This document shows positions 1 to 64,000 of a stretch of 64,000 nt of DNA, in pieces. A model generated the notes under the pieces. The model saw only the letters and a list, made by a program, of their open reading frames with translations, was not told the origin of the DNA and searched no databases. Each line of letters starts with the position of its first letter. The stretch's first letter is position 1. A program made the translations under genes and the position numbers. This DNA comes from Burkholderiales bacterium (GTDB taxonomy: Bacteria > Pseudomonadota > Gammaproteobacteria > Burkholderiales > SG8-41), in contig JAUXMZ010000075.1 in the NCBI GenBank assembly GCA_030683105.1, positions 17,545 through 81,544 on the forward strand, in the 5' to 3' direction.

Positions 1-474
1 CAAATCAATACAGCGTCGGACGATTGGTGCGCATTCTGGCGCGAACACCGGCTGGGGTATCAGCTCAAGCTTGCGGCAACCAACGGTTATGTTGGCCGGC
101 TGCAGCAACTGGGCGGACGACTCATGAATCATCTGCCCGAACTGTTAAGCGGCCGCCGGCCGCAACCGTCTCTGCTGCATGGTGATTTGTGGTCGGGCAA
201 CGCAGCATTCGATGCGGGTGGTGAGCCGGTGATCTTCGACCCGGCCGCCTACTACGGCGACCGCGAAGCCGATCTCGCGATGACCGAACTCTTCGGCGGC
301 TTCAGCGCGGAATTTTATGCCGCCTATCGCGAGGCGTATCCGCTGGGCGCAGGTTATGCACGACGCAAGACGCTCTACAATCTCTATCACGTGCTCAACC
401 ACCTCAATCTCTTCGGTGGCGGTTATCTGGCGCAGGCGGAGGACATGATGGCGGAGTTGTTGGCTGAAGTTTGA
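1..474 (+). CDS. Fructosamine/ketosamine-3-kinase family protein, 5' partial
   Basis: Frame is open from base 1 (QINTASDDWCAFWREHRLGYQLKLAA...). It carries LLHGDLWSGN, FDPAAYYGDREADLAM and LYNLYHVLNHLNLFG motifs. Confidence 0.9.
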   Translation, partial: QINTASDDWCAFWREHRLGYQLKLAATNGYVGRLQQLGGRLMNHLPELLSGRRPQPSLLHGDLWSGNAAFDAGGEPVIFDPAAYYGDREADLAMTELFGGFSAEFYAAYREAYPLGAGYARRKTLYNLYHVLNHLNLFGGGYLAQAEDMMAELLAEV

Positions 475-483
475 ACAACCATT

Positions 484-657
484 TAGCCGCCAAGGCCGCC
501 AAGCACGCCAAGGAAAATCAAAAACAAGATATATATATAAACACCCGATACACAACAAGCTTGCGAGTGCTGTCAAAAGGCCATAGTTTTTAAAATAGTA
601 ATTTTATTTCTTTGTTCTTCTTGGCGTGCTTGGCGTGCTTGGCGGCCTTGGCGGCTA
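484..657. repeat. Inverted-repeat element whose arms are tandem 9-mers (GCCGCCAAG/CACGCCAAG), AT-rich core
   Basis: 484-512 TAGCCGCCAAGGCCGCCAAGCACGCCAAG is mirrored by 620-657 (CTTGGCGTG x2, CTTGGCGGC x2, TA). It lies between convergent genes. Confidence 0.9.
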
Positions 658-691
658 ATCGGTTTCAATTTACTTTTTCAATACCGCGCGC

Positions 692-1744
692 TCAGATCGA
701 CAGCTTCCCCTCCAACCCGGTTTCGCGCGCAATGCGCTTAAGATCGGCGCACGTATCTTCGGGCAATGCCAATCCCTGCTTGCGGTTTTTCGCGTCGTTG
801 CGCGCTTCCATCTCGCCCGGATAGAATATTTCATCGCAGCCCTGGGCCAGCGGCACCGCTTTCAGTTCGCCGATGAACGCCTGCATGCGCTCCTGAAACT
901 GCGCCAGCGGCTGGAACGCTTCGATGTTCATCGCGATCATCATGTGTCCGCAGTTGCTCTTCTCGGCGGTCTTGTAGGGGCTGTGCACGGCGGACAGAAA
1001 ACCGCTGCCGGTCAGCACGCCGGACATTACATCGACCATCGCCGCAATGGCGTAGCCCTTGTGTCCGGCCATCGGCAGAATGATGCCCTCTATCGCTTCC
1101 TGCGGATCGGTGGTGGGCTCGCCCGCCGCGTTGATCGCCCAGCCTTCCGGGATAGTCTGGCGCTTGTTGCGGGCAAGATAGATCTTGCCGCGCGCAACCC
1201 CGGTGTTCGCCATGTCCACGCAAAACGGCGGAAGACCTCCGGCCGGCGCCGCGACCGACCACGGATTGGTGCCGATGATTTTCCTGCGGCCGCCCCAGGG
1301 CGCCATTGCCGGGCCGCCGTTGCTGGTGAGCAGCATCACGCAGCCCTCGCGCGCGCCCGCCATCGTGTAATACATGCACGTGCCGAAGTGGTTGGAATTG
1401 CGCACGCCCACCGCACCTATGCCGTGTGCTTTCGCGCGCCTGACGGCTTCCCGCATGGCCAGCCGCGTCAGCACCTGTCCGACGCCGTCATGGCCGTCAA
1501 TCACCGCGATCGCGCCGGCATCGACCACAAACTCGGGCTGCGTCACAGGCTGCATCACCCCGTTGCGCAGCCGTTCCCAGTACCAGCCGAGCCGCAGCAC
1601 GCCGTGCGACTGATGCCCCCACAGATCGGCCTGCACCAGCGTATCGGCGAGCAGGCGTGCATCGGCTTCGGGCACGCCCTCGCCGGCATACACTGCCGTC
1701 GCGAAATCGGCCAGGCGCACCGGATCAATCAGGGATGTCGTCAC
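692..1744 (-). CDS. Ldh2 family oxidoreductase (malate/L-lactate/L-sulfolactate/ureidoglycolate dehydrogenase family)
   Basis: ADLWGHQSHGV, GVRNSNHFG, IGTNP, GHKGYA and PGEMEAR motifs. Likely start is GTG 1744; the ORF-track extension to 1831 is non-homologous. Confidence 0.88.
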   Translation of the reverse strand: MTTSLIDPVRLADFATAVYAGEGVPEADARLLADTLVQADLWGHQSHGVLRLGWYWERLRNGVMQPVTQPEFVVDAGAIAVIDGHDGVGQVLTRLAMREAVRRAKAHGIGAVGVRNSNHFGTCMYYTMAGAREGCVMLLTSNGGPAMAPWGGRRKIIGTNPWSVAAPAGGLPPFCVDMANTGVARGKIYLARNKRQTIPEGWAINAAGEPTTDPQEAIEGIILPMAGHKGYAIAAMVDVMSGVLTGSGFLSAVHSPYKTAEKSNCGHMMIAMNIEAFQPLAQFQERMQAFIGELKAVPLAQGCDEIFYPGEMEARNDAKNRKQGLALPEDTCADLKRIARETGLEGKLSI

Positions 1745-2196
1745 GATTTCAGGCGCTTCGCATTGTTTACGATTAAAGCTTTGGGGCTGGGGCAGCAGGC
1801 GCCGCCGTCGCGCCGCGTATAGTAAGCGCAATGCTCTTTGTCGAGCATGTTAAGAGTGCTCCAGCTGACCTGTCGCGAGCAGGCCACTTTGACACAATTG
1901 ACGAAGGATACCAAGAAAAGATAAGCGATATTTCGACCAACCGGCCAAAGGTGTTTTCGAAATTGATTGGCGTGAGCCTGCGCATGCCCCAAGACCGGGG
2001 CATGCGACGCACGCAGCCCACCGGACCTGTCAGGGCGCAGGCGCACTATGCTCTGGATGTAGTGCTCGGTGGCGCATGACCATCGCCGAATCGGTCCCAG
2101 GTTGCGAATTTACGCAGATGAGAAAGTATGCAATTATCGTGAAATTCCCCGGCATTACGGCCAATTGAAAGATTCTCAATCAAGCGGGAGCGCAAA

Positions 2197-3279
2197 ATCG
2201 AACGCAGAGACATCGGTATCGCCATCATCGGTTCGGGACGGATAGGCGCGCTGCGCGCGCAGCTTGCCGCGGGACATCCGGCGGTGCGCTTTATCGCCGT
2301 GTCCGACCAGGATCCGGCCAAGGCGGCCAATCTCGCACAGAAGGTCGGCGCGCAATTCCATTCAGGCGACAACGACGAGATCATCGCCCGGCCCGAGGTG
2401 AGCGCGGTCATCGTCTCGACCAGCGAGGGCGAGCACGTCGCGCCCCTGCTGAAAGCGATAGAACTGGGCAAGCCAGTGCTGGTGGAAAAACCCCTCGCAC
2501 TCACGCTCGCCGACGCCGACCGTGTCATTCAGGCGATAGAAAAACGCGGCGCCGATGTGCGCGTAGGCTACAGCCGCCGCTACAAGGACCGCTACCTGAT
2601 CGCCAAAGAGCAGATCGTGCAGGGCAGGCTGGGGCGGCTGGTGGGGGGTGCTGCGCGCGTGTTCAATTCGCGTTCGCAGGCGCTCGCCATGCTGGGTCGC
2701 AACCGCCACGCAACGCCGGTGGTGGACGCGCTGACCTATTACGTCGATCTCATGAGCTGGCTGCTCGAGGGCAAGCGCCTCACTGAAGTCTACGCGCGCG
2801 GCCAGATGGGCGTGCTGAAGGAGGCCGGCCACGAAGTCGAGGATATCAGCTACGCCATCCTGACCTATGCCGACGGCACGGTGGTGAACCTGGGCGTGAG
2901 CTACGCGCTGCCGGCCAAGTACCCGGCACTCGGGCACGCGGCGCGCGTCGAGGTGCTGGGCACCGAAGGCGTGATGATCCTCGACGACGATCACACCGAC
3001 CAGTTGATGTACACCGAAAAGGGCATTCCGCACGTCTATCTGCCCGATCACACGGTAAACATGGTATTCCTGCAGAGCGGTACGCCCGGCGACTGGGCGC
3101 TCGGCGAATTCTGGGGGCCACTCGCCAACGAAACGCGCGCGTGGCTCGATTACCTCGCGATGGGCAGGCCATGCGTGCTCGCAACGCCACAGGAGGCGCG
3201 GGCCAATCTGGAAGCGACACTGGCCATCGAGCATTCGATAGCCAGCGGTAAAGCAGTTGCTTTACCGCTGGCTCAATGA
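2197..3279 (+). CDS. Gfo/Idh/MocA family oxidoreductase
   Basis: Rossmann IGIAIIGSGRIG lies in frame upstream of the called GTG 2284, followed by EKP and VGYSRRY. There is no ATG/GTG/TTG between the stop at 2140-2142 and 2284, so the start is uncertain (ATC 2197 follows GGGAG). Confidence 0.85.
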   Translation: MERRDIGIAIIGSGRIGALRAQLAAGHPAVRFIAVSDQDPAKAANLAQKVGAQFHSGDNDEIIARPEVSAVIVSTSEGEHVAPLLKAIELGKPVLVEKPLALTLADADRVIQAIEKRGADVRVGYSRRYKDRYLIAKEQIVQGRLGRLVGGAARVFNSRSQALAMLGRNRHATPVVDALTYYVDLMSWLLEGKRLTEVYARGQMGVLKEAGHEVEDISYAILTYADGTVVNLGVSYALPAKYPALGHAARVEVLGTEGVMILDDDHTDQLMYTEKGIPHVYLPDHTVNMVFLQSGTPGDWALGEFWGPLANETRAWLDYLAMGRPCVLATPQEARANLEATLAIEHSIASGKAVALPLAQ

Positions 3280-3380
3280 GGCAGTAAAGTAAGTGGAAAT
3301 GGTGCGCCAACAAGAGAAGACGCGAAAGACAAACGCCGCTTGCTTCGCGTAAGTGCAACCTTGAAAACAGTGGAGGGAAA

Positions 3381-4361
3381 GTGAAACCACTTTTACGGAT
3401 CGGTGTTACCGCGGGATTCGCCGCTGCGCTCGTGATGGCAGGACCTCACACCGCAGCACAGGCGGAAGCGTGGCCCAGCAAGCCCATCAGGATGATCGTT
3501 TCCTCGGGAGCAGGCGGCGGACTGGACCTTGCCGCACGTCTCGTCGCGGCCCCGATTGCGGAGGCGCTGAAGCAGAACGTGGTGGTGGACAACCGCCCCG
3601 GCGCGAGCGGCAGTATCGCCGCCGAGCTCATCGCGCAGGCCGCGCCGGACGGTTACACCTTCATGGTGCTGAGCGCGAGTCTCGTGGTGTACGGCGTGGC
3701 CAACAAGACGCGCTACGATCTTTATCGCGACTTCGATGCGGTGTCTCAGATTGCCGCCAGTCCCTACATCCTCACCGTCACGCCGTCGCTGCCGGTGAAA
3801 TCGGTGGCAGAGCTCATCGCGTACGCCAAAGCCAACCCGAGCAAGCTTAATTTCGCGTCGACCGGCCCGGCATCGCTCGCCCATCTTGCGGGGGAGCTTT
3901 TCGGGATCACGACAGGAACGCAACTGGTGCACGTGCCTTACAGGGGCGTCGGCGCCGCGCTGCCGGACATGATTTCGGGCCGCACGCAAATGAGTTTCCT
4001 GAGCGGCGGGTCGGTATCCGCGCAGATCAGGAACGAGAGTCTGAAGCCGCTCGCCGTCGCCGGGACGGCGCGCGCGAAGTCGATGCCTAATGTGCCGACG
4101 ATGGCCGAGACGGGTGTGCCAGGCTTCGTGGTGACGCAGTGGCACGGCGTGGTGACGCCCCGCGGTACGCCGCGCGCCATCATCGAGCGGATGCATCAGG
4201 AGATCGCGAAGGCGGTTCAGCGGCCCGAGGTCGCATCGCGCCTGGCGCAGGACGGTACCGAGGGCGTAGGCAGCTCGCCTAAGGAATTCGCCGCATTCTT
4301 AAAGTCCGAGCGCGACCAGTGGGCCAAGGTCGCCAAGGCGGCGAACATCCGCAGCAAGTAG
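3381..4361 (+). CDS. Bug/TctC tripartite tricarboxylate transporter substrate-binding protein
   Basis: Signal peptide; GAGGGLDLAAR, VVVDNRPGASG, APDGYT, HVPYRG and PNVPTMAETG motifs. Confidence 0.93.
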   Translation: MKPLLRIGVTAGFAAALVMAGPHTAAQAEAWPSKPIRMIVSSGAGGGLDLAARLVAAPIAEALKQNVVVDNRPGASGSIAAELIAQAAPDGYTFMVLSASLVVYGVANKTRYDLYRDFDAVSQIAASPYILTVTPSLPVKSVAELIAYAKANPSKLNFASTGPASLAHLAGELFGITTGTQLVHVPYRGVGAALPDMISGRTQMSFLSGGSVSAQIRNESLKPLAVAGTARAKSMPNVPTMAETGVPGFVVTQWHGVVTPRGTPRAIIERMHQEIAKAVQRPEVASRLAQDGTEGVGSSPKEFAAFLKSERDQWAKVAKAANIRSK

Positions 4362-4470
4362 CCGGTCGACCGCCGCGCTCTGCGCATCGAAAGGGAGGCG
4401 CGAGAGCTTCAAGGAGAGACCGGCATCGTATCCAGGCGAAGGCCAGGGTCCAGAGAACGCGCATCAGTCG

Positions 4471-4601
4471 AATCAACAACTTACCGGATACTCTCAAAAT
4501 CCGGAAATCCCGAACTGCGCAGCCTCACGGCCATTCTCGGTGCGGCGGGACTGCGGCTGTCAGTGAAGCCGATCGAGAAGCGGCTGAGGAAGGCGGCATG
4601 A
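4471..4601 (+). pseudogene. Relic of HI1420-type addiction-module antidote (C-terminal HTH half)
   Basis: 4482-4601 reads YRILSKSGNPELRSLTAILGAAGLRLSVKPIEKRLRKAA*, resembling the LYRxLSxxGNP motif. The upstream half is missing or frameshifted. Confidence 0.65.
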
Positions 4602-4825
4602 TTGCGCACGCGCTCGCCACCGCTCTGCACGTTCCGGCCAACCGCATCACCGCGATTCTCAAGGGGCAGCGTGCCGTCACCGCGGACACCGCACTCAGGC
4701 TGGGCCGTTACTTCGGAACAACGCCCGAGTTGTGGCTGAATCTGCAAAAGGATTACGAACTGCGCGCGGCCCGCGCGACTTCGGAAGATGAAATTGCCTC
4801 ATTGATCGAACCTTTGGCGGCATGA
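4598..4825 (+). pseudogene. HigA family antitoxin (XRE HTH), N-terminally truncated
   Basis: LATALHVPANRITAILKGQRAVTADTALRLGRYFGTTPELWLNLQKDYEL is typical of HigA. The usual HPGEIL N-terminus and a cognate higB are absent. Confidence 0.75.
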
Positions 4826-4851
4826 AATATTGACGTGAGAGCTGCTGACAT

Positions 4852-4870
4852 AGTAGGATTAAATCCTACT
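4852..4870. promoter_or_regulatory. Perfect 9-bp inverted repeat, likely autoregulatory operator of the ParD/ParE-like operon
   Basis: AGTAGGATT-A-AATCCTACT, 19 bp upstream of the antitoxin start and downstream of TTGACG (4830-4835). Confidence 0.7.
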
Positions 4871-4889
4871 GCATTAATGGAAGCTTATC

Positions 4890-5168
4890 ATGCGTACAAC
4901 TCAACAATTCAGCATCACCCTGCCAAACGAGATGGCGGACATCGTGAAAGCCAAGGTCGCTACCGGCGAGTATGCCACCGAAAGCGAAGTGATCCGAGAC
5001 GGGCTGCGCGTCCTGATGGCCCGCGACCGCGCCGTGGAAAGCTGGCTTCTGCAAGAAGTGGGGCCGGCGTTTGACGCGCTGAAGGCTGACCCGGCGCGGG
5101 CTGTCGCCGTTGACAAAGTGCGGGCTGCGCTCGCGGCCGAACACAAAAAGGCTACCGCAAAAGCGTGA
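4890..5168 (+). CDS. ParD-like ribbon-helix-helix antitoxin
   Basis: FSITLP...GEYATESEVIRDGLR is a CopG/Arc/MetJ ParD pattern; 4-bp overlap with the toxin gene. Confidence 0.88.
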   Translation: MRTTQQFSITLPNEMADIVKAKVATGEYATESEVIRDGLRVLMARDRAVESWLLQEVGPAFDALKADPARAVAVDKVRAALAAEHKKATAKA

Positions 5169-5482
5169 TGCAGTACCACGTCGTTTTTACGCCCGAAGCG
5201 CAGGAGCAACTGGCGGCGCTCTATCGCTACATTGCGGCGGCCGCGGCACCAGAGATTGCGGAGCGCTATACCAGTGCAATCGTTGCATATTGCGAGGGGT
5301 TGCAGACCTTCCCACATCGAGGCGGCCGCCGCGATGACATACGCCCCGGTCTGCGCATCACAAACTACAAAAAACGGGCCGTGATCGCTTTCGACGTGGA
5401 CGCCGAAATGGTATCCATCATCGGCGTATTCTATGGCGGCCAGGACTTTGAGACTGCCCTGCAGTCCGAACTGGACGAGTAG
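5165..5482 (+). CDS. RelE/ParE family toxin
   Basis: YHVVFTPEAQEQL...FPHRGGRRDDIRPGLR...IIGVFYGGQD. Confidence 0.88.
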   Translation: MMQYHVVFTPEAQEQLAALYRYIAAAAAPEIAERYTSAIVAYCEGLQTFPHRGGRRDDIRPGLRITNYKKRAVIAFDVDAEMVSIIGVFYGGQDFETALQSELDE

Positions 5483-5533
5483 GCAAACATCACGCGGCAA
5501 ACGCGCCCGCACATCAACGCTTTGGCACAACTG

Positions 5534-5683
5534 ATGAAGAGCCAGTTCGCAAAATTGATAAGCGTAAACCTGCGCACCCTGCAAAACTGGGAACAGCAAC
5601 GCACGCAGCCCAGCGGGCCTGCCAGGGCGCTGCTCAAGATCGTTGCTTCAAACCCAAAGGCGATTGAGGCATTGCATGGGTAG
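5534..5683 (+). pseudogene. Truncated XRE/HTH (NadS/HigA-like) regulator fragment
   Basis: Below the ORF-track size cutoff. MKSQFAKLISVNLRTLQNWEQQRTQPSGPARALLKIVASNPKAIEALHG* matches the C-terminal half of XRE antitoxins. Confidence 0.7.
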
Positions 5684-5706
5684 CGGCTCTGAATTTTTCA
5701 GTTCTT

Positions 5707-5769
5707 CTTGGCGTCTTGGCGATTCAATTCCTGTTGTTTCCTTTGCGTTCCTTCGCGGCCTTTGCGTTC
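5707..5769. repeat. Solo arms of short tandem repeats (CTTGGCGT x2; CTT(T/C)GCG-type x3)
   Basis: Imperfect tandem units similar to the right arm at 620-657, between convergent genes. Confidence 0.55.
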
Positions 5770-5789
5770 ATGCTTTTCAAGCGAAGCTC

Positions 5790-6818
5790 TTAACGAGGCG
5801 GCGGCGCCGTCGTGCCGCGCACGATCAATTCCACCGGCAGCTCGCGCAGCGGATCCACGCTCTTGCCCGCCAGCCGCGACAACAGGTGATGGGCGGCATA
5901 GGTGCCGAGCTCGGCGGTCGGGAAATGCACGGTGGTCAGCCCCGGCGTCATCAGCGACGCGATTTCCATGTCATCGAAGCCGGTGATCGAGATCTGCTGC
6001 GGCACGGCGATGCCCTGCGCGTGGCATTCGGCCATGGCGCCTATCGCCAGCACGTCGTTGCCGCAGATCACCGCGGTCGGCCACTTCCCGCCGTCTATCA
6101 TTTCGAGCAGGCCTTCGCGCCCCGCGCTGTGGGTGAACGGTTTTTCCGTCAGACGCGCTGCGGGCAGGCGCACGCCACGTGACGCGAGCGCGGACCGTAC
6201 CCCGTCAAGACGTTCGCGCGCACGCTCGTTGTTGGCGGTGATGCCCGAGATCATCGCGAACTCGCGGTGCCCGAGATCGAGCAGATGGCTGGCGAGACGC
6301 GTGGCCGCGGCGCGGTTGTCGAATCCCACGCACGGATGTTTACCGCTCGCATCCAGCGCCCAGGTGAGGACATAGGGCATTTGGTGCGAGTCGATCATGC
6401 GGAACAGCGCCGGGTCGTGGGTTGTGCCCAGCAGCACCAGGCCGTCCACACCGCGTTCGAGCAGCGCGCGGGTGACGCGCACTTCGACATCGGCATCGAA
6501 ACCGTGCGAGGCAAGCAGCAGCGTGTAGCCGGCCGCATCCAACGCAGTCTGCAACGCATGTATGGTGTTGGCGAAAATCGCATTGTCGAGCGTCGGGATC
6601 ACCGCGCCTATGGTGCGGGTGCGGCGCGAGGCCAGCGCGCGCGCCGCGCCATGCGCGACGTAGCCGAGGGTGCGCGCCGCGTGCTGCACCCGAGTCAGGG
6701 TCAGGGGCTTCACCTTGTGCGGCAGGGACAGCGCGCGCGACACAGTAGCGGTCGATACTTTGGCAAGCCGCGCCACATCGCTGAGCTTGGCGGCTTTGAC
6801 AGGCTTTGCGGGTTTCAC
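5790..6818 (-). CDS. LacI family transcriptional regulator
   Basis: LSDVARLAKVSTATVSRAL HTH, hinge AARALA, and sugar-binding-like domain (ISITGFDD). Confidence 0.95.
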   Translation of the reverse strand: MKPAKPVKAAKLSDVARLAKVSTATVSRALSLPHKVKPLTLTRVQHAARTLGYVAHGAARALASRRTRTIGAVIPTLDNAIFANTIHALQTALDAAGYTLLLASHGFDADVEVRVTRALLERGVDGLVLLGTTHDPALFRMIDSHQMPYVLTWALDASGKHPCVGFDNRAAATRLASHLLDLGHREFAMISGITANNERARERLDGVRSALASRGVRLPAARLTEKPFTHSAGREGLLEMIDGGKWPTAVICGNDVLAIGAMAECHAQGIAVPQQISITGFDDMEIASLMTPGLTTVHFPTAELGTYAAHHLLSRLAGKSVDPLRELPVELIVRGTTAPPPR

Positions 6819-6936
6819 GGGATCAACCGCCGCGTGCGTGTCCGGCGCGAGGACAGCGCAGTATAGTTGAGATACGCGGTAATCATGGGTTGAAAAAGCC
6901 GGCCTTGCGACCGGCTTTTCGGTTCATGGCAACCCC

Positions 6937-8706
6937 TCACACCCCTTTGGCGCTGAACTTCTTGTATTTCGGCAGCAGGCGCCTGGGCTGCTTGAAGGCA
7001 TCGCGACGGAACGGGTCGCCCAGTTCCTGCGTCAGCATCATGTTGATGACCGTCGGCTTGTTCGATTTCACCGCGCCGCGCAGCGCATCGCCGATTTCGT
7101 CGACGTGGTCGACGGTAATGCCATTCGCGCCCATGGACTCCGCGACGTCCGCGAAATTCGGATTCTTCAGGTTGGTGCCGAGGAAACGGTTGCTGAAATA
7201 ATCGACCTGGTTCTTCTTTTCCGCGCCCCACTGGCCATTGTTGAACACCACCGCGATCGCCGGAATGTTCTCGCGCACGCAGGTCATCACTTCGTTCAGA
7301 CTCATGCCCCATGCGCCGTCGCCGACATAAGCGATGGCCGGACGGTCGGGCCGGCCGACCTTGGCGCCGATCGCCGCCGGGTAGGCATAACCGCAATTGC
7401 CAAAACTCATGGCCGCCAGGAACGAGGGCGTGGTTTCGAAATTCAAATAACTGTTCGCCACCGAGCAGACGTTGCCGATGTCGGTTGATACCATCGCGTT
7501 CTTGGGCATGGCCCTGGCGAGCGCCGCCAGCGCCTGGCGCGGGCCGATGCGGCCCTTGAGATTGGGCGAGGGCCAGTTGGCGAGTTCGTCTTTCCACGCC
7601 GCTTTTTCTTTCTGGATTTCGGCGAGCCGCGCCTTGTTCGGTGTCATCTTGGCCAGCGCCTTTAACCGCTGCAGCAGGTCCACTGCCGCCAGCCGCGCAT
7701 CGCCGCATATGCCGACCGATACTTTCTTCACCAGCCCGAGCATGCGCGTATCGGCATCGACCTGGATGATCTTGGCGTTCTTCGGCCAGTAGTCGAGCCC
7801 GTGCTGCGGCAACGTGCCGAACGGCCCGAGGCGGCTGCCCAGCGCCAGCACCACGTCGGCGCGCGCAATCAGCTTCATCGCCGCCTTCGAGCCCTGGTAA
7901 CCGAGGGGACCGCACGCCAGCGGATGGCTGGCGGGGAAAGAGTCGTTATGCAGATACGAGTTGACCACCGGCGCGGTCAGATATTCGGCCAGCGCAGTGC
8001 ATTCCTTGATGCCATTACCCATGATCACGCCGCCGCCCGACAGGATCACCGGGAACCTGGCCTTGGCGAGCATGCGGGCCGCCGCGTCCAGCGATTCGGG
8101 ACCGCCGGCGGAACGCTCGAGCCGCTGCGGTTGCGGAATCTCGAAGTCACCCTCGCCGTAGAAATAATCGCGCGGAATATTGACCTGCACCGGGCCGCGC
8201 TCGGCCATCGCGATATCGAATGCGCGCGAAGTGAGCTCCGCAATACGCATCGGCGAATTGACGTGCACCTGCCATTTGGTGATCTTGGAGAAAATCGGCA
8301 TCTGCTCGGTTTCCTGGAAGCCCCCCAGACCCATGCTCAGGCTGCCGGACTCGGGCGTGACACAGACCACCGGCGAGTGCGCCCAGTAAGCGGCCGCGAT
8401 GCCGGTCACGAAATTGGTGATGCCGGGGCCGTTTTGCGCAATGCACAGCCCGTGTTTGCCGGTCACGCGCGAATACCCATCGGCCATGTGCGCGGCGTTC
8501 TGTTCGTGCGCCACTGAAATGAAACGGATGCCGGCCAGCGGAAACAGGTCGTGTGCATCCATATAGGCGGAGCCGACGATGCCGAAAGAATCCTTCACGC
8601 CCTGTGCCACCAGCGTTTCGACGAATGCCTCGCTCGGCGTCATGCGGATCTTGCCGCCCGCAGCCGCGTTTTTTGCAAGATTCTTCGTGTCTGCCATCGT
8701 ATTCAT
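6937..8706 (-). CDS. xsc: Sulfoacetaldehyde acetyltransferase (ThDP-dependent)
   Basis: MTPSEAFVETL...GIVGSAYMD...HEQNAAHMADG...AQNGPGITN; GDGAWGMS...NNGQWGAEKKNQVD; ELGDPFRRDA C-terminus typical of Xsc. Confidence 0.92.
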   Translation of the reverse strand: MNTMADTKNLAKNAAAGGKIRMTPSEAFVETLVAQGVKDSFGIVGSAYMDAHDLFPLAGIRFISVAHEQNAAHMADGYSRVTGKHGLCIAQNGPGITNFVTGIAAAYWAHSPVVCVTPESGSLSMGLGGFQETEQMPIFSKITKWQVHVNSPMRIAELTSRAFDIAMAERGPVQVNIPRDYFYGEGDFEIPQPQRLERSAGGPESLDAAARMLAKARFPVILSGGGVIMGNGIKECTALAEYLTAPVVNSYLHNDSFPASHPLACGPLGYQGSKAAMKLIARADVVLALGSRLGPFGTLPQHGLDYWPKNAKIIQVDADTRMLGLVKKVSVGICGDARLAAVDLLQRLKALAKMTPNKARLAEIQKEKAAWKDELANWPSPNLKGRIGPRQALAALARAMPKNAMVSTDIGNVCSVANSYLNFETTPSFLAAMSFGNCGYAYPAAIGAKVGRPDRPAIAYVGDGAWGMSLNEVMTCVRENIPAIAVVFNNGQWGAEKKNQVDYFSNRFLGTNLKNPNFADVAESMGANGITVDHVDEIGDALRGAVKSNKPTVINMMLTQELGDPFRRDAFKQPRRLLPKYKKFSAKGV

Positions 8707-8744
8707 GTGAACTCTCCCTCACTCTGGAAATGATTTGTTGCGCC

Positions 8745-8778
8745 AGGAGTTCGTCGGATTTAGCCCCGACAAACTCCT
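8745..8778. repeat. 34-bp REP-like palindrome, copy 1
   Basis: AGGAGTTCGTCGG-ATTTAGCC-CCGACAAACTCCT; reverse-orientation homolog of 10669-10702 and 18400-18433. Confidence 0.88.
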
Positions 8779-8928
8779 AAAATTAAAAACTAAAAATGGA
8801 AGCCAAGTCCCACAGGCTGCCACCAAGGGCCATTCTAACCGCACTCCGCCGCGTAACCGTTCTGACCCAACCATGCCTGTATCCGCAGCACCCAACCCTA
8901 CGTCCATTATACGCGCGCAGGCCATGCC

Positions 8929-8942
8929 TGCAAGCGCTTGCA
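8929..8942. promoter_or_regulatory. Candidate LacI-family operator in the xsc/tauE divergent region
   Basis: Perfect palindrome TGCAAGCGCTTGCA fits the LacI/GalR consensus TGNAANCGNTTNCA; the LacI gene follows xsc. Confidence 0.65.
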
Positions 8943-9129
8943 CAATCAGTCCTTACTACATGATATAAAATGGATTTTAGCAAATTGCTCAGGGGCGGCA
9001 CACAGCACCGCCTGTGCGCCACGCTGGCCCCGATGCGCCTGCCGGCGCGCCGCGGCGCCGTGAGAAAAAACGCTAGAATATGGAGACCTCACGTGCCGCC
9101 TGTCGCGGCGCGCCACTCATGGAGACGCT

Positions 9130-9285
9130 TTGAACACCTTCCAGGACAGCGCTGAAGACACCGCAACAGCCGCGGCCGAACTGGAGCAGATCGCCCAGGC
9201 GGCGCCTCGGCAGGCGCTGCATATCGCGAAAGTCGCTGCGCTGGCGCTGCACCGCAGCCGCAACGCCGAAGCCGCTAGCCGCTAA
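9130..9285 (+). CDS. Possible small protein (51 aa), unknown function
   Basis: GGAG RBS then TTG: MNTFQDSAEDTATAAAELEQIAQAAPRQALHIAKVAALALHRSRNAEAASR*; ends 10 bp before tauE. Confidence 0.35.
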   Translation: MNTFQDSAEDTATAAAELEQIAQAAPRQALHIAKVAALALHRSRNAEAASR

Positions 9286-9295
9286 GCCGCGAACC

Positions 9296-10072
9296 ATGCC
9301 CGGCTTCGAATCGTTCTCAGTCTGGGTGGTGTTGTGGATCGTCGTCGTGATCGCGTTCTCCGCCCTGGTGCAGGGCACGCTGGGCCTGGGCTTTCCGATG
9401 GTGGCCACCCCGCTCATCGCATTGGCCACGGACATGAAGAGCGCGGTGATCCTGGTGCTGCTGCCCTGTGTCGCCACTGTCGTTGCCAACATCGTCAAGG
9501 GCGGCCCGCTGCGGCCCGTGCTCGCCGAGTTCTGGATGATGCCGTTTTATGCGCTGGCGGGGGCCGTGGTCGGCACGAGTTTTTTCATAGCGTTTCCAGC
9601 GTTCCCGTTTTCAGTGCTGCTGGCAACCGTGCTTCTGGTTTATCTTAATCTGGACCGGCTCGGTAAGACCGACTGGCCACTGATACGGCGGCACCAGGCG
9701 CTGTTCGGGGTGCTGTTCGGCCTGGCCGCGGGATTTACGGAAGGCACCGCCAACGCCGCCGCGCCGCCGTTGATCGTCTATTATCTGGCGCTGGGCCTCT
9801 CGCCGATCGCTTTGGTGCAGGCGCTCAATATCTGTTTTTTTGCCGGGAAGACAACGCAGTTCGCAACACTCGCTTCCAGCGGCGGCGTAAGCCTCGCGCA
9901 ATGGCTCATCACGCTGCCCTTCGCCGCCGTGGCCACGGGCGGTGTGTTGTACGGCATACGCATACGCAGCCGGGTCAGCGTTGCAACCTACCGGCGCTGG
10001 CTCAGGTTAATGCTGTTTGCCGTCGCGCTGCTGCTGCTCGGGCAATACGCATATGGCAAATGGGTCGCTTAA
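9296..10072 (+). CDS. TauE/SafE family sulfite exporter
   Basis: Multi-TM protein with LVQGTLGLGFPMVATP and GLAAGFTEG...APPLIVY repeats; divergent from xsc. Confidence 0.88.
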   Translation: MPGFESFSVWVVLWIVVVIAFSALVQGTLGLGFPMVATPLIALATDMKSAVILVLLPCVATVVANIVKGGPLRPVLAEFWMMPFYALAGAVVGTSFFIAFPAFPFSVLLATVLLVYLNLDRLGKTDWPLIRRHQALFGVLFGLAAGFTEGTANAAAPPLIVYYLALGLSPIALVQALNICFFAGKTTQFATLASSGGVSLAQWLITLPFAAVATGGVLYGIRIRSRVSVATYRRWLRLMLFAVALLLLGQYAYGKWVA

Positions 10073-10134
10073 CACCTCGGCAAACAAAACGGCCGGCGAT
10101 TAGCCGGCCGTGCCGCACTGCTTAACGACCGCGT

Positions 10135-10443
10135 CTAACTCTGCAGCATTTTCTTCAATTCACCGCTTTTATGCATCTCGGTCAAAATATCCGAGCCACC
10201 GACGAACTCGCCGTTGACATAAAGCTGCGGGATGGTCGGCCAGTTGGCAAAATCCTTGATGCCCTGGCGGATTTCCGGTTCCTCGAGCACGTTGACCGAG
10301 AAAAACTCATTAAGGCCACAGCCGCGCAGCATGCTCACGACATTGGCCGAAAATCCACACTGCGGAAAATCAGGCGATCCTTTCATGTACAACACTACCC
10401 GGTGCTTGCTGACCTGGTCTTTTATAACATCTTGAATACTCAT
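10135..10443 (-). CDS. grxD: Monothiol glutaredoxin Grx4
   Basis: MKG...PQCGFS, WPTIPQLY and GGSDI motifs. Confidence 0.97.
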   Translation of the reverse strand: MSIQDVIKDQVSKHRVVLYMKGSPDFPQCGFSANVVSMLRGCGLNEFFSVNVLEEPEIRQGIKDFANWPTIPQLYVNGEFVGGSDILTEMHKSGELKKMLQS

Positions 10444-10668
10444 GTTTTCTCCGATATACCTGACTATGCTAGTCGGGAATTATTTTAGCGGTTAACCGAG
10501 GCACTCGTCAAGCGTTGTTCAAGCGTCCGCAAAGACCTCCCGTCGCCAGCCACTTCACGATGCGTTGCCGGACGGTGGCAGAACAAGTAACCTGCAGTCA
10601 AAGCCACCAGCAGTCTGCCGGACTTGGCTCGATTCACCGGTCGCCTCGTTCTTAAGTTTTTTCATGTT

Positions 10669-10702
10669 AGGAGTTTGTCGGGGCTAAGTCCAACAAACTC
10701 CT
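10669..10702. repeat. 34-bp REP-like palindrome, copy 2
   Basis: AGGAGTTTGTCGG-GGCTAAGT-CCAACAAACTCCT. Confidence 0.88.
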
Positions 10703-10739
10703 AGAGCCAAAATAATTTTCTCGATGCGCGTGTATTGTA

Positions 10740-11837
10740 TTGCTTATGCCGACATTAAATACATACGCCGCCTTCGCCCTCGTTCCCGCACTTGCCGCAC
10801 TCCTGCTGGGCGCCTGCTCCAAGCAGGAGGCGCCGCCGGAAGCGCTGCGTCCGGTGCGTGTGCTACGGATGGCCCCAACAGAGATCGCCTCCGCGCTGCA
10901 GCTTGCAGGTGAAGTGCGGGCCCGGTATGAATCGCAGCTTGGCTTCCGGGTCGGCGGCAAGGTAGTGCGCCGCGATGTGGATGTGGGCCAGACGGTGAAG
11001 CCGGGTCAGACGCTCGCACGCCTCGACCCTCAGGACCTGCAACTCGCGCAGCAGGCCCAGGATGCAGTCCTCGCCGCCGCCCGCACTGACATGCAGGTCA
11101 CCCAGATCGATCTCAAGCGCTACCGCGAATTGCGCGAGAAAAATTTCATCAGCCAGGCGGATCTGGAGCGGCGCGAGGCGGCTTTTGAAGCCACCCAGGC
11201 CCGCTTCGAAGCGGCGCAGTCACAACTTCAGCAATTGCGCAATCAGGTCGGCTACAGCACGCTCGTCGCCGACACTGCCGGGGTGATCACGAGCATCGAG
11301 GTGGAGGCGGGCCAGGTCGTGGCGGCAGGCCAGACGGTCCTGCGCATAGCACGCCCGGGGGGGAAAGAAATCGCCGTCGCAGTACCCGAAGGCAGCATGG
11401 ATCTGCTGCGCCGGGCCGGCAGCATGGAAATTCGTCTCAGCGCCCTGCCGGGCCGGGTCTGGCAGGGAACGCTGCGCGAACTCTCGCCACGCGCCGATCC
11501 GGCAACGCGCACTTTTGCCGCTCGTGTGAGCCTGCCCGATGCGGGCCCTGCGGTCGAACTCGGCATGAGCGCCACGCTGGCGGTGCGTGGCGCAGCCGCG
11601 CCGGATGCACTCCAGGTGCCGCTGACCGCGCTTTACACCCGTAATGACCAGGCTCATGTCTGGATCGTCGATGAAAAAACCGGCGCAGTCTTCCTCACGG
11701 CAGTGAAAACCGCGGGCGTTGCCGGCAACCAGATGGTCATCGCTTCCGGCCTCAAGCCGGGCGACCTGGTCGTCACGGCGGGCGCGCAACTGCTCACCCC
11801 GGGCCAGCGGGTGCGCCTGCTGACCACCCAGCCGTGA
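10740..11837 (+). CDS. RND efflux periplasmic adaptor (MFP), lipoprotein
   Basis: Lipobox LLLGAC; LGFRVGGKVVRRDVDVGQTV...LARLD; DPATRTF. Confidence 0.93.
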   Translation: MLMPTLNTYAAFALVPALAALLLGACSKQEAPPEALRPVRVLRMAPTEIASALQLAGEVRARYESQLGFRVGGKVVRRDVDVGQTVKPGQTLARLDPQDLQLAQQAQDAVLAAARTDMQVTQIDLKRYRELREKNFISQADLERREAAFEATQARFEAAQSQLQQLRNQVGYSTLVADTAGVITSIEVEAGQVVAAGQTVLRIARPGGKEIAVAVPEGSMDLLRRAGSMEIRLSALPGRVWQGTLRELSPRADPATRTFAARVSLPDAGPAVELGMSATLAVRGAAAPDALQVPLTALYTRNDQAHVWIVDEKTGAVFLTAVKTAGVAGNQMVIASGLKPGDLVVTAGAQLLTPGQRVRLLTTQP

Positions 11838-14800
11838 CGCCAGACAGTACGGGCAGGTTCAACCTGTCGGCGGCGGTGCTGCGTCACCGCGAGATCACGC
11901 TGTTCTTCATCCTGGCAGTGGCCATCGGCGGGACACTCGCCTTCCTCAATCTCGGCCAGCGCGAAGATCCGGACTTCGCTTTCCGCGTCATGGTGATCCG
12001 TACACTATGGCCGGGGGCCAGCAGCGAACAGGTCAGCCGCCAGGTGACCGACCGCATCGAGAAAAAACTGCAGGAGATGCCCTATTACCGGCACACCATC
12101 AGTTATTCCAAGCCGGGGGAATCGCTGATCATCCTGGAATTGCTGGACAGCTCGCCGTCGAAAGAGGTGCCTCAACTCTGGTATCAGGCGCGCAAGAAAT
12201 TGGGCGATATCCACTCGGAACTGCCCCCGGAGGTAGCGGGCCCTTTCTTCAATGACGAATTCGGCGACGTGTTCGGCTCCATCTTCGCTTTCACCGCCGA
12301 CGGTTACACCCTTACCGAACTGAAGGACTACGTAGAGGATGTGCGGCAGGAACTGCAGCGGCTGCCCAACATCGCCAAGATCGCGCTGGTGGGGGTGCAG
12401 GAAGACCGGATTTTCGTGGAAATGTCGCACCGCAAGTTGGCCAGCCTGGGACTGCTGCCGGAGCACATCGCCCAGGCGCTTGCCGGACAGAACGCGATCA
12501 CGCCGGCCGGCAGCGTCGAGACGCCGGACAACTCGGTGCGACTGCAGGTGACGGGCGAACTGGAAACGGTCGAGGCCGTAAGCGCGCTGCCGCTGCGGGT
12601 GGGGGGGCAGACTTTACGCCTGGGCGACATTGCCCGCGTCTACCGGGGCTACGCCGACCCGCCGGTCTACACCATGCGCTTCAAGGGCCGGCCTGCGATC
12701 GGGCTCGCGGTCGCCATGAAAACCGATGGCGATGTGCTGGAGCTTGGCAAAGATCTGCAGCGCGAAACGGCCCGGCTGCGGCAGGACCTGCCGCTGGGCA
12801 TAGAGTTCGAGCAGGTGTCCAACCAGCCGGGGGTGGTGAAACTGGCCGTTGGCGAATTTCTGCGCGCGCTGGCGGAAGCGGTGGCCATCGTGCTGCTGGT
12901 GAGCTTCCTCACGCTGGGGCTGCGCACCGGCCTGGTGGTGGCGCTCACCATTCCGCTGGTGCTGGCCGCCACCTTCCTGCTCATGCGCTACTTCGGCATT
13001 GCTTTGCACCGGGTTTCCACCGGCGCGCTCATCATTGCGCTGGGCCTGCTGGTGGACGACGCCATCATCGCGGCCGAAATGATGGCGCGCAAAATCGAGG
13101 AAGGCTGGGACAAGGCGAAAGCGGCGACCTTCGCCTATTCTTCCACCGCATTCCCCATGCTTACCGGCACGCTCGTGACCGCGGTCGGGTTCCTGCCCAT
13201 AGCCACCGCGCGCTCGACTACCGGCGAGTACACTTTCGCCATTTTCGCCGTGGTCACCATCGCGCTGGTGATGTCGTGGTTCGCTGCAGTAATCGTCACG
13301 CCGTTTTTCGGCGCGCTCATACTCAAGAAGCGCGCGGATCACGGCCCGGGTCCCGCGCCCAGCGTGTACGAGACCCCGTTCTACCAGCGGCTGCGTGCAC
13401 TCATCGAATGGTGCATAACGCACCGCAAGACCGTGCTCGTCATTACGGCCGGCGTGTTCGCGCTCGGTGTCGCCGGCATGAACCTGACAGAGAAGCAGTT
13501 CTTCCCGTCTTCCAACCGCCTGGAGATCAACGTCGAGTTGTGGCTCCCCGAGGGGGCAAGCTACCAGGCTTCAGAAACCCAGGCGAAGAAACTGGAAACC
13601 GTGCTCGCCCAGGATCCGGATATCGAACAGTTTGCGACCTACGTGGGCAATGGCTCGCCGCGCTTTTTCCTGTCCTTTGACCAGCAACTGTTCCGGCCCA
13701 ATTTCGCCCAGGTGATCGTGTTGACGCACGATCTGCAGGCGCGGGAGCGGGTGGTGGAGCGATTGCGCAAGTTGTTCCAGGACGACTTCGCCGGGTTACG
13801 CACGCGGGTGATCCGGGTGCCCCTCGGGCCGCCGGTAAGCTGGCCGATTCAATTCCGTGTGATGGGCGAGGACAGCACCCGGCTCAAGGCCATTGCCGAC
13901 GATGTCCTGCATGTGGTGCAGGCTTCGCCCAACGCCCTCAATGTCAACATCGACTGGGGCAACCGGACGCCGATGCTGCGGGTGAACGTGGACCAGGACA
14001 AGGTCCGGGCTTTGGGCGTTTCCACGACCAGCGTGTCGCGGGCGCTGCAAGCCGCGGTCTCGGGCCTGCCGCTCGCCCAGTACCGGGAAAACGAGCGTCT
14101 GATCCAGATCGTGCTGCGCGCGCCGGAGGCCGAACGCAATCTGCTCTCGGCGGTGAAGGATATCAACGTGCCCACCGCCTCGGGCCGTTACGTGCCCCTG
14201 TCCCAGGTCGCCAGAGTCGAGGAAACCTTCGAGGAACCCATCATCTGGCGGCGTGACCGGTTGCCCGCCATGACCGTGCGCGCGGACATCGTTGACGGGG
14301 TGCAGGCCCCTGATGTGGCGAGCGCCATCGACAAACAACTCCAGGATATCCGCGGCAAGCTGCCGTTCGGCTACCGCATCGAAGTCGGCGGCGCGCACGA
14401 GGAAAACACCAAGGCCCAGAACTCCATTATCGTCGGGATGCCCATGATGCTGGGGATTGTGCTCGGGTTGCTGATCCTGCAACTGCAGAGCTTTTCGCTG
14501 ATGGCGATGGTGCTCGCCACCGCGCCGCTTGGCATCGTGGGCGTGGCTCTGGCACTGCTGGTATTCAACAAACCTTTTGGTTTCGTCGCCATGCTCGGCA
14601 CCATTGCGCTGGGCGGCATGATCATGCGCAACACCATAATCCTTGTGGATCAGATCCAGCAGGACATTCGCAGCGGGCACCCGACCTGGGTCGCCATCCG
14701 CGAGGCCACGGTGCGCCGCTTCCGCCCCATTTCGCTCACTGCCGCCGCATCCATCCTCGCCATGATCCCGCTCACGCGCAGTGTGCTGTGGGGCCCCATG

Positions 14801-14908
14801 GCATTCGCCATCATGGGCGGACTGATCGTGGCGACCGCGTTGACCGTCTTCGCCGTGCCGGCGCTTTATGCCGCCTGGTTCAGAGTCGTCAAACCCGCTG
14901 GCTCTTAG
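11834..14908 (+). CDS. RND efflux permease (AcrB/AcrD/AcrF family)
   Basis: 1024 aa; GQREDP, NDEFGDV, GLLVDDAII and RFRPISLT motifs; overlaps the adaptor by 4 bp. Confidence 0.95.
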   Translation: MTPDSTGRFNLSAAVLRHREITLFFILAVAIGGTLAFLNLGQREDPDFAFRVMVIRTLWPGASSEQVSRQVTDRIEKKLQEMPYYRHTISYSKPGESLIILELLDSSPSKEVPQLWYQARKKLGDIHSELPPEVAGPFFNDEFGDVFGSIFAFTADGYTLTELKDYVEDVRQELQRLPNIAKIALVGVQEDRIFVEMSHRKLASLGLLPEHIAQALAGQNAITPAGSVETPDNSVRLQVTGELETVEAVSALPLRVGGQTLRLGDIARVYRGYADPPVYTMRFKGRPAIGLAVAMKTDGDVLELGKDLQRETARLRQDLPLGIEFEQVSNQPGVVKLAVGEFLRALAEAVAIVLLVSFLTLGLRTGLVVALTIPLVLAATFLLMRYFGIALHRVSTGALIIALGLLVDDAIIAAEMMARKIEEGWDKAKAATFAYSSTAFPMLTGTLVTAVGFLPIATARSTTGEYTFAIFAVVTIALVMSWFAAVIVTPFFGALILKKRADHGPGPAPSVYETPFYQRLRALIEWCITHRKTVLVITAGVFALGVAGMNLTEKQFFPSSNRLEINVELWLPEGASYQASETQAKKLETVLAQDPDIEQFATYVGNGSPRFFLSFDQQLFRPNFAQVIVLTHDLQARERVVERLRKLFQDDFAGLRTRVIRVPLGPPVSWPIQFRVMGEDSTRLKAIADDVLHVVQASPNALNVNIDWGNRTPMLRVNVDQDKVRALGVSTTSVSRALQAAVSGLPLAQYRENERLIQIVLRAPEAERNLLSAVKDINVPTASGRYVPLSQVARVEETFEEPIIWRRDRLPAMTVRADIVDGVQAPDVASAIDKQLQDIRGKLPFGYRIEVGGAHEENTKAQNSIIVGMPMMLGIVLGLLILQLQSFSLMAMVLATAPLGIVGVALALLVFNKPFGFVAMLGTIALGGMIMRNTIILVDQIQQDIRSGHPTWVAIREATVRRFRPISLTAAASILAMIPLTRSVLWGPMAFAIMGGLIVATALTVFAVPALYAAWFRVVKPAGS

Positions 14909-14925
14909 GGCCTGTTGCGCAGAAA

Positions 14926-15750
14926 CTAACCCGCGCCCATTGCCCCGCCGCTGACCCGCTCTATCCCCGCCAAGTCCTGCCATGAACGGACCGCAGTAAA
15001 TCCGGCGGCCTGCATCAACGCCCGGCATTGTGCAGCCTGGTCCCAGCCGTGTTCAAACAACAGCCAGCCACCGCCCGCTAGGTGCGCGCCGGCCCCGGCA
15101 ACGATATCCCGTATGCAGGTGAGCCCGTCGGCCCCGGCGATGAGCGCCGCAGCCGGCTCGAAACGCACGTCCCCGCTCGCGAGGTGCGGGTCGCCCTCGG
15201 CAATATAGGGCGGATTGGACACGATGACATCGAAACGCCCGCCGCCGGATGCGGCAAACCAGTCGCCCTGAGAGAACTCGATGTCATGCACGCCGAGGAC
15301 GCGCGCATTCTCAGCCGCAATGTCGAGTGCGTCCCGCGAGCGGTCGGTCGCCGTCACCCTCGCTTGCGCACGGTGTTTTGCAATGCTGATCGCGATACAG
15401 CCGCTGCCGCAACCTAGATCGAGCACGCGGCAGGGCGCATCTTGCGGAATGCGTTCCAGCGCCAGGTCCACCAGAAGTTCGGTCTCCGGTCGCGGGATCA
15501 GCACCGCCGGTGTCACCTTGAAATCGAGGCTGAAAAATTCGCGCTGCCCGTTCAGGTAGGCGACCGGCTCTCCGGCGGCACGGCGCGCGGCCAGCGCAAG
15601 AAAGCGCGCCAGCGGCTCGCCGGCGACGACATGCTCAGGATGCGCCGCGAGATACGCGTGGCTTACGCCCAGAACCGACTGCAGCAGAATGCGCGCATCG
15701 AGCGGATCGATGCGCGCCGTGCGCAGAAGTTCAGCTACGGTCGAGGCCAT
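14926..15750 (-). CDS. prmC: Release factor glutamine methyltransferase
   Basis: LIPRPETE, LDLGCGSG, NPPY and LLFEHGWDQ motifs; downstream of prfA. Confidence 0.97.
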   Translation of the reverse strand: MASTVAELLRTARIDPLDARILLQSVLGVSHAYLAAHPEHVVAGEPLARFLALAARRAAGEPVAYLNGQREFFSLDFKVTPAVLIPRPETELLVDLALERIPQDAPCRVLDLGCGSGCIAISIAKHRAQARVTATDRSRDALDIAAENARVLGVHDIEFSQGDWFAASGGGRFDVIVSNPPYIAEGDPHLASGDVRFEPAAALIAGADGLTCIRDIVAGAGAHLAGGGWLLFEHGWDQAAQCRALMQAAGFTAVRSWQDLAGIERVSGGAMGAG

Positions 15751-15816
15751 GAATCGACCATGCCACGGCTGTGTGCGGGACGGTTTCGTGCGCCGGCATC
15801 ATGAGCGAAACCCGGC

Positions 15817-16908
15817 TCATGCCGGCTGCGTTTCTTCGGACAGCTGGGCCAGCAGCTCGGCCTGATGCTCCGTGGTCAGCGCATCAACCAGCGGATCGAT
15901 GTCCCCGTCCATGATCTGCGCGATCTTGTAGAGCGTGAGATTGATGCGATGGTCGGTCACGCGGCCTTGGGGGAAGTTATAAGTGCGTATCCGTTCGGAG
16001 CGGTCGCCGCTGCCGATCAGGGATTTACGGGTGGCCGCCGTTTTCGCCTGCTGTTCGCGCAGTTGTTTGTCCTTGATGCGCGCCGCGAGCACGGCCAGCG
16101 CGCGCGCCTTGTTCTTGTGCTGCGATCTGTCGTCCTGACACTCAACGACGATGCCTGTGGGCAAGTGCGTGATGCGAATCGCGGAATCGGTCTTGTTGAT
16201 ATGCTGGCCGCCGGCACCGGAAGCCCGGTATGTATCGATTTTCAGTTCAGCCGGGTTCAGCACCACGTCGGCGACCGCGTCAGCCTCCGGCATGACCGCC
16301 ACCGTGCACGCGGAAGTGTGGATACGTCCCTGCGTTTCGGTCACCGGCACGCGCTGCACGCGGTGCCCGCCGGACTCGAACTTGAGTTTTGAATACGCGC
16401 CGCGGCCGATGATTTTGGCGATGATCTCCTTGTAGCCCCCCATTTCGCCGGAGCTTTGCGACATCAGCTCTACCTGCCAGCCGCTGCGCTCGGCGTAACG
16501 CGAGTACATGCGGAACAGCTCTCCCGCGAACAACGCTGATTCGTCGCCGCCGGTGCCGGCGCGCACCTCCAGGAATATATTGCGGTCATCATTGGGGTCT
16601 TTGGGCAGCAGCTGTTTTTGCAGCTCGGACTCGAGCCGGCCCAGTTGTTCGCGGCCCTCGCGGATTTCGGCTTCCGCAAACTCCCGCATCGCGGGGTCGG
16701 ACGCCATTTCCTGGGCTGCCTTAATGTCCTGCTCGTGACTGCGGTACGCCTTGAACAGCTCGACCACGGTCGCGATTTCCGCATGCTCGCGAGTAATCCT
16801 GCGATATTGCTCCATATCGGAGGTCGCCGCCTCGGTGTTGAGAAAGCGGTTGATTTCTTCCAGCCGGCCTTCGAGTTGCGCCAGCTTGGCGAAGATGTTC
16901 TGATTCAT
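15817..16908 (-). CDS. prfA: Peptide chain release factor 1
   Basis: GGQ motif ([13 protein letters not shown]), PVT tripeptide, [10 protein letters not shown]. Start at ATG 16908; the extension to 16953 merely translates a tandem repeat. Confidence 0.97.
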
Positions 16909-16918
16909 GCAAGACCAG

Positions 16919-16946
16919 TGATTGGTGATTGGTGATTGGTGATTGG
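16919..16946. repeat. Heptamer tandem repeat (TGATTGG)4
   Basis: Four exact copies, 10 bp upstream of the prfA start. Confidence 0.95.
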
Positions 16947-17006
16947 CAGACATCGAACCTGCGTCGCAGGTTGTTTGCTTGCCGTTTGCTGCCGCCCGCC
17001 CCTATG

Positions 17007-18260
17007 TCATTCCGGGGGCTGGATCTGGTAGAGGCGTCTTAACATCGACGCCAGCTGCTCGCGATCTTCCTCGCTCGCATAGTTGAGCGCGTGACTCGGC
17101 GGATGAAGAAATTTATTGGTGAGCGCGCGCGACAGCTGCTCGAGCACGAGTTGCGGATCGTCGCCGTGGCCGAGCCGGCGCAGCGCGCGCTCCAGTTCGT
17201 GGCGGCGCGAACGCTCCGCCGCATCACGCAGCGCGCGTATGGTCGGCACCAGTTCCCGGTTGCCCAGCCAGTGCATGAAGTCCGTGACCTGGTTTTCGAT
17301 GATCACTTCGGCCTGGGACACCGCATTCTGGCGCACCCCCAGGCCTTCGCGCGCGATATTGCCCAGGTCGTCGACGGTATACAGGAAAACGTCGTCGAGC
17401 GCGGCGACTTCGCCTTCGATGTCGCGCGGCACGGCAAGATCGAACATCAGAATGGGGCGGTGCTTGCGCGCCTTCAATGCGCTTTCGATGACGCCTTTGC
17501 CGATGATCGGCAGCGGGCTTGCCGTGCAGCAGACGATGATGTCGTGCAGCGGCAACTGTCCCTGCATGTCGTTCAGCGCGATGGTCCGCCCCAGAAAGCG
17601 GTCGGCGAGATGCTGCGCGCGCTCCGCGGTGCGGTTGGCGAACGTCATGTGGCGCGGATGATGCGCGGCAAAGTGCGTGGCGCACAGTTCTATCATTTCG
17701 CCAGCGCCGATGAACATGATGTTCTGTTCGGCAATGCTGGGGTAGATGCGTTGCGCCAGCTGAACTGCCGCGGAAGCCATCGATACCGTGCTGGCGCCTA
17801 TATCCGTCTGGCTACGCACCGCTTTGGCGACCGAAAACGTGCGCTGAAACAACTTGTTAAGCAGCAGGCCCAGAGTGCCGGCGGATTCCGCGGTACGCAC
17901 CGCGTCCTTGAACTGCCCCAGAATCTGCGGCTCGCCCAGCACCATGGAATCAAGCCCGCTGGCCACGCGGAATGCGTGTTTCACCGCTTTTTCCTGCGGC
18001 AGCCGGTAGAGATACGGCTCGAGTTGCTGGGGCTTCAGCCGGTGATAGCCGGCCAGCCAGTCGGTCGCGAGGGTGGGATCATCGGTATTGCAGTAGATCT
18101 CGGTGCGATTGCAAGTCGAGATGATCGCCGCCTCCTTCACCGGCTTGCGACCGACCAGGTCCTGCAGCGCCTGCACCAGATTTTCAGCGTGAAACACCAC
18201 CTGCTCGCGCACGGACAGCGGAGCGGTCTGGTGATTGACGCCGAAAGTGAAAATCTGCAT
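17007..18260 (-). CDS. hemA: Glutamyl-tRNA reductase
   Basis: [28 protein letters not shown] and DLAVPRDI motifs. Confidence 0.98.
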
Positions 18261-18399
18261 CGAGTGAGGGCCAAAAAAGGTTATATATTATATACCTACC
18301 GCCATGGCCGACAATGCCGCAACCGCGCGAAGGCTCGCTCATGCGTCATCCCGGGCGTGGGCGCGCCTATTGCGGGAAATATCCGGGGCTTTTCATTTA

Positions 18400-18433
18400 A
18401 TGAGTTTGTCGGCGCTGAGTCCGACAAACTCCT
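18400..18433. repeat. 34-bp REP-like palindrome, copy 3
   Basis: ATGAGTTTGTCGG-CGCTGAGT-CCGACAAACTCCT; overlaps the stop of the upstream dehydrogenase. Confidence 0.85.
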
Positions 18434-19427
18434 AAGCCGCGCGTTCGTTCAACAGCGCCTCTCCACGCGCCCATTTGACGAGATTGGCCGCGAAAACATC
18501 GGCGGCGCGCCCTTCGTTTCCGGCCGAGGCCGAGGCATTGTGAGGGCTGACGATTACGTTGGGCAAATTCCACAACGGCGACTCCGGCGGCAGCGGCTCT
18601 TGCTCGAATACGTCGAGATAGGCGCCGCCCAGCCGCCCGCTTTGCAGGGCGGCGATCAGCGCCGGCTGATCGGCAACGCCGCCACGCGCGACGTTGATGA
18701 TATGCGCGCCATCGGGCAGCAAGGCCATTGTCCCGGCGTTGATGAGGCCGCGGGTCTCGTCAGTCAGCGGACAGGCGAGCACCACCCAGTCGCAGCGCGG
18801 CAGTACTGCCGGGAATTCCGCGAGCGTATGCATTTCGTTCACCGGGTCGCCGGGCTGCAGCGGGCTCCTGCGCACGCCTATGACATGCATGCCCAGTGCC
18901 TGGCAGAAGCGCGCAATTGTGGCGCCTATGGTTCCGAGGCCAACGACGGCTATGGTTTGGCCGCGCAGGTCTCTCGGCACCGCAGAACCGCGGACCGGCT
19001 CCCACGCGTGACGGCGTTGCGAATCTATCCAGCGCGGAAAACCGCGTGCCAGCATCAGCAGGCCGCCTATCGCCGTCTGTCCGACCGGTTCGCCGTTGGT
19101 GCCGGCAGAGGTGGTCAGCCTGACGCCACGCCCGATCAACGCCGGCAGGAACGGATGCTGGTCGATGCCGGTGCTCACGAAATGCACCCACTTGAGATTG
19201 CGGGCGGCCGTGACCGCGGCGCCAAACATATGGTAATGCTCGGAAAACCGGATATCGCGCGTGAGAAAGGCGATCTCTACCCACTCGCAGTCCGCGGCGG
19301 ACAACTGTGTTTTGGCATCATCCGGAAGATGGATGGCCTCGAGGGTGATCCCGGCTTCTTTGACAGCGGGTGCCAGGCGGGCGCCGAACTCCGAGACGAA
19401 CTTCTTGGACAGCAACATGCCGGTCAT
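18432..19427 (-). CDS. D-2-hydroxyacid dehydrogenase family protein
   Basis: VVGLGTIG, CPLTDETRGLI, INVARG, AYLDVFEQEPL and SPH motifs; start at ATG 19427. Confidence 0.92.
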   Translation of the reverse strand: MTGMLLSKKFVSEFGARLAPAVKEAGITLEAIHLPDDAKTQLSAADCEWVEIAFLTRDIRFSEHYHMFGAAVTAARNLKWVHFVSTGIDQHPFLPALIGRGVRLTTSAGTNGEPVGQTAIGGLLMLARGFPRWIDSQRRHAWEPVRGSAVPRDLRGQTIAVVGLGTIGATIARFCQALGMHVIGVRRSPLQPGDPVNEMHTLAEFPAVLPRCDWVVLACPLTDETRGLINAGTMALLPDGAHIINVARGGVADQPALIAALQSGRLGGAYLDVFEQEPLPPESPLWNLPNVIVSPHNASASAGNEGRAADVFAANLVKWARGEALLNERAA

Positions 19428-19443
19428 AGGATCCCTGCGGGAT

Positions 19444-19510
19444 GAGTGAAGGGTGAAGAGTGAAGGGTGATCCCCTTCTCCCACCCTCGCTCGCTGCGCT
19501 GGCTCTTCCC
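19444..19510. repeat. Heptamer tandem (GAGTGAA/GGGTGAA x4) followed by an imperfect CT-rich/GA-rich palindrome
   Basis: GAGTGAA GGGTGAA GAGTGAA GGGTGAT, then TCCCCTTCTCCC...GGGAGGCGGGGGAGAGA. Confidence 0.65.
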
Positions 19511-19553
19511 CGGGAGGCGGGGGAGAGACGGATGCATTCCACGTTTCATGTAT

Positions 19554-20477
19554 TTACTTCTTCGGCTGCTTGTCGCGAGCGAACAGCGCGTCGAGATTTT
19601 TCTCGTAGGCATGATAATCGAGATAATCGTAGAGATCGTTTCTCGTCTGCATGATGTCGAGCACGTTTTTCTGCGTGCCCTCCTTGCGCAGTGTCTGGTA
19701 CACCCTGAGCGCCGCCGCGTTCATCGCGCGGAACGCCGACAGCGGATAAAGCGCCATGGCCACGTTGGCGCCGGCCAGTTCCTGCGTTGTGAATAACGGT
19801 GTGGCGCCAAACTCGGTGATGTTGGCCAGGATCGGCACTTTCACCGCGTCAGCGAAGGTCTTGTACATCGCAAGTTCGGTGATCGCTTCCGGGAATATCA
19901 TGTCGGCACCCGCCTCGACGCAGGCACAGGCGCGGTCCACCGCGGCCTGCAGCCCTTCGACCGCCAGCGCATCGGTACGCGCCATTACCACGAAGTCCGG
20001 GTCGGTCTTGGCGTCGACCGCCGCCTTGATGCGGTCGACCATCTCCTGCTGCGTGACCAGTTCCTTGTTGGGGCGGTGGCCGCAGCGCTTGGCGCCGACC
20101 TGGTCCTCGATATGCATCGCCGCGGCGCCAAACTTGATCAGCGACTTGACCGTGCGCGCGATATTGAACGCACTCGAGCCAAAGCCGGTATCGACGTCGA
20201 CCAGCAGCGGCAGATCGCATACATCGGTGATGCGGCGCACGTCGGTCAGCACGTCATCGAGATTGCTGATGCCCAGATCCGGGAGGCCCAGCGAGCCTGC
20301 AGCCACGCCGCCGCCCGAAAGATAGATCGCCCGGAATCCCGAGCGCTGCGCAAGCCGCGCGTGGTAGGCGTTGATGGCGCCCACGATCTGCAGCGGCCGT
20401 TCCGCCGCCACGGCAGCGCGAAACCGCGCGCCTGCGGACGCCGGGCGAATCGTTACCCTGGTGGACTGATCAGTCAT
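19554..20477 (-). CDS. prpB: 2-methylisocitrate lyase
   Basis: [40 protein letters not shown] and ARTDA motifs. Confidence 0.93.
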
Positions 20478-20751
20478 GTAAAACACTCCTTCACGATTAA
20501 AATCTTAATGGCGGCCTGCTTTCCGGCGGTCAGGCCCATGTTAACGCGCTTGCTTTCTGTGCGCCCTGACTTTACGCCCGTTCGCGGCACCCGGGCGCTC
20601 AGGAACCGGCATGGCGCATAATCCGGCATATGGACTGGCACCGTAAATAGCGCCGCGATAATTCCGGAAAAAACGATAACATAGCGGTAGATATATCGCC
20701 AGTTCATCGATAATGGCATAATGGCCTCTTGATCTCACTATCCGGACTTAT

Positions 20752-21552
20752 ATGGCCAAGAAATCATCTACAGTGCCCGGCGCGCTCTCCGGCACCCAAA
20801 GCATAGAACGCGCGCTGCTGCTGTTGCGCGAAATTGCGGCGCATAACCGGGGCGGCTCGCGGTTGCTCGATCTTGCCACCCGCACCAGCCTGCAACGGCC
20901 CACGGTACACCGAATGTTGAAGTGCCTCGCCGCCGAAAACATGGTGCAGCAGGATGCCGACACGCACCGCTATTTCCTCGGGTCCATGGTGTTCGAACTG
21001 GGCCTTACCGCCGCTCCGCGCTACAACCTGCGGGAGATCTGTCATCCGGCATTGACGCGTCTGGCGGAGGCCACCGGCGACACCGTTTTCCTGACCCAGC
21101 GCAGCGGACTGGATGCGGTATGCATAGACCGGCGTGAGGGCGCGTTCCCGATCAAAACCTTTACGCTTGAAATCGGCATGCGCCGCCCGCTCGGCGTGGG
21201 CACAGGCAGCCTCGCCATTCTCAGCGCCCTGTCGGAGGAGGAAATCCGCCAGACCATAGAGGCCAATGCCATCCGCTTGCCCGAGTACGGGCTCACGACA
21301 AGCAGTCTGGCCGCGCAGGTCAAGCGCGCGCAAAAACTCGCTTACGCGGTGCGCGAAGCGCCCACGCTCGCCGGCGTGCGCTCCATCGGCCTGACGCTGC
21401 GCAACCAAAGCGGCATGCCTTTTGCCGCGCTCTCGGTTTCAACCATATCGAGCCGCATGAATGACAAGCGCGTCATCGAGCTTTCCACCATGCTCAAAAA
21501 CGAAATCCGGCTGATCGAGAAACAAATCGCAACCGGCGCCGATGCAAGCTGA
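20752..21552 (+). CDS. IclR family transcriptional regulator
   Basis: QSIERAL..LREIA HTH, LGVGTGSLAIL; divergent from prpB. Confidence 0.94.
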   Translation: MAKKSSTVPGALSGTQSIERALLLLREIAAHNRGGSRLLDLATRTSLQRPTVHRMLKCLAAENMVQQDADTHRYFLGSMVFELGLTAAPRYNLREICHPALTRLAEATGDTVFLTQRSGLDAVCIDRREGAFPIKTFTLEIGMRRPLGVGTGSLAILSALSEEEIRQTIEANAIRLPEYGLTTSSLAAQVKRAQKLAYAVREAPTLAGVRSIGLTLRNQSGMPFAALSVSTISSRMNDKRVIELSTMLKNEIRLIEKQIATGADAS

Positions 21553-21597
21553 GTCTGCCGGCGCGGCGCACCTAAAACTCATAGGAGGAATGGCCCG

Positions 21598-22623
21598 ATG
21601 TTAACCCGCACATACGCCCTGATGTCGCACACCCGCCGTCTTTTCCCCGGGATCAGCCTGTCCTGGGCTCCGGTGTTGTGTGCTGCTGTGGTAGCACTCG
21701 CTGCACCGCAGGTCGCAGCACAGCCCGCCTTTCCGACCAAATCGATCCGCTTCCTGGTGGGTGCTCCGCCCGGCGGGAGCAATGACCTGTTCGCGCGCGC
21801 GGTCGGCCAGCGCCTGCACGAAACCCTGGGCCAGCCGGTGGTGGTGGACAACCGCCCGGGGGCGAATCAAATGATCGCCGCCGACATCATGGCCAAATCC
21901 CCCCCCGACGGGCACACGATTTATATCACGTCGACTTCGTTCACCACCGGCGCGGCGCTGCAGCCCAAGCTCCCATTCGATCCTGTCAACGATATCACCG
22001 GCATCACCATGCTGGGCAACGGGCCGCTGGTGTTCGTGGTGCACCCCGCGCTTCCCGCAAAAACCATGAAAGAGCTGATCGCGCTTGCCCGCGCCCGGCC
22101 CGGGCAGCTCAACTTCACCTCGTCGGGCATCGGCGGCATCAACCATCTGGGCACCGAGGTGTTCATGGCCGCCGCCAAACTTAAAATGGTACACATCCCC
22201 CACAAAGGGATGGGGCCGGCACTCACCGATCTGATCAGCGGCCAGGTCCAGGTCCTGCTCGTCAGCCTGCCTTCGGTGTCGCCGCAGATGAAAGCAGGCC
22301 GCTTGCGCGCGCTGGCGGTAAGCACGGCCAAGCGCACCACTTTCATGCCCGAGTTGCCGACGGTTGCGGAATCCGGCGTGCCGGGTTACGACGTCTCGCT
22401 GTGGTGGGGCGTGTTCGCTCCGGCCAGGACGCCCAAGCCCGTCATCGACAGGCTCAACGCGGAAATCCGCAAGGCGCTGGCCACCGATGCGATGAAAAAG
22501 CACTTCGCCGACTTCGGCGCTGAACCGTCGCCGATGACACCGGAGGCCTTCAGTGCCACGGTCAAGAGCGAGATCGCGAAGTGGAGCAAGGTGATCAGGG
22601 ACGCCAACATCAAGCCCGAATGA
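21598..22623 (+). CDS. Bug/TctC substrate-binding protein
   Basis: PPGGSNDLFAR, VVVDNRPGA, PDGHT and HIPHKG motifs. Confidence 0.93.
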   Translation: MLTRTYALMSHTRRLFPGISLSWAPVLCAAVVALAAPQVAAQPAFPTKSIRFLVGAPPGGSNDLFARAVGQRLHETLGQPVVVDNRPGANQMIAADIMAKSPPDGHTIYITSTSFTTGAALQPKLPFDPVNDITGITMLGNGPLVFVVHPALPAKTMKELIALARARPGQLNFTSSGIGGINHLGTEVFMAAAKLKMVHIPHKGMGPALTDLISGQVQVLLVSLPSVSPQMKAGRLRALAVSTAKRTTFMPELPTVAESGVPGYDVSLWWGVFAPARTPKPVIDRLNAEIRKALATDAMKKHFADFGAEPSPMTPEAFSATVKSEIAKWSKVIRDANIKPE

Positions 22624-23876
22624 CGCGCGCGATACCCAAAAAATCCTATGAGCCCGGCGCCAAGGGCACGCTCGCCGGCGTGCGCGTGCTCGACCTGTCT
22701 CGCCTGGTCGCCGGCAACACGCTGACGCAGATGCTCGGCGACTTCGGCGCCGAGGTGATCAAAGTCGAGCCGCCGGCGGGCGATACCCTGCGCGCCTGGC
22801 AAACCCTCGGCGTGGCGACCAACTGGAAGCTTTACGCGCGCAACAAGAAAAGTCTGGGGCTGGAATTGCGCAAGCCCGAGGCGCGCGAGTTGCTCGCGCG
22901 CCTTATACCAACGGCGGCAATATTCGTCGAAAGTTTTCGCCCGGGGACACTTGAGGAGATGGGCCTCGCGCCAGAAATACTTTTCAAGCTTAACCCCAAG
23001 CTCATTATCGTGCGCATCTCCGGCTGGGGCCAGGACGGGCCGTACCGCCGCCGCCCCGGTTTCGGCACGCTGGTCGAGGGCATGTCGGGTTTCGCGTCCA
23101 TGAACGGCTTTGCCGACCGCGAGCCGGTGCTGCCGCCGATGTATATGGCGGACTCGTACGCCGGCCTCTATGGCGCTGCTGCGGTCATGATTGCGCTGCG
23201 CGAAGTGGAAATCAACGGCGGAGGCGGCCAGGTGATCGACCTGCCACTGCTCGATCCGGTGTTCGCCGTGCTGGGACCCCAGGCCGCCAACTACCGACTG
23301 ACGGGCAAGGTGAAGCCGCGCACCGGCAGCCGCTCGACCAACTCCGGCCCGCGCAACGCCTATCGCTGCAAGGACGGGCTGTATGTCGGCCTGTCGGCCT
23401 CGACGCAGAAAATGGCAGAGCGGGTGTTCCGCTCGATCGGCCGCCCCGATCTCGTCGACCATCCGCGTTACCGCACCAACGATGTCCGGGTGCAGCACGC
23501 CGGGGAACTCGACGCCATCATCGGCGCCTTCGTTGCCGAGCGCACCCAGGCCGAAAATGTGGCGTTTTTCGAGCAGGCCGAAGTCACGATCGGCCCGATC
23601 TACGACATTGCGCAGATCATCGAAGACCCTCACGTGCTGGAGCGCGAACTCATCGCCGACTATCCCGATCCCGACATGGGCGCGTATCCCATGCACCACG
23701 TGGTGCCGCGGCTGTCGGGCACGCCGGGTTCCATCCGCACGCCCGCGCCGCGCCTGGGCGAGCACAACCGGGCGCTGCTCGCCGAATTGAATGTAGACGA
23801 TGTCGCCTATGCCCAACTGCTCGCGGCGGGTATCGCCTGCGAAAATGCTCCTTCAACGAACAAGGATGACGAATGA
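22620..23876 (+). CDS. Family III CoA-transferase (CaiB/BaiF)
   Basis: LAGVRVLDLS..VAG...DFGAEVIKVE, RNKKS, ISGWGQDGPY and catalytic Asp region (MADSYAG); ATG overlaps the Bug stop. Confidence 0.93.
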   Translation: MTRAIPKKSYEPGAKGTLAGVRVLDLSRLVAGNTLTQMLGDFGAEVIKVEPPAGDTLRAWQTLGVATNWKLYARNKKSLGLELRKPEARELLARLIPTAAIFVESFRPGTLEEMGLAPEILFKLNPKLIIVRISGWGQDGPYRRRPGFGTLVEGMSGFASMNGFADREPVLPPMYMADSYAGLYGAAAVMIALREVEINGGGGQVIDLPLLDPVFAVLGPQAANYRLTGKVKPRTGSRSTNSGPRNAYRCKDGLYVGLSASTQKMAERVFRSIGRPDLVDHPRYRTNDVRVQHAGELDAIIGAFVAERTQAENVAFFEQAEVTIGPIYDIAQIIEDPHVLERELIADYPDPDMGAYPMHHVVPRLSGTPGSIRTPAPRLGEHNRALLAELNVDDVAYAQLLAAGIACENAPSTNKDDE

Positions 23877-24784
23877 AACGCAATCTGCCGGTGTGGCGCT
23901 CGCTGATGTACGTTCCGGTCAACGTAGACAAATACGTCGACAAGGCGCACACGCGCGGCGCCGACGTGATCCAGCTCGACCTCGAGGACAGCGTGCCGCC
24001 GGCCGAAAAAGCCAATGCGCGCAAGCTGGTCGAAACAGCCGCGGCCAAAGTAAGGCGCGGCGGCGCTGACGTCGTGGTGCGCATCAACCAGCCGCTGTCG
24101 CTCGCGGTGCGCGATCTCGAGCATGCGATCTGCCCTGATGTCGACGGCATCGCCTGCACCAAGATCGACAGCGCCTCGCATGTGAAGCTGCTCGACGAAC
24201 TGGTCACCGGGCTCGAGGAAAAGCGCGGCATGGCCATCGGCCATACGCGTTTCATCGCCATGATAGAAACCGCCGACGCGTTTTTCCGCATCCACGAAAT
24301 CGTGCGCGCGAGTCCCCGCATCATTGCCTGCTGCATCGGCGGTGAAGACTTCGCGCTCGACTGCAACATGCAACCCTCGGGGGACGCGCTGTTCTATCCC
24401 AAGCAGCACATGATCATCGCCGCCAGCGCCGCCGGCATCATGCCGCTTGGTTTCGTCGACAGCGTGGCGAGCTTCGGCGACTGGGACAAATTCCGAAAGA
24501 TGGTGCGCCGCTCGCGCGACTTCGGCTTCATGGGCGCCGGCTGCATCCACCCCGGCCAGGTCACCATCGTCAACGAGGAATACACTCCGACCGCCGAAGA
24601 AGTCGAATACGCGAGCAAAGTGATCCAGCTCGACAAGGAGGCGGCCGCCGCCGGCCGCGGTTCGTTCTCGCTCGACGGCAAGATGATAGACATCCCGATC
24701 ATCGTGCGCGCCGAGAAACTGCTCAAGCGCTTTGATGCGATCAAGGCGCGCGAAGCAAAAACACTGGCGGCGATGAAAGGCTGA
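23873..24784 (+). CDS. CitE/HpcH-like CoA-ester lyase (citramalyl-/malyl-CoA lyase family)
   Basis: RSLMYVP, DLEDSVP, VVRIN, MIETA, GGEDF, CIHPGQV and GKMIDIP motifs. Confidence 0.92.
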   Translation: MKRNLPVWRSLMYVPVNVDKYVDKAHTRGADVIQLDLEDSVPPAEKANARKLVETAAAKVRRGGADVVVRINQPLSLAVRDLEHAICPDVDGIACTKIDSASHVKLLDELVTGLEEKRGMAIGHTRFIAMIETADAFFRIHEIVRASPRIIACCIGGEDFALDCNMQPSGDALFYPKQHMIIAASAAGIMPLGFVDSVASFGDWDKFRKMVRRSRDFGFMGAGCIHPGQVTIVNEEYTPTAEEVEYASKVIQLDKEAAAAGRGSFSLDGKMIDIPIIVRAEKLLKRFDAIKAREAKTLAAMKG

Positions 24785-24789
24785 AGAGC

Positions 24790-24817
24790 GAGAGGCGTGA
24801 GGCGAAAGGAGAGAGGC
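24790..24817. repeat. Degenerate heptamer tandem (GAGAGGC/GTGAGGC/GAAAGGA/GAGAGGC)
   Basis: Immediately after the lyase stop codon. Confidence 0.55.
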
Positions 24818-24872
24818 GGAGCGGCCGATCAAGCATCCAGCCTACCTCTGAACCCTATTTCACTAGTCCCAC

Positions 24873-24895
24873 GATGCGCATACACTATTCGCATC
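24873..24895. promoter_or_regulatory. Possible ccdAB operator (GATGCG-N11-CGCATC)
   Basis: 6-bp inverted repeat ending 21 bp upstream of the ccdA start. Confidence 0.4.
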
Positions 24896-24916
24896 ATCCT
24901 GCTCACTGCCCCGTCT

Positions 24917-25165
24917 ATGCTCACTCGAACCGTCGCCCCGCGCCGGCGCAAGAAGGCCACCAAACTCAACGTTGATGACAACCTGCTGGACCAGGCCAGA
25001 CGCCTCAAGCTGAACCTGTCACAGGTGTTCGAGACCGGCCTGGCCGAAGCCATCCGCCAGTGCCAGCGCGAAGAATGGCTCAGTAAAAATCGCGCCGCGC
25101 TCGACGCCTACAACGAGCACGTGGAAGAACACGGCGTGTTCAGCGACGGCCTGCGCTCGTTTTGA
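24917..25165 (+). CDS. ccdA: CcdA family antitoxin
   Basis: KKATKLNVDDNLLDQARRLKLNLS...EEWLSKNRAALDAYNEHVEEHGVFSDGLRSF. Confidence 0.88.
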   Translation: MLTRTVAPRRRKKATKLNVDDNLLDQARRLKLNLSQVFETGLAEAIRQCQREEWLSKNRAALDAYNEHVEEHGVFSDGLRSF

Positions 25166-25482
25166 CGGCGCAGTTCGACGGCTACCGCTACGCCAATCCC
25201 GCCACCCGCGCGCGCATTCCTTACCTGCTCGACGTTCAATCGGACCTGCTCGACCCTCTGGCAACGCGGGTAGTCGTGCCCCTATGCAAACCCGAAGTGC
25301 TCAAGGGCAAGCTGGCCGAGCGGTTCAATCCGGTGTTCGAGGTCGAAGGCTGCAAGATGGCCATGCTGACGCCCGAACTCGCGGGCGTGTCCAGAAAAAT
25401 ACTCGGTGAACGGATCGGCAATCTTTCAGACGAACGCAGTTCTATCATTGCGGCGCTGGACCTGCTTATTACCGGGATCTGA
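25162..25482 (+). CDS. ccdB: CcdB family toxin (gyrase poison family)
   Basis: AQFDGYR...PYLLDVQSDLLDPLATRVVVPL...ALDLLITGI; TTG start overlaps the ccdA stop. Confidence 0.88.
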   Translation: MTAQFDGYRYANPATRARIPYLLDVQSDLLDPLATRVVVPLCKPEVLKGKLAERFNPVFEVEGCKMAMLTPELAGVSRKILGERIGNLSDERSSIIAALDLLITGI

Positions 25483-25497
25483 CCGAGCGCTGCAGTA

Positions 25498-25532
25498 TCC
25501 AGTCTGGACAAAATAGCCAGTATGGATATAAT
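25498..25532 (+). promoter_or_regulatory. Sigma70-type promoter overlapped by two palindromic operator sites
   Basis: TGGACA (25505-10)-16 bp-TATAAT (25527-32); TCCAGTCTGGA (25498-508) and GCCAGTATGGA (25516-26). Confidence 0.7.
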
Positions 25533-25557
25533 GTTCGAAACGCACCCGGAGCCTGCC

Positions 25558-25908
25558 ATGTCCACACTGACCTTCCGTAACAGCCACGGCGAACTGGTCG
25601 ATATCCCGACCGTTGCCGCCACACGCCTGAAGAACGAGTTCGGTGCCGTTCTCGAGCAGGCAGTCCGGGGCGGGGCCGTCGCCATCACCCGGCACGACAC
25701 GCCCAGGGCGGTGTTGATGTCCTATGAGGAATTTCAGGCGCTGATAAAGGACCGCACGCCGAGCCTGAACGATCTCGGCGCGGAGTATGACGTGCTGCTT
25801 TCGCGCATGCAGACGCCGGCGGCGCGCAAAAGCATGGCCGACGCCTTCAACGCCACTCCTGCCGAACTGGGCCGCGCCGCAGTCAAGGCGGCGCGCAAGC
25901 GCCGCTGA
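25558..25908 (+). CDS. Phd/YefM family antitoxin
   Basis: VAATRLKNEFGAVLEQA...VAITRHDTPRAVLMSYEEF; start after GGAG (the upstream ATGs fall inside the promoter). Confidence 0.87.
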   Translation: MSTLTFRNSHGELVDIPTVAATRLKNEFGAVLEQAVRGGAVAITRHDTPRAVLMSYEEFQALIKDRTPSLNDLGAEYDVLLSRMQTPAARKSMADAFNATPAELGRAAVKAARKRR

Positions 25909-25954
25909 GTTGTCCCGAATCGTCCGTGACCCGTCGCGCACGCGGCATTTTGCG

Positions 25955-26599
25955 ATGAGCCCCGCCCAGCCGCCTCGCATCTACGTGCTCGCCGGCGTCA
26001 ACGGCGCGGGCAAAAGCAGCATCGCCGGCGCGGCTTTCCGCGAGCAAGGGGCCGATTATTACAATCCCGACGAAGCCGCCCGCGCTCTGATGGCCGCCAA
26101 CCCCGGCTTGACTCAGATGGAGGCCAACAGTGCCGCATGGCACCGGGGGCGCGAGCTGCTCGAACGTGCCATCGCCGAACGCCTCGGCTTCGCGTTCGAG
26201 ACCACGCTGGGCGCGAATACCATCCCGCGCCTGCTGGCGGAGGCGGCTGAGAAGGGAATCGAAGTGTACGTGTGGTACGCGGGCCTCGCGACGCCCGAGC
26301 TGCACATCGCGCGCGTGCGCGCCCGCGCTGCGCGCGGAGGTCACGACATCTCCGAGAAGGACATCCGGCGGCGCTTCGGGCACAGCCGCCTCAATCTGAT
26401 CCAGCTCCTGCCCGCGCTCACGGCGCTGCGGCTGTATGACAATAGCGCGGATGCGGATCCCGCCGCCGGCAAGGCGCCTGCGCCCGTGCTCGTGCTGCAC
26501 ACGGAACGCGGCAGGATACTCAACCCGCAGGACTTGCCGCTGGCGCCCGACTGGGCCAAACCCATCGTCGCCGCGGCGATGAAACTGCATCCGGGTTGA
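25955..26599 (+). CDS. Zeta-toxin-like/AAA_33 P-loop NTPase
   Basis: Walker A LAGVNGAGKS, YYNPDE, FAFETTL, RVRARAARGGHDI and LYDNS motifs. Confidence 0.85.
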   Translation: MSPAQPPRIYVLAGVNGAGKSSIAGAAFREQGADYYNPDEAARALMAANPGLTQMEANSAAWHRGRELLERAIAERLGFAFETTLGANTIPRLLAEAAEKGIEVYVWYAGLATPELHIARVRARAARGGHDISEKDIRRRFGHSRLNLIQLLPALTALRLYDNSADADPAAGKAPAPVLVLHTERGRILNPQDLPLAPDWAKPIVAAAMKLHPG

Positions 26600-26613
26600 G
26601 GTCGCTCTGCCGG

Positions 26614-26803
26614 TCAGGCGGCAGCAGCCTCAGAGACGTTAACGCGCACGCGGCCGGTCAGCAGTTCGTGCGTAAACAGCACGCACTTGCGCCGATCTAT
26701 CCAGCAGATTGGCATGCCAGCTCCGGCCAGAGGCTGACGGGTCGATGAGGCGATCCGGGATTTCCGCCAGCAGCTTCTGTGTGCAATGTATCGAGGATGG
26801 CAT
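26614..26803 (-). pseudogene. Frameshifted, truncated relic resembling DUF6933 proteins
   Basis: MPSSIHCTQKLLAEIP...GRSWHANLL [frameshift] IDRRKCVLFTHE, then early stop. Family recalled from motifs, not searched. Confidence 0.55.
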
Positions 26804-26885
26804 AATGCAGGGTCGCAATTCGGGCTCTATTTTGCAAGTAAACCCACGATCGGCTGTCAGCCGGCACCTAACCTAAGGGGGTTCC

Positions 26886-27869
26886 ATGCACACGACTCAT
26901 ATTGCCGCGGGATTTTTGTTGCTGCTGGTCGCCGCCTCATCCGTCTTTGCCCAGGCGCCAGCCGCGGGCCAGTATCCCAACCGGCCGTTGCGCTTCATCG
27001 TGCCGTTCCCGCCCGGCGGCGGCACCGACATCGGCACGCGCATCATCGCGCAAAAACTCGGCGCACGTTTCAGCCAGCAGGTGGTGGTCGACAACCGTGG
27101 CGGCGCTGCCGGCATCATCGGCACCGAACTCGCCGCCAAGGCCGCGCCTGACGGTTACACGCTGATGATGGGCAACATCGGCACGCATGCGATCAACATC
27201 AGCCTGTATTCCAAACTGCCGTATGACCCGGTCAGGGATTTTGTGCCGGTCACCCAGGCAGCGGGCCTGCCGTTATTCGTGCTAGTTCACCCATCGCTAC
27301 CGGTGAAATCGGTGAAAGAGCTGATCGCGTTCGCCAAGGCAAGGCCCGCCCAGCTCAATTACAGCACCTCCGGCAGCGGCGGCTCGATGCACGTCGCGGC
27401 AGAACTGTTTCAAAGCATGGCCAGCGTCAAATTGACGCACATCCCGTACAAGGGCGGCGCGCCCGCAGTCGCAGACCTGCTGGCGGGCCATGTGTCGTTG
27501 TCGTTCGCGACCGTACTCGAGACCACCTCGCACGTCAAAGCCGGCAAGTTGCGCCCGCTGGCCGTGACCTCCGCCAAGCGTTCGGTCGCTTACCCCGAGT
27601 TGCCGACCGTTTCGGAAGCCGGATTGCCCGGTTATGAATCGATCTCCTGGCTGGGCGTGTTCGTCCCGGCCGGCACGCCCAAAGACATCGTCGCGCTGCT
27701 CAATAGCGAGATCGTGCGCATCCTCAACATGGCGGACGTCAAGGAACGCCTGCTGAGCCAGGGTGCGGAACCCATAGGCAACACGCAAGAACAGTTTGCC
27801 GCGGTACTGAAAGCCGACATCGCCAAGTACGGCAAGCTGATGCGCGACTCCGGGGTCAAAGCCGAGTAA
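26886..27869 (+). CDS. Bug/TctC substrate-binding protein
   Basis: VPFPPGGGTDI, VVVDNRGGAAG, APDGYT and HIPYKGGAP motifs. Confidence 0.94.
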   Translation: MHTTHIAAGFLLLLVAASSVFAQAPAAGQYPNRPLRFIVPFPPGGGTDIGTRIIAQKLGARFSQQVVVDNRGGAAGIIGTELAAKAAPDGYTLMMGNIGTHAINISLYSKLPYDPVRDFVPVTQAAGLPLFVLVHPSLPVKSVKELIAFAKARPAQLNYSTSGSGGSMHVAAELFQSMASVKLTHIPYKGGAPAVADLLAGHVSLSFATVLETTSHVKAGKLRPLAVTSAKRSVAYPELPTVSEAGLPGYESISWLGVFVPAGTPKDIVALLNSEIVRILNMADVKERLLSQGAEPIGNTQEQFAAVLKADIAKYGKLMRDSGVKAE

Positions 27870-27960
27870 AGAAAGTCGCCACGTGAAGTTGATACAATCC
27901 ACGCTCGCGCCGCCAGCCTGATTTTACCTGCCGGCGCGGTCAACATCGGAGTTATCCGCA

Positions 27961-28812
27961 GTGACGCAAACCCTTGAACAGCTCAAAGACTGGATCGGCA
28001 GCAAAGAATCGGACGTCGACTATGTGACGATCCCTGCAGTGCACCGTTTGTCGGCAACGCTCGACCGCGACGACCCCATGCCGAAAACCGGCGATCCGCT
28101 GCCGACGGGCTGGCACTCGATTTTGTTTCCGCGCGTCGTGCGCCAATCGCAGATCGGGCCCGACGGCCATCCCCAGCGCGGCGACTTCCTGCCGCCGGTG
28201 CCGCTGCCGCGCCGCATGTTCGCCGGCAAGCGCATCACCTTTCACGAACCGTTGCGCGTCGGCGACGAAGTGCGCCGCGACTCCGTCATCCAGGATGTCA
28301 CCCTCAAGCAGGGCCGCAGCGGTCAGATGGTGTTCGTGACGGTGAAAACCGACATCGCCAGCCCGCGCGGGCTCGCCATCACTGAGGAGCAGGACATCGT
28401 CTATCGCGCCGATCCCGACCCCAATGCCCCGCCCCCCCCGCCGCAGAAAGCGCCCGGCATTGCGGTATGGACGAGAACGGTGACGCCCGACCCGGTGCTG
28501 TTGTTCCGTTATTCCGCGCTCACCTTCAATGGCCACCGCATCCACTACGACCATCCCTACGTGACCGGGACCGAAGGCTATCCCGACCTGGTGATGAACG
28601 GCGGCCTGACCACGCTGCTTGTGTTCGAGCTCGCGCGCGCCCATGCGTCCACGCCCCTGACCTATATGTCGTCGCGCAACGTGCGGCCGCTGTTCGTCAA
28701 CCGGCCGTTCACGCTGTGCGGCGAGCCGGCGACCGACAACAAGACGGCCAGGCTGTGGGTGGTCGATCAGGACGGCGCGCTGGCGCTTTCCGCCGAAGCC
28801 GAATTCAAATGA
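27961..28812 (+). CDS. HTD2/FAS1-like (double hot-dog) acyl-CoA hydratase, itaconyl-/mesaconyl-CoA hydratase-like
   Basis: GPDGHP.RGDFLPPVPLPRRMFAG, KQGRSGQMVFVTV and LLFRYSALTFNGHRIHYD motifs. Confidence 0.88.
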   Translation: MTQTLEQLKDWIGSKESDVDYVTIPAVHRLSATLDRDDPMPKTGDPLPTGWHSILFPRVVRQSQIGPDGHPQRGDFLPPVPLPRRMFAGKRITFHEPLRVGDEVRRDSVIQDVTLKQGRSGQMVFVTVKTDIASPRGLAITEEQDIVYRADPDPNAPPPPPQKAPGIAVWTRTVTPDPVLLFRYSALTFNGHRIHYDHPYVTGTEGYPDLVMNGGLTTLLVFELARAHASTPLTYMSSRNVRPLFVNRPFTLCGEPATDNKTARLWVVDQDGALALSAEAEFK

Positions 28813-28830
28813 CGCGAGGAGATACGATCG

Positions 28831-28899
28831 CGTCATCCCGGACACGATCCGGGATCCAGCAAGACCTTCTTCTGGGTTCCGGCCTTCGCCGGAATGACG
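28831..28899. repeat. REPIN-like pair of inverted REP hairpins
   Basis: CGTCATCCCGGACACGATCCGGGATCCAG...CTGGGTTCCGGCCTTCGCCGGAATGACG; outer arms are complementary and each half has its own hairpin. Confidence 0.8.
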
Positions 28900-28923
28900 G
28901 ACGAGAAAATACAGGGACATAAA

Positions 28924-30138
28924 ATGGCAGGCGGACCGCTCGAAGGCATACGCATCGTCGATCTGACCTCCGTGGTCGTCGGCCCGCTGGCTACCCAGAT
29001 CCTCGCCGACCACGGCGCAGAGGTCATCAAAGTGGAGGCGAAAACGGGCGACCTGGTGCGGGTCATGAACGGCCGGTCGGTCACGCCCGGCATGGGGGCC
29101 AAATTCCTGCACCTGAACCGCAACAAGCGCTCCATCGTGCTCGACCTGAAGCAGCCCGCCGGCCACGCTGCGCTGATGAAACTCATTGCGCGCGCCGACG
29201 TGCTGGTCTGGAACGTGCGGCCGCCGGCGATGGCGCGGCTCAAGCTCGCGTACGACGACGTGCGCGCAGTCAATCCGAAGATTATTTACTGCGGCATGTT
29301 CGGCTTCGGCCAGGGCGGCCGTTACCGCGACAAGCCGGCTTACGACTCCATCATCCAGGGCGCGGGCGGCATGGCTGCATTGCACCACCGCGCCGCCGGA
29401 GAGCCGCGCTATGTGCCCATGGTCGTCGCGGACAAAGTCGTCGGGATGATCGCGGTGCAGATGATCATGATGGCGCTCTACCGGCGCACGCAGACCGGCG
29501 AAGGCAGCTCCATCGAGATCCCGATGTTCGAGAACCTCGTCAAATTCGTGCTTGAAGAACACATGTATCTGAAGACCTTCGAGCCCCCGCTGGGCGAGAC
29601 CGGCGATCCGCGCCTGCTCGATCCGCTGGCCAAGCCCATTCCCACCCAGGACAGCTGGATCTGCATTTCTGCCAACACCAACGCCCAGGCCTTCGCATTT
29701 TTCGATGCGGTAGGCCGGCCCGAACTGAAAACCGACCCGCGCTTTTCCAGCGTGCAGGCGCGCTTCGCCCATGTGAACGATTACTTTCAGGTCCGGACCG
29801 ATACGCTCAAGGCCAAAACCACCGCCGAGTGGATAGACATTTTCGACCGCCATGATGTGCCGGCCATGCCGTATCACACGCTCGACACCCTGCTCGAGGA
29901 TCCGCACCTGACGGATATCGGTTTCTTCGAGATGAAAGACCACCCGACCGAAGGCAAGATTCGCGAGATGCGGCTGCCGAACAAATGGTCGTGCGGCACC
30001 CGCCGCGAATGGAGTCCGGCACCCAAGCTCGGCCAGCACAGCGTCGAGATCCTGCGCGAGGCGGGCTACAACGCGGACGAGATCGACACCCTGGTCAGCA
30101 GCGGCATCACCTTCGATGGCCAGCTTCAAAAGCAGTGA
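28924..30138 (+). CDS. Family III CoA-transferase (CaiB/BaiF)
   Basis: GPLEGIRIVDLT..VVGP...ADHGAEVIKVE, NRNKRSIVLDLK, PAYD and VADKVVG motifs. Confidence 0.93.
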   Translation: MAGGPLEGIRIVDLTSVVVGPLATQILADHGAEVIKVEAKTGDLVRVMNGRSVTPGMGAKFLHLNRNKRSIVLDLKQPAGHAALMKLIARADVLVWNVRPPAMARLKLAYDDVRAVNPKIIYCGMFGFGQGGRYRDKPAYDSIIQGAGGMAALHHRAAGEPRYVPMVVADKVVGMIAVQMIMMALYRRTQTGEGSSIEIPMFENLVKFVLEEHMYLKTFEPPLGETGDPRLLDPLAKPIPTQDSWICISANTNAQAFAFFDAVGRPELKTDPRFSSVQARFAHVNDYFQVRTDTLKAKTTAEWIDIFDRHDVPAMPYHTLDTLLEDPHLTDIGFFEMKDHPTEGKIREMRLPNKWSCGTRREWSPAPKLGQHSVEILREAGYNADEIDTLVSSGITFDGQLQKQ

Positions 30139-30163
30139 TTGGTGATTGGTGATTGGTGACTGG
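30136..30163. repeat. Heptamer tandem (TGATTGG)3 TGACTGG
   Basis: Same unit as 16919-16946; the first unit supplies the CoA-transferase TGA stop. Confidence 0.92.
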
Positions 30164-30316
30164 GTAAAACCGAAGCCCAAGGGGGTGCATTGGCATGAAC
30201 GGAAAACTTGAATTGCCGGACGCGTTCGGCCAGCAGGCGATCATCGCCAATACACACTGCGCCAAAGTAGAGGTTAAGGCATAATTATTACCGTTCCATA
30301 TAAAGGGAGATCTGCC

Positions 30317-31192
30317 ATGCAATTGCTCTGGCGCAAAGCGCCTGTCGTTTTTGTCCTGGTGCTGTTTGCCGCCGCCGGCCTGCTTGCGCATGAAACATCT
30401 TATGCACAAAACAGCAAACCCAAGCAGGAGTTCACGCCTAGCCGCGGGCAGGAAGGCAAAGATGTCATCTGGGTGCCTACGCCGGAGGCGCTGGTCGAAC
30501 GCATGCTGCAGATGGCAAAAGTAACGCCGAGTGACTACGTCATCGACCTGGGTTCGGGCGACGGCATCACTGTGATCACCGCCGCCAAGAAGTTCGGAGC
30601 GCAAGCGCTGGGCATCGAGTACAACCCCGACATGGTCGAGTTGTCCAAACGCAATGCCGAGAAGGCGGGCGTGGCCGGGCGCGCCGAATTCATCAAGGCT
30701 GACATTTTCGCCACCGACTTCAGCAAGGCGACGGTGATCACCATGTACCTGCTGCCCCATCTCAACCTCAAGCTGCGGCCCACGCTGCTCGACATGAAGC
30801 CCGGCACCCGCCTGGTGTCGCACGCTTTTACCATGGACGACTGGCAACCCGACCAGACCGAAACGGTCGAGGGCCGCACCGCTTATCTGTGGATCGTGCC
30901 GGCCAAGGTCGAAGGCACCTGGCACTGGGGTGGCGCGCGCAATTACGAGATTACGCTGCGCCAGCAATTCCAGCAGGTCGAAGGCCTGGCCAAAGTCGAC
31001 AACAAGACGGTCCAGTTCCGCAACGGCAAGCTGCAGGGCGACAAACTGACTTTCTCGCTAATCGAGTACGCGGGGCCCAACGCCATTTCCCGCGAGTTCA
31101 CCGGCCGCGTGCGCGGCAACGCCATAGAAGGCATGGCCAAGCTCTCCAGCGGTACCGGCGAGGAGAAGTGGTCGGCGCGCCGGGGTAACTGA
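30317..31192 (+). CDS. Class I SAM-dependent methyltransferase with N-terminal signal peptide
   Basis: DVIWVPTP, VIDLGSGDG, GIEYNPD, TMYLLP and RLVSHAF motifs; hydrophobic leader ending SYA-Q. Confidence 0.88.
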   Translation: MQLLWRKAPVVFVLVLFAAAGLLAHETSYAQNSKPKQEFTPSRGQEGKDVIWVPTPEALVERMLQMAKVTPSDYVIDLGSGDGITVITAAKKFGAQALGIEYNPDMVELSKRNAEKAGVAGRAEFIKADIFATDFSKATVITMYLLPHLNLKLRPTLLDMKPGTRLVSHAFTMDDWQPDQTETVEGRTAYLWIVPAKVEGTWHWGGARNYEITLRQQFQQVEGLAKVDNKTVQFRNGKLQGDKLTFSLIEYAGPNAISREFTGRVRGNAIEGMAKLSSGTGEEKWSARRGN

Positions 31193-31209
31193 GCCGGGAA
31201 TCACGCCGG

Positions 31210-31239
31210 AAAAAGCGCAGCGCCAGCTGCGCTTTTTTT
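31210..31239. terminator. Rho-independent (bidirectional-type) terminator
   Basis: AAAAAGCGCAGC-GCCA-GCTGCGC-TTTTTTT after the methyltransferase stop. Confidence 0.85.
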
Positions 31240-31374
31240 ATTTTTGAGGCCGGCGCCCGGTGAAAACAGCGTGAGTGGCCGCGTCTCCTTTATAATAATA
31301 GTACAGGTAACGGTCCGTTTCCCGGACGCGCCCTAATGAGCGTTTCATAATGGATGGCAGTCGGAACGCTCAAT

Positions 31375-31405
31375 CCCTCTCCCCGTCCCTCTCCCCGAGG
31401 GGAGA
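31375..31405. repeat. CT-rich/GA-rich REP-like palindrome
   Basis: CCCTCTCCCCGTCCCTCTCCCCGAGGGGAGAGGG; similar in style to 19472-19510. Confidence 0.55.
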
Positions 31406-31469
31406 GGGCGAGAATGGCACTAATTCGCTGTCGCGAATTAGTGAAAGATCAATAATTGGAGTAGAACGC

Positions 31470-32408
31470 ATGTCTAACAGCAAATCCAACGTAGTCATCA
31501 TCGGCGGCGGTATCATGGGGGGCGATATCGCGATCATATTCGCCGCCGGCGGCTGGGATGCCCACGTGATGAGCCCGTCGCAGAAAACGCGGGACGCACT
31601 GCCGGCCCGCATCGCTGCCGGGTTGAAGCAGTTGGGTGTCGGCGCAGCCCAGGCGGGAAAAGTCTCCGCCTACCCCAAACTCGAAGACATCGACTGGAAA
31701 CAAGTCGATCTGGTGATCGAGGCGGCGACCGAGGACCTTGCGCTCAAGCAAAAGCTTTTCCAGCAGGTCGAGGCCCTGGCGCGCCCTGACATCCCGCTGA
31801 CGAGCAACACCTCGAATTTTCCGATCAGCGAAATCGGCAAATCACTCAAGCACAAGAACCGCCTTGCCGGCACCCATTTCTTCATGCCCGCGCACCTCGT
31901 GCCGCTGGTGGAGGTCGTCAGCGGCAGCGACACCGATCCGAAAGTCGCCGAGGATTTGTGCGCGCTCATGAAAAAACTGGGCAAGGCCCCGATCTGGGTC
32001 AAGAAAGATGTCCCCGGCTTTGTCGGCAACCGGATACAGCACGCCATGATGCGCGAGGCCTTGTATCTGATTGACGAAGGAGTCGTTTCTCCCGAGGGTG
32101 TGGATGTCGCCGTGCGTTTCGGCTTCGGCTTCCGCTTTATTGCCTGCGGGCCGATCATGCAAAAGGAAATGTCGGGCTGGGATACCAATTATCTCGTCGG
32201 CAGCGCCCTCTACCCCCATCTTCACAATGAGACGGCCTATCCTGCCGTCATCAAGGATATGGTGGACCAGGGTCACATCGGCATGAAAACCAAGCGCGGC
32301 TTCTGGGAATGGACCGACGACAGTGCCGCCAAGGAAAAAACCCGCATCGAGAAGGCGCTGCAGGCCGGGTTCGAGATCATTCGCAGCGATCTCAAAAACC
32401 AGACTTGA
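31470..32408 (+). CDS. 3-hydroxyacyl-CoA dehydrogenase family protein
   Basis: IIGGGIMG, VIEAATEDLALK, SNTS, HFFMPAHLVPLVEV and PGFVGNRIQ motifs. Confidence 0.93.
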   Translation: MSNSKSNVVIIGGGIMGGDIAIIFAAGGWDAHVMSPSQKTRDALPARIAAGLKQLGVGAAQAGKVSAYPKLEDIDWKQVDLVIEAATEDLALKQKLFQQVEALARPDIPLTSNTSNFPISEIGKSLKHKNRLAGTHFFMPAHLVPLVEVVSGSDTDPKVAEDLCALMKKLGKAPIWVKKDVPGFVGNRIQHAMMREALYLIDEGVVSPEGVDVAVRFGFGFRFIACGPIMQKEMSGWDTNYLVGSALYPHLHNETAYPAVIKDMVDQGHIGMKTKRGFWEWTDDSAAKEKTRIEKALQAGFEIIRSDLKNQT

Positions 32409-35400
32409 GCAACTGCTCGAATTCCAGCGCGGGCACTGGCCGGCTGAACAAGTAGCCTTGCGCCGCGTCACAGCCTATGCTCTCGAGCACGCTCAGCTGC
32501 GCTTCGGTTTCCACGCCCTCCGCCACGATATAAAGACCGAGGCTGTGGCCTAGCGCGACGATGCTGCCCGCCAGCGTTTTCGCGTCCGGGCTGGTCGCGA
32601 TCTCCCGCACAAAGCTGATGTCGATTTTCAGAATGTCGACCGGCAGCCGCCGCAAGTAACTCAGCGACGAGTAACCCGTGCCGAAATCATCGATCGACAG
32701 TATCATGCCCAGCGCCTTGAGCTGATTCAGCGATGGAATCAGCTGGTCAATATTCTCCATCAACTCGCTCTCGGTAATCTCGATACACAACGAAAGCCGG
32801 CGCGTCTCCAGCCCGGTGATTTTCAGGATCTTGCTTACCTGGTCTATAAAATCAGGGGTGCGCAACTGCCTCACCGATACGTTCACAGCCATGCGGAATT
32901 CATTACCCATCTGCCGCCCCCAGCTCCGGTGCTGCGCATCCGCAGCGGCCAGCACCCACGCCCCAATACCCGTAATCAGCCCTGTGCGCTCGGCTATCGG
33001 GATGAACACGGCGGGCGAGACCTGCCCCAGGGTACGGTTATTCCACCGCAGCAGCGCCTCGGCGCCGGTGATCGCGCGGTCGGCAATGCGCACAATCGGC
33101 TGATATACCAGGGACAATTCGTTGCGATCGATCGCCCCCGCCAGTTCGACCTCCATGCGGTGGCGATCGTGCACCTGCTGGTCCAGTTCCGAAGAGTAAA
33201 ACGCTGAAGCGTTGCGCGGGACCAGGGTCATGTTGTTGAGCGCAACCTCGGCGTTGCGGATCAGCGTTGCGACATCGGTGCCATCCTGCGGATAAACCGA
33301 GATCCCCATGCTGCCTTCGGTGGTAATGGTGTTTTCCTGCCACGAAATTGCCCTGGGGAAGGCGGCAATAATCCGGTTTGCGGTGATGGCCGCGTCATCC
33401 ACGCTGCTGACGTCGGCGAGCAGGACCCCGAACTCGTTGTCCCCCAACCGCGCCACAGTGTCGCCAGGGCGCACCATCTCTCCCAGATAATCGCCGACCC
33501 GCATGAGTACCTGGTCGACGCCGGCCCGTCCATACTGTTCATTAATCTGCAGGAACCGCCCTACGCGTATTACCAGCACTGCCGCCACCCGCTGCGCACG
33601 CGCTGCCCGTAAAAACAGCTGCGCAGCACGGTCTTCAAACAGCACTCTGTTGGGCAGACCGGTAACGCGGTCAAAGTTGGACAGCTGGTAGACATGCGTG
33701 CGCTGTGCGATATGATCGAGCCCGAGCCCCGCATCCTCGGCAAGCTGCTGCAGCAATCGCACCTCGTCGTCGTTAAAAGCGCCCGGCATCGACGACCACA
33801 GCACCAGCACGCCGGCAACCTGGCCGTCCACGGTCAGCGGAAAAGCCGCAACGGCCCGCACGCCCAATTTGAGCAATCTCTTCCTGGGTCCGGGCGCGGG
33901 TGAAATAACAGCTTCCTGTTCAATCACGGGTTTGCCGCTGCGCCACGCGCGTACCAGCGGAGTACCCAAAGGCTCGAGCGTCTTGACCATGTCGGGCTGC
34001 AGGGCTTCAAAGTGATCCCTGCCCGCGCCGGCGTGGCCCGCGAGGCGCGACGCCGAGGTGTGACGATCTATCATGATGATGGCGGCGGTAAGATAGCCGC
34101 CGTTTTTAACCGCGATGTCGCAGGCTTGCGTGGCCAGGGCCCCCGGCTCGCGTATGCGCAGAATAGCGCTGTTGATTTCGGTCAACATGACCTGGACCCG
34201 CGTCAGTTGCGCAATTCTTGCATCTTTTTCGATATGCTCGAGACCCAGCGCGGTGTCGGAGGCAAGCCGGAGCAGCAACCGCTCTTCGGCTCCGTCGAAT
34301 GCACTCGGGTTCGCGGAATGCAGCGCAATAATGCCGGAAATTTTTCCTTCGATGACCAGCGGCAACGCCGCGATGGCGCGGCAGCCGAATCGAGAAACTT
34401 TTTCCGCCCATTCGCGCGCCGCCGATGCCTCGAAGCCCTGTTCAATCACCCGGTGTCCGGTTTTGAGAGCCCTGACAATCGGTCCGTCGCGCGGCCGGAC
34501 GGGAACGTTCAGATCGATCATGAGCGCCGCGAAATGTTCCATGGCTGCGCCGGCATGCGCAACAAGACGCGCCTGCGAAGTGCGCTTGTCGACCCAGAAA
34601 ACACTGGCACAGAGATACCCGCCGTCGTCGACCGCGATGCGGCAGGCCTCCTTCAGCAAGGTGTCGCGATCCCGGATCTGAATGATCGCGCTGCCGATCA
34701 TGGTCAGCACCGCGTAAATCCGGTTGAGATGGCTGATTTTCCCGAAATTGTTCTCGTTGCTTCGCGCCATGTCATTGAATGCATTTTCGAGCACGGCGAA
34801 TTCACTCGAGTCGCCGGCTGCGGATATCCGGGTTGTGAGATCGCCCGCCGCGAGACGGCGGGTCGCTGCAAGCAGGGTGCCGACTCGTCTCAGCACGAGT
34901 GTGTTGCCTCCGACAAACATGATCGCGGCCATCGCGCCTATGGCAAGAATCAGCGCCAGAATTCCGCTGACCAAGGCCTTGTTGGCTTGTGCGACCACCT
35001 GCGATTCGGGCACGCTGACGACGACATAGCCGCCGGTTTCGCGATCGCCCCCGATACGCGAGTACGCATTGATGCGCCTCAGCGAATCCAGCCCGACTAA
35101 GGACTCGACGCTGATCTCGCCGCCGGCCTGGGCAAGCGCCCGGTGCAAGGTTGTGCCAGCGATGCTCTTGCCGACCATGGCGTCCGGCGGCAATCGCGCC
35201 ATCACATTGAAGCCGGGGTCGATCAAGGTAACGGTCTGCCCGGGAAGGTAAGCCGCGTGCGTGAACAGCCTGGACAGCCGCAATACCGCGTAGAGCAAGC
35301 CGCGCGCCGCGCCATCGTTTCCCGGAATCGGGAGCGCGAACGCCATCGACGGCTCCCCGGTAACCCGGCCCATCTGGTAGTCGCCCGCCGCGAAGTTGCC

Positions 35401-35805
35401 CGACCGAAGGGCACGCTGAAAATATGACCGGTCGCTTATATTCATTTCAGCGCCAACCTGGCGGGCGTTGCACTGAATAATTCCATCGAGGCCGGTTCGC
35501 CCGAAGTTGTAGAACAGCGCCTCGCCCTGCACGATCAGGGCAAGCGCTTCGGCACAGGCTTTGGGTTCCCCGTCGGTGACTGCGGGGATGCGTGAAAGCA
35601 CACGGAGCGTTTGGTGCGCCGTGGCCGCTATCTGGTCTTGTCCCTCGACAAAATCCCTGGCGCTTTGCGCTAGGCCACGCCTGGCATCGGACAGCGCTGC
35701 AGTACGCATCTGCATTGCCATCATCACCATAGCCACGGCGACAGGCAATGCGGTGATGACCACCAGCGCAACAAGCCGTGCTTTTAATGTCTTAGGCCGC
35801 CACAT
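32392..35805 (-). CDS. Membrane c-di-GMP signalling protein: Cache-HAMP-GAF-GAF-GGDEF(degenerate)-EAL
   Basis: Two TM helices flank a Cache-like region, followed by HAMP and two GAFs. GGDEF is altered to GDNEF. EAL motifs are intact: EALLRW, EITES, DDFGTGYSS, EGVET, QGY. Confidence 0.92.
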   Translation of the reverse strand: MWRPKTLKARLVALVVITALPVAVAMVMMAMQMRTAALSDARRGLAQSARDFVEGQDQIAATAHQTLRVLSRIPAVTDGEPKACAEALALIVQGEALFYNFGRTGLDGIIQCNARQVGAEMNISDRSYFQRALRSGNFAAGDYQMGRVTGEPSMAFALPIPGNDGAARGLLYAVLRLSRLFTHAAYLPGQTVTLIDPGFNVMARLPPDAMVGKSIAGTTLHRALAQAGGEISVESLVGLDSLRRINAYSRIGGDRETGGYVVVSVPESQVVAQANKALVSGILALILAIGAMAAIMFVGGNTLVLRRVGTLLAATRRLAAGDLTTRISAAGDSSEFAVLENAFNDMARSNENNFGKISHLNRIYAVLTMIGSAIIQIRDRDTLLKEACRIAVDDGGYLCASVFWVDKRTSQARLVAHAGAAMEHFAALMIDLNVPVRPRDGPIVRALKTGHRVIEQGFEASAAREWAEKVSRFGCRAIAALPLVIEGKISGIIALHSANPSAFDGAEERLLLRLASDTALGLEHIEKDARIAQLTRVQVMLTEINSAILRIREPGALATQACDIAVKNGGYLTAAIIMIDRHTSASRLAGHAGAGRDHFEALQPDMVKTLEPLGTPLVRAWRSGKPVIEQEAVISPAPGPRKRLLKLGVRAVAAFPLTVDGQVAGVLVLWSSMPGAFNDDEVRLLQQLAEDAGLGLDHIAQRTHVYQLSNFDRVTGLPNRVLFEDRAAQLFLRAARAQRVAAVLVIRVGRFLQINEQYGRAGVDQVLMRVGDYLGEMVRPGDTVARLGDNEFGVLLADVSSVDDAAITANRIIAAFPRAISWQENTITTEGSMGISVYPQDGTDVATLIRNAEVALNNMTLVPRNASAFYSSELDQQVHDRHRMEVELAGAIDRNELSLVYQPIVRIADRAITGAEALLRWNNRTLGQVSPAVFIPIAERTGLITGIGAWVLAAADAQHRSWGRQMGNEFRMAVNVSVRQLRTPDFIDQVSKILKITGLETRRLSLCIEITESELMENIDQLIPSLNQLKALGMILSIDDFGTGYSSLSYLRRLPVDILKIDISFVREIATSPDAKTLAGSIVALGHSLGLYIVAEGVETEAQLSVLESIGCDAAQGYLFSRPVPALEFEQLLKSGF

Positions 35806-36349
35806 TTATTGTGATGCCAAGGCTGTTGATGATCCGGCGGCACGCTGGCCGTTTGCCGGGGCCCGGCATGGATTGTTTACTGGCAATTCTGTGGCTCGTC
35901 TATGATGTTTTTTATTACGAAAAAGGATATTGGCCGACGCAGAAATCATACGTGCGTGGTCCAAAAACGCAAATCTATCATTTTGTTAGATTTTAATTGG
36001 CGGCGTCGGCGCGCAAGTCTGTTGCATGTTGCTGCACAGATGACCATCGCGCCGATCTGCGCGATCCGCGATATGGACTTACTTGCGGCGCGACACCGCC
36101 TTGCGCATGTATACCGCCATAGTCGGATCATGCGCGCTGGTTCGCGCGGCCGGTGTGCGCCGCTACGTGCGCGGATTCAGGCAGCCCGACACGGCACGTC
36201 GTGAACCCCGCTGATTGCCGGGGCGCGCAGCGCGCCATGAAAGCACCCTGCGCCTGCCCGCAAACCGCTTGCTGTGTGATCCCCTTCACGCCAAAGGGGT
36301 ATAGTCATGCTATAAAAACAATTCAAAAACTCGCACGCCGACTGCCCGA

Positions 36350-37819
36350 ATGAACGAATCCGAAGCCCGCGACGCCCTTCTGGTTCGCGCCTATGAAACA
36401 GCGCAGCCATTGCCGATGACCGGCCACTGGGCCGAAGACGACCGCGCCTGGGCGACGCAGGCGGCGCTGCAATCCGTCGGCGAGCAGGCGGGTGCCGATA
36501 CTTTCATTGCATGCCGGGCGCAACTTGCCTGCGAACGCCTTTGTTCACAGGACTCCGGGGCGAAGCAAGTGCTGAGCGCGCTGACATGGAGACCCTGGAT
36601 CGGCTGGGTGCTTGCGCTCGTTGCTTTTATCGCGGGTATCATTACCGATGCGATCGGGCCGGCGAAGCAAATCAACGTGCTCGCACCGCCGTTGCTCGCC
36701 GTGCTCGCGTGGAATCTCGCCGTGTACTTGGTGCTCGTCGTTCGCGCGATCACGCGCCTGTCCGGCGCCGGTTCGGATCAGCCCGGCCCGCTCGCCCGGT
36801 TGATCACGCACGCGATCGCGCCCGCACGCCGCATCGAACGGCTCACGCCGCCGCTTGCCTGCTTCGCACGCGACTGGATCGCCGCCAGCGCGCCGCTGAC
36901 CGCAGCGCGTATCGCGCGTATCCTGCACACGGCCGCAGCGGCCTTCGCCGGCGGCGCGCTGCTCGGCATGTACGTGCGTGGTTTCGCGCTCGAATACCGC
37001 GCGGTATGGGAAAGCACTTTTCTCGATGCGTCCACCGTCCACGCCATCCTGTCGGTCGTGCTGGGGCCGGCCTCGGCGGTCACCGCGATTGCATTGCCCG
37101 ACGCAGCCGGTCTGGCGGCGATTCGCTCCGCCGTTTCGCCGGGCGAAAATGCGGCGCACTGGATCCACCTTTACGCTATGACCGTCGCCCTGTTCGTGCT
37201 GATGCCGCGCGTGCTGCTGGCGCTCGGCCGTTTTTTTGTCGAGCGCCGGCTCGCCAGCCCTTTTCCGTTGGCAATGGACGACGGTTATTTCCAGGCACTC
37301 GCGCGCGCGCATCGTGGCGAAGCAGCTGTGATCCGCATCGTGCCGTACAGCTATCATCCGGGCCCGCAGGCTGCGCTCGGGTTAAACGCGCTGATGGTGC
37401 GCGTGTTCGGCTCGCGGACCGAGGTCACGATTACGCCGCCGGTGGCCTTCGGCGAAGAAGATGCGCTCGATTCCGCACTGATACCCGGCGCAAAGGTCGC
37501 GCTCGTGTCCGCCCTGTTTTCGCTGACCGCGACGCCTGAACAGGAAAATCACGGTGCGTTCATCGACACGCTCGCAGCGCGCGTGCCACAATCCGTGCCG
37601 TTCGCGGTGCTGATCGACGAATCCGCGTTCAGACAGCGCTTCGGCGAGCCCGGCGGCACCGTCCGGCTGCAGGAACGCCGCGCGACCTGGCAGCGGATGC
37701 TGACCGGGAACCGGCTTGAACCGGTGTTCGTAGATCTCGAGCATCACGACTTTACCTTTGCGGAGCGCGCGTTGCGCGCGGCGCTAGCCCAGGCGGCGGC
37801 GCGCGCCGCGCAAAGCTGA
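36350..37819 (+). CDS. DUF2868-like membrane protein
   Basis: TM pairs; WESTFL and HWIHLYAMTV...VLMPRVLL motifs; paired with the GTPase gene. Confidence 0.7.
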   Translation: MNESEARDALLVRAYETAQPLPMTGHWAEDDRAWATQAALQSVGEQAGADTFIACRAQLACERLCSQDSGAKQVLSALTWRPWIGWVLALVAFIAGIITDAIGPAKQINVLAPPLLAVLAWNLAVYLVLVVRAITRLSGAGSDQPGPLARLITHAIAPARRIERLTPPLACFARDWIAASAPLTAARIARILHTAAAAFAGGALLGMYVRGFALEYRAVWESTFLDASTVHAILSVVLGPASAVTAIALPDAAGLAAIRSAVSPGENAAHWIHLYAMTVALFVLMPRVLLALGRFFVERRLASPFPLAMDDGYFQALARAHRGEAAVIRIVPYSYHPGPQAALGLNALMVRVFGSRTEVTITPPVAFGEEDALDSALIPGAKVALVSALFSLTATPEQENHGAFIDTLAARVPQSVPFAVLIDESAFRQRFGEPGGTVRLQERRATWQRMLTGNRLEPVFVDLEHHDFTFAERALRAALAQAAARAAQS

Positions 37820-37823
37820 TCCC

Positions 37824-39281
37824 ATGCCGCAGACAATCGAACTCAGCCTTGTGTCCCACACCAACGTCGGCAAGACGACGCTCGCGCGCACACTGCTTGG
37901 CCGCGACGTCGGCATCGTGCGCGACGAACCGCACGTGACACTGACCGCGGACAGACATGAAATGGTGTCGACACCTGAGGGCGACCGCCTGGCGCTATGG
38001 GATACGCCCGGCTTCGGCGACAGCCTGCGGCTGGCAAAACGCCTCGCGCAGTCGGACAACCCGCTCGGCTGGTTCCTGAGCCAGGTCTGGGATCGCTATC
38101 GTGATCGCGCCTTCTGGTCGAGCCAGCAGGCGGTGCGTAACGTGCGCGACCATGCCGATGTCGTCCTGTACCTGGTCAACGCGTCGGAAGACCCGGAGAA
38201 CGCGGGATATGTCGCCCCGGAGATGCGGGTGCTCGCGTGGACCGGCAAGCCTGTCATCGTGCTGCTGAACCAGCTCGGCCGCCCGCGCCCCGCAGCGGAG
38301 GAACTGGCCGATCTGCAGCGCTGGCGCAGTCACCTCGCCGGGTTTCGTTGCGTGCGCGCGGTGCTGGCGTTCGACGCATTCGCGCGCTGCTGGGTCCAGG
38401 AAATGGTGCTGTTCGGCGAACTCGCCAAAGTGGTTCCGGATGACAAGCGCGAAGCGTACGCCCGTCTGAGCGCGCAGTGGCTGCGCCGGCGGCGCGAGAT
38501 CTTCGAGGCGGCGCTCGACGTACTGGCTGAAAGGCTCGCGCGCGCAGCACTCGATCGCGAACCGGTGGCCGAAGGCGGCTGGACGGACAGGCTGCGCGAG
38601 CTGGGGGTCGCGCTCGGCGTGCGTCGCGAGGCCGGGGACAGCCCGAAGCAGATCGCGATGCGCGCACTCGCAGAGCGACTCGATAAGGACATCTTAACCA
38701 GCTCGGACCGCCTGATCGCGCTGCACGGTCTGGGCGGACACGCGAGCGCTGAGATTCTGACCCGGCTCGCCGACCATTACGCGGTGCGCGAACGACTGAG
38801 CGAAGGCAAAGCTGCCGCGCTGGGTGGCGTGGTGACCGGCGCGCTCGCGGGACTAAAAGCCGATCTGGCGACCGGCGGCCTGACCTTTGGCGCCGGCTTG
38901 CTCGTGGGCGGGGTGCTCGGCGCGCTCGGCGCCGCCGGCCTGGCGCGCGGCTACAACCTGGTGCGCGGCGCTGACGCCACGCTGGTCACCTGGACCGACG
39001 AGGTCCTGGATGAACTCGCGGTGTCCTCGCTGCTCGGCTATCTGGCCGTCGCACACTACGGCCGCGGCCGCGGCGACTGGGCGCCGTCGGAATATCCGGC
39101 GCACTGGCAGGACACGGTTGCGGCCGTGTACGCGCAGCAGCGGCAGGCGTTCCACCATGCCTGGTCGTTGCGCGGCGCCGCCGACATGCCCGAGGCGGTC
39201 GAACCGGCGCTGCGCGATGCGCTGGCCGCGACGGCCCGCGCCGTGCTGCAGCGCCTGTATGAGGACGCCAGGATCGAGTAA
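37824..39281 (+). CDS. GTPase with DUF3482-like C-terminus
   Basis: G1-like SHTNVGKTT, G3 DTPG, LLNQ; FDAFARCW; C-terminal glycine-rich hydrophobic hairpin; HYGRGRG. Confidence 0.78.
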   Translation: MPQTIELSLVSHTNVGKTTLARTLLGRDVGIVRDEPHVTLTADRHEMVSTPEGDRLALWDTPGFGDSLRLAKRLAQSDNPLGWFLSQVWDRYRDRAFWSSQQAVRNVRDHADVVLYLVNASEDPENAGYVAPEMRVLAWTGKPVIVLLNQLGRPRPAAEELADLQRWRSHLAGFRCVRAVLAFDAFARCWVQEMVLFGELAKVVPDDKREAYARLSAQWLRRRREIFEAALDVLAERLARAALDREPVAEGGWTDRLRELGVALGVRREAGDSPKQIAMRALAERLDKDILTSSDRLIALHGLGGHASAEILTRLADHYAVRERLSEGKAAALGGVVTGALAGLKADLATGGLTFGAGLLVGGVLGALGAAGLARGYNLVRGADATLVTWTDEVLDELAVSSLLGYLAVAHYGRGRGDWAPSEYPAHWQDTVAAVYAQQRQAFHHAWSLRGAADMPEAVEPALRDALAATARAVLQRLYEDARIE

Positions 39282-39438
39282 TTCCGGAAACCGTATTGCG
39301 CACGGCAGGCCCGCTCAGGTCACGTGTCCACTATGTGCCGACGAATTGCGTATCGACACTGGCATGGCCGTCAGGCAGCAGTTATGCTCTAAGACGCGAT
39401 TCGGTCTTTTTAAAATGCATACCAGGGGAAAAGTTCAT

Positions 39439-41193
39439 ATGTCAGACCCAACGCAAGCGCAGTACGAGGCGCTGTGGCCGCGCAGTCCGCGCCAGGCCAA
39501 AGTAAAATCTCTCGCCAGGCGGCTCGACACCCTTGAAGGCAAGACGATCGCCTGGGTCTGGGACTACCTGTTCCGCGGCAACGAAATATTCGCGCATCTG
39601 GAAGAGAATCTCAAAGCGCGCTATCCCGGCATGAAGTTCGTGCCCTGGAGCGAGTTCGGGAACACGCACGGCAGCGATGAGCGTGAGGTCGTGGCGGCAT
39701 TGCCGCAGAAACTGAAAGCGCTGGGGGTGGACGCCGTCGTTTCCGGCATGGGGTGTTGAGGCAGTTGCACACCCGCCGTGTTGCGGGTGAGTGCAGCGGC
39801 CGAGACCGCCGGCATCCCTGCTTCGACGCTGGTCTGCGAAAGCTTCATGGGGCTGGCGAAAGCGGCGTCGCTCGGACTCGGCATGCCCAATCTTCAGGTG
39901 GCGCCGGTGCCGGGCCACCCCGGCCTTCAAAGTCTGGAGGTATTGCAGCGCAATGTCCGCGAGGTCACGCTCGCCGGCGTGGTCGACAACCTGCTCAAGC
40001 TGCCGGCAAACGTGGCGGCAGGCAGCGAACCCGGTGCGCGTGACATCGTATGCCGCGGCACCTTCGAGGAAATCAACGACTACTTCATCGCCCACGAACT
40101 GTCCGACGGGCTGCCGATCGTGCCGCCCACGATCGGGAAGGTCGAAACCTTTCTGCGTTATACCGGCCGCCAGCCGGACGAGGTCCTGGGCATACTGTTG
40201 CCTGACAACCGCGCCGCGACCGTGTGGAGCGTGGCGGTAAACGGGGTGATGGCAGGCTGCCGGCCCGAGTACATGCCGGTGCTGATCGCGCTGATCGAAG
40301 CGATGGCCGACCACGATTACGGCGTCGAGCACAGCGGTAATACCCCGGGCGGCGAAACCCAGATCGTGTTAAACGGCCCCATCATCAAGGAACTCGGTTT
40401 CAATTACACGCAAGGCGTGATGCGCGACGGTTTCCAGGCGAACACCACCGTGGGCCGTTTCTGGCGGCTGTACCTGCGCAACATTGCCGGTTTCCTGCCG
40501 CACCAGAACGACAAGGCCACGTTCGGCAACACCTGGCGCGTCGTCGTGGCGGAGAACGAGGACGTGCTGGCAAAACTCGGCTGGCCGCCGACCTGCGCGG
40601 AATTCGGTTTTCCCGCCGGGACCAACGCGGTTGCTATCGGGCGCTACACCGGCGGCAACCATATCTCGTCGGTGTCGGGCGCGACCCCGGAGGCGCTGCT
40701 GCCCTATATCGCCGACGCCGTGGTCAAACAACACTCGTGGCAGCTCATGTTCTCGATGGGCATGGGCAACGGCACGTTGCGGCCGCTGATCCTGCTCTCG
40801 CCCATCCTCGCCGAGACCATCGCCGCCGGCGGCTGGTCCAAGCAGGATCTGAAACAGCAGCTCTTCGATCACGCGCGCATGCCGGCCTGGGAGTTCGAGC
40901 GTTACCTGCGCGACTGGACGCAGAAACCGGCCTGGAATCTCGCAGCAGAGCACGCGGCCGGACGCATTCCCGATGTGTTCCACGAATCCGACGACCCGAA
41001 CCGCATGGTACCGCTGGTCTGGAAAGCGGAGGATTACATGATCGCCGTGACCGGCGATCTGGGCCGCAACAGCTGCTACGTTTTTGCGCACAACGGCGTG
41101 CTCGGATATCCCGTCGGCAAGGAAATCAAGTTGCCGGACAACTGGGCGACGCTGGTTGGGAAGAATATGAAGAGCCCTAATAAAATAAATTAG
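39439..41193 (+). CDS. Probable selenoprotein: UGSC-family domain fused to a conserved hypothetical domain (584 aa, Sec107)
   Basis: The two track ORFs are in the same frame, separated only by TGA 39757-39759, giving SGMGC-U-GSCTPAV. A stable hairpin follows the UGA. Confidence 0.85.
39766..39795 (+). promoter_or_regulatory. Candidate bacterial SECIS hairpin
   Basis: TGCAC-ACCCGC-CGTGTT-GCGGGT-GA-GTGCA, starting 6 nt after the in-frame UGA. Confidence 0.6.
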
Positions 41194-41361
41194 CCGCCGA
41201 TGAACGCCGATGGACGCAGATCAAACCAACCCTGACGGGCTTTGTTCCATAGAACATCGATAATAATTAATAAACACAACCTGTTGCATAATAACGTTGC
41301 GCCCTATCGTGTTTGGAGTCTTTGATGTTTATCGGCGTCCATCGGCGTTCATCGGCGGTTA
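41191..41361. repeat. Inverted-repeat element with tandem 10-mer arms and AT-rich core
   Basis: 41191-41221 TAGCCGCCGATGAACGCCGATGGACGCAGAT vs 41331-41361 ATCGGCGTCCATCGGCGTTCATCGGCGGTTA (2 mismatches). Confidence 0.9.
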
Positions 41362-41435
41362 CATCGATCTTGGTCTTTTTGAAATGACCTCTAAGAACAA
41401 ACCCATTTACAATTCAGAATAGAGGAGGAAGTCTG

Positions 41436-42416
41436 ATGAACAGCAAGTGGATTTATCGTTTTGTTATTTCGGTGCTGGTGCCGGCTGCAGCGCTGGGCCT
41501 CGCTGCGGGACAGGCGCCCGCGCAAAATTATCCCGGCAAACCCGTCTCCTTCATCGTCCCCTACGGACCGGGCACCGGCAACGACATCATCGCGCGCATC
41601 CTCTCGCAGAAGGTGGGAGAAAGCTGGAGCCAGCCGCTGGTGGTGGACAACCGCTCCGGCGCCGCCGGCGCCATCGGCACGGAACTGGCGGCCAGGGCCG
41701 CGCCGGACGGCCATACGATCCTCATCGCCAGCACCAGCCAGCTCATCAACCCGTACATCTCCAGGGTGCGCTACGACATCCTGAAGGATTTCACCGCGGT
41801 GGTCGTTCCGGGCACGCTGCCCTATCTGCTGGCCGTGCCCACCGCCTCGCCTGCCGCATCCATCAAGGAGCTGGTGGCGCAGGCCAAGGCCATGCCCGGC
41901 AAATTCAACTATGCCGGGTCGTTCGGCTCGGTGTCCCATTTCATGGGCGAGATGCTCAAGACTGCGGGCGGCATAGACATCGCGCTGATCACCTACAAAG
42001 GCACCCCGGACGCGATCGCCGACGTCATCGCCAACCGGGTCCAGATCTGGTTCACGACCATGGCCACGGGAACCCCGCTCGCGAAAGCGGACAAGATCAG
42101 GGTGCTGGGTGTTGCCGGCAAAAAACGCGCGGCCGTGCTGCCTGATGTGCCGACCATGGCCGAGGCCGGCTATCCCACGCTCGATGTCAGCGCCTCGTTC
42201 TATGTACTCGCGCCGGCGGCGACACCAAAGCCGGTCGTCGCCGCGCTGAACCGGGAAATGGTCAAGGCGCTTGCCACCCAGGAAGTGAAGGACAAACTGG
42301 GTGCGGCGGGGGTCGAAATCAACAGCACCACACCGGAGGAAGCCGGCACGCTGCTCAGGACCGAAGTGGCCGGCTGGGGCAAGGTGGTCAGGGAGTCCGG
42401 CGTCGAAATGAAGTAG
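41436..42416 (+). CDS. Bug/TctC substrate-binding protein
   Basis: VPYGPGTGNDIIAR, VVDNRSGAAG, APDGHT and PDVPTMAEAG motifs. Confidence 0.93.
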   Translation: MNSKWIYRFVISVLVPAAALGLAAGQAPAQNYPGKPVSFIVPYGPGTGNDIIARILSQKVGESWSQPLVVDNRSGAAGAIGTELAARAAPDGHTILIASTSQLINPYISRVRYDILKDFTAVVVPGTLPYLLAVPTASPAASIKELVAQAKAMPGKFNYAGSFGSVSHFMGEMLKTAGGIDIALITYKGTPDAIADVIANRVQIWFTTMATGTPLAKADKIRVLGVAGKKRAAVLPDVPTMAEAGYPTLDVSASFYVLAPAATPKPVVAALNREMVKALATQEVKDKLGAAGVEINSTTPEEAGTLLRTEVAGWGKVVRESGVEMK

Positions 42417-42441
42417 GGCAAGGGGCGATGGCCGTGCCGCG

Positions 42442-43197
42442 TTAAAAAGCGAAGCGGAACATGCCGCCATCGACCGGCACCACCGTGCCGGTGATATAGC
42501 CCGCCCGCGGCGAGCAGAGGAAGATCGCGAGATCGGCGAGTTCCTCCGGTTCGCCGAACCGGCCCATCGGAATTTCCGCTGCCGCAAATTCCGCCACGCT
42601 TTCTTTCGTCGGATAGCGCTTGCCGATTTGTTCGCTGTGGATGCGGCCGGGCTGGATGGAATTGATGGTGATGCCGGCGCCGGCCACTTCGCGCGACAGC
42701 CCCTTGGCCCAGACGTGGACCGCCGCTTTGGCGGCAAAAGCGGCGTTCAGCATGCGCGGCTCGGAAGTGCCGGTCAGGTTGATGATGCGTCCCCAGCGTT
42801 GCGCCTGCATGCCGGGAATCACCGCGTGCGTGAGTTCGCGTATGCGCCAGAAGTTGAGCGTCATGCCCTCCTCCCATTGTGCCTTGTCCGCTTCGAACGG
42901 CAGCGGGCGGCTGCCGCCCGCGGCGTTGATCAGAATGTCGACGCGGCCGAGCAGGTCAGCGGCACGCGCGGCGATGGCTTCGGAGGCCCCGGCAGGATAG
43001 AAGTCGCCCTCGATCAGTACGGGGGGCTCGCCGCCGCGCGCGGCGATCTCGGCTGCAAGTTCTTCCAATAGTTGCAGCCTGCGCGCCACCGTCGCCACTC
43101 TGACGCCCTCCATCGCGAGTCCCCTTGCGATCGCGCGCCCGATGCCCCGGCTCGCGCCGGTGACCAATGCAGTTCGTCCTTTCAGTTGCAATTCCAT
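42442..43197 (-). CDS. SDR family oxidoreductase
   Basis: TGASRGIG, VDILINAAG, NSIQPG and GRFGEPEE motifs; the YxxxK Tyr is replaced (FAAAK-like 'AFAAKAA'). Confidence 0.9.
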   Translation of the reverse strand: MELQLKGRTALVTGASRGIGRAIARGLAMEGVRVATVARRLQLLEELAAEIAARGGEPPVLIEGDFYPAGASEAIAARAADLLGRVDILINAAGGSRPLPFEADKAQWEEGMTLNFWRIRELTHAVIPGMQAQRWGRIINLTGTSEPRMLNAAFAAKAAVHVWAKGLSREVAGAGITINSIQPGRIHSEQIGKRYPTKESVAEFAAAEIPMGRFGEPEELADLAIFLCSPRAGYITGTVVPVDGGMFRFAF

Positions 43198-43501
43198 TTT
43201 TCCTCTCGCTGGGTTCGCTGGCGGTGGCCGGGGGTGAGTATACGAAATTGAGGGTGGTTTCGCCCGTTCCGCAGCGCTAGGCCACACTCAGCACACAACT
43301 AATTATTGTTTATATTCATATACTTATATAACACGAGTGTAGCCAACCCCAGTGCCGCTCGCGTATTGCGGGGCGCACTATCGAGCACTTGCACGGAAGT
43401 GAAGGCATGTCTACTGTACGCTGCTTGGCCGCAACAGATAAATCAGGTTTTAATTCGCAGTGCCTGCTGGTTCACGTGCAGCCCTTTTCTGGAGAATTGC
43501 G

Positions 43502-44251
43502 ATGAAAACGAATGACCTCAAGCAACAAACCCGCCGCGGATTTCTCCGGATTGCCGGAGCTGCCGCTACAACGTTCGCGCTGGGCGGCCTGCCGTTCGCG
43601 GCGCGCGCAGCGAATGCCGCGACCGGCAAAATGAAGATCGGGATCGTTGGCTCGGGCCGCGTCGGCGGCACGCTCGGCAGGCTGTGGGCGAAGGCCGGAC
43701 ACGAAGTCATGTTCTCGTCGCTCGATCTCGAGCACGACAAAGCGCTGGCCGCAAGCGTCGGGAGCAACGCCCGCGCCGGCACGCCGAACCAGGCCACCGC
43801 GTTCGGCGAAGTAGTGCTGATCTCGGTGCCGTACCGCGCGCTGCCGCAGGTCGGCAAGGATCTGGCGGACCTGATCAAAGGAAAAGTGGTGATCGATACC
43901 TGCAACCCCTTTCCCGAGCGCGACGGCGAGATCGGGACGTGGGCTCAGAAAATGGGCGCCGGCCTCGCCTCGGCCGAACTGCTGCCCGGGGCGCGTATCG
44001 TGCGCGCTTTCAACGCGGTCGGTTACGCGCGGCTGCCGGAAGCGGCGCTGCGCACGGAGCGCTACGGCATGCCGATCGCGGGCGACGACGCCAAGGCCAT
44101 CGCGGTGGCATCAGGTCTCATCCGCGATGTCGGCTACGAGCCGGTGCTGATCGGGTCGCTCGCGATGGGCAGACACCTCGTGCCGCGCACGCCGCTGGCG
44201 GGCGAGCACTCGCCCGAGCAGATTCGGAAAATTGCGGCCACCCTTAGCTAG
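43502..44251 (+). CDS. F420/NADP oxidoreductase-like dinucleotide-binding protein with Tat signal
   Basis: TRRGFL twin-arginine leader; KIGIVGSGRVG, VIDTCNP and VRAFN motifs. Confidence 0.87.
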   Translation: MKTNDLKQQTRRGFLRIAGAAATTFALGGLPFAARAANAATGKMKIGIVGSGRVGGTLGRLWAKAGHEVMFSSLDLEHDKALAASVGSNARAGTPNQATAFGEVVLISVPYRALPQVGKDLADLIKGKVVIDTCNPFPERDGEIGTWAQKMGAGLASAELLPGARIVRAFNAVGYARLPEAALRTERYGMPIAGDDAKAIAVASGLIRDVGYEPVLIGSLAMGRHLVPRTPLAGEHSPEQIRKIAATLS

Positions 44252-44298
44252 CGTACGCGCAATTTGTCAGTTCTCGCCGCTGATGGCAATGCACATCG

Positions 44299-45399
44299 TT
44301 ATAATCGTATTGAAAACACGGAAATCGTCTCCATTAAGCCGCGCAATTCCATATTGCCGCGCGGTACGACGCGGCTTGCGGGCACCAGCTTGCGGATCGA
44401 CTCGAAGAGTTCGCCCGAAACCAGGGCCTCGCCCGCCACTGCTGCCTGCATGAGGCGCGAAGCGATATTCACCGTGTTGCCGATCACGGTGTAGCTCATG
44501 AAATTCGGCGAGCCTACGTTGCCGATGACGGCCTCGCCGCGGCACATCCCGATGCCCAGGCCGCCGGTGATGTCGTAGTGTTCGCGCCAGCGTGCCGCCA
44601 CCGACCCGAAGCGCGACTGCATCTCCTTGGCGGTGGCCCAGGCGCGCGCCGCGGCATTGGGCTGCGGAAAGGGCACGTTGAAGCCCACGAGCAGGCAGTC
44701 CCCTGACATATTGAAAATCGTGCCGTCGTAATGGTGAGCCGCTGCGGTGAGCGCCGCGAAATACTCGTTCAGCATTTCCACGAGCGGTTCCACGTCGATT
44801 ACCTCGGTCATGTGGGTAAAGCCGCGCAAGTCAGCGAACATGACCACCACCTCGGCGCGCTGCGCCTTGGCGCCGAATGGCACGGTTTCGCTGATGATGC
44901 GTTCGACCAGGCGCGGCGAGACATAGCGCGAGAACGCCTTCTGGATCGACTCGCGGTGCGCTGCCGCCGCGAGCGTGTTTCTCATCCGCAGCGCCAGTTC
45001 GCTGGGGTCGACAGGCTTGCGCAGAAAATCGGTCGCCCCGAGATCAAGTGCTCTCAGCTTTGTTTCTGGATCCTCGGCGGTAGTAAGGACGATGGTCGGA
45101 ATGTGTTTCAGCACAGGGTCTTTCTGCATCTCTGCAAGTACGTCAAAGCCGGTTACCTTCGGCATATTGATGTCGAGCAGCAGGACTTTGGGACGCTCGC
45201 GCCGCAGCATGGCGATGGCGGAGGTGGAGTCCGAGGTCGACGTGAACCGACTGAATCCCGCCTGCTCGAGAAATGCCTGGGTGAGCTCGATCACCAGCGC
45301 CTCGTCATCGACCATCGCCACGAGAGCCTCGCCCAGATCGCCCAGGTTCATGCTCCCGGATTGGAGCAATACTTCGTCCGCTTTTATTGGTTCGCTCAT
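44299..45399 (-). CDS. Response regulator receiver - class III nucleotidyl cyclase
   Basis: REC (VDDE, LLLDINMP, KP) plus cyclase (FADLRGFT, GDC, GNTVNIASRL). Confidence 0.93.
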   Translation of the reverse strand: MSEPIKADEVLLQSGSMNLGDLGEALVAMVDDEALVIELTQAFLEQAGFSRFTSTSDSTSAIAMLRRERPKVLLLDINMPKVTGFDVLAEMQKDPVLKHIPTIVLTTAEDPETKLRALDLGATDFLRKPVDPSELALRMRNTLAAAAHRESIQKAFSRYVSPRLVERIISETVPFGAKAQRAEVVVMFADLRGFTHMTEVIDVEPLVEMLNEYFAALTAAAHHYDGTIFNMSGDCLLVGFNVPFPQPNAAARAWATAKEMQSRFGSVAARWREHYDITGGLGIGMCRGEAVIGNVGSPNFMSYTVIGNTVNIASRLMQAAVAGEALVSGELFESIRKLVPASRVVPRGNMELRGLMETISVFSIRL

Positions 45400-45421
45400 T
45401 CATGCCTCCCTGCCGGCGACC

Positions 45422-47917
45422 TCAGGCGACCGCCGATGTCTCCTGCGGCGCGATGACGCGCCGTGCCATTTGCCGCAATTCACCCAGGATCTGTGCCACC
45501 CGCTCGCCTTCGGCGGCCTTGGCGGCGGTCTCGAGCTGCACGGCCGGCGCCATGAACACATCGTAACCCATGGAACCCGCGGACCCCTTGAGCCAGTGGG
45601 CAAAGTTCGCGATCTCCACGTAGTCGTTCTGCGATTCCATCTGCTGCGTCTCGACGAGCCGCTCGTGCAGCCTCACCACGAACTTGCGCAGGATAGGCTG
45701 CAACCGCTTCTGTCCGGCTAGGCGAGACGTGATGGACGTTACCGCTGTGTTGTCGGCGTTCGCCTGCGGCGCGTCGACTGTCGAGTTGATGGCGCCCTCA
45801 GCCGCCGCCGGATCAATGCGTTTACCGCCCAGCAGCAAGGCTATGCTGCGGATCAGCCCATCGATGTCGATAGGCTTGGTCAGGTATACGTTGCAGCCCG
45901 CCTCCATCATCTGGGCTTCAAATCCACTCATGGCATTCGCGGTCAACGCGACGATCGGAATCTTTATGCCACGCTCGCGAAGCGTGCGGGTCGCGGTAAA
46001 ACCGTCCATGACCGGCATCTGCATGTCCATGATGATGAGATCGAATCCGCCCTTCATGGCCATCTCGACGGCGACCTGGCCGTTCTCGGCCTCTTCCACC
46101 CAGAGGCCCTGTTGCGAGAGCACCAGCGACACCAGCTCGCGGTTCTCGGCGCCGTCGTCGGCGATAAGAACCCGCGCCGGGGGAATGCTCCAGCACTCCT
46201 TCACCTCGGCCATGTCTTCGTCAAGATGGGCATCGATCTGCTCGGGTGTGAGCATCGGCACGCCTTCCAGCGGCCCCGTCTCGAAGGTCACCGTAAACAC
46301 GCTGCCCTTGCCCACCTTGCTCGCCACGGTGACATCGCCGCCCAGCGCCCGGGCAAACTTTTTGCTGATCACCAGCCCCAAGCCCGTGCCGCCGTATTTG
46401 CGCGAGATCGAGCTGTCGGCCTGCACGAAGGCCTCGAACAGCGCGCCGATACTCTCCTGCGGAATGCCAATGCCGGTGTCGATGACGTCCAGCGCATAGT
46501 GCGGTGAATTGCCCGGCAGGAACCGGGCACTCACCCGTATGCCGCCGTGATCGGTGAATTTGATCGCATTGCCGAGCAGGTTGAGCACGATCTGGCGCAA
46601 CCGCAGCGGATCGGACCGGACCGTTTGCGGCACCGGGCCTTCAGCGGCAAACCCGATGCTGATCATCTTCTCGCGCGCCCTGACCTCGAATTCGCGCACC
46701 GCCTGGTTCACGATCGTATGCGGCGCACAGGAAATAAGCTCGACTTCGAGCCGCCCCGCCTCCACTTTGGACAAGTCCAGAATATCGTTGATCAGCGCAA
46801 GCAGGTGCGTACCGCTGTTGTATATGGTGTTGAGGTGCTTGGTCGTCTCGCGCTCGTTCTTGCCGAAGCCCCGCCGCAACAACTCGGTGAAGCCGAGTAT
46901 CGCGTTCATCGGGGTGCGGATTTCGTGGCTCATGTTCGCAAGAAATTCGCTCTTGGCACGATTTGCCGACTCGGCTTCGTCGCGAGCGAACTTGAGCTCG
47001 ACCTCTTTTTTCTCGAGTTCGGTAATATCCTCCAAACTGATCAGCACGCCGCCGGGTTTGCTGCCGGCGCCCAGCACCGGCGAGCAGTTCAACAGAAACG
47101 TGCGCAGGGTGCCGGCAGCATCCTTAAGACGTATGGTCTCGTTGCGCTGTATCGCCGCGTCGTTCAGCGCCTTTGTCCATGGATAAACCACTGCCTCGCC
47201 CGCGGGCGTTGCCGTGGCCCAGGGAATGGCGGCCACGCCGGTGCCGAGCATCGCTTCCGAGGATTTCCCGAGGAGATGGGCAAAGGACTCATTCGCCAGC
47301 ACGATGTTCTGGTTCCGGTCGATGATCAGCAGGCCCTCGGTCAGGGTATCGAGCGCCGCGCGCACGCGGCCCGGGATCGCGCGCGACGGGTCCAGTTGGC
47401 GCAGCACGCGACCGAGATAAAAATAAAACGCAGTGAGGCACAGCACGAAGATGAAGGCCAACAGCAGGACGCCGGGCCATTCCAGGATGCCGCGAATCCC
47501 GGGGCTGATCAGGGGCTCGTAGCGCATCTCCAGCTGGCCCCAGCGGTGCTGCTCGGCCCAGATCGGCACCACGAGCTGCGTATCGGTAGAGAGGCCGCCT
47601 TCCATCGGTTCCCAGCGCGTTGCGTGCTCGCCTGTCACGACGACGATGCGCCCGTCGCGGTCGCGCACCGCGATCGAGAGGATCTCCGGATTGCGAGCCA
47701 TGACGAAGCGCAGCACGGATGCAAGTCGTCTTTCCTCTTTAGTGGTCATCAATGCTGTCGCACTGGCAGCCAGGGATTCTGCCAGGCTCACCCGCGCGTG
47801 GCGTTGCGCGCTCAGGCGGTCCGGAACGAATCCCAGCAGCATGGCGAACACCACCGCAGTGGTCACGATCGCGGTGAGGCCAATCGCAACGTGCATTTTA
47901 GTGCTGAATATTTTCAT
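45422..47917 (-). CDS. Hybrid sensor histidine kinase (TM-PAS-HisKA-HATPase-REC-Hpt)
   Basis: [44 protein letters not shown] and Hpt AHWLKGSAG motifs. Confidence 0.95.
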
Positions 47918-50900
47918 GTGCGCTTCGCGTCTACGGGGACCTCGGAAAAAGATGCGATGGCCTGTTCGTCTTCCTCACTGGTTTCGTCATCCTCGTCATC
48001 CACGCGCGCGAGTATCGGCAGCGGGTCGAGCAGCCGCCATGCCGGAAGGGCCGAGAGCATGCTTGCGGCAAGCGCGCCACCGCGGATGAGCCAGATCACA
48101 TAGGCGGCCGTCATGCTGAGGCTGCCGGCGGTGAGCGTGGCGATGGTACGCGTCTGGATTTCGTCCTGCTCGCGCAGACTGTCCTGCAGGCGCGCCAGGT
48201 CGACGCCGAGTCCCACCGCGCCAGCCAAACGTCCCTGTTGTTCGCCCAGTTGGAAAAGATCCAATGGCCGCACCTCGATCTGTTTGAGGACGTCGGCAAT
48301 CAGTTCGCGTACTACCTCTGCGCCTGGCGCAGCAATCCCGTAGGTCTGGAGCCGGTACTCTGGAAGTCCGGCACTGGCGGCGAGCATCTGCAGGCTGCCG
48401 CCGATCGATGCAAAAACCGAGCTGTTCACGGCCAGGGGCAGGAATTCCGCGTCTATCGGCAAAGATGTCCCGCCAGCGGGCACAACCGGGCGGCCTGTAG
48501 TCGAGGCCGGCTGAGACTGCTGCGGCGCGTTGCCCCCGGCTTGCGGGGTAACGACCACTGTCGCGCCGGGCGCGGCCGGAGAGGCGGATTGCTGCGGGCT
48601 GGTGCTCGGCGGGAGCAGGTCGACAAGCGTAATAACGCTCACGGCGAGGGCATGCGTGACGACCGGAGACGACGCGGCGCCGTCGCTCAGCTCAAAGCTC
48701 ACCGTGCGGGTTCCGTTGAACGGCACCGCGCTCGCATTGGAATAGGTCACCGCGCGCAGCGCAGCCTGCCATTGCGCCAGTGTCGCCGTCGCGCCCGCCG
48801 AGTTCAGGCTCAGCGCCCCGCTCGCGGCGTTGTAACCGCCGGCAATGTTGCCCATCGTCGCCGGGTTGTTGGTGAAGCCGAGCGCGTCTTCCGCGGCCCG
48901 GAATCCGGCGCCGATCGAAACCGTCGCGCTCGCAAGCGTGACGTTGTCAAGATCGGCGACCGCCACATTGTCATCCACGAGTATCGGCACGCCCGCCGTG
49001 ATATAGGTCGCCGTACCAGGGCTTGCCGTCACGACCGGCGCGTCGTTCACCGAGGTGACAGCCACCGACTGCGTCGAGGCCGCCGAACTGCCTCCCTCGC
49101 CGGTCACCACGACGCTCACCGTGCGAACCGCGGTGCTGGGCATATCGCTCGTATTGGTATAGGTCACCGAACGCAGCGCCGCCTGCCACTGCGCGAGCGT
49201 CGCCGTCGCACTGGCCGAGCTCAGGCTCAGCACCCCGGTCGCGGCGTTGTAGCTGCCCGAGATGTTGCCCATCGTCGCCGGGTTATTGGCGAAGCCGAGC
49301 ACATCTTCCGCGGCTTGCCAGCCGGCGCCGATCGAAACCGTCGCGCTCGCGAGTGTCGTGCTGTCCGGATCGCTCACCGTCACCGCGTCATCGAGAACGA
49401 CCGGCGCAGACGCGACGTTGTTGCCTTCAGTGAAGGCCGTCGTCCCGCCGCTCGCGGTCACCGTCGGCGCGACGTTCGGCAAGACCGTGATGGCCACCGC
49501 GTCCGAATCCGAGAGAGACCCGCCGGCCCCCGTATTGCCTAGGTCGCTGCTGGTAATCGACAACGACGCCGCGCCGCTGTAGTTGGCACCCGGCATGAAG
49601 CTCAGCCCGTTCAACGCTGCGTTGATCGCCGTGACCGTGCCGCTGAAAGTCATCGCGCCATCCGCGGTGCCATCACCCGCACTGAAAGTCAGTCCGGCGG
49701 TGCCTGCCAGGGTGATGTCGCCGTTGGTACCGTTCAAGGTGACCTGCACGGAGCCCGCGCCGGCATCGGCGTCCCCGACGGAGATCGCGTTGCCGTTGCC
49801 CACCGAGAAAACCAGCGCAGAGTCCTCGTTGGCCGACTGCGCACCGGGCACCGCGTTGACCGGCGCGTCGTTCACCGGGGTGACCGTCACCGTCGAGGTC
49901 TGCGTCGCAGCCGTCAGTACTCCGTCATGGGCCAGCACCGTCACCGCGCGGCTGACCGTGCTCGGCGCCTCACTGATGTTGGTGTACTGAATCCCCTGCA
50001 GAATCGTCTGATAAGTCGCCACCGTGGCCGGCCCCGTGATCGACAGCACCCCGCTCGCCGCCGCGTAGCTCACCGTCAGCCCCGCGCCGCCCGTCGCCGC
50101 CGCCGCATCGAGCGCGAGCGACTCCACCGCGTCGCCATCGGGGCGCGCCGTCAGTGTCACGATCAGCGAGGCGAGGTTCGCCGAATCCACGTCCGCCAGC
50201 GTGCCCGCCGGCGCAATCAGCACCGGCGTCTGCTCGGTGAACGCCACCGTCACGTCCTGGCCCGCACTTCCAGCGTTCAGATCCACCACCGGCGCATCAT
50301 TCACCGCCGTCACCGTGATGCTCGAAGTCTGCGTCGCGCTCGGCGTGGTCCCGTCGCTGGCCACTACCGTCACCAAGCGGTCAGTCGTGGTCGGCGTCTC
50401 GCTCGTGTTGTCGTATCGAATGCTCTGCAGGATCGACTGATAGGTCGCCACCGTGGCCGACCCCGTGATCGAGAGCACGCCGGTGCCGGCCGTGTAGCTC
50501 ACCGTCAAACCGCCCGTCACCGTCGCCGAGAGCGACTCCACCGCGTCGCCGTCGGGCCGCGCCGTCAAGGTCACCGTCAGCGAGGCGAGGTTCGCCGAAT
50601 CCACGTCCGCGAGCGTCGCCACCGGCGCTATCAGCACCGGCGTCTGCTCCGTGAACGCCACCGTCACGTCCTGGCCCGCACCGCCCGCGTTCAGATCCAC
50701 CACCGGCTCGTCGTTCACCGCCGTCACGTCCACCGTGATCGCGTTCGGCGCCGCAGCAAACGCGTTCGCCTGGTCACGCACACTGAACGTGAAGCTCGCG
50801 TAACCCACACCGTTGCCGTTCAACCCCGGCTCGAACGTCAGGTTCGGAATGCTCGCTGCCGTGATCACCTCTGTCGCCGTCACCGCCACGCCCGAGAGCT

Positions 50901-53034
50901 TCAGCGTGCCCGCGCCAGGCAGCGCGTCAATGCGCACCGCACTCAGGCTGTCTCCCGCATCCACATCGCTAAAGCCGAAGTCCGCCGCACTGAACACGTA
51001 GGCCGTGTCCTCGTTCGTCGTCACCGCCTTGTCCGCACCCGTGGGCGCGTCGTTCACCGCCGTCACGGTAATGGTCATCGCATCCGTATCCGATTGGGCG
51101 CCACCGGTGCCCGTGTTGCCCTGGTCGTTCGTCGTGATCGACAACGACGCCCCGCCGTTGAAGTTTGCGGCCGGTATGAAGCTCAGCCCGTTCAGCGCGG
51201 TGTTGATCGCCGCCACCGTGCCGGTGAAGGTCATCGTGCCATCCGCCATGCCGTCGCCGACACTGAAAGTCAGCCCGGCGATGCCCGCCAGGGTGATGAC
51301 ACCGTTTGTGCCGGTCAGCGCGACCTGCACCGGATTCGTGCCCGCATCGACGTCCGCGATGGAAATCGCGTTGCCGCCGGCCACGGAGAATACCAGCGCC
51401 GTGTCTTCGGCGGTCGACTGCGCGCCCGGTACTGTGTTCACCGGCGCGTCGTTCACCGCCGACACCGTGATAAACGAGAACCGCTCCACGCTCGGCGTGG
51501 TCCCGTCGCTGGCCACCACCGACACGATGCGGTCGGTCGTGGTCGGCGCATCGCTCGTGTTGTTGTACTGGATCCCCTGCAGGATCGTCTGGTAGGTCGC
51601 CACCGTGGCCGGCCCCGTGATCGAGAGCACCCCGGTCGCCGCCGTGTAGTCCACCGTCAGCCCCGCGCCGCCCGCCGCGGCCGTCGCCGCCGCATTCAGC
51701 GCGAGCGACTCCACCGCGTTGCCATCGGGCCACGCCGTGATCGTCGCCGTCAGCGACGCCAGGTTCGCCGAATCAAAGTCGACGATCGTGCCCGACGGCG
51801 CAATCAACACCGGCGTCTGCTCGGTGAATGCCGCCACCTCGTCCTGCCCCACACCCGCCGCGCCGTTGAGATCCACCACTGGCGCAGGGTTCGAGACCAC
51901 ACGGAAGGCTAGGTCCTTCGCGGGCTGCGCGGTGGCGTTAGCGAAGAAGGTACCGCCGGGGTATCCGGGAGAGGCGACTCCCACATAAACGTTTCCCCCG
52001 CCGACGCCCTTGACGCTGACGTAATAGGTCGTGCCGTCGGCGAGCGTCGCCGGCGCGGAAAGCGATACGGACATCCAGGCCTCCGATGTGCCGAGGCTCC
52101 TGCGCGCGACGGTTCCGGTCTCAATAATGCCACTACCGCCGCCAAGACTACTGCGCAGCTCGATGGTAATGTTGCCTCCCGCAGGGCTGACGTTCTTGTA
52201 CAGAACGAGGTCGATCTGGTCGACAGAGTAAAAGCCCGCTCCGCTGGTGTACTTGAACGACTGACTCCATGTGCTGCCGCTTCCGGAAATCTCGTAGACG
52301 TTGTCGGCCATGCTGGCGAAGGACGGCTCGTAGGACGTCAATACGATGCTCGGCAGCAGGTGGGACCAGGCGTCCTGCTCGCTTACGCTCAGCGCGACCG
52401 GCACGTCGATCGCACCGGTTGCATATTCCAGTTTCCAGTCGCCGCCCAGGCTCGTATGGCCGGTCGCGTCGTCCGAGGCGGCGACATCAGCCCCGGTCAG
52501 GCGCGCGAGCGTATCGGCCAGCAGCCGTCCCTGCGCCGTTGCCGCGACATCGCAGCCGTAAAGGAGGATATCGGCGTCCGCGGTCAGCGCCTTCGCCCAG
52601 CTTTCGACCCGGTCCGGATTGCCTTGAAGCGAATCGGCCGTGACCAGTTCGTTGCCCAGCTGGATGACGCCGTCGCCGCCGTGGCCGATGATATGCAGCG
52701 CAGCCACGTTCTCGCGGCCCGCGAGCGCCTCGGAGATCTGCGCCAGTCCATCCCGGCCGGCATCGAGCATGACGACATCGACCTGGCGTCCGCTTTGCGC
52801 GGTGATGTCCTGGACGAGAAGCGCGTAGTCAGGCGTGCGGGCATCGATGAATACAATTTCATGCGGGGCGTTTTGCACCGCCTGCTCGTTCTGGGCCGCG
52901 AACTCGAGATGGGGATCGACGACGCGTTGCTCCGCGGCGCCCGGCCCGACCACCGCCGAGGCCAGCAGCGGACCGAGATCCGCCGAGTACAGGATCCGTG
53001 GCTCGAGTGATTCTATGGTCGGGCGCTGGCGCAT
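47914..53034 (-). CDS. 1706-aa surface/adhesin-like protein: LEPR-XLL motif, DUF4347, Ig/cadherin-like repeats, C-terminal membrane anchor
   Basis: N-terminal [10 protein letters not shown]; DUF4347 (VFID...LHIIGHG...LLYGC...GGDWKLE); repeated VNDAP units; C-terminal YVIWLIRGG...[14 protein letters not shown] plus acidic tail. Confidence 0.9.
48625..51882 (-). repeat. Intragenic tandem domain repeats (order A-B-C-A-A-B-D-D)
   Basis: A ([20 protein letters not shown]) at about 51451-51882, 50299-50706 and 49870-50292; B (DAPVN.VPGAQS) x2; D (ATVSIGAG...NNPATMGNI) x2. Copies share long DNA identities. Confidence 0.88.
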
Positions 53035-53882
53035 TATCGTTTAGGATCGCGTTCTGCGACGGGGGGGTTGGCGTCGACACCGAGGTCGACCTTGCAACGC
53101 GGCCCGGCTGGCAGCGAGTAGTTCGGATTCGGCAACTCGAGCCTGATCCGGAAGGTATTGCTCGGGCCATCGATGATCGAATCGACCAGCACCACTTTCG
53201 CCTGCCTGGGCTTGGCGTTGGGCAGCTCGGGTGTGACCGTGAGCGACGAACCGACCTTTATGGTGCCGTAGAGCGACGCGGGAATGACGACTTCCACCCG
53301 CAGGGGATTGGTGGTGGCGACGCGCACGATCGGCTTTTCCTCGACCCGCTCGCCCCCCGACATGTAACGCTCGACGATGACGCCATCGGCCGGGCTGCGT
53401 ATGGTCCGCAGCTCGAGCTGCGCTTCGGCGAGTTGCAGCTCGCGTCCCCAGATGCGGCGCTGATCCTTCGCCTGCACCAGCCGCTGTTCGGCCACCTCGG
53501 CTTCCGCGCGCGCCTGCTCCAGCGCCTGATCGGAGATGAATTTTTTGCTCACCAGATCCTGGGCGCGCGCAAGCTTCTGGCGCGCGAGCTCGTAGTTCGA
53601 TTGCGCGGCCTGGATTTCCGCCGACACCTTTGCCCGGCTGGAAGCGACGCCCACTGCAGCCCGCTCGACATCGGCGCGCAGCATGGCAACGACCTGGCCT
53701 TTGGCAACGCGGTCGCCACGCTCGACCTTGACCGCTTCCACTACGCCGATGACCGGGCTGCCGACATCGACCATGCGAGACGGTTCGATCAGGCAGCCCA
53801 GCGGCTGGGCGCCGCTCACCCAGGGACTCGCTGCGCTGAGGAGTGCTGCAAAACCTATTCTTGCTGCGCTGCGCATAGTCAT
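53034..53882 (-). CDS. Membrane fusion protein (HlyD/RND adaptor family)
   Basis: Signal peptide; VGSPVIGVVEAVKVERGDRVAKGQVVAML, IRSPADGVI and SNTFRIRL motifs. Confidence 0.9.
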   Translation of the reverse strand: MTMRSAARIGFAALLSAASPWVSGAQPLGCLIEPSRMVDVGSPVIGVVEAVKVERGDRVAKGQVVAMLRADVERAAVGVASSRAKVSAEIQAAQSNYELARQKLARAQDLVSKKFISDQALEQARAEAEVAEQRLVQAKDQRRIWGRELQLAEAQLELRTIRSPADGVIVERYMSGGERVEEKPIVRVATTNPLRVEVVIPASLYGTIKVGSSLTVTPELPNAKPRQAKVVLVDSIIDGPSNTFRIRLELPNPNYSLPAGPRCKVDLGVDANPPVAERDPKR

Positions 53883-55840
53883 CTGCTTGATGTCCCCATC
53901 ATCGGTTCACGATCGAACGCCTCGTCCTGCAGGCGCAGCTGAAGGCGCAGCCGGTAACGCCGTCGCCCCTCCCACCATAGTGCCACACGCGCGAGCAATA
54001 TCCCCACCCAGCGCAGGCGCAATTCCCCTGCCCGTCCTGCCCAACCCGTGATGAACGCCGGCAGGCACGCGACGACCGGCGCCGACTCGAGCGACAGCAG
54101 CGTTTCGCAGCTTCCCGCCTCGCCCCGCCTTGCGCAACGCCCCGTAAACTGGCGGTCGATGCGTCGCGAGGCATTCGCCTGGCACAGCATCACGTGCAGC
54201 CCGCCGGCTCGGGCAAGACGTTCCGCGATCGCAATGTCGGTGCCCCGGCCCGCCATGTTGGTAGCCACGGTGATGCGCCCCGCCTGTCCAGCCGTGGCGA
54301 TCACGTGCGCCTCGTGCCGGTCCTGGCGCGCATTGAGCACGACGTGCGCGAGACCGGCAGCACCCAGGTGCTGCGACAGCACCTGCGAATCGGCCACCGA
54401 GTCGGTGCCGATGAGTGCGGCACCGCCGCGCGCCTGAATGTCCCGCGCGCGCGCCACGACGAAGCGCCACCGCGCTTTATGCGTGCCGAACACCCGGGTC
54501 GGAAGCACCACCCGACGCGAAGGTTGCCGCAGCGGCACCCGCAGCACCGGCACGCCATAAACCGCGCGCAGTTCCGCTCGCGACTCGATGAGCGTTCCGC
54601 TCATGCCGCACAGGTGCAGGTAGCGTGAAAAGAAACGTTGGTAGGTAATCTGCGCGGCTGTCACGAGCTCCGCGCTTGGCCGGCACCCTTCCTTGAGTTC
54701 GATGAACTGGTGCAGGCCGCGCGACCACGCGCGGCCAGGGGCAACGCGCCCGCTCGTGTCGTCGATGATGTGCACAGCACCATCGCGCACCAGGTAGTGA
54801 TGATCGCGATGAAACAGATGAATCGCGGCCAAGGCCATGCTTAAGGCTTCCTCACGGTAGCGGCGGACGCGCCACAGGGTATCGCCATCGGTCGACTGGG
54901 TTTCGGCCTTTGCGCGGCCATGTGCGGTAAGTTCAACCGCCCGCGATTCGGGATCGGTAACAAAGTCTTCGCGCGTGATCAGGCTGCGCGCGAATGCCAG
55001 AGCTCGCGTGTAATGCTCACGTTTGCCGCGATGGTCCTCGGCGCGCGAAAGAACGAACGGCACGCTGGCCTCGTCGAGCAGCACGCTGTCGGCTTCGTCC
55101 ACGATCGCCATGCACAAACCGCGCAGCAGCGTGGCAGGCGCGTCCGGGGTCGCCATGCGATAAGCCCGGCTGCGCAGCTCGCCTTCGACATCACGGCGCA
55201 AGAGACTGTCGCGCAAATAGTCGAAGACCAGTTCCTTCGCCGTGCAATATGTCACCGCGCAGCGGTACGCGCGCCGGCGCGCATCCATATCGAGCTCCTG
55301 CGTCACGACCCCGACATCCAGCCCGAGCGCGCCGAAGATGGGCCGCAGAGCGTCAGCGTCCCGCCGGGCGAGGTATTCGTTTGCGGTGATGACATGGACC
55401 GGTACTCGGGCGAGCGCAGCGGTAGCCGCCGCCAGCGCCGCCGCCAGCGTCTTACCTTCGCCGGTCGGCATTTCAACCAGGCGACGGTTGAGCATGGCGC
55501 GAGCGGCGATCATCTGCCCGGGGTACGGCCGCTGTCCCGTCTGGCGATTCGAGATCTCGGAAAAGAGGGCAAATGCCGCCACCTGCAGGTCGTCCGCCAA
55601 CCCGCGGCGCGCGAACTGCTGGCGCACCCTGTGCACTTCGCTTGCACACTGTTCCGTAGACAAACGAATCATTGCCGGTTGCAGCGCCTCGACGGCGCGC
55701 AGGAAAGCGGCATGGGGCGGCACGCGGTTGGCAACTCGCGCTGCCCGGCGCGCGAGCCAACCGGCGCCATTGCCGCGCCGCTCGGGATAATGGCCCCACA
55801 GCACCCCCGGAATAGGCAGTTCGGCTGATCGCATGTTCAT
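53879..55840 (-). CDS. Secondary SecA-like (SecA_DEAD) ATPase lacking the C-terminal scaffold/wing domains (653 aa)
   Basis: EMPTGEGKT, VITANEYLARRD, DYLRD, VDEADSVLLDEA, GMSGT, ATNMAGRGTDI and RRIDRQ..GRCARRGEAG; the protein ends about 60 aa later. ATG 55840 overlaps the upstream TGA. Confidence 0.9.
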   Translation of the reverse strand: MNMRSAELPIPGVLWGHYPERRGNGAGWLARRAARVANRVPPHAAFLRAVEALQPAMIRLSTEQCASEVHRVRQQFARRGLADDLQVAAFALFSEISNRQTGQRPYPGQMIAARAMLNRRLVEMPTGEGKTLAAALAAATAALARVPVHVITANEYLARRDADALRPIFGALGLDVGVVTQELDMDARRRAYRCAVTYCTAKELVFDYLRDSLLRRDVEGELRSRAYRMATPDAPATLLRGLCMAIVDEADSVLLDEASVPFVLSRAEDHRGKREHYTRALAFARSLITREDFVTDPESRAVELTAHGRAKAETQSTDGDTLWRVRRYREEALSMALAAIHLFHRDHHYLVRDGAVHIIDDTSGRVAPGRAWSRGLHQFIELKEGCRPSAELVTAAQITYQRFFSRYLHLCGMSGTLIESRAELRAVYGVPVLRVPLRQPSRRVVLPTRVFGTHKARWRFVVARARDIQARGGAALIGTDSVADSQVLSQHLGAAGLAHVVLNARQDRHEAHVIATAGQAGRITVATNMAGRGTDIAIAERLARAGGLHVMLCQANASRRIDRQFTGRCARRGEAGSCETLLSLESAPVVACLPAFITGWAGRAGELRLRWVGILLARVALWWEGRRRYRLRLQLRLQDEAFDREPMMGTSSR

Positions 55841-57978
55841 GCCACCGGGTTGAAATGCTTGAGGAAGAGCTGGCGCAGGCGGCGATACCACTGCCCGGCC
55901 AGCGGTTCGGAACCCAGATCGAAGCGCACCCACACGCGCTGTCCGAGGCTGCGCAATGCTTCGCCTTGCAGTTCGAGATCAAAAAGGAACACCGGCTCCA
56001 GCGTCCGCATCCCTTCCTTGTCGGCGGGATCCGTGGCGTGGCGGCCCCCGCCGCGTTCGCCAAGCGCGGGGCTGGGAAGCGCATGAGCGGCGGCAGGCGC
56101 CGCACGCTCGAGCCGGGCCGGCATCGGCGATCCCCGTCCTGGCAACAGAACTTCAGCGCCGCGGCTGCTGGCACGCAAAAGGGGCGCACTCTCGTTGGGG
56201 ACGACCGCGCGAACGGCCGTGGGTGCCGAGCTCAGGATATAACCCAGCATCGCGCCTTTTTTCAAGAAGGCGCCTGGCAGATCCTCGCTGTGCGGCAGGA
56301 CCAGCTGACCCGTCACTTTGCTGCGCACGGTCAAATAACCGATGCGCTCCTCGATGCGTTCCAGTTCGGACTGCGCGCGGACCAGCTCCTCGGTCACGTT
56401 TTTCGCTTGCGCCGGGTCGCTCAGCAGCGACTGGTAGCGCTGCGCCTCCAGGGCCTGCACGCGCGAGCGCAAGGCGATGTGCTCGGTCTGAAGCATGGGC
56501 TCGGCAAGCTCCACCAGCGGCGTCCCGGGGTGGACGACTTCGCCTTCGCGTGCCAGAACCCGCAGGACAAAACCCTCTGTTTCCGCTCTGACCTGTGCGC
56601 GCTCGGAGGGCCATACCACCCCTTGCACGAGCAACATGCTCGGAAACGGCACGGCAAAAACCAGCACCAGCGCGCCCACGCCACCCAGTGCAGAGAAGAG
56701 CGCCGCGCGCCGTCGCGCGCGCCCCAAGGGCAGCGCGCTGAGCAACGATTGAATGGTGATGAACGCCGGGCGGATCACCATGGATACCAGCACCAGCGCC
56801 GCCGCCAGCCAGCCCAGCCATTCCGATTTGCCGCCGAGCCAGAGGATCAACGCCAGTGCCAGCGCAAGGCGATAAGCAAGCGAGGCCGGCGCGTAGAAGA
56901 GCAGCCATTTACGCTCGTGGCGCGTCATCACGGGCGCCGATGCCCGGTCCGTGCCGCCGAGCAACCGCAGCGCGAGATATGTCCAGTACGACTGACTGCG
57001 CACGGCAAGGTTGGGCATGTCCAGAAGATCACAGAACAGGTGATAGCCGTCGAAGCGCAGCAACGGGTTGCCGTTGAAAAGGAGCGACGACGCGCCGCAC
57101 AAGAACAGCGTCACGAACGCAACGTCGCTCAGCAGACCCGGTTCAACCTCGAGCCATAACCAGAGCGCGACCACCCCAAGGCCGAGTTCCACCATGATCC
57201 CTGCCGCGCTGACAGCCGCCCGATGCCAGCGGTCGCGAAAGGCGTTTGCCGCCGAGGCGTCGACATAAGGTGCCGGCATGAAAAAAAGGAAGGTCACGCC
57301 CATCTCGCGCACTTCGCCACCCCCTCGCCGCACGGCGATGGCATGCGCCAACTCGTGCAACCCCTTGATGACGGGGTAGCAAAACCAGGCGAGGATGAGA
57401 TAGTACGTCGTCGACATGTATTTCGCAGCGTGTGCTGCAAGCGCACTCCAGTTCATGGCGACAGCAACCACAGCCATTACCACTGCGGCCGCCCAAAGTG
57501 CCAGCGTTGTCGGGCGCAGCAGCGGACGCAAAGCCGGCTCCAGACGATCGAGCAGGCTCGACGGATCGAAAAGCGACACGGGAAAAGCCAGCGGGTTCAC
57601 CCATGGCCGACGGTTGCGCGCGCGCTTGGCACGCTCACGGAAAAGACCGGCGATATCCGGCGTGGTCTCGAACTGCACGAGCTCAGCCTCGCTCAGCCGC
57701 GAGAGGATGCGCACCACCTCGTCCTGCGTCGGCGCATCGTCGCCGAATTTTTCCAGGAGCAGCGTCCACACCTGGTTGACCGACGTGCGGCCATCGAGGC
57801 GCCCTATGAGTTCGTAGGCCGGTCGGTTGATCCGGTTCTGCCGCCCATCGGTTCCGTTGATCAACAGATACCAGGCCTCGCCTTGATAGATCTGTCGCTG
57901 CACACGCACAGCAGCCCGCAGCCGCGGATGCAAGTCGCTTACACGGTACCAAAGCGGGCTGAAGAGCGATTCGGCCAT
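55837..57978 (-). CDS. PqqD/RRE-like domain - M50 (site-2) metallopeptidase - MFP-like fusion
   Basis: N-terminal RLDGRTSV..V...L...DEVVRILSRL (PqqD-like); HELAH and NPLLRFDG (M50 Zn ligands); multiple TMs; biotinyl-lipoyl/coiled-coil MFP region. Confidence 0.85.
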   Translation of the reverse strand: MAESLFSPLWYRVSDLHPRLRAAVRVQRQIYQGEAWYLLINGTDGRQNRINRPAYELIGRLDGRTSVNQVWTLLLEKFGDDAPTQDEVVRILSRLSEAELVQFETTPDIAGLFRERAKRARNRRPWVNPLAFPVSLFDPSSLLDRLEPALRPLLRPTTLALWAAAVVMAVVAVAMNWSALAAHAAKYMSTTYYLILAWFCYPVIKGLHELAHAIAVRRGGGEVREMGVTFLFFMPAPYVDASAANAFRDRWHRAAVSAAGIMVELGLGVVALWLWLEVEPGLLSDVAFVTLFLCGASSLLFNGNPLLRFDGYHLFCDLLDMPNLAVRSQSYWTYLALRLLGGTDRASAPVMTRHERKWLLFYAPASLAYRLALALALILWLGGKSEWLGWLAAALVLVSMVIRPAFITIQSLLSALPLGRARRRAALFSALGGVGALVLVFAVPFPSMLLVQGVVWPSERAQVRAETEGFVLRVLAREGEVVHPGTPLVELAEPMLQTEHIALRSRVQALEAQRYQSLLSDPAQAKNVTEELVRAQSELERIEERIGYLTVRSKVTGQLVLPHSEDLPGAFLKKGAMLGYILSSAPTAVRAVVPNESAPLLRASSRGAEVLLPGRGSPMPARLERAAPAAAHALPSPALGERGGGRHATDPADKEGMRTLEPVFLFDLELQGEALRSLGQRVWVRFDLGSEPLAGQWYRRLRQLFLKHFNPVA

Positions 57979-59433
57979 CTAGACTCCCAGGGACCAGGTC
58001 ACGAGGCGCAGCCACTCGATCGCGCGATGCGTTGCGATCCAAAGCACGGAGCGCTCGCCGGTGGCGACTTTGGCAACGCCGCGCATCCCGGGTCGCAACA
58101 TGTTGCCCGGCGTATCAAACACCCCCTCCACCTCGAAGTAATTTCGTCCCTCACCCGCCACCGCCATGGGCAGAATGCGGCTCACGCGAAACCCGTGCGT
58201 CTCGCCAGGCGTCGCGGCTATCGCGAGGCGACCGGGGAGTCCGGTCCGCAGTTGACCAACATCGCGCTCGTCGACTTCGACTATCACGCGGAAGCGCTCA
58301 TCCGGCGCCAGCGTCATGAGGACTTCGCCGCGCTGCACTGGCGCACCGAGCGACTGCGAAAGATCGCCCTTGATCACCACGCCGTCGAACGGTGCCCGGA
58401 TCTGCGCACGCTGGATGTGGTTATTGACCAGCGTCAGCTGCGCCTGCGCCTCTGCCGCCTTCGCATGATGGATCACAAGCTGCGTTCTGTCTGACCGTGC
58501 AAGTGCCGCCCCGTAAAGGTTCTCTTCCTGCGTCAGCTCGCTTTGGCGTTTGGCGCGTTCAGTCTGCAGGTCACGCTGGGATAACTCCGCGATGATCTCG
58601 TCTGCGTGCACCTTGTCGCCGGGACGCACATTGACCTGTTCGAGGAAACCGTCGATCGGCGCCGCCACGATGCGCTGAATGAAGCCTTCAAGGCGTGCCG
58701 GCGCGCTGACGTGATAGGACACGGGGACAAACATTGCGGCCGCAACAGCAACGACGGCCAAGCTCGCCAGTCGCGTACCTGCACGGGCCGATCCGGCGAT
58801 ACGGGTGGCCGACGCACGCCAGTCATCAAGCGCGACCCTCAAAAAGGCGCGCTGGCTCTTTCTTTTCAATTCGAGCAGCGGCGCGAGCAGGCAGGCAACG
58901 TCCTCGCTAAACGCGACATCTGTTCGACTGAACACCTCGCCTGCGCGCTCCAGCGTAATGGCACCGACGGCGCGTCCGGCATCGACCAGGGGAACGGTAC
59001 ACACGCCGCCGCCGAGCAAGGCATGCACCTCGCTATGGGCAAGGGTCACCGACAAACTGGAAGCGTCCTCGGGCGGCAATACAATAGTGGTCGCCTGCTC
59101 TATCGACTCGTCCATGGCGGCGCCGATTTTCTCGAACAGAGCATGGCGGCGGTCGAATTCAGCACCATGCGAGGTCGCAATGACACGAATGGCACCGCGC
59201 TCGAGCCAGCCTACCGTGACCCGGTCGCAACGCTGCGCTTTCGCCAGTTCATTGGCGAGCGAAGCGGCGGATTGCGCCAACCCCTCCTGGGACAGCACAG
59301 CCGCCTGCACCTCGAGAATGACTCCCGCCGCCGTTATCGAACCGGCAGCCCGTTTTTTATTCGGCTCCATGGGAAGTTCGTTACGCATATTCCATGCCAG
59401 TTTTGGGGGCGATGGTTTTTCAAAGCTCGACAA
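57979..59433 (-). CDS. GAF domain - membrane fusion protein (HlyD family)
   Basis: GAF (CDRVTVG...VCTVPLVDAGRAVGAITLER), TM helix, VAAPIDGFLEQVNVRPGD, IRAPFDGVV. Start may be 59388 or 59370. Confidence 0.87.
   Translation of the reverse strand: MSSFEKPSPPKLAWNMRNELPMEPNKKRAAGSITAAGVILEVQAAVLSQEGLAQSAASLANELAKAQRCDRVTVGWLERGAIRVIATSHGAEFDRRHALFEKIGAAMDESIEQATTIVLPPEDASSLSVTLAHSEVHALLGGGVCTVPLVDAGRAVGAITLERAGEVFSRTDVAFSEDVACLLAPLLELKRKSQRAFLRVALDDWRASATRIAGSARAGTRLASLAVVAVAAAMFVPVSYHVSAPARLEGFIQRIVAAPIDGFLEQVNVRPGDKVHADEIIAELSQRDLQTERAKRQSELTQEENLYGAALARSDRTQLVIHHAKAAEAQAQLTLVNNHIQRAQIRAPFDGVVIKGDLSQSLGAPVQRGEVLMTLAPDERFRVIVEVDERDVGQLRTGLPGRLAIAATPGETHGFRVSRILPMAVAGEGRNYFEVEGVFDTPGNMLRPGMRGVAKVATGERSVLWIATHRAIEWLRLVTWSLGV
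59385..59399 (-). promoter_or_regulatory. Possible sigma54 -24/-12 element
   Basis: Minus strand TGGCATG-GAAT-ATGC with correct GG-N10-GC spacing; overlaps the uncertain N-terminus of the first operon gene. Confidence 0.25.
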
Positions 59434-60419
59434 CAGGCCCTTGTTTTTGATTGCCTATCCAAGTTGCCATGCGTATCCGTCATTGTGCATTCGGCCTGGA
59501 CTCCGCATTTACCCACTTGGCGTCATCGCGCACTATGAGAACTCGTTTCGCGCCGGCATCCCAAACTTATTCTTTCCTCTGTACCGGCCCGAATATCATG
59601 CACAGTTTTGAGAATTTTATCCATACTTTCAACCATTTAGTCCTTGTATATCAGGGTTTGCCCGGGGCTATGAAAAATTCTTTAATTAAAACAATTGGTT
59701 ATCTGTCAGCAGTCCAAGGTCCCCAAGGTCGAGCTCAGCCCCGCTTGCTGAGCCGGCGAGCCAAATCGGTAGTAGCAACTCGCTGACGGCTCGCCTATGC
59801 CCGGCGTTTCGGCGACCAAGCGGCCCAGGGCCGCGGCCGGATTTCCAGCGCCGCAGACGAAGCTATGTACGACGGGCGACAGTGATGTGAGGCAGCGCGT
59901 TGTTGGCGTTTGGTCCAGAGGCGTCGTGCAGGGATGGGTTGTCCCTGATGGATCTTGCCGCGTAAATGAGGCGAAATGGCCGGGGACGACAACACGCCGC
60001 GCATTACATTCGGGCTCAGAGACAGTTCCAAGGGCCAGTGAAGACCGAACTCCATTTCACGGTTTGTTGCTGCGCGCGATGTTATGTCGGAGCTAAATTG
60101 AACCGTCGGCCATTATCCATGTGTGTCGACGAATATAGTAATTTACCCACGGGTGCGCTTTGATGGTTGCTCAGGGACGTAATTACCTGATCTTCATCGT
60201 TGCGCCCGGCCTGCGCTCGCCCAATGAAACAAAGCACCACGAAATCTGGCCATGGAAAAAAGTGCACACAAGAAAGTGATCAGCAAGGCCTTCAGTGTTT
60301 GACCGGTACCCGACGTAGTGATAACTTCATGATTAATAAAAGAGCGATTGAATTTCCCATTCACCAGACAATCTCGCGCCCGCGCGGCAGCGGCGCGTTG
60401 CACCGGAGACATAAACCCC

Positions 60420-60929
60420 ATGGCAACCAGAATCGATTTCTCCAAACTCACGCTGATGGACGCTCTGGATCTCGCCGGTCTGATCGAGATCGAGGCGTTC
60501 CAGCGCTATGAGCTCTTCTCCGAGCAGATCGGACACCGCAATCCCGGCGACGCCGCATCGATGTTCCGATCGATGGCAGTCAATGAGAGAAAGCACGCCG
60601 AACAGCTCGCCGAGCGCCGGCTGGCACTGTTTGGTGATGCGCCCCCAAAAGTGACCCTCGACGACATCTTCGATGTGGAGGCCCCTGATGTCGGCGCGCC
60701 CAGCTGGAACATATCCGCGCTCAAAGCGCTCGAGATAGCGTTGGCCTCCGAAAAGAAAGCCTACGCGTTCTACGACGAGGCGCTTCCCGGCGTGAAACAA
60801 CTGGACGTCAAGTCGCTGTTCCTGGAGCTGCGCGACGAAGAGTCCGAGCACATTCAGATGATCGAGGAGATCATCGCGAAGCTGCCGCCGGAAGCTGCGC
60901 TCGACGTTGCAGACGCGGACGCGGACTAG
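60420..60929 (+). CDS. Ferritin-like/rubrerythrin family protein
   Basis: Di-iron motifs IEIEA...NERKH and ASEKKA..FY...DEESEH. Confidence 0.88.
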   Translation: MATRIDFSKLTLMDALDLAGLIEIEAFQRYELFSEQIGHRNPGDAASMFRSMAVNERKHAEQLAERRLALFGDAPPKVTLDDIFDVEAPDVGAPSWNISALKALEIALASEKKAYAFYDEALPGVKQLDVKSLFLELRDEESEHIQMIEEIIAKLPPEAALDVADADAD

Positions 60930-61134
60930 CGCCTGGCGTCTCGCGCCTGGTCCAGCGGCGCTATCGTGAGCGGCACCCGGGGGGGTTTGATCCAGAAATA
61001 GGTTGATGGGAATGGTGGCCGGAGCGACAACACGCCGCGCAATATATCCGGGAGTTTCGGCCGCGCCTTCAGGCGGTCTGGAATATAAACGTCTATCAAG
61101 CAATCAAAGACTTAACCAGTAGGCCCCCGCCACT

Positions 61135-64000
61135 GTGAGCGACGACACCCCCAAAACCAGCCGACTGCGCGCCATTGCCACATCCAAACTGGCGATTGCC
61201 GGCGCGACCCTGCTGCTCGTTTATACGATTAGCGGATTCCTGCTTGCGCCGTGGCTGATCCGGCAGCAGTTGCCGTCACTGATCGATAAGCATCTGGGCG
61301 CGCAAGGATCGGTGTCCGCAGTACGCATCAATCCCTTCCTGCTGACCTTCGAAGCTACCGACCTGACGATTACCGAAAAAGACGGTACCCCGGCCTTGCA
61401 GGTGGGCCGCATCTTCGTCGATTTTGAGGCGAGCAGCCTGCTGCGCCGGGCATGGACCTTCCGCCAGATCCAGATCGAGCGCCCGGTCATCCATGCCGAA
61501 CTCGATGCCAAAGAAAGTTTAAATCTGGCGCGATTGATGAAGTCTGCATCAACGGACACGATGCCTTCTGCCCGGCAGGCGGCGGAATCCACGCAACCGC
61601 CGCGAGTGCTGTTGCAGCATTTCGCGATCTCCGGCGGCACGTTCAGTTTTACTGACCGCACCCTTGAACCTGCAGCCAAGGCGCAGTGGGCCCCGGTAAA
61701 TGTCGAAATGCACGATGTGTCGACCTTGCCCGACCATCGCGGCGAGCATGCACTCACGGCCCGACTGGCTGGCGGCGGCAGCCTACAATGGCAGGGCAAG
61801 TTCACGCTGGCGCCGATGGACTCCAGCGGGTCGATCACGCTGAAAGACGCCAAATTGGCGACACCCTGGCAGTTCGTGCGCGATCATCTGACGATCGCCG
61901 AGCCCGCCGGTTCGTATGAACTCGGGTTGCGCTACCGGCTGCGCTACGGCAACGGCGCGCTGGATCTGCAGGCAGACGACCTCGAATTCCGGGCAAAGGA
62001 TGTTGCGATCGCACAGCAGCAGGGCGGCGCAACGTTGCTCAAGCTCGCGACGATAGCTTTCGAGGGCGGCAGCTTCGATTTACGGCAGCGCAGCCTCGCC
62101 TTCAAGGAGGTGCGCATTGCCGACGGCGCGCTCGGTGTCGTCCTCGATCAGGTAGGCAAGCCGGACTGGTCCAAACTGGTCCTCGCGCCTGCCGACGCCC
62201 AGCCTGCTGCGGCAGAGGCTCCGCCCGCTGCGAATAATGTGGCAGCTAAAGCGTCCTGGCAGATAGCACTGCCCAAAGTCAGCATAGGCCCATTGGCGCT
62301 CGCGGTGACGGACCACAGCCGGGTTAAACCGCTGCATGTGACGATCGCCAGCGCACAAGCCGGTTTCGGCGTCGCCGCCGCGGTAGGCAAGGAAATCCAG
62401 GTCACCATCGACAACGGCGCGCTGAAAATTGACGATGTCCACATCCGCTCCGGCGATGCCAAAGAGCCGCTGATCACGCTGGCCGCTGCCGAACTTGCGG
62501 GCGGCGCATTCGACCTCCAGCAGAAAACCGCACGCGCGCGGCTGCTGCGGCTGTCGGGCGGCAACACGCCGGTCGTGCGCGAAGCCGATGGCAGCCTCAA
62601 CCTGGCCGGCGCGTTTGCCGCTCGCCGCGACGAACCGCCGCAGGATTCCGGCTTCGACATTACGCTGGATCGCGCGGAAATCATCGGTTACGCGGTGACG
62701 TTAACGGATCGAACCTTTCAGCCGGCCGTGACCTACGATCTGGAGAATGCGCGCGTCGCGGCATCGAACATCGCGGTGCCGTTCAAAAAGGCCAGCCCGG
62801 TCGAACTCTCGTTGCGGATCAAGCAGGGCGGTGCGCTGCAGGCCAAAGGCGCCGTCGATCTGCTGCGTCAGACCGCCGATGTGCGCTTCGAGGCAACCGA
62901 TGTTGCACTGACGCCGGTCGAGAGCGTGCTCAAACGCCACACCACGCTGACGCTGGCATCGGGCAAGGCTGGCGCCAGCGGCCGCGTCATCTGGACCGGC
63001 AAAAGCAAGCCGGCGGCGATCCGCTATGCCGGCTCGGCGGCAATCACCGATGTTGATCTGAAAACCGAAGGCTCCGGTGAACGGCTGTTCAGCTGGCAGC
63101 GCCTCGTCGCATCGAACATCGATTTCGACAGCGCAGACAACCGGCTGGCCATTGCGCAGCTGAGCCTCGCCCAGCCTTACGCCAGACTGATTGTCACTAA
63201 AGACCGCTCCACCAACCTGGCAGGCATCATGCGCCCCAGCGCAAAGCCCGCCACACCTGCACCTGATGCTGGCGCACCGATGGCGATCACCCTGGACCGC
63301 GTCAGCGTCCAGCGCGGCACCATGGATTTCTCCGACCTCAGCCTGGTGCTGCCCTTCACAACCCACATCAAGGCGCTGGGCGGCTCGGCCAGCGGCCTGT
63401 CCTCGGCCCCCGACTCGCGCGCCAGCCTGAAATTCGAAGGTCGTGTCGAAGATTACGGGCTGGCGCGCGCCGAAGGCACGATCCAGCCCTTTGCGCCCAA
63501 AAAATTCACCGACATCACGGCCACCTTCCGCAATATTGCAGTGACGCCGCTTAGCCCCTATACCGCGACCTTCGCCGGCCGCAAGATCGCCTCGGGCAAG
63601 CTGTCGCTGGACCTGCAGTACAAACTCAACAACAGCCAGTTGGCCGGCGAAAACAAGGTGGTGCTGGAGCAGTTCACGCTGGGCGAGCGCGTGGACAGCC
63701 CCTCCGCGGTCGATCTGCCACTGGATCTTGCGATTGCGCTGCTGACCGACAGCGACGGCAAGATCGAGTTGGCCGTGCCGGTCTCCGGCAACGTCGACCA
63801 CCCGGAGTTCGGTTACGAACACCTGATCGGGCAGGCGATCAGCACGATGATCACGCGCATTGTCACCGCGCCGTTCCGCGCGCTTGGAGCGCTGTTCGGC
63901 GGCAGCGCCGAAACGCTGGGTGACATCGTGTTCGATCCGGGCAGTGCGCGCATCCTGCCGACCGAGTACGAGAAACTGCGGCGCGTCGCGGAAGGGCTGC
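61135..64000 (+). CDS. DUF748-domain (AsmA-like) protein, 3' partial
   Basis: Absent from the track because it has no stop in the window. GTG 61135; N-terminal TM YTISGFLLAPWL, VRINPFLL, PYTATFAGRKIASGKLSLDLQY and DLPLDLAIALLTDSDGKIEL motifs; the last line is in the same frame. Confidence 0.85.
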   Translation, partial: MSDDTPKTSRLRAIATSKLAIAGATLLLVYTISGFLLAPWLIRQQLPSLIDKHLGAQGSVSAVRINPFLLTFEATDLTITEKDGTPALQVGRIFVDFEASSLLRRAWTFRQIQIERPVIHAELDAKESLNLARLMKSASTDTMPSARQAAESTQPPRVLLQHFAISGGTFSFTDRTLEPAAKAQWAPVNVEMHDVSTLPDHRGEHALTARLAGGGSLQWQGKFTLAPMDSSGSITLKDAKLATPWQFVRDHLTIAEPAGSYELGLRYRLRYGNGALDLQADDLEFRAKDVAIAQQQGGATLLKLATIAFEGGSFDLRQRSLAFKEVRIADGALGVVLDQVGKPDWSKLVLAPADAQPAAAEAPPAANNVAAKASWQIALPKVSIGPLALAVTDHSRVKPLHVTIASAQAGFGVAAAVGKEIQVTIDNGALKIDDVHIRSGDAKEPLITLAAAELAGGAFDLQQKTARARLLRLSGGNTPVVREADGSLNLAGAFAARRDEPPQDSGFDITLDRAEIIGYAVTLTDRTFQPAVTYDLENARVAASNIAVPFKKASPVELSLRIKQGGALQAKGAVDLLRQTADVRFEATDVALTPVESVLKRHTTLTLASGKAGASGRVIWTGKSKPAAIRYAGSAAITDVDLKTEGSGERLFSWQRLVASNIDFDSADNRLAIAQLSLAQPYARLIVTKDRSTNLAGIMRPSAKPATPAPDAGAPMAITLDRVSVQRGTMDFSDLSLVLPFTTHIKALGGSASGLSSAPDSRASLKFEGRVEDYGLARAEGTIQPFAPKKFTDITATFRNIAVTPLSPYTATFAGRKIASGKLSLDLQYKLNNSQLAGENKVVLEQFTLGERVDSPSAVDLPLDLAIALLTDSDGKIELAVPVSGNVDHPEFGYEHLIGQAISTMITRIVTAPFRALGALFGGSAETLGDIVFDPGSARILPTEYEKLRRVAEGL

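Follow-up and report, generated by a model that had tools for sequence, protein, structure and literature searches.

An RRE-M50-MFP fusion protein linked to LEPR-XLL giant proteins as candidate recognition and processing subunit of an ABC-less module

We found that an intact ORF of the window, i.e. the whole 64,000-nucleotide stretch of Burkholderiales DNA analyzed here, encodes a 713 aa protein (55837-57978, minus strand) that joins a PqqD-like RRE, an M50/site-2 protease (S2P) membrane domain and an MFP domain. The gene is the second of a module, GAF-MFP / M50-MFP / SecA_DEAD / MFP, that is already in print with a role described as 'completely unknown' (Kamneva et al., 2015; PMC4452313). The association of this fusion with LEPR-XLL giant proteins in the genomes of many bacteria indicates that it probably recognizes and trims their leader. 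We give about an even chance to the fusion being the subunit that recognizes and processes cargo in a module dedicated to these giants, where binding and cleavage are what we infer. The best reading would be an RRE-guided leader peptidase of the daptide RiPP type that forms part of a T1SS-like, ABC-less conduit through which the giants pass.

All four genes of the published module are present in the window, contiguous and translationally coupled, and its operon is a member of that module: the same four genes occur in the same order, both are ABC-less, and an OEP gene is an occasional addition. On the minus strand, the first gene codes for the GAF-MFP (57979-59433; its true start may lie 3' of the TTG), and its TAG stop abuts the ATG of the fusion at 57978. 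The fusion then overlaps the third gene through an ATGA at 55837-55840, so that it is translationally coupled at both junctions. This third gene (53879-55840) codes for a truncated SecA-like ATPase of 653 aa, counted from the ATG at 55840, with a DEAD motor and a preprotein cross-linking domain, the C-terminal SecA half being missing. It is followed by a small MFP of 282 aa (53034-53882) and by the putative cargo, a 1,706 aa protein (47914-53034) with LEPR-XLL, DUF4347 and cadherin-like repeats (NF012209, 25.2 bits, cut-off 17). The earlier description reported only a weak M50 similarity for the second gene and mentioned neither a PqqD/RRE domain nor a cargo (PMC4452313). The link to LEPR-XLL proteins, the leader classes and a sister clade devoid of the SecA-like gene are results of the present analysis.

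The fusion gene is stereotyped and real: relatives with E <= 1e-30 form 3,355 clusters at 50% identity, and among the best 150 of these nearly all are ~700-750 aa long and match end to end. The three-domain composition that a first-pass annotation had read from the sequence is right. At the N-terminus, the PqqD-like RRE domain covers residues ~18-103 (57670-57927, minus strand). PF05402 passes marginally at residues 43-101 (24.0 bits, cut-off 23.4), the TIGR03859 PqqD model aligns with residues 18-100 (E 1.3e-4) at 21.8 bits, under its 46-bit equivalog cut-off, and a profile built from 36 homologues of the fusion matches the PqqD structure 3g2b over positions 16-102 (E 4e-5). AlphaFold (AF2) models of this domain display the winged-helix-like arrangement of RREs, with a three-stranded antiparallel sheet (residues 24-31, 34-41 and 47-51) followed by three helices (52-59, 67-81 and 85-97). 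The best Foldseek matches are all RREs (probability 0.96-1.00), namely TbiB1 with leader, lasso-peptide B1 with leader, PqqD, LynD and TglHI, and the single-domain ones among them (TbiB1, lasso B1 and PqqD) have TM-scores on target of 0.68-0.76, which bears out the PqqD-like fold proposed in the first-pass annotation. RREs bind a leader as an added beta-strand between beta3 and alpha3, and R49 in beta3 and Q85 at the start of alpha3 rank among the most conserved residues of the domain.

The central M50/S2P membrane domain (residues 156-446; 56641-57513, minus strand) contains seven TM helices with a predicted N-in/C-out topology, based on AF2 helices, hydropathy and the positive-inside rule, which predicts that both RRE and active site face the cytoplasm. 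It combines an HExxH motif within a TM helix with the third zinc ligand of NxxPxxxxDG, as in other M50/site-2 proteases: HELAH (residues 208-212; 57343-57357) lies at the cytoplasmic end of TM2, and NGNPLLRFDG (residues 302-311; 57046-57075) provides Asp310. No variation occurs among 36 homologues at H208, E209, H212, N302, N304, P305 and D310, and the HExxH, PxPYxD and NxxPxxxxDGY motifs are invariant in 42 sequences of both clades, down to ~25% identity. Both the intact zinc ligands and the several TM segments noticed at first sight are thus real. The fusion scores just below the cut-off of Pfam M50 (PF02163, 25.1 versus 27.2 bits), which sister-clade homologues pass with 29-40 bits. The active site is intact and predicted to lie near the cytoplasmic leaflet, and the invariance of the catalytic residues suggests proteolytic activity.

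The remainder of the protein (residues 447-713; 55840-56640, minus strand) is a predicted periplasmic MFP domain, already suspected in the first-pass annotation, whose lipoyl domain, alpha-hairpin (494-547) and beta-barrel come after a TM anchor; in the AF2 model, beta domains flank the hairpin. HlyD_3 is above its Pfam cut-off (26.6 versus 22.2 bits), Foldseek matches MexA, AcrA and MacA with E values of about 1e-10 to 1e-11, and MacA/MexA are also matched by the fusion profile against the PDB.

The closest characterized relatives of the protease part are leader peptidases. NF041824, the NCBIfam model of the daptide RRE-S2P proteases MpaP/DapP, aligns with residues 18-401 of the fusion (E 1.4e-46, 159.4 bits, cut-off 300), and RRE-guided leader removal has been proposed for MpaP (Ren et al., 2023; 10.1101/2023.03.08.531785). 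In both proteins, an RRE at the N-terminus and an M50/S2P core form one polypeptide. However, MpaP lacks an MFP domain and its substrates are ~50 aa peptides in a RiPP cluster with modifying enzymes, whereas the candidate substrate of the fusion is 1,706 aa long (up to ~16,000 aa elsewhere) and its protease is joined to a secretion adaptor. The fusion is not a member of the daptide protease class, which combines a score of >300 bits with a daptide context; in the window operon we could find neither the daptide genes (DUF-RRE, decarboxylase, aminotransferase, methyltransferase) nor a short precursor. The epipeptide proteases YydH/LiaK (EpeP), annotated in NCBIfam as removing the leader of epipeptides, are likewise M50 enzymes acting on soluble ribosomal peptides, but lack both RRE and MFP; their model NF058609 matches residues 167-332 weakly (E 4.6e-6, 26.5 bits against a cut-off of 225).

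The parallel drawn at the outset with the C39 peptidase of ABC exporters, a protein of unrelated fold, is apt, although the daptide RRE-S2P leader peptidase offers an even closer precedent. PCATs working with HlyD/TolC, as well as the C39-like domain of HlyB, also have a cytoplasmic domain that recognizes (and cleaves) a leader or cargo, integrated into the inner-membrane portion of an exporter with three parts. PCATs nevertheless rely on a cysteine protease of unrelated fold, a double-glycine leader and an ABC energizer, while the fusion carries an RRE and a zinc intramembrane protease.

Three of the TM helices (356-446) extend past the S2P core. They are among the features that could let the M50 domain serve an ABC-less, T1SS-like exporter mainly as its platform or channel in the inner membrane; in that exporter the RRE would be a cargo receptor or chaperone only and proteolysis at most quality control. 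RseP, which clears signal peptides, offers a model for such a role on stalled cargo or leftover peptides. The fused MFP physically puts the protein inside the conduit, and no ABC, RND or MFS transporter was found in or beside any of the 46 cassettes examined; a platform or pore role has in fact been proposed (Kamneva et al., 2015). We nonetheless regard this reading as unlikely. Every catalytic and zinc-ligand residue is strictly invariant over ~25-100% identity, which argues that catalysis is central, and the kinship with leader peptidases described above points the same way. Moreover, no S2P fold is known to conduct polypeptides.

The functional link between the fusion and LEPR-XLL giants, surmised from this single locus in the first-pass annotation, is strongly backed by co-occurrence, adjacency and leader classes. 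Among 401 genomes of the phylum, 53 of the 57 LEPR-positive ones carry the fusion family (Fisher p 7e-35), and 35 of the 38 with a close homologue of the fusion are LEPR-positive (Fisher p 9e-32). An LEPR-XLL ORF above the NF012209 cut-off is present in 18/18 genomes with a close homologue versus 0/14 controls. Where contigs are long enough, these ORFs, of up to about 16,000 aa, adjoin the cassette on its upstream or its downstream side; where TpsB/TpsA genes and not an LEPR gene follow a cassette, the giant lies upstream if the contig reaches that far. The leader motif is kept in the cargo beside cassettes whose fusion is only ~30% identical. No LEPR match at E <= 0.01 was obtained in 42 of the 95 genomes with a member of the fusion family; five cargo N-termini of this type were looked at, including two of genomes listed as LEPR-negative, and all five still carry variant motifs missed by the 24-position HMM.

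This coupling bears on whether the cassette instead matures and exports an unrecognized small RiPP-like peptide, its adjacency to a giant being incidental or regulatory. Other known RRE-S2P fusions belong to RiPP clusters, and NCBI names the homologues 'PqqD family peptide modification chaperone'. However, a comparison of 27 cassettes revealed no conserved small ORF, only a ~100 aa DUF3467-like one in four loci, in agreement with the initial failure to see a precursor nearby. Together with the lack of modification enzymes in the operon, the very strong statistical and positional coupling to the giants, and the agreement of leader classes with the protease tree, this makes such a peptide highly improbable.

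The gene order GAF-MFP, fusion, SecA-like, small MFP is kept in 24 of 26 tier-1 loci at 28-58% identity. The SecA-like gene is present in 24/26 of these versus 0/20 loci of a distant sister clade (tier-2), which instead comprise TolC, two MFPs and an RRE-like/M50/MFP fusion; the OEP gene is in-cluster in all three sister-clade loci scanned for accessory genes. The N-terminal domain of these fusions, in which Pfam detects no PqqD, aligns in register with the RRE in profile-profile comparison (hhalign E 3e-5, probability 73%). The SecA-like protein was considered as the leader reader and ruled out, for the sister clade lacks it and keeps both the fusion and a cargo with the leader variant LEPRxxFDGAA.

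Leader classes (SAD, SGE, LE[DE]R and DGA) map to clades of the ML tree of the fusion, and none of 200 shuffles was as clustered. Simple linkage within one operon would also produce such co-diversification. In the window, the leader [19 protein letters not shown] (52978-53034, minus strand), proposed as RRE ligand and M50 substrate, consists of a basic N-region and the LEPRxLLSAD motif, and has no hydrophobic segment. This sets it apart from the substrates of classical S2Ps, which are type-II TM helices; RiPP-type M50 enzymes, though, act on soluble peptides.

A different target for the protease, the C-terminal anchor of the cargo, had been offered as an alternative in the first-pass annotation. 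The window cargo does end in a conserved hydrophobic hairpin or anchor with an acidic tail ([16 protein letters not shown]...DDEDDE), common to four relatives. Cleavage of this anchor, or of another membrane-anchored regulator, could control adhesin release in response to the signalling genes around the operon (the GAF on the first MFP, a hybrid HK and a REC-cyclase), and regulated intramembrane proteolysis is the classical job of S2Ps; the control of LapA by LapG/LapD follows an analogous logic. We consider this quite improbable. The motif LPAWRxLDPLPIL is restricted to the window's clade, occurring in 4/26 tier-1 and 0/20 tier-2 loci examined, and the C-terminal segment of tier-2 cargo is soluble and amphipathic, yet the leader, the RRE-like domain and the catalytic motifs are conserved everywhere, which disfavours anchor cutting. 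Furthermore, an N-out/C-in anchor has the orientation opposite to usual S2P substrates, and the RRE would be left without a role.

Under the preferred reading of the fusion as a leader peptidase, the basic-LEPRxLL(S-A/G-D/E) leader would be captured in the cytoplasm by the RRE while the giant is nascent or unfolded. Capture would probably proceed via beta-strand addition at beta3/alpha3, as in other RREs, and would present the leader to the M50 site, where it would be clipped during or after engagement. The fused MFP, the GAF-MFP and the small MFP may build a conduit through the periplasm that ends at a TolC-type channel whose gene lies elsewhere; the genome has six OEP genes outside the window's contig and none on it. 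The push that an ABC transporter would otherwise provide could come from the SecA-like ATPase. Because no inner-membrane channel was identified, export is something that we infer.

Such a conduit would resemble the T1SS of giant adhesins (LapBCE/LapA, SiiCDF/SiiE) in its MFP(s), a putative TolC-type channel (encoded within the cluster in the sister clade) and its giant, cadherin-like repetitive cargo. These systems, however, use an ABC transporter and a C-terminal RTX-type signal, whereas the fusion module has an N-terminal LEPR-XLL signal, three different MFPs and, in the window's clade, a SecA-like ATPase; no ABC protein, the energizer of T1SS, was found in the window operon or in 46 related loci. 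We tentatively propose, as a possibility to which we give less than even weight, that RRE-M50-MFP proteins mark, as its inner-membrane component, a widespread, experimentally undescribed, ABC-less and TolC-coupled secretion route of diderms, addressed by LEPR-XLL, in which RiPP-type leader logic would be scaled to proteins of 1,000 to >15,000 residues. If so, orthogonal leader/reader pairs (LEPRxLLSAD, ...SGE, LE[DE]R..., LEPRxxFDGAA) would let several systems coexist per cell. In the two-cassette genomes G006, G022, G146 and G134, a different leader class is found beside each cassette.

The three parts ascribed to the fusion protein (55837-57978, minus strand, 713 aa) in the first-pass annotation, namely a PqqD-like N-terminus, an M50 protease and a membrane fusion protein (MFP) region, were all recovered by profile searches, structure models and Foldseek. 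The N-terminal RRE scores 24.0 bits with Pfam PqqD (cut-off 23.4) and matches TIGR03859 over residues 18-100 (E 1.3e-4), and a 36-sequence family profile retrieves the PqqD crystal structure 3g2b at E 4e-5. In an AlphaFold2 model of the fusion computed from a 36-sequence alignment (mean pLDDT 83.7), the N-domain has a beta-beta-beta-alpha-alpha-alpha arrangement. The whole model gave MFP matches only in Foldseek; the N-domain modelled separately (pLDDT 79.9) gave RREs as all of its best PDB matches, i.e. TbiB1, lasso-peptide B1, PqqD, LynD and TglHI (probability 0.96-1.00), with a TM-score on the target of 0.68-0.76 for three single-domain RREs, followed by unrelated low-probability folds. The structures of TbiB1 and lasso-peptide B1 were both solved with a bound leader. 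A comparison of this kind had been suggested earlier as a check on the PqqD-like fold, which it upholds. We also considered whether the PRLR stretch (residues 18-21) could mimic a leader and fill the RRE groove. This idea was rejected, as residues 18-31 correspond in the TIGR03859 alignment to the ordinary first strand of PqqD.

The M50 motifs HELAH (208-212) and NGNPLLRFDG (302-311) are invariant across 36 close and 42 distant homologs, in agreement with the intact zinc ligands first read from the sequence. The Pfam M50 score is slightly below threshold (25.1 vs 27.2), and the NCBIfam model of the daptide RRE-S2P protease (NF041824) matches residues 18-401 at E 1.4e-46. The MFP domain is detected by HlyD_3 above threshold, and by Foldseek as MexA, AcrA and MacA at E 1e-10 to 1e-11. 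Hydropathy, AlphaFold2 helices and charge distribution together predict seven transmembrane helices, where the annotation had spoken of several, in an N-in/C-out orientation, and place HExxH and the NPDG motif at the cytoplasmic ends of TM2 and TM4, respectively. Given this predicted topology, the RRE and the active site would face the cytoplasm and the adaptor the periplasm.

In the window, which comes from a groundwater MAG, the fusion occupies the second position in a compact minus-strand operon. It follows a GAF-MFP gene (57979-59433), and precedes a truncated SecA-like ATPase (53879-55840), a small MFP (53034-53882), a LEPR-XLL/DUF4347/cadherin-repeat protein of 1,706 aa that is the putative cargo (47914-53034), a hybrid histidine kinase with Hpt (45422-47917), and lastly a REC-class III cyclase (44299-45399). 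The stop codon TAG of the upstream gene abuts the ATG of the fusion; the TGA of the fusion and the start codon of the SecA-like gene overlap as ATGA. The kinase and cyclase (44299-47917, minus strand) are part of the signalling genes that flank the operon; these include a dCache-HAMP-GAF-GGDEF-EAL protein (32392-35805, minus strand), making second-messenger signalling dense around it, and GGDEF/EAL or PAS-GGDEF genes occupy equivalent positions in related loci. A soil library labelled 'METAGENOMIC RNA-Seq' (sequencing run X13) contains near-identical short contigs at window positions 54785-55304, 56442-56690 and 58501-58787, covering parts of the SecA-like, fusion and GAF-MFP genes. These may reflect in situ transcription of the operon; because of the METAGENOMIC label and possible DNA carry-over, we do not take transcription as established by them.

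Of the 26 loci of this type, with fusions that are 28-58% identical, 24 share the gene order GAF-MFP, fusion, SecA-like, small MFP, three metagenome and MAG contigs included. The module itself had been described before, in a 2015 paper by Kamneva, Poudel and Ward (PMC4452313). Its authors pointed out that an ABC transporter is lacking, proposed SecA_DEAD as the ATPase and a possible role as pore for the M50 protein, called the biological role 'completely unknown', and mentioned neither PqqD nor any cargo. Methylobacterium extorquens AM1 (META1p2399-2402) is another carrier of the module, and the SecA-less version is found in Pseudomonas. The fusion architecture is highly stereotyped: we counted more than 1,630 fusion-type proteins in a 90%-clustered collection, nearly all of about 710 aa, and 3,355 matches at E <= 1e-30 among 1.84 billion cluster representatives (50% identity). 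JGI labels the homologs 'putative peptide zinc metalloprotease', and one NCBI homolog record reads 'PqqD family peptide modification chaperone'. Distribution was mapped by searches across genomes, a single-protein scan of genome contigs for related loci having given only 5. In one locus (L004:12369-13965) the SecA-like gene is split over two frames (tblastn q60-432 and q434-594) by a frameshift or assembly error, and is miscalled in the source. One subclade (L047, L048, L049, L051, L052) carries a TpsB-like (POTRA/ShlB-type) gene and a TPS-domain giant after the small MFP, at about 7900-17100 in cassette orientation, and in those of its members with long enough contigs (L049, L051, L052) the cassette is preceded by the LEPR-XLL giant.

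LEPR-XLL proteins rank among the largest bacterial proteins, and the ORFs of this analysis reach about 16,000 aa. The cargo in the window starts with a 19-residue LEPR-XLL leader; large genes beside related cassettes start similarly, and such a leader (...LEDRILLSAE) is present even where identity of the fusion drops to about 32%. When genomes were searched in six frames with NF012209, a LEPR-XLL ORF above the curated cut-off was present in 18/18 with a close fusion homolog, versus 0/14 controls. Among 401 genomes evenly drawn from the phylum, 95 have the fusion family and 57 LEPR-XLL, with the fusion in 53 of these 57 (Fisher p 7e-35), and 35 of the 38 genomes with a close full-length fusion homolog are LEPR-positive (p 9e-32), both p values ignoring phylogenetic non-independence. 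In essentially all cases where the two share one contig, the LEPR ORF (1,700 to about 16,000 aa) adjoins the cassette. At the genomic level, the module is coupled to LEPR-XLL proteins. A search of 8.4 million open-access papers and preprints returned no export route for LEPR-XLL proteins, the two papers naming the motif appearing unrelated by title and abstract. In L008, a related locus, the LEPR-XLL/DUF4347 cargo appears as two overlapping ORFs of 489 and 1,436 aa (11125-16889), probably through a frameshift or assembly error within the repeats.

The leaders fall into four classes: LEPRxLLSAD, to which that of the window belongs, LEPR[FY]xLSGE, LE[DE]RxLxSA[DE] and LEPRxxFDGAA. When placed on a maximum-likelihood tree built from 42 fusion proteins, the classes map to well-supported clades (100/100 for the SecA-less sister clade, 100/99 for LE[DE]R), with all SGE leaders in a single clade, and leader labels are far more clustered than when shuffled (0/200 shuffles). 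Moreover, each of the four genomes with two cassettes (G006, G022, G146 and G134) has a different leader class beside each. This is how orthogonal reader-leader pairs would be expected to look; operon linkage alone would make leader classes track the fusion tree in the same way, so we regard the pattern as supportive of such pairs rather than decisive. Residues of the RRE that might switch along with the P-to-D/E change of the leader (clade 1b) were also sought: there are differences, at P18 and in the 45-49 turn for instance, and the divergence is too deep for any meaning to be assigned to them.

The sister clade bears on which protein would read the leader. Its fusions, of roughly 700 aa, match at E 1e-20 to 1e-40 from about residue 130, and its loci (L060-L079, e.g. 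L061:1037-15383 and L075:1-11772) comprise a small MFP, a (GAF-)MFP and the M50-MFP fusion, with a giant DUF4347 gene nearby. A SecA-like gene is present in 0 of the 20 loci, no ABC transporter was seen in them and no ATPase in the cluster, and a TolC-type OEP gene is in-cluster in all three that were scanned for accessory genes. Pfam detects no PqqD in these fusions; profile-profile comparison aligns their N-domains in register with the RRE of the SecA-containing loci (E 3e-5, probability 73%). The cargo leader is (L/M)A-LEPRx[LM][LFY]D[AG]A, as in ..ALEPRVMFDGAA, and is present also in cargo missed by the 24-position HMM. In this sample, LEPR-type leaders thus occur without a SecA-like gene and never without an RRE-like/M50/MFP fusion, which would make the fusion the better candidate for leader reader than the SecA-like protein. 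In L061 a sulfotransferase (PF13469, E 2.6e-17; 10039-10920) lies between the fusion and the giant cargo gene, and may point to cargo modification.

The first-pass annotation left open whether the protease removes the leader or cuts a C-terminal anchor. The cargo in the window does end in a conserved hydrophobic hairpin and an acidic tail (...DDEDDE), encoded at 47914-48160 (minus strand) as two short hydrophobic helices split by R-G-G, a 16-residue motif and the tail. This motif is confined to four related loci of the window clade (L002, L005, L008 and L053, i.e. 4/26 loci of the published type and 0/20 of the sister clade) and is absent from the other cargo C-termini of both groups, which speaks against anchor cleavage as anything beyond, at most, a clade-specific extra. 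A strict link between anchor and SecA-like gene was rejected as well, since L053 has the anchor and no adjoining SecA-like gene. Leader, RRE-like domain and catalytic residues are instead universal. The nearest characterised relatives of the fusion, daptide MpaP, for which leader removal has been proposed (10.1101/2023.03.08.531785), and the epipeptide proteases YydH/LiaK, maturation proteases by NCBIfam annotation, both act at N-terminal leaders of soluble peptides. Taken together, these observations would make leader removal the parsimonious activity of the M50 domain.

The earlier remark that no small RiPP precursor lies nearby stands. No convincing small gene was found in the 0.9-kb region upstream of the operon, the operon has no modification enzymes, and all-against-all comparison of 27 cassettes gave no conserved small ORF outside the large genes, save one of roughly 100 aa in four loci. 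This ORF, which we take to resemble DUF3467 (motif FANVVNVQGTxEQVDLFFG), lies directly upstream of the GAF-MFP gene (L044:770-1090, L045:757-1059, L051:764-1063 and L052:773-1072, cassette orientation) and is absent from the window.

The analysis supports the domain architecture and topology, an active site that is intact, a conserved module coupled to LEPR-XLL genes, and leaders that co-diversify with the fusion. The mechanism that we propose goes further: the basic-LEPRxLL leader would be bound by the cytoplasmic RRE, and the M50 site, at the cytoplasmic face of the membrane, would cut close to the small or acidic residues, different in each class, that come after the leader motif. The fused MFP, GAF-MFP and small MFP might then form a periplasmic conduit to a TolC-type channel, with the SecA-like motor possibly driving translocation in this clade. 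The genome carries six OEP genes, all outside the window contig.

The original observation is confirmed, and its interpretation is supported in part, for architecture and cargo coupling, with anchor cleavage disfavoured. The fusion is best filed as a putative RRE-dependent intramembrane leader peptidase joined to a secretion adaptor within the published module. It may mark a genuinely new route of secretion, although we find this somewhat doubtful. The module and RRE-S2P fusions are already in print, and the PqqD domain is tagged in databases. We found nothing in print on an RRE in the module's M50-HlyD protein, on coupling of the module to LEPR-XLL giants, or on leader classes tracking the protease; literature searches for PqqD with M50 and HlyD, and for daptide with M50, gave no match, and those for SecA-like, membrane fusion protein and adhesin matched T1SS only. 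To our knowledge, no cargo or role has been assigned to the module since 2015. If an RRE-guided intramembrane protease does read and remove the leader, a signal and a machine that are both orphans would find their partners in each other, RREs would recognise substrates of megadalton size in addition to small natural-product peptides, and a tripartite TolC-linked system would be defined that works without an ABC, RND or MFS pump. In many environmental Proteobacteria, the biology of biofilms and adhesins could then be approached through a simple, testable handle made up of a peptide of 19 residues, a domain of 105 and two catalytic residues.

Finally, 1.7 kb upstream of the operon the opposite strand encodes a large DUF748/AsmA-like protein (61135-63999, plus strand; E 3.5e-242) that extends past the window end; an OmpA/DUF748-like protein is also present in the sister-clade locus L063.
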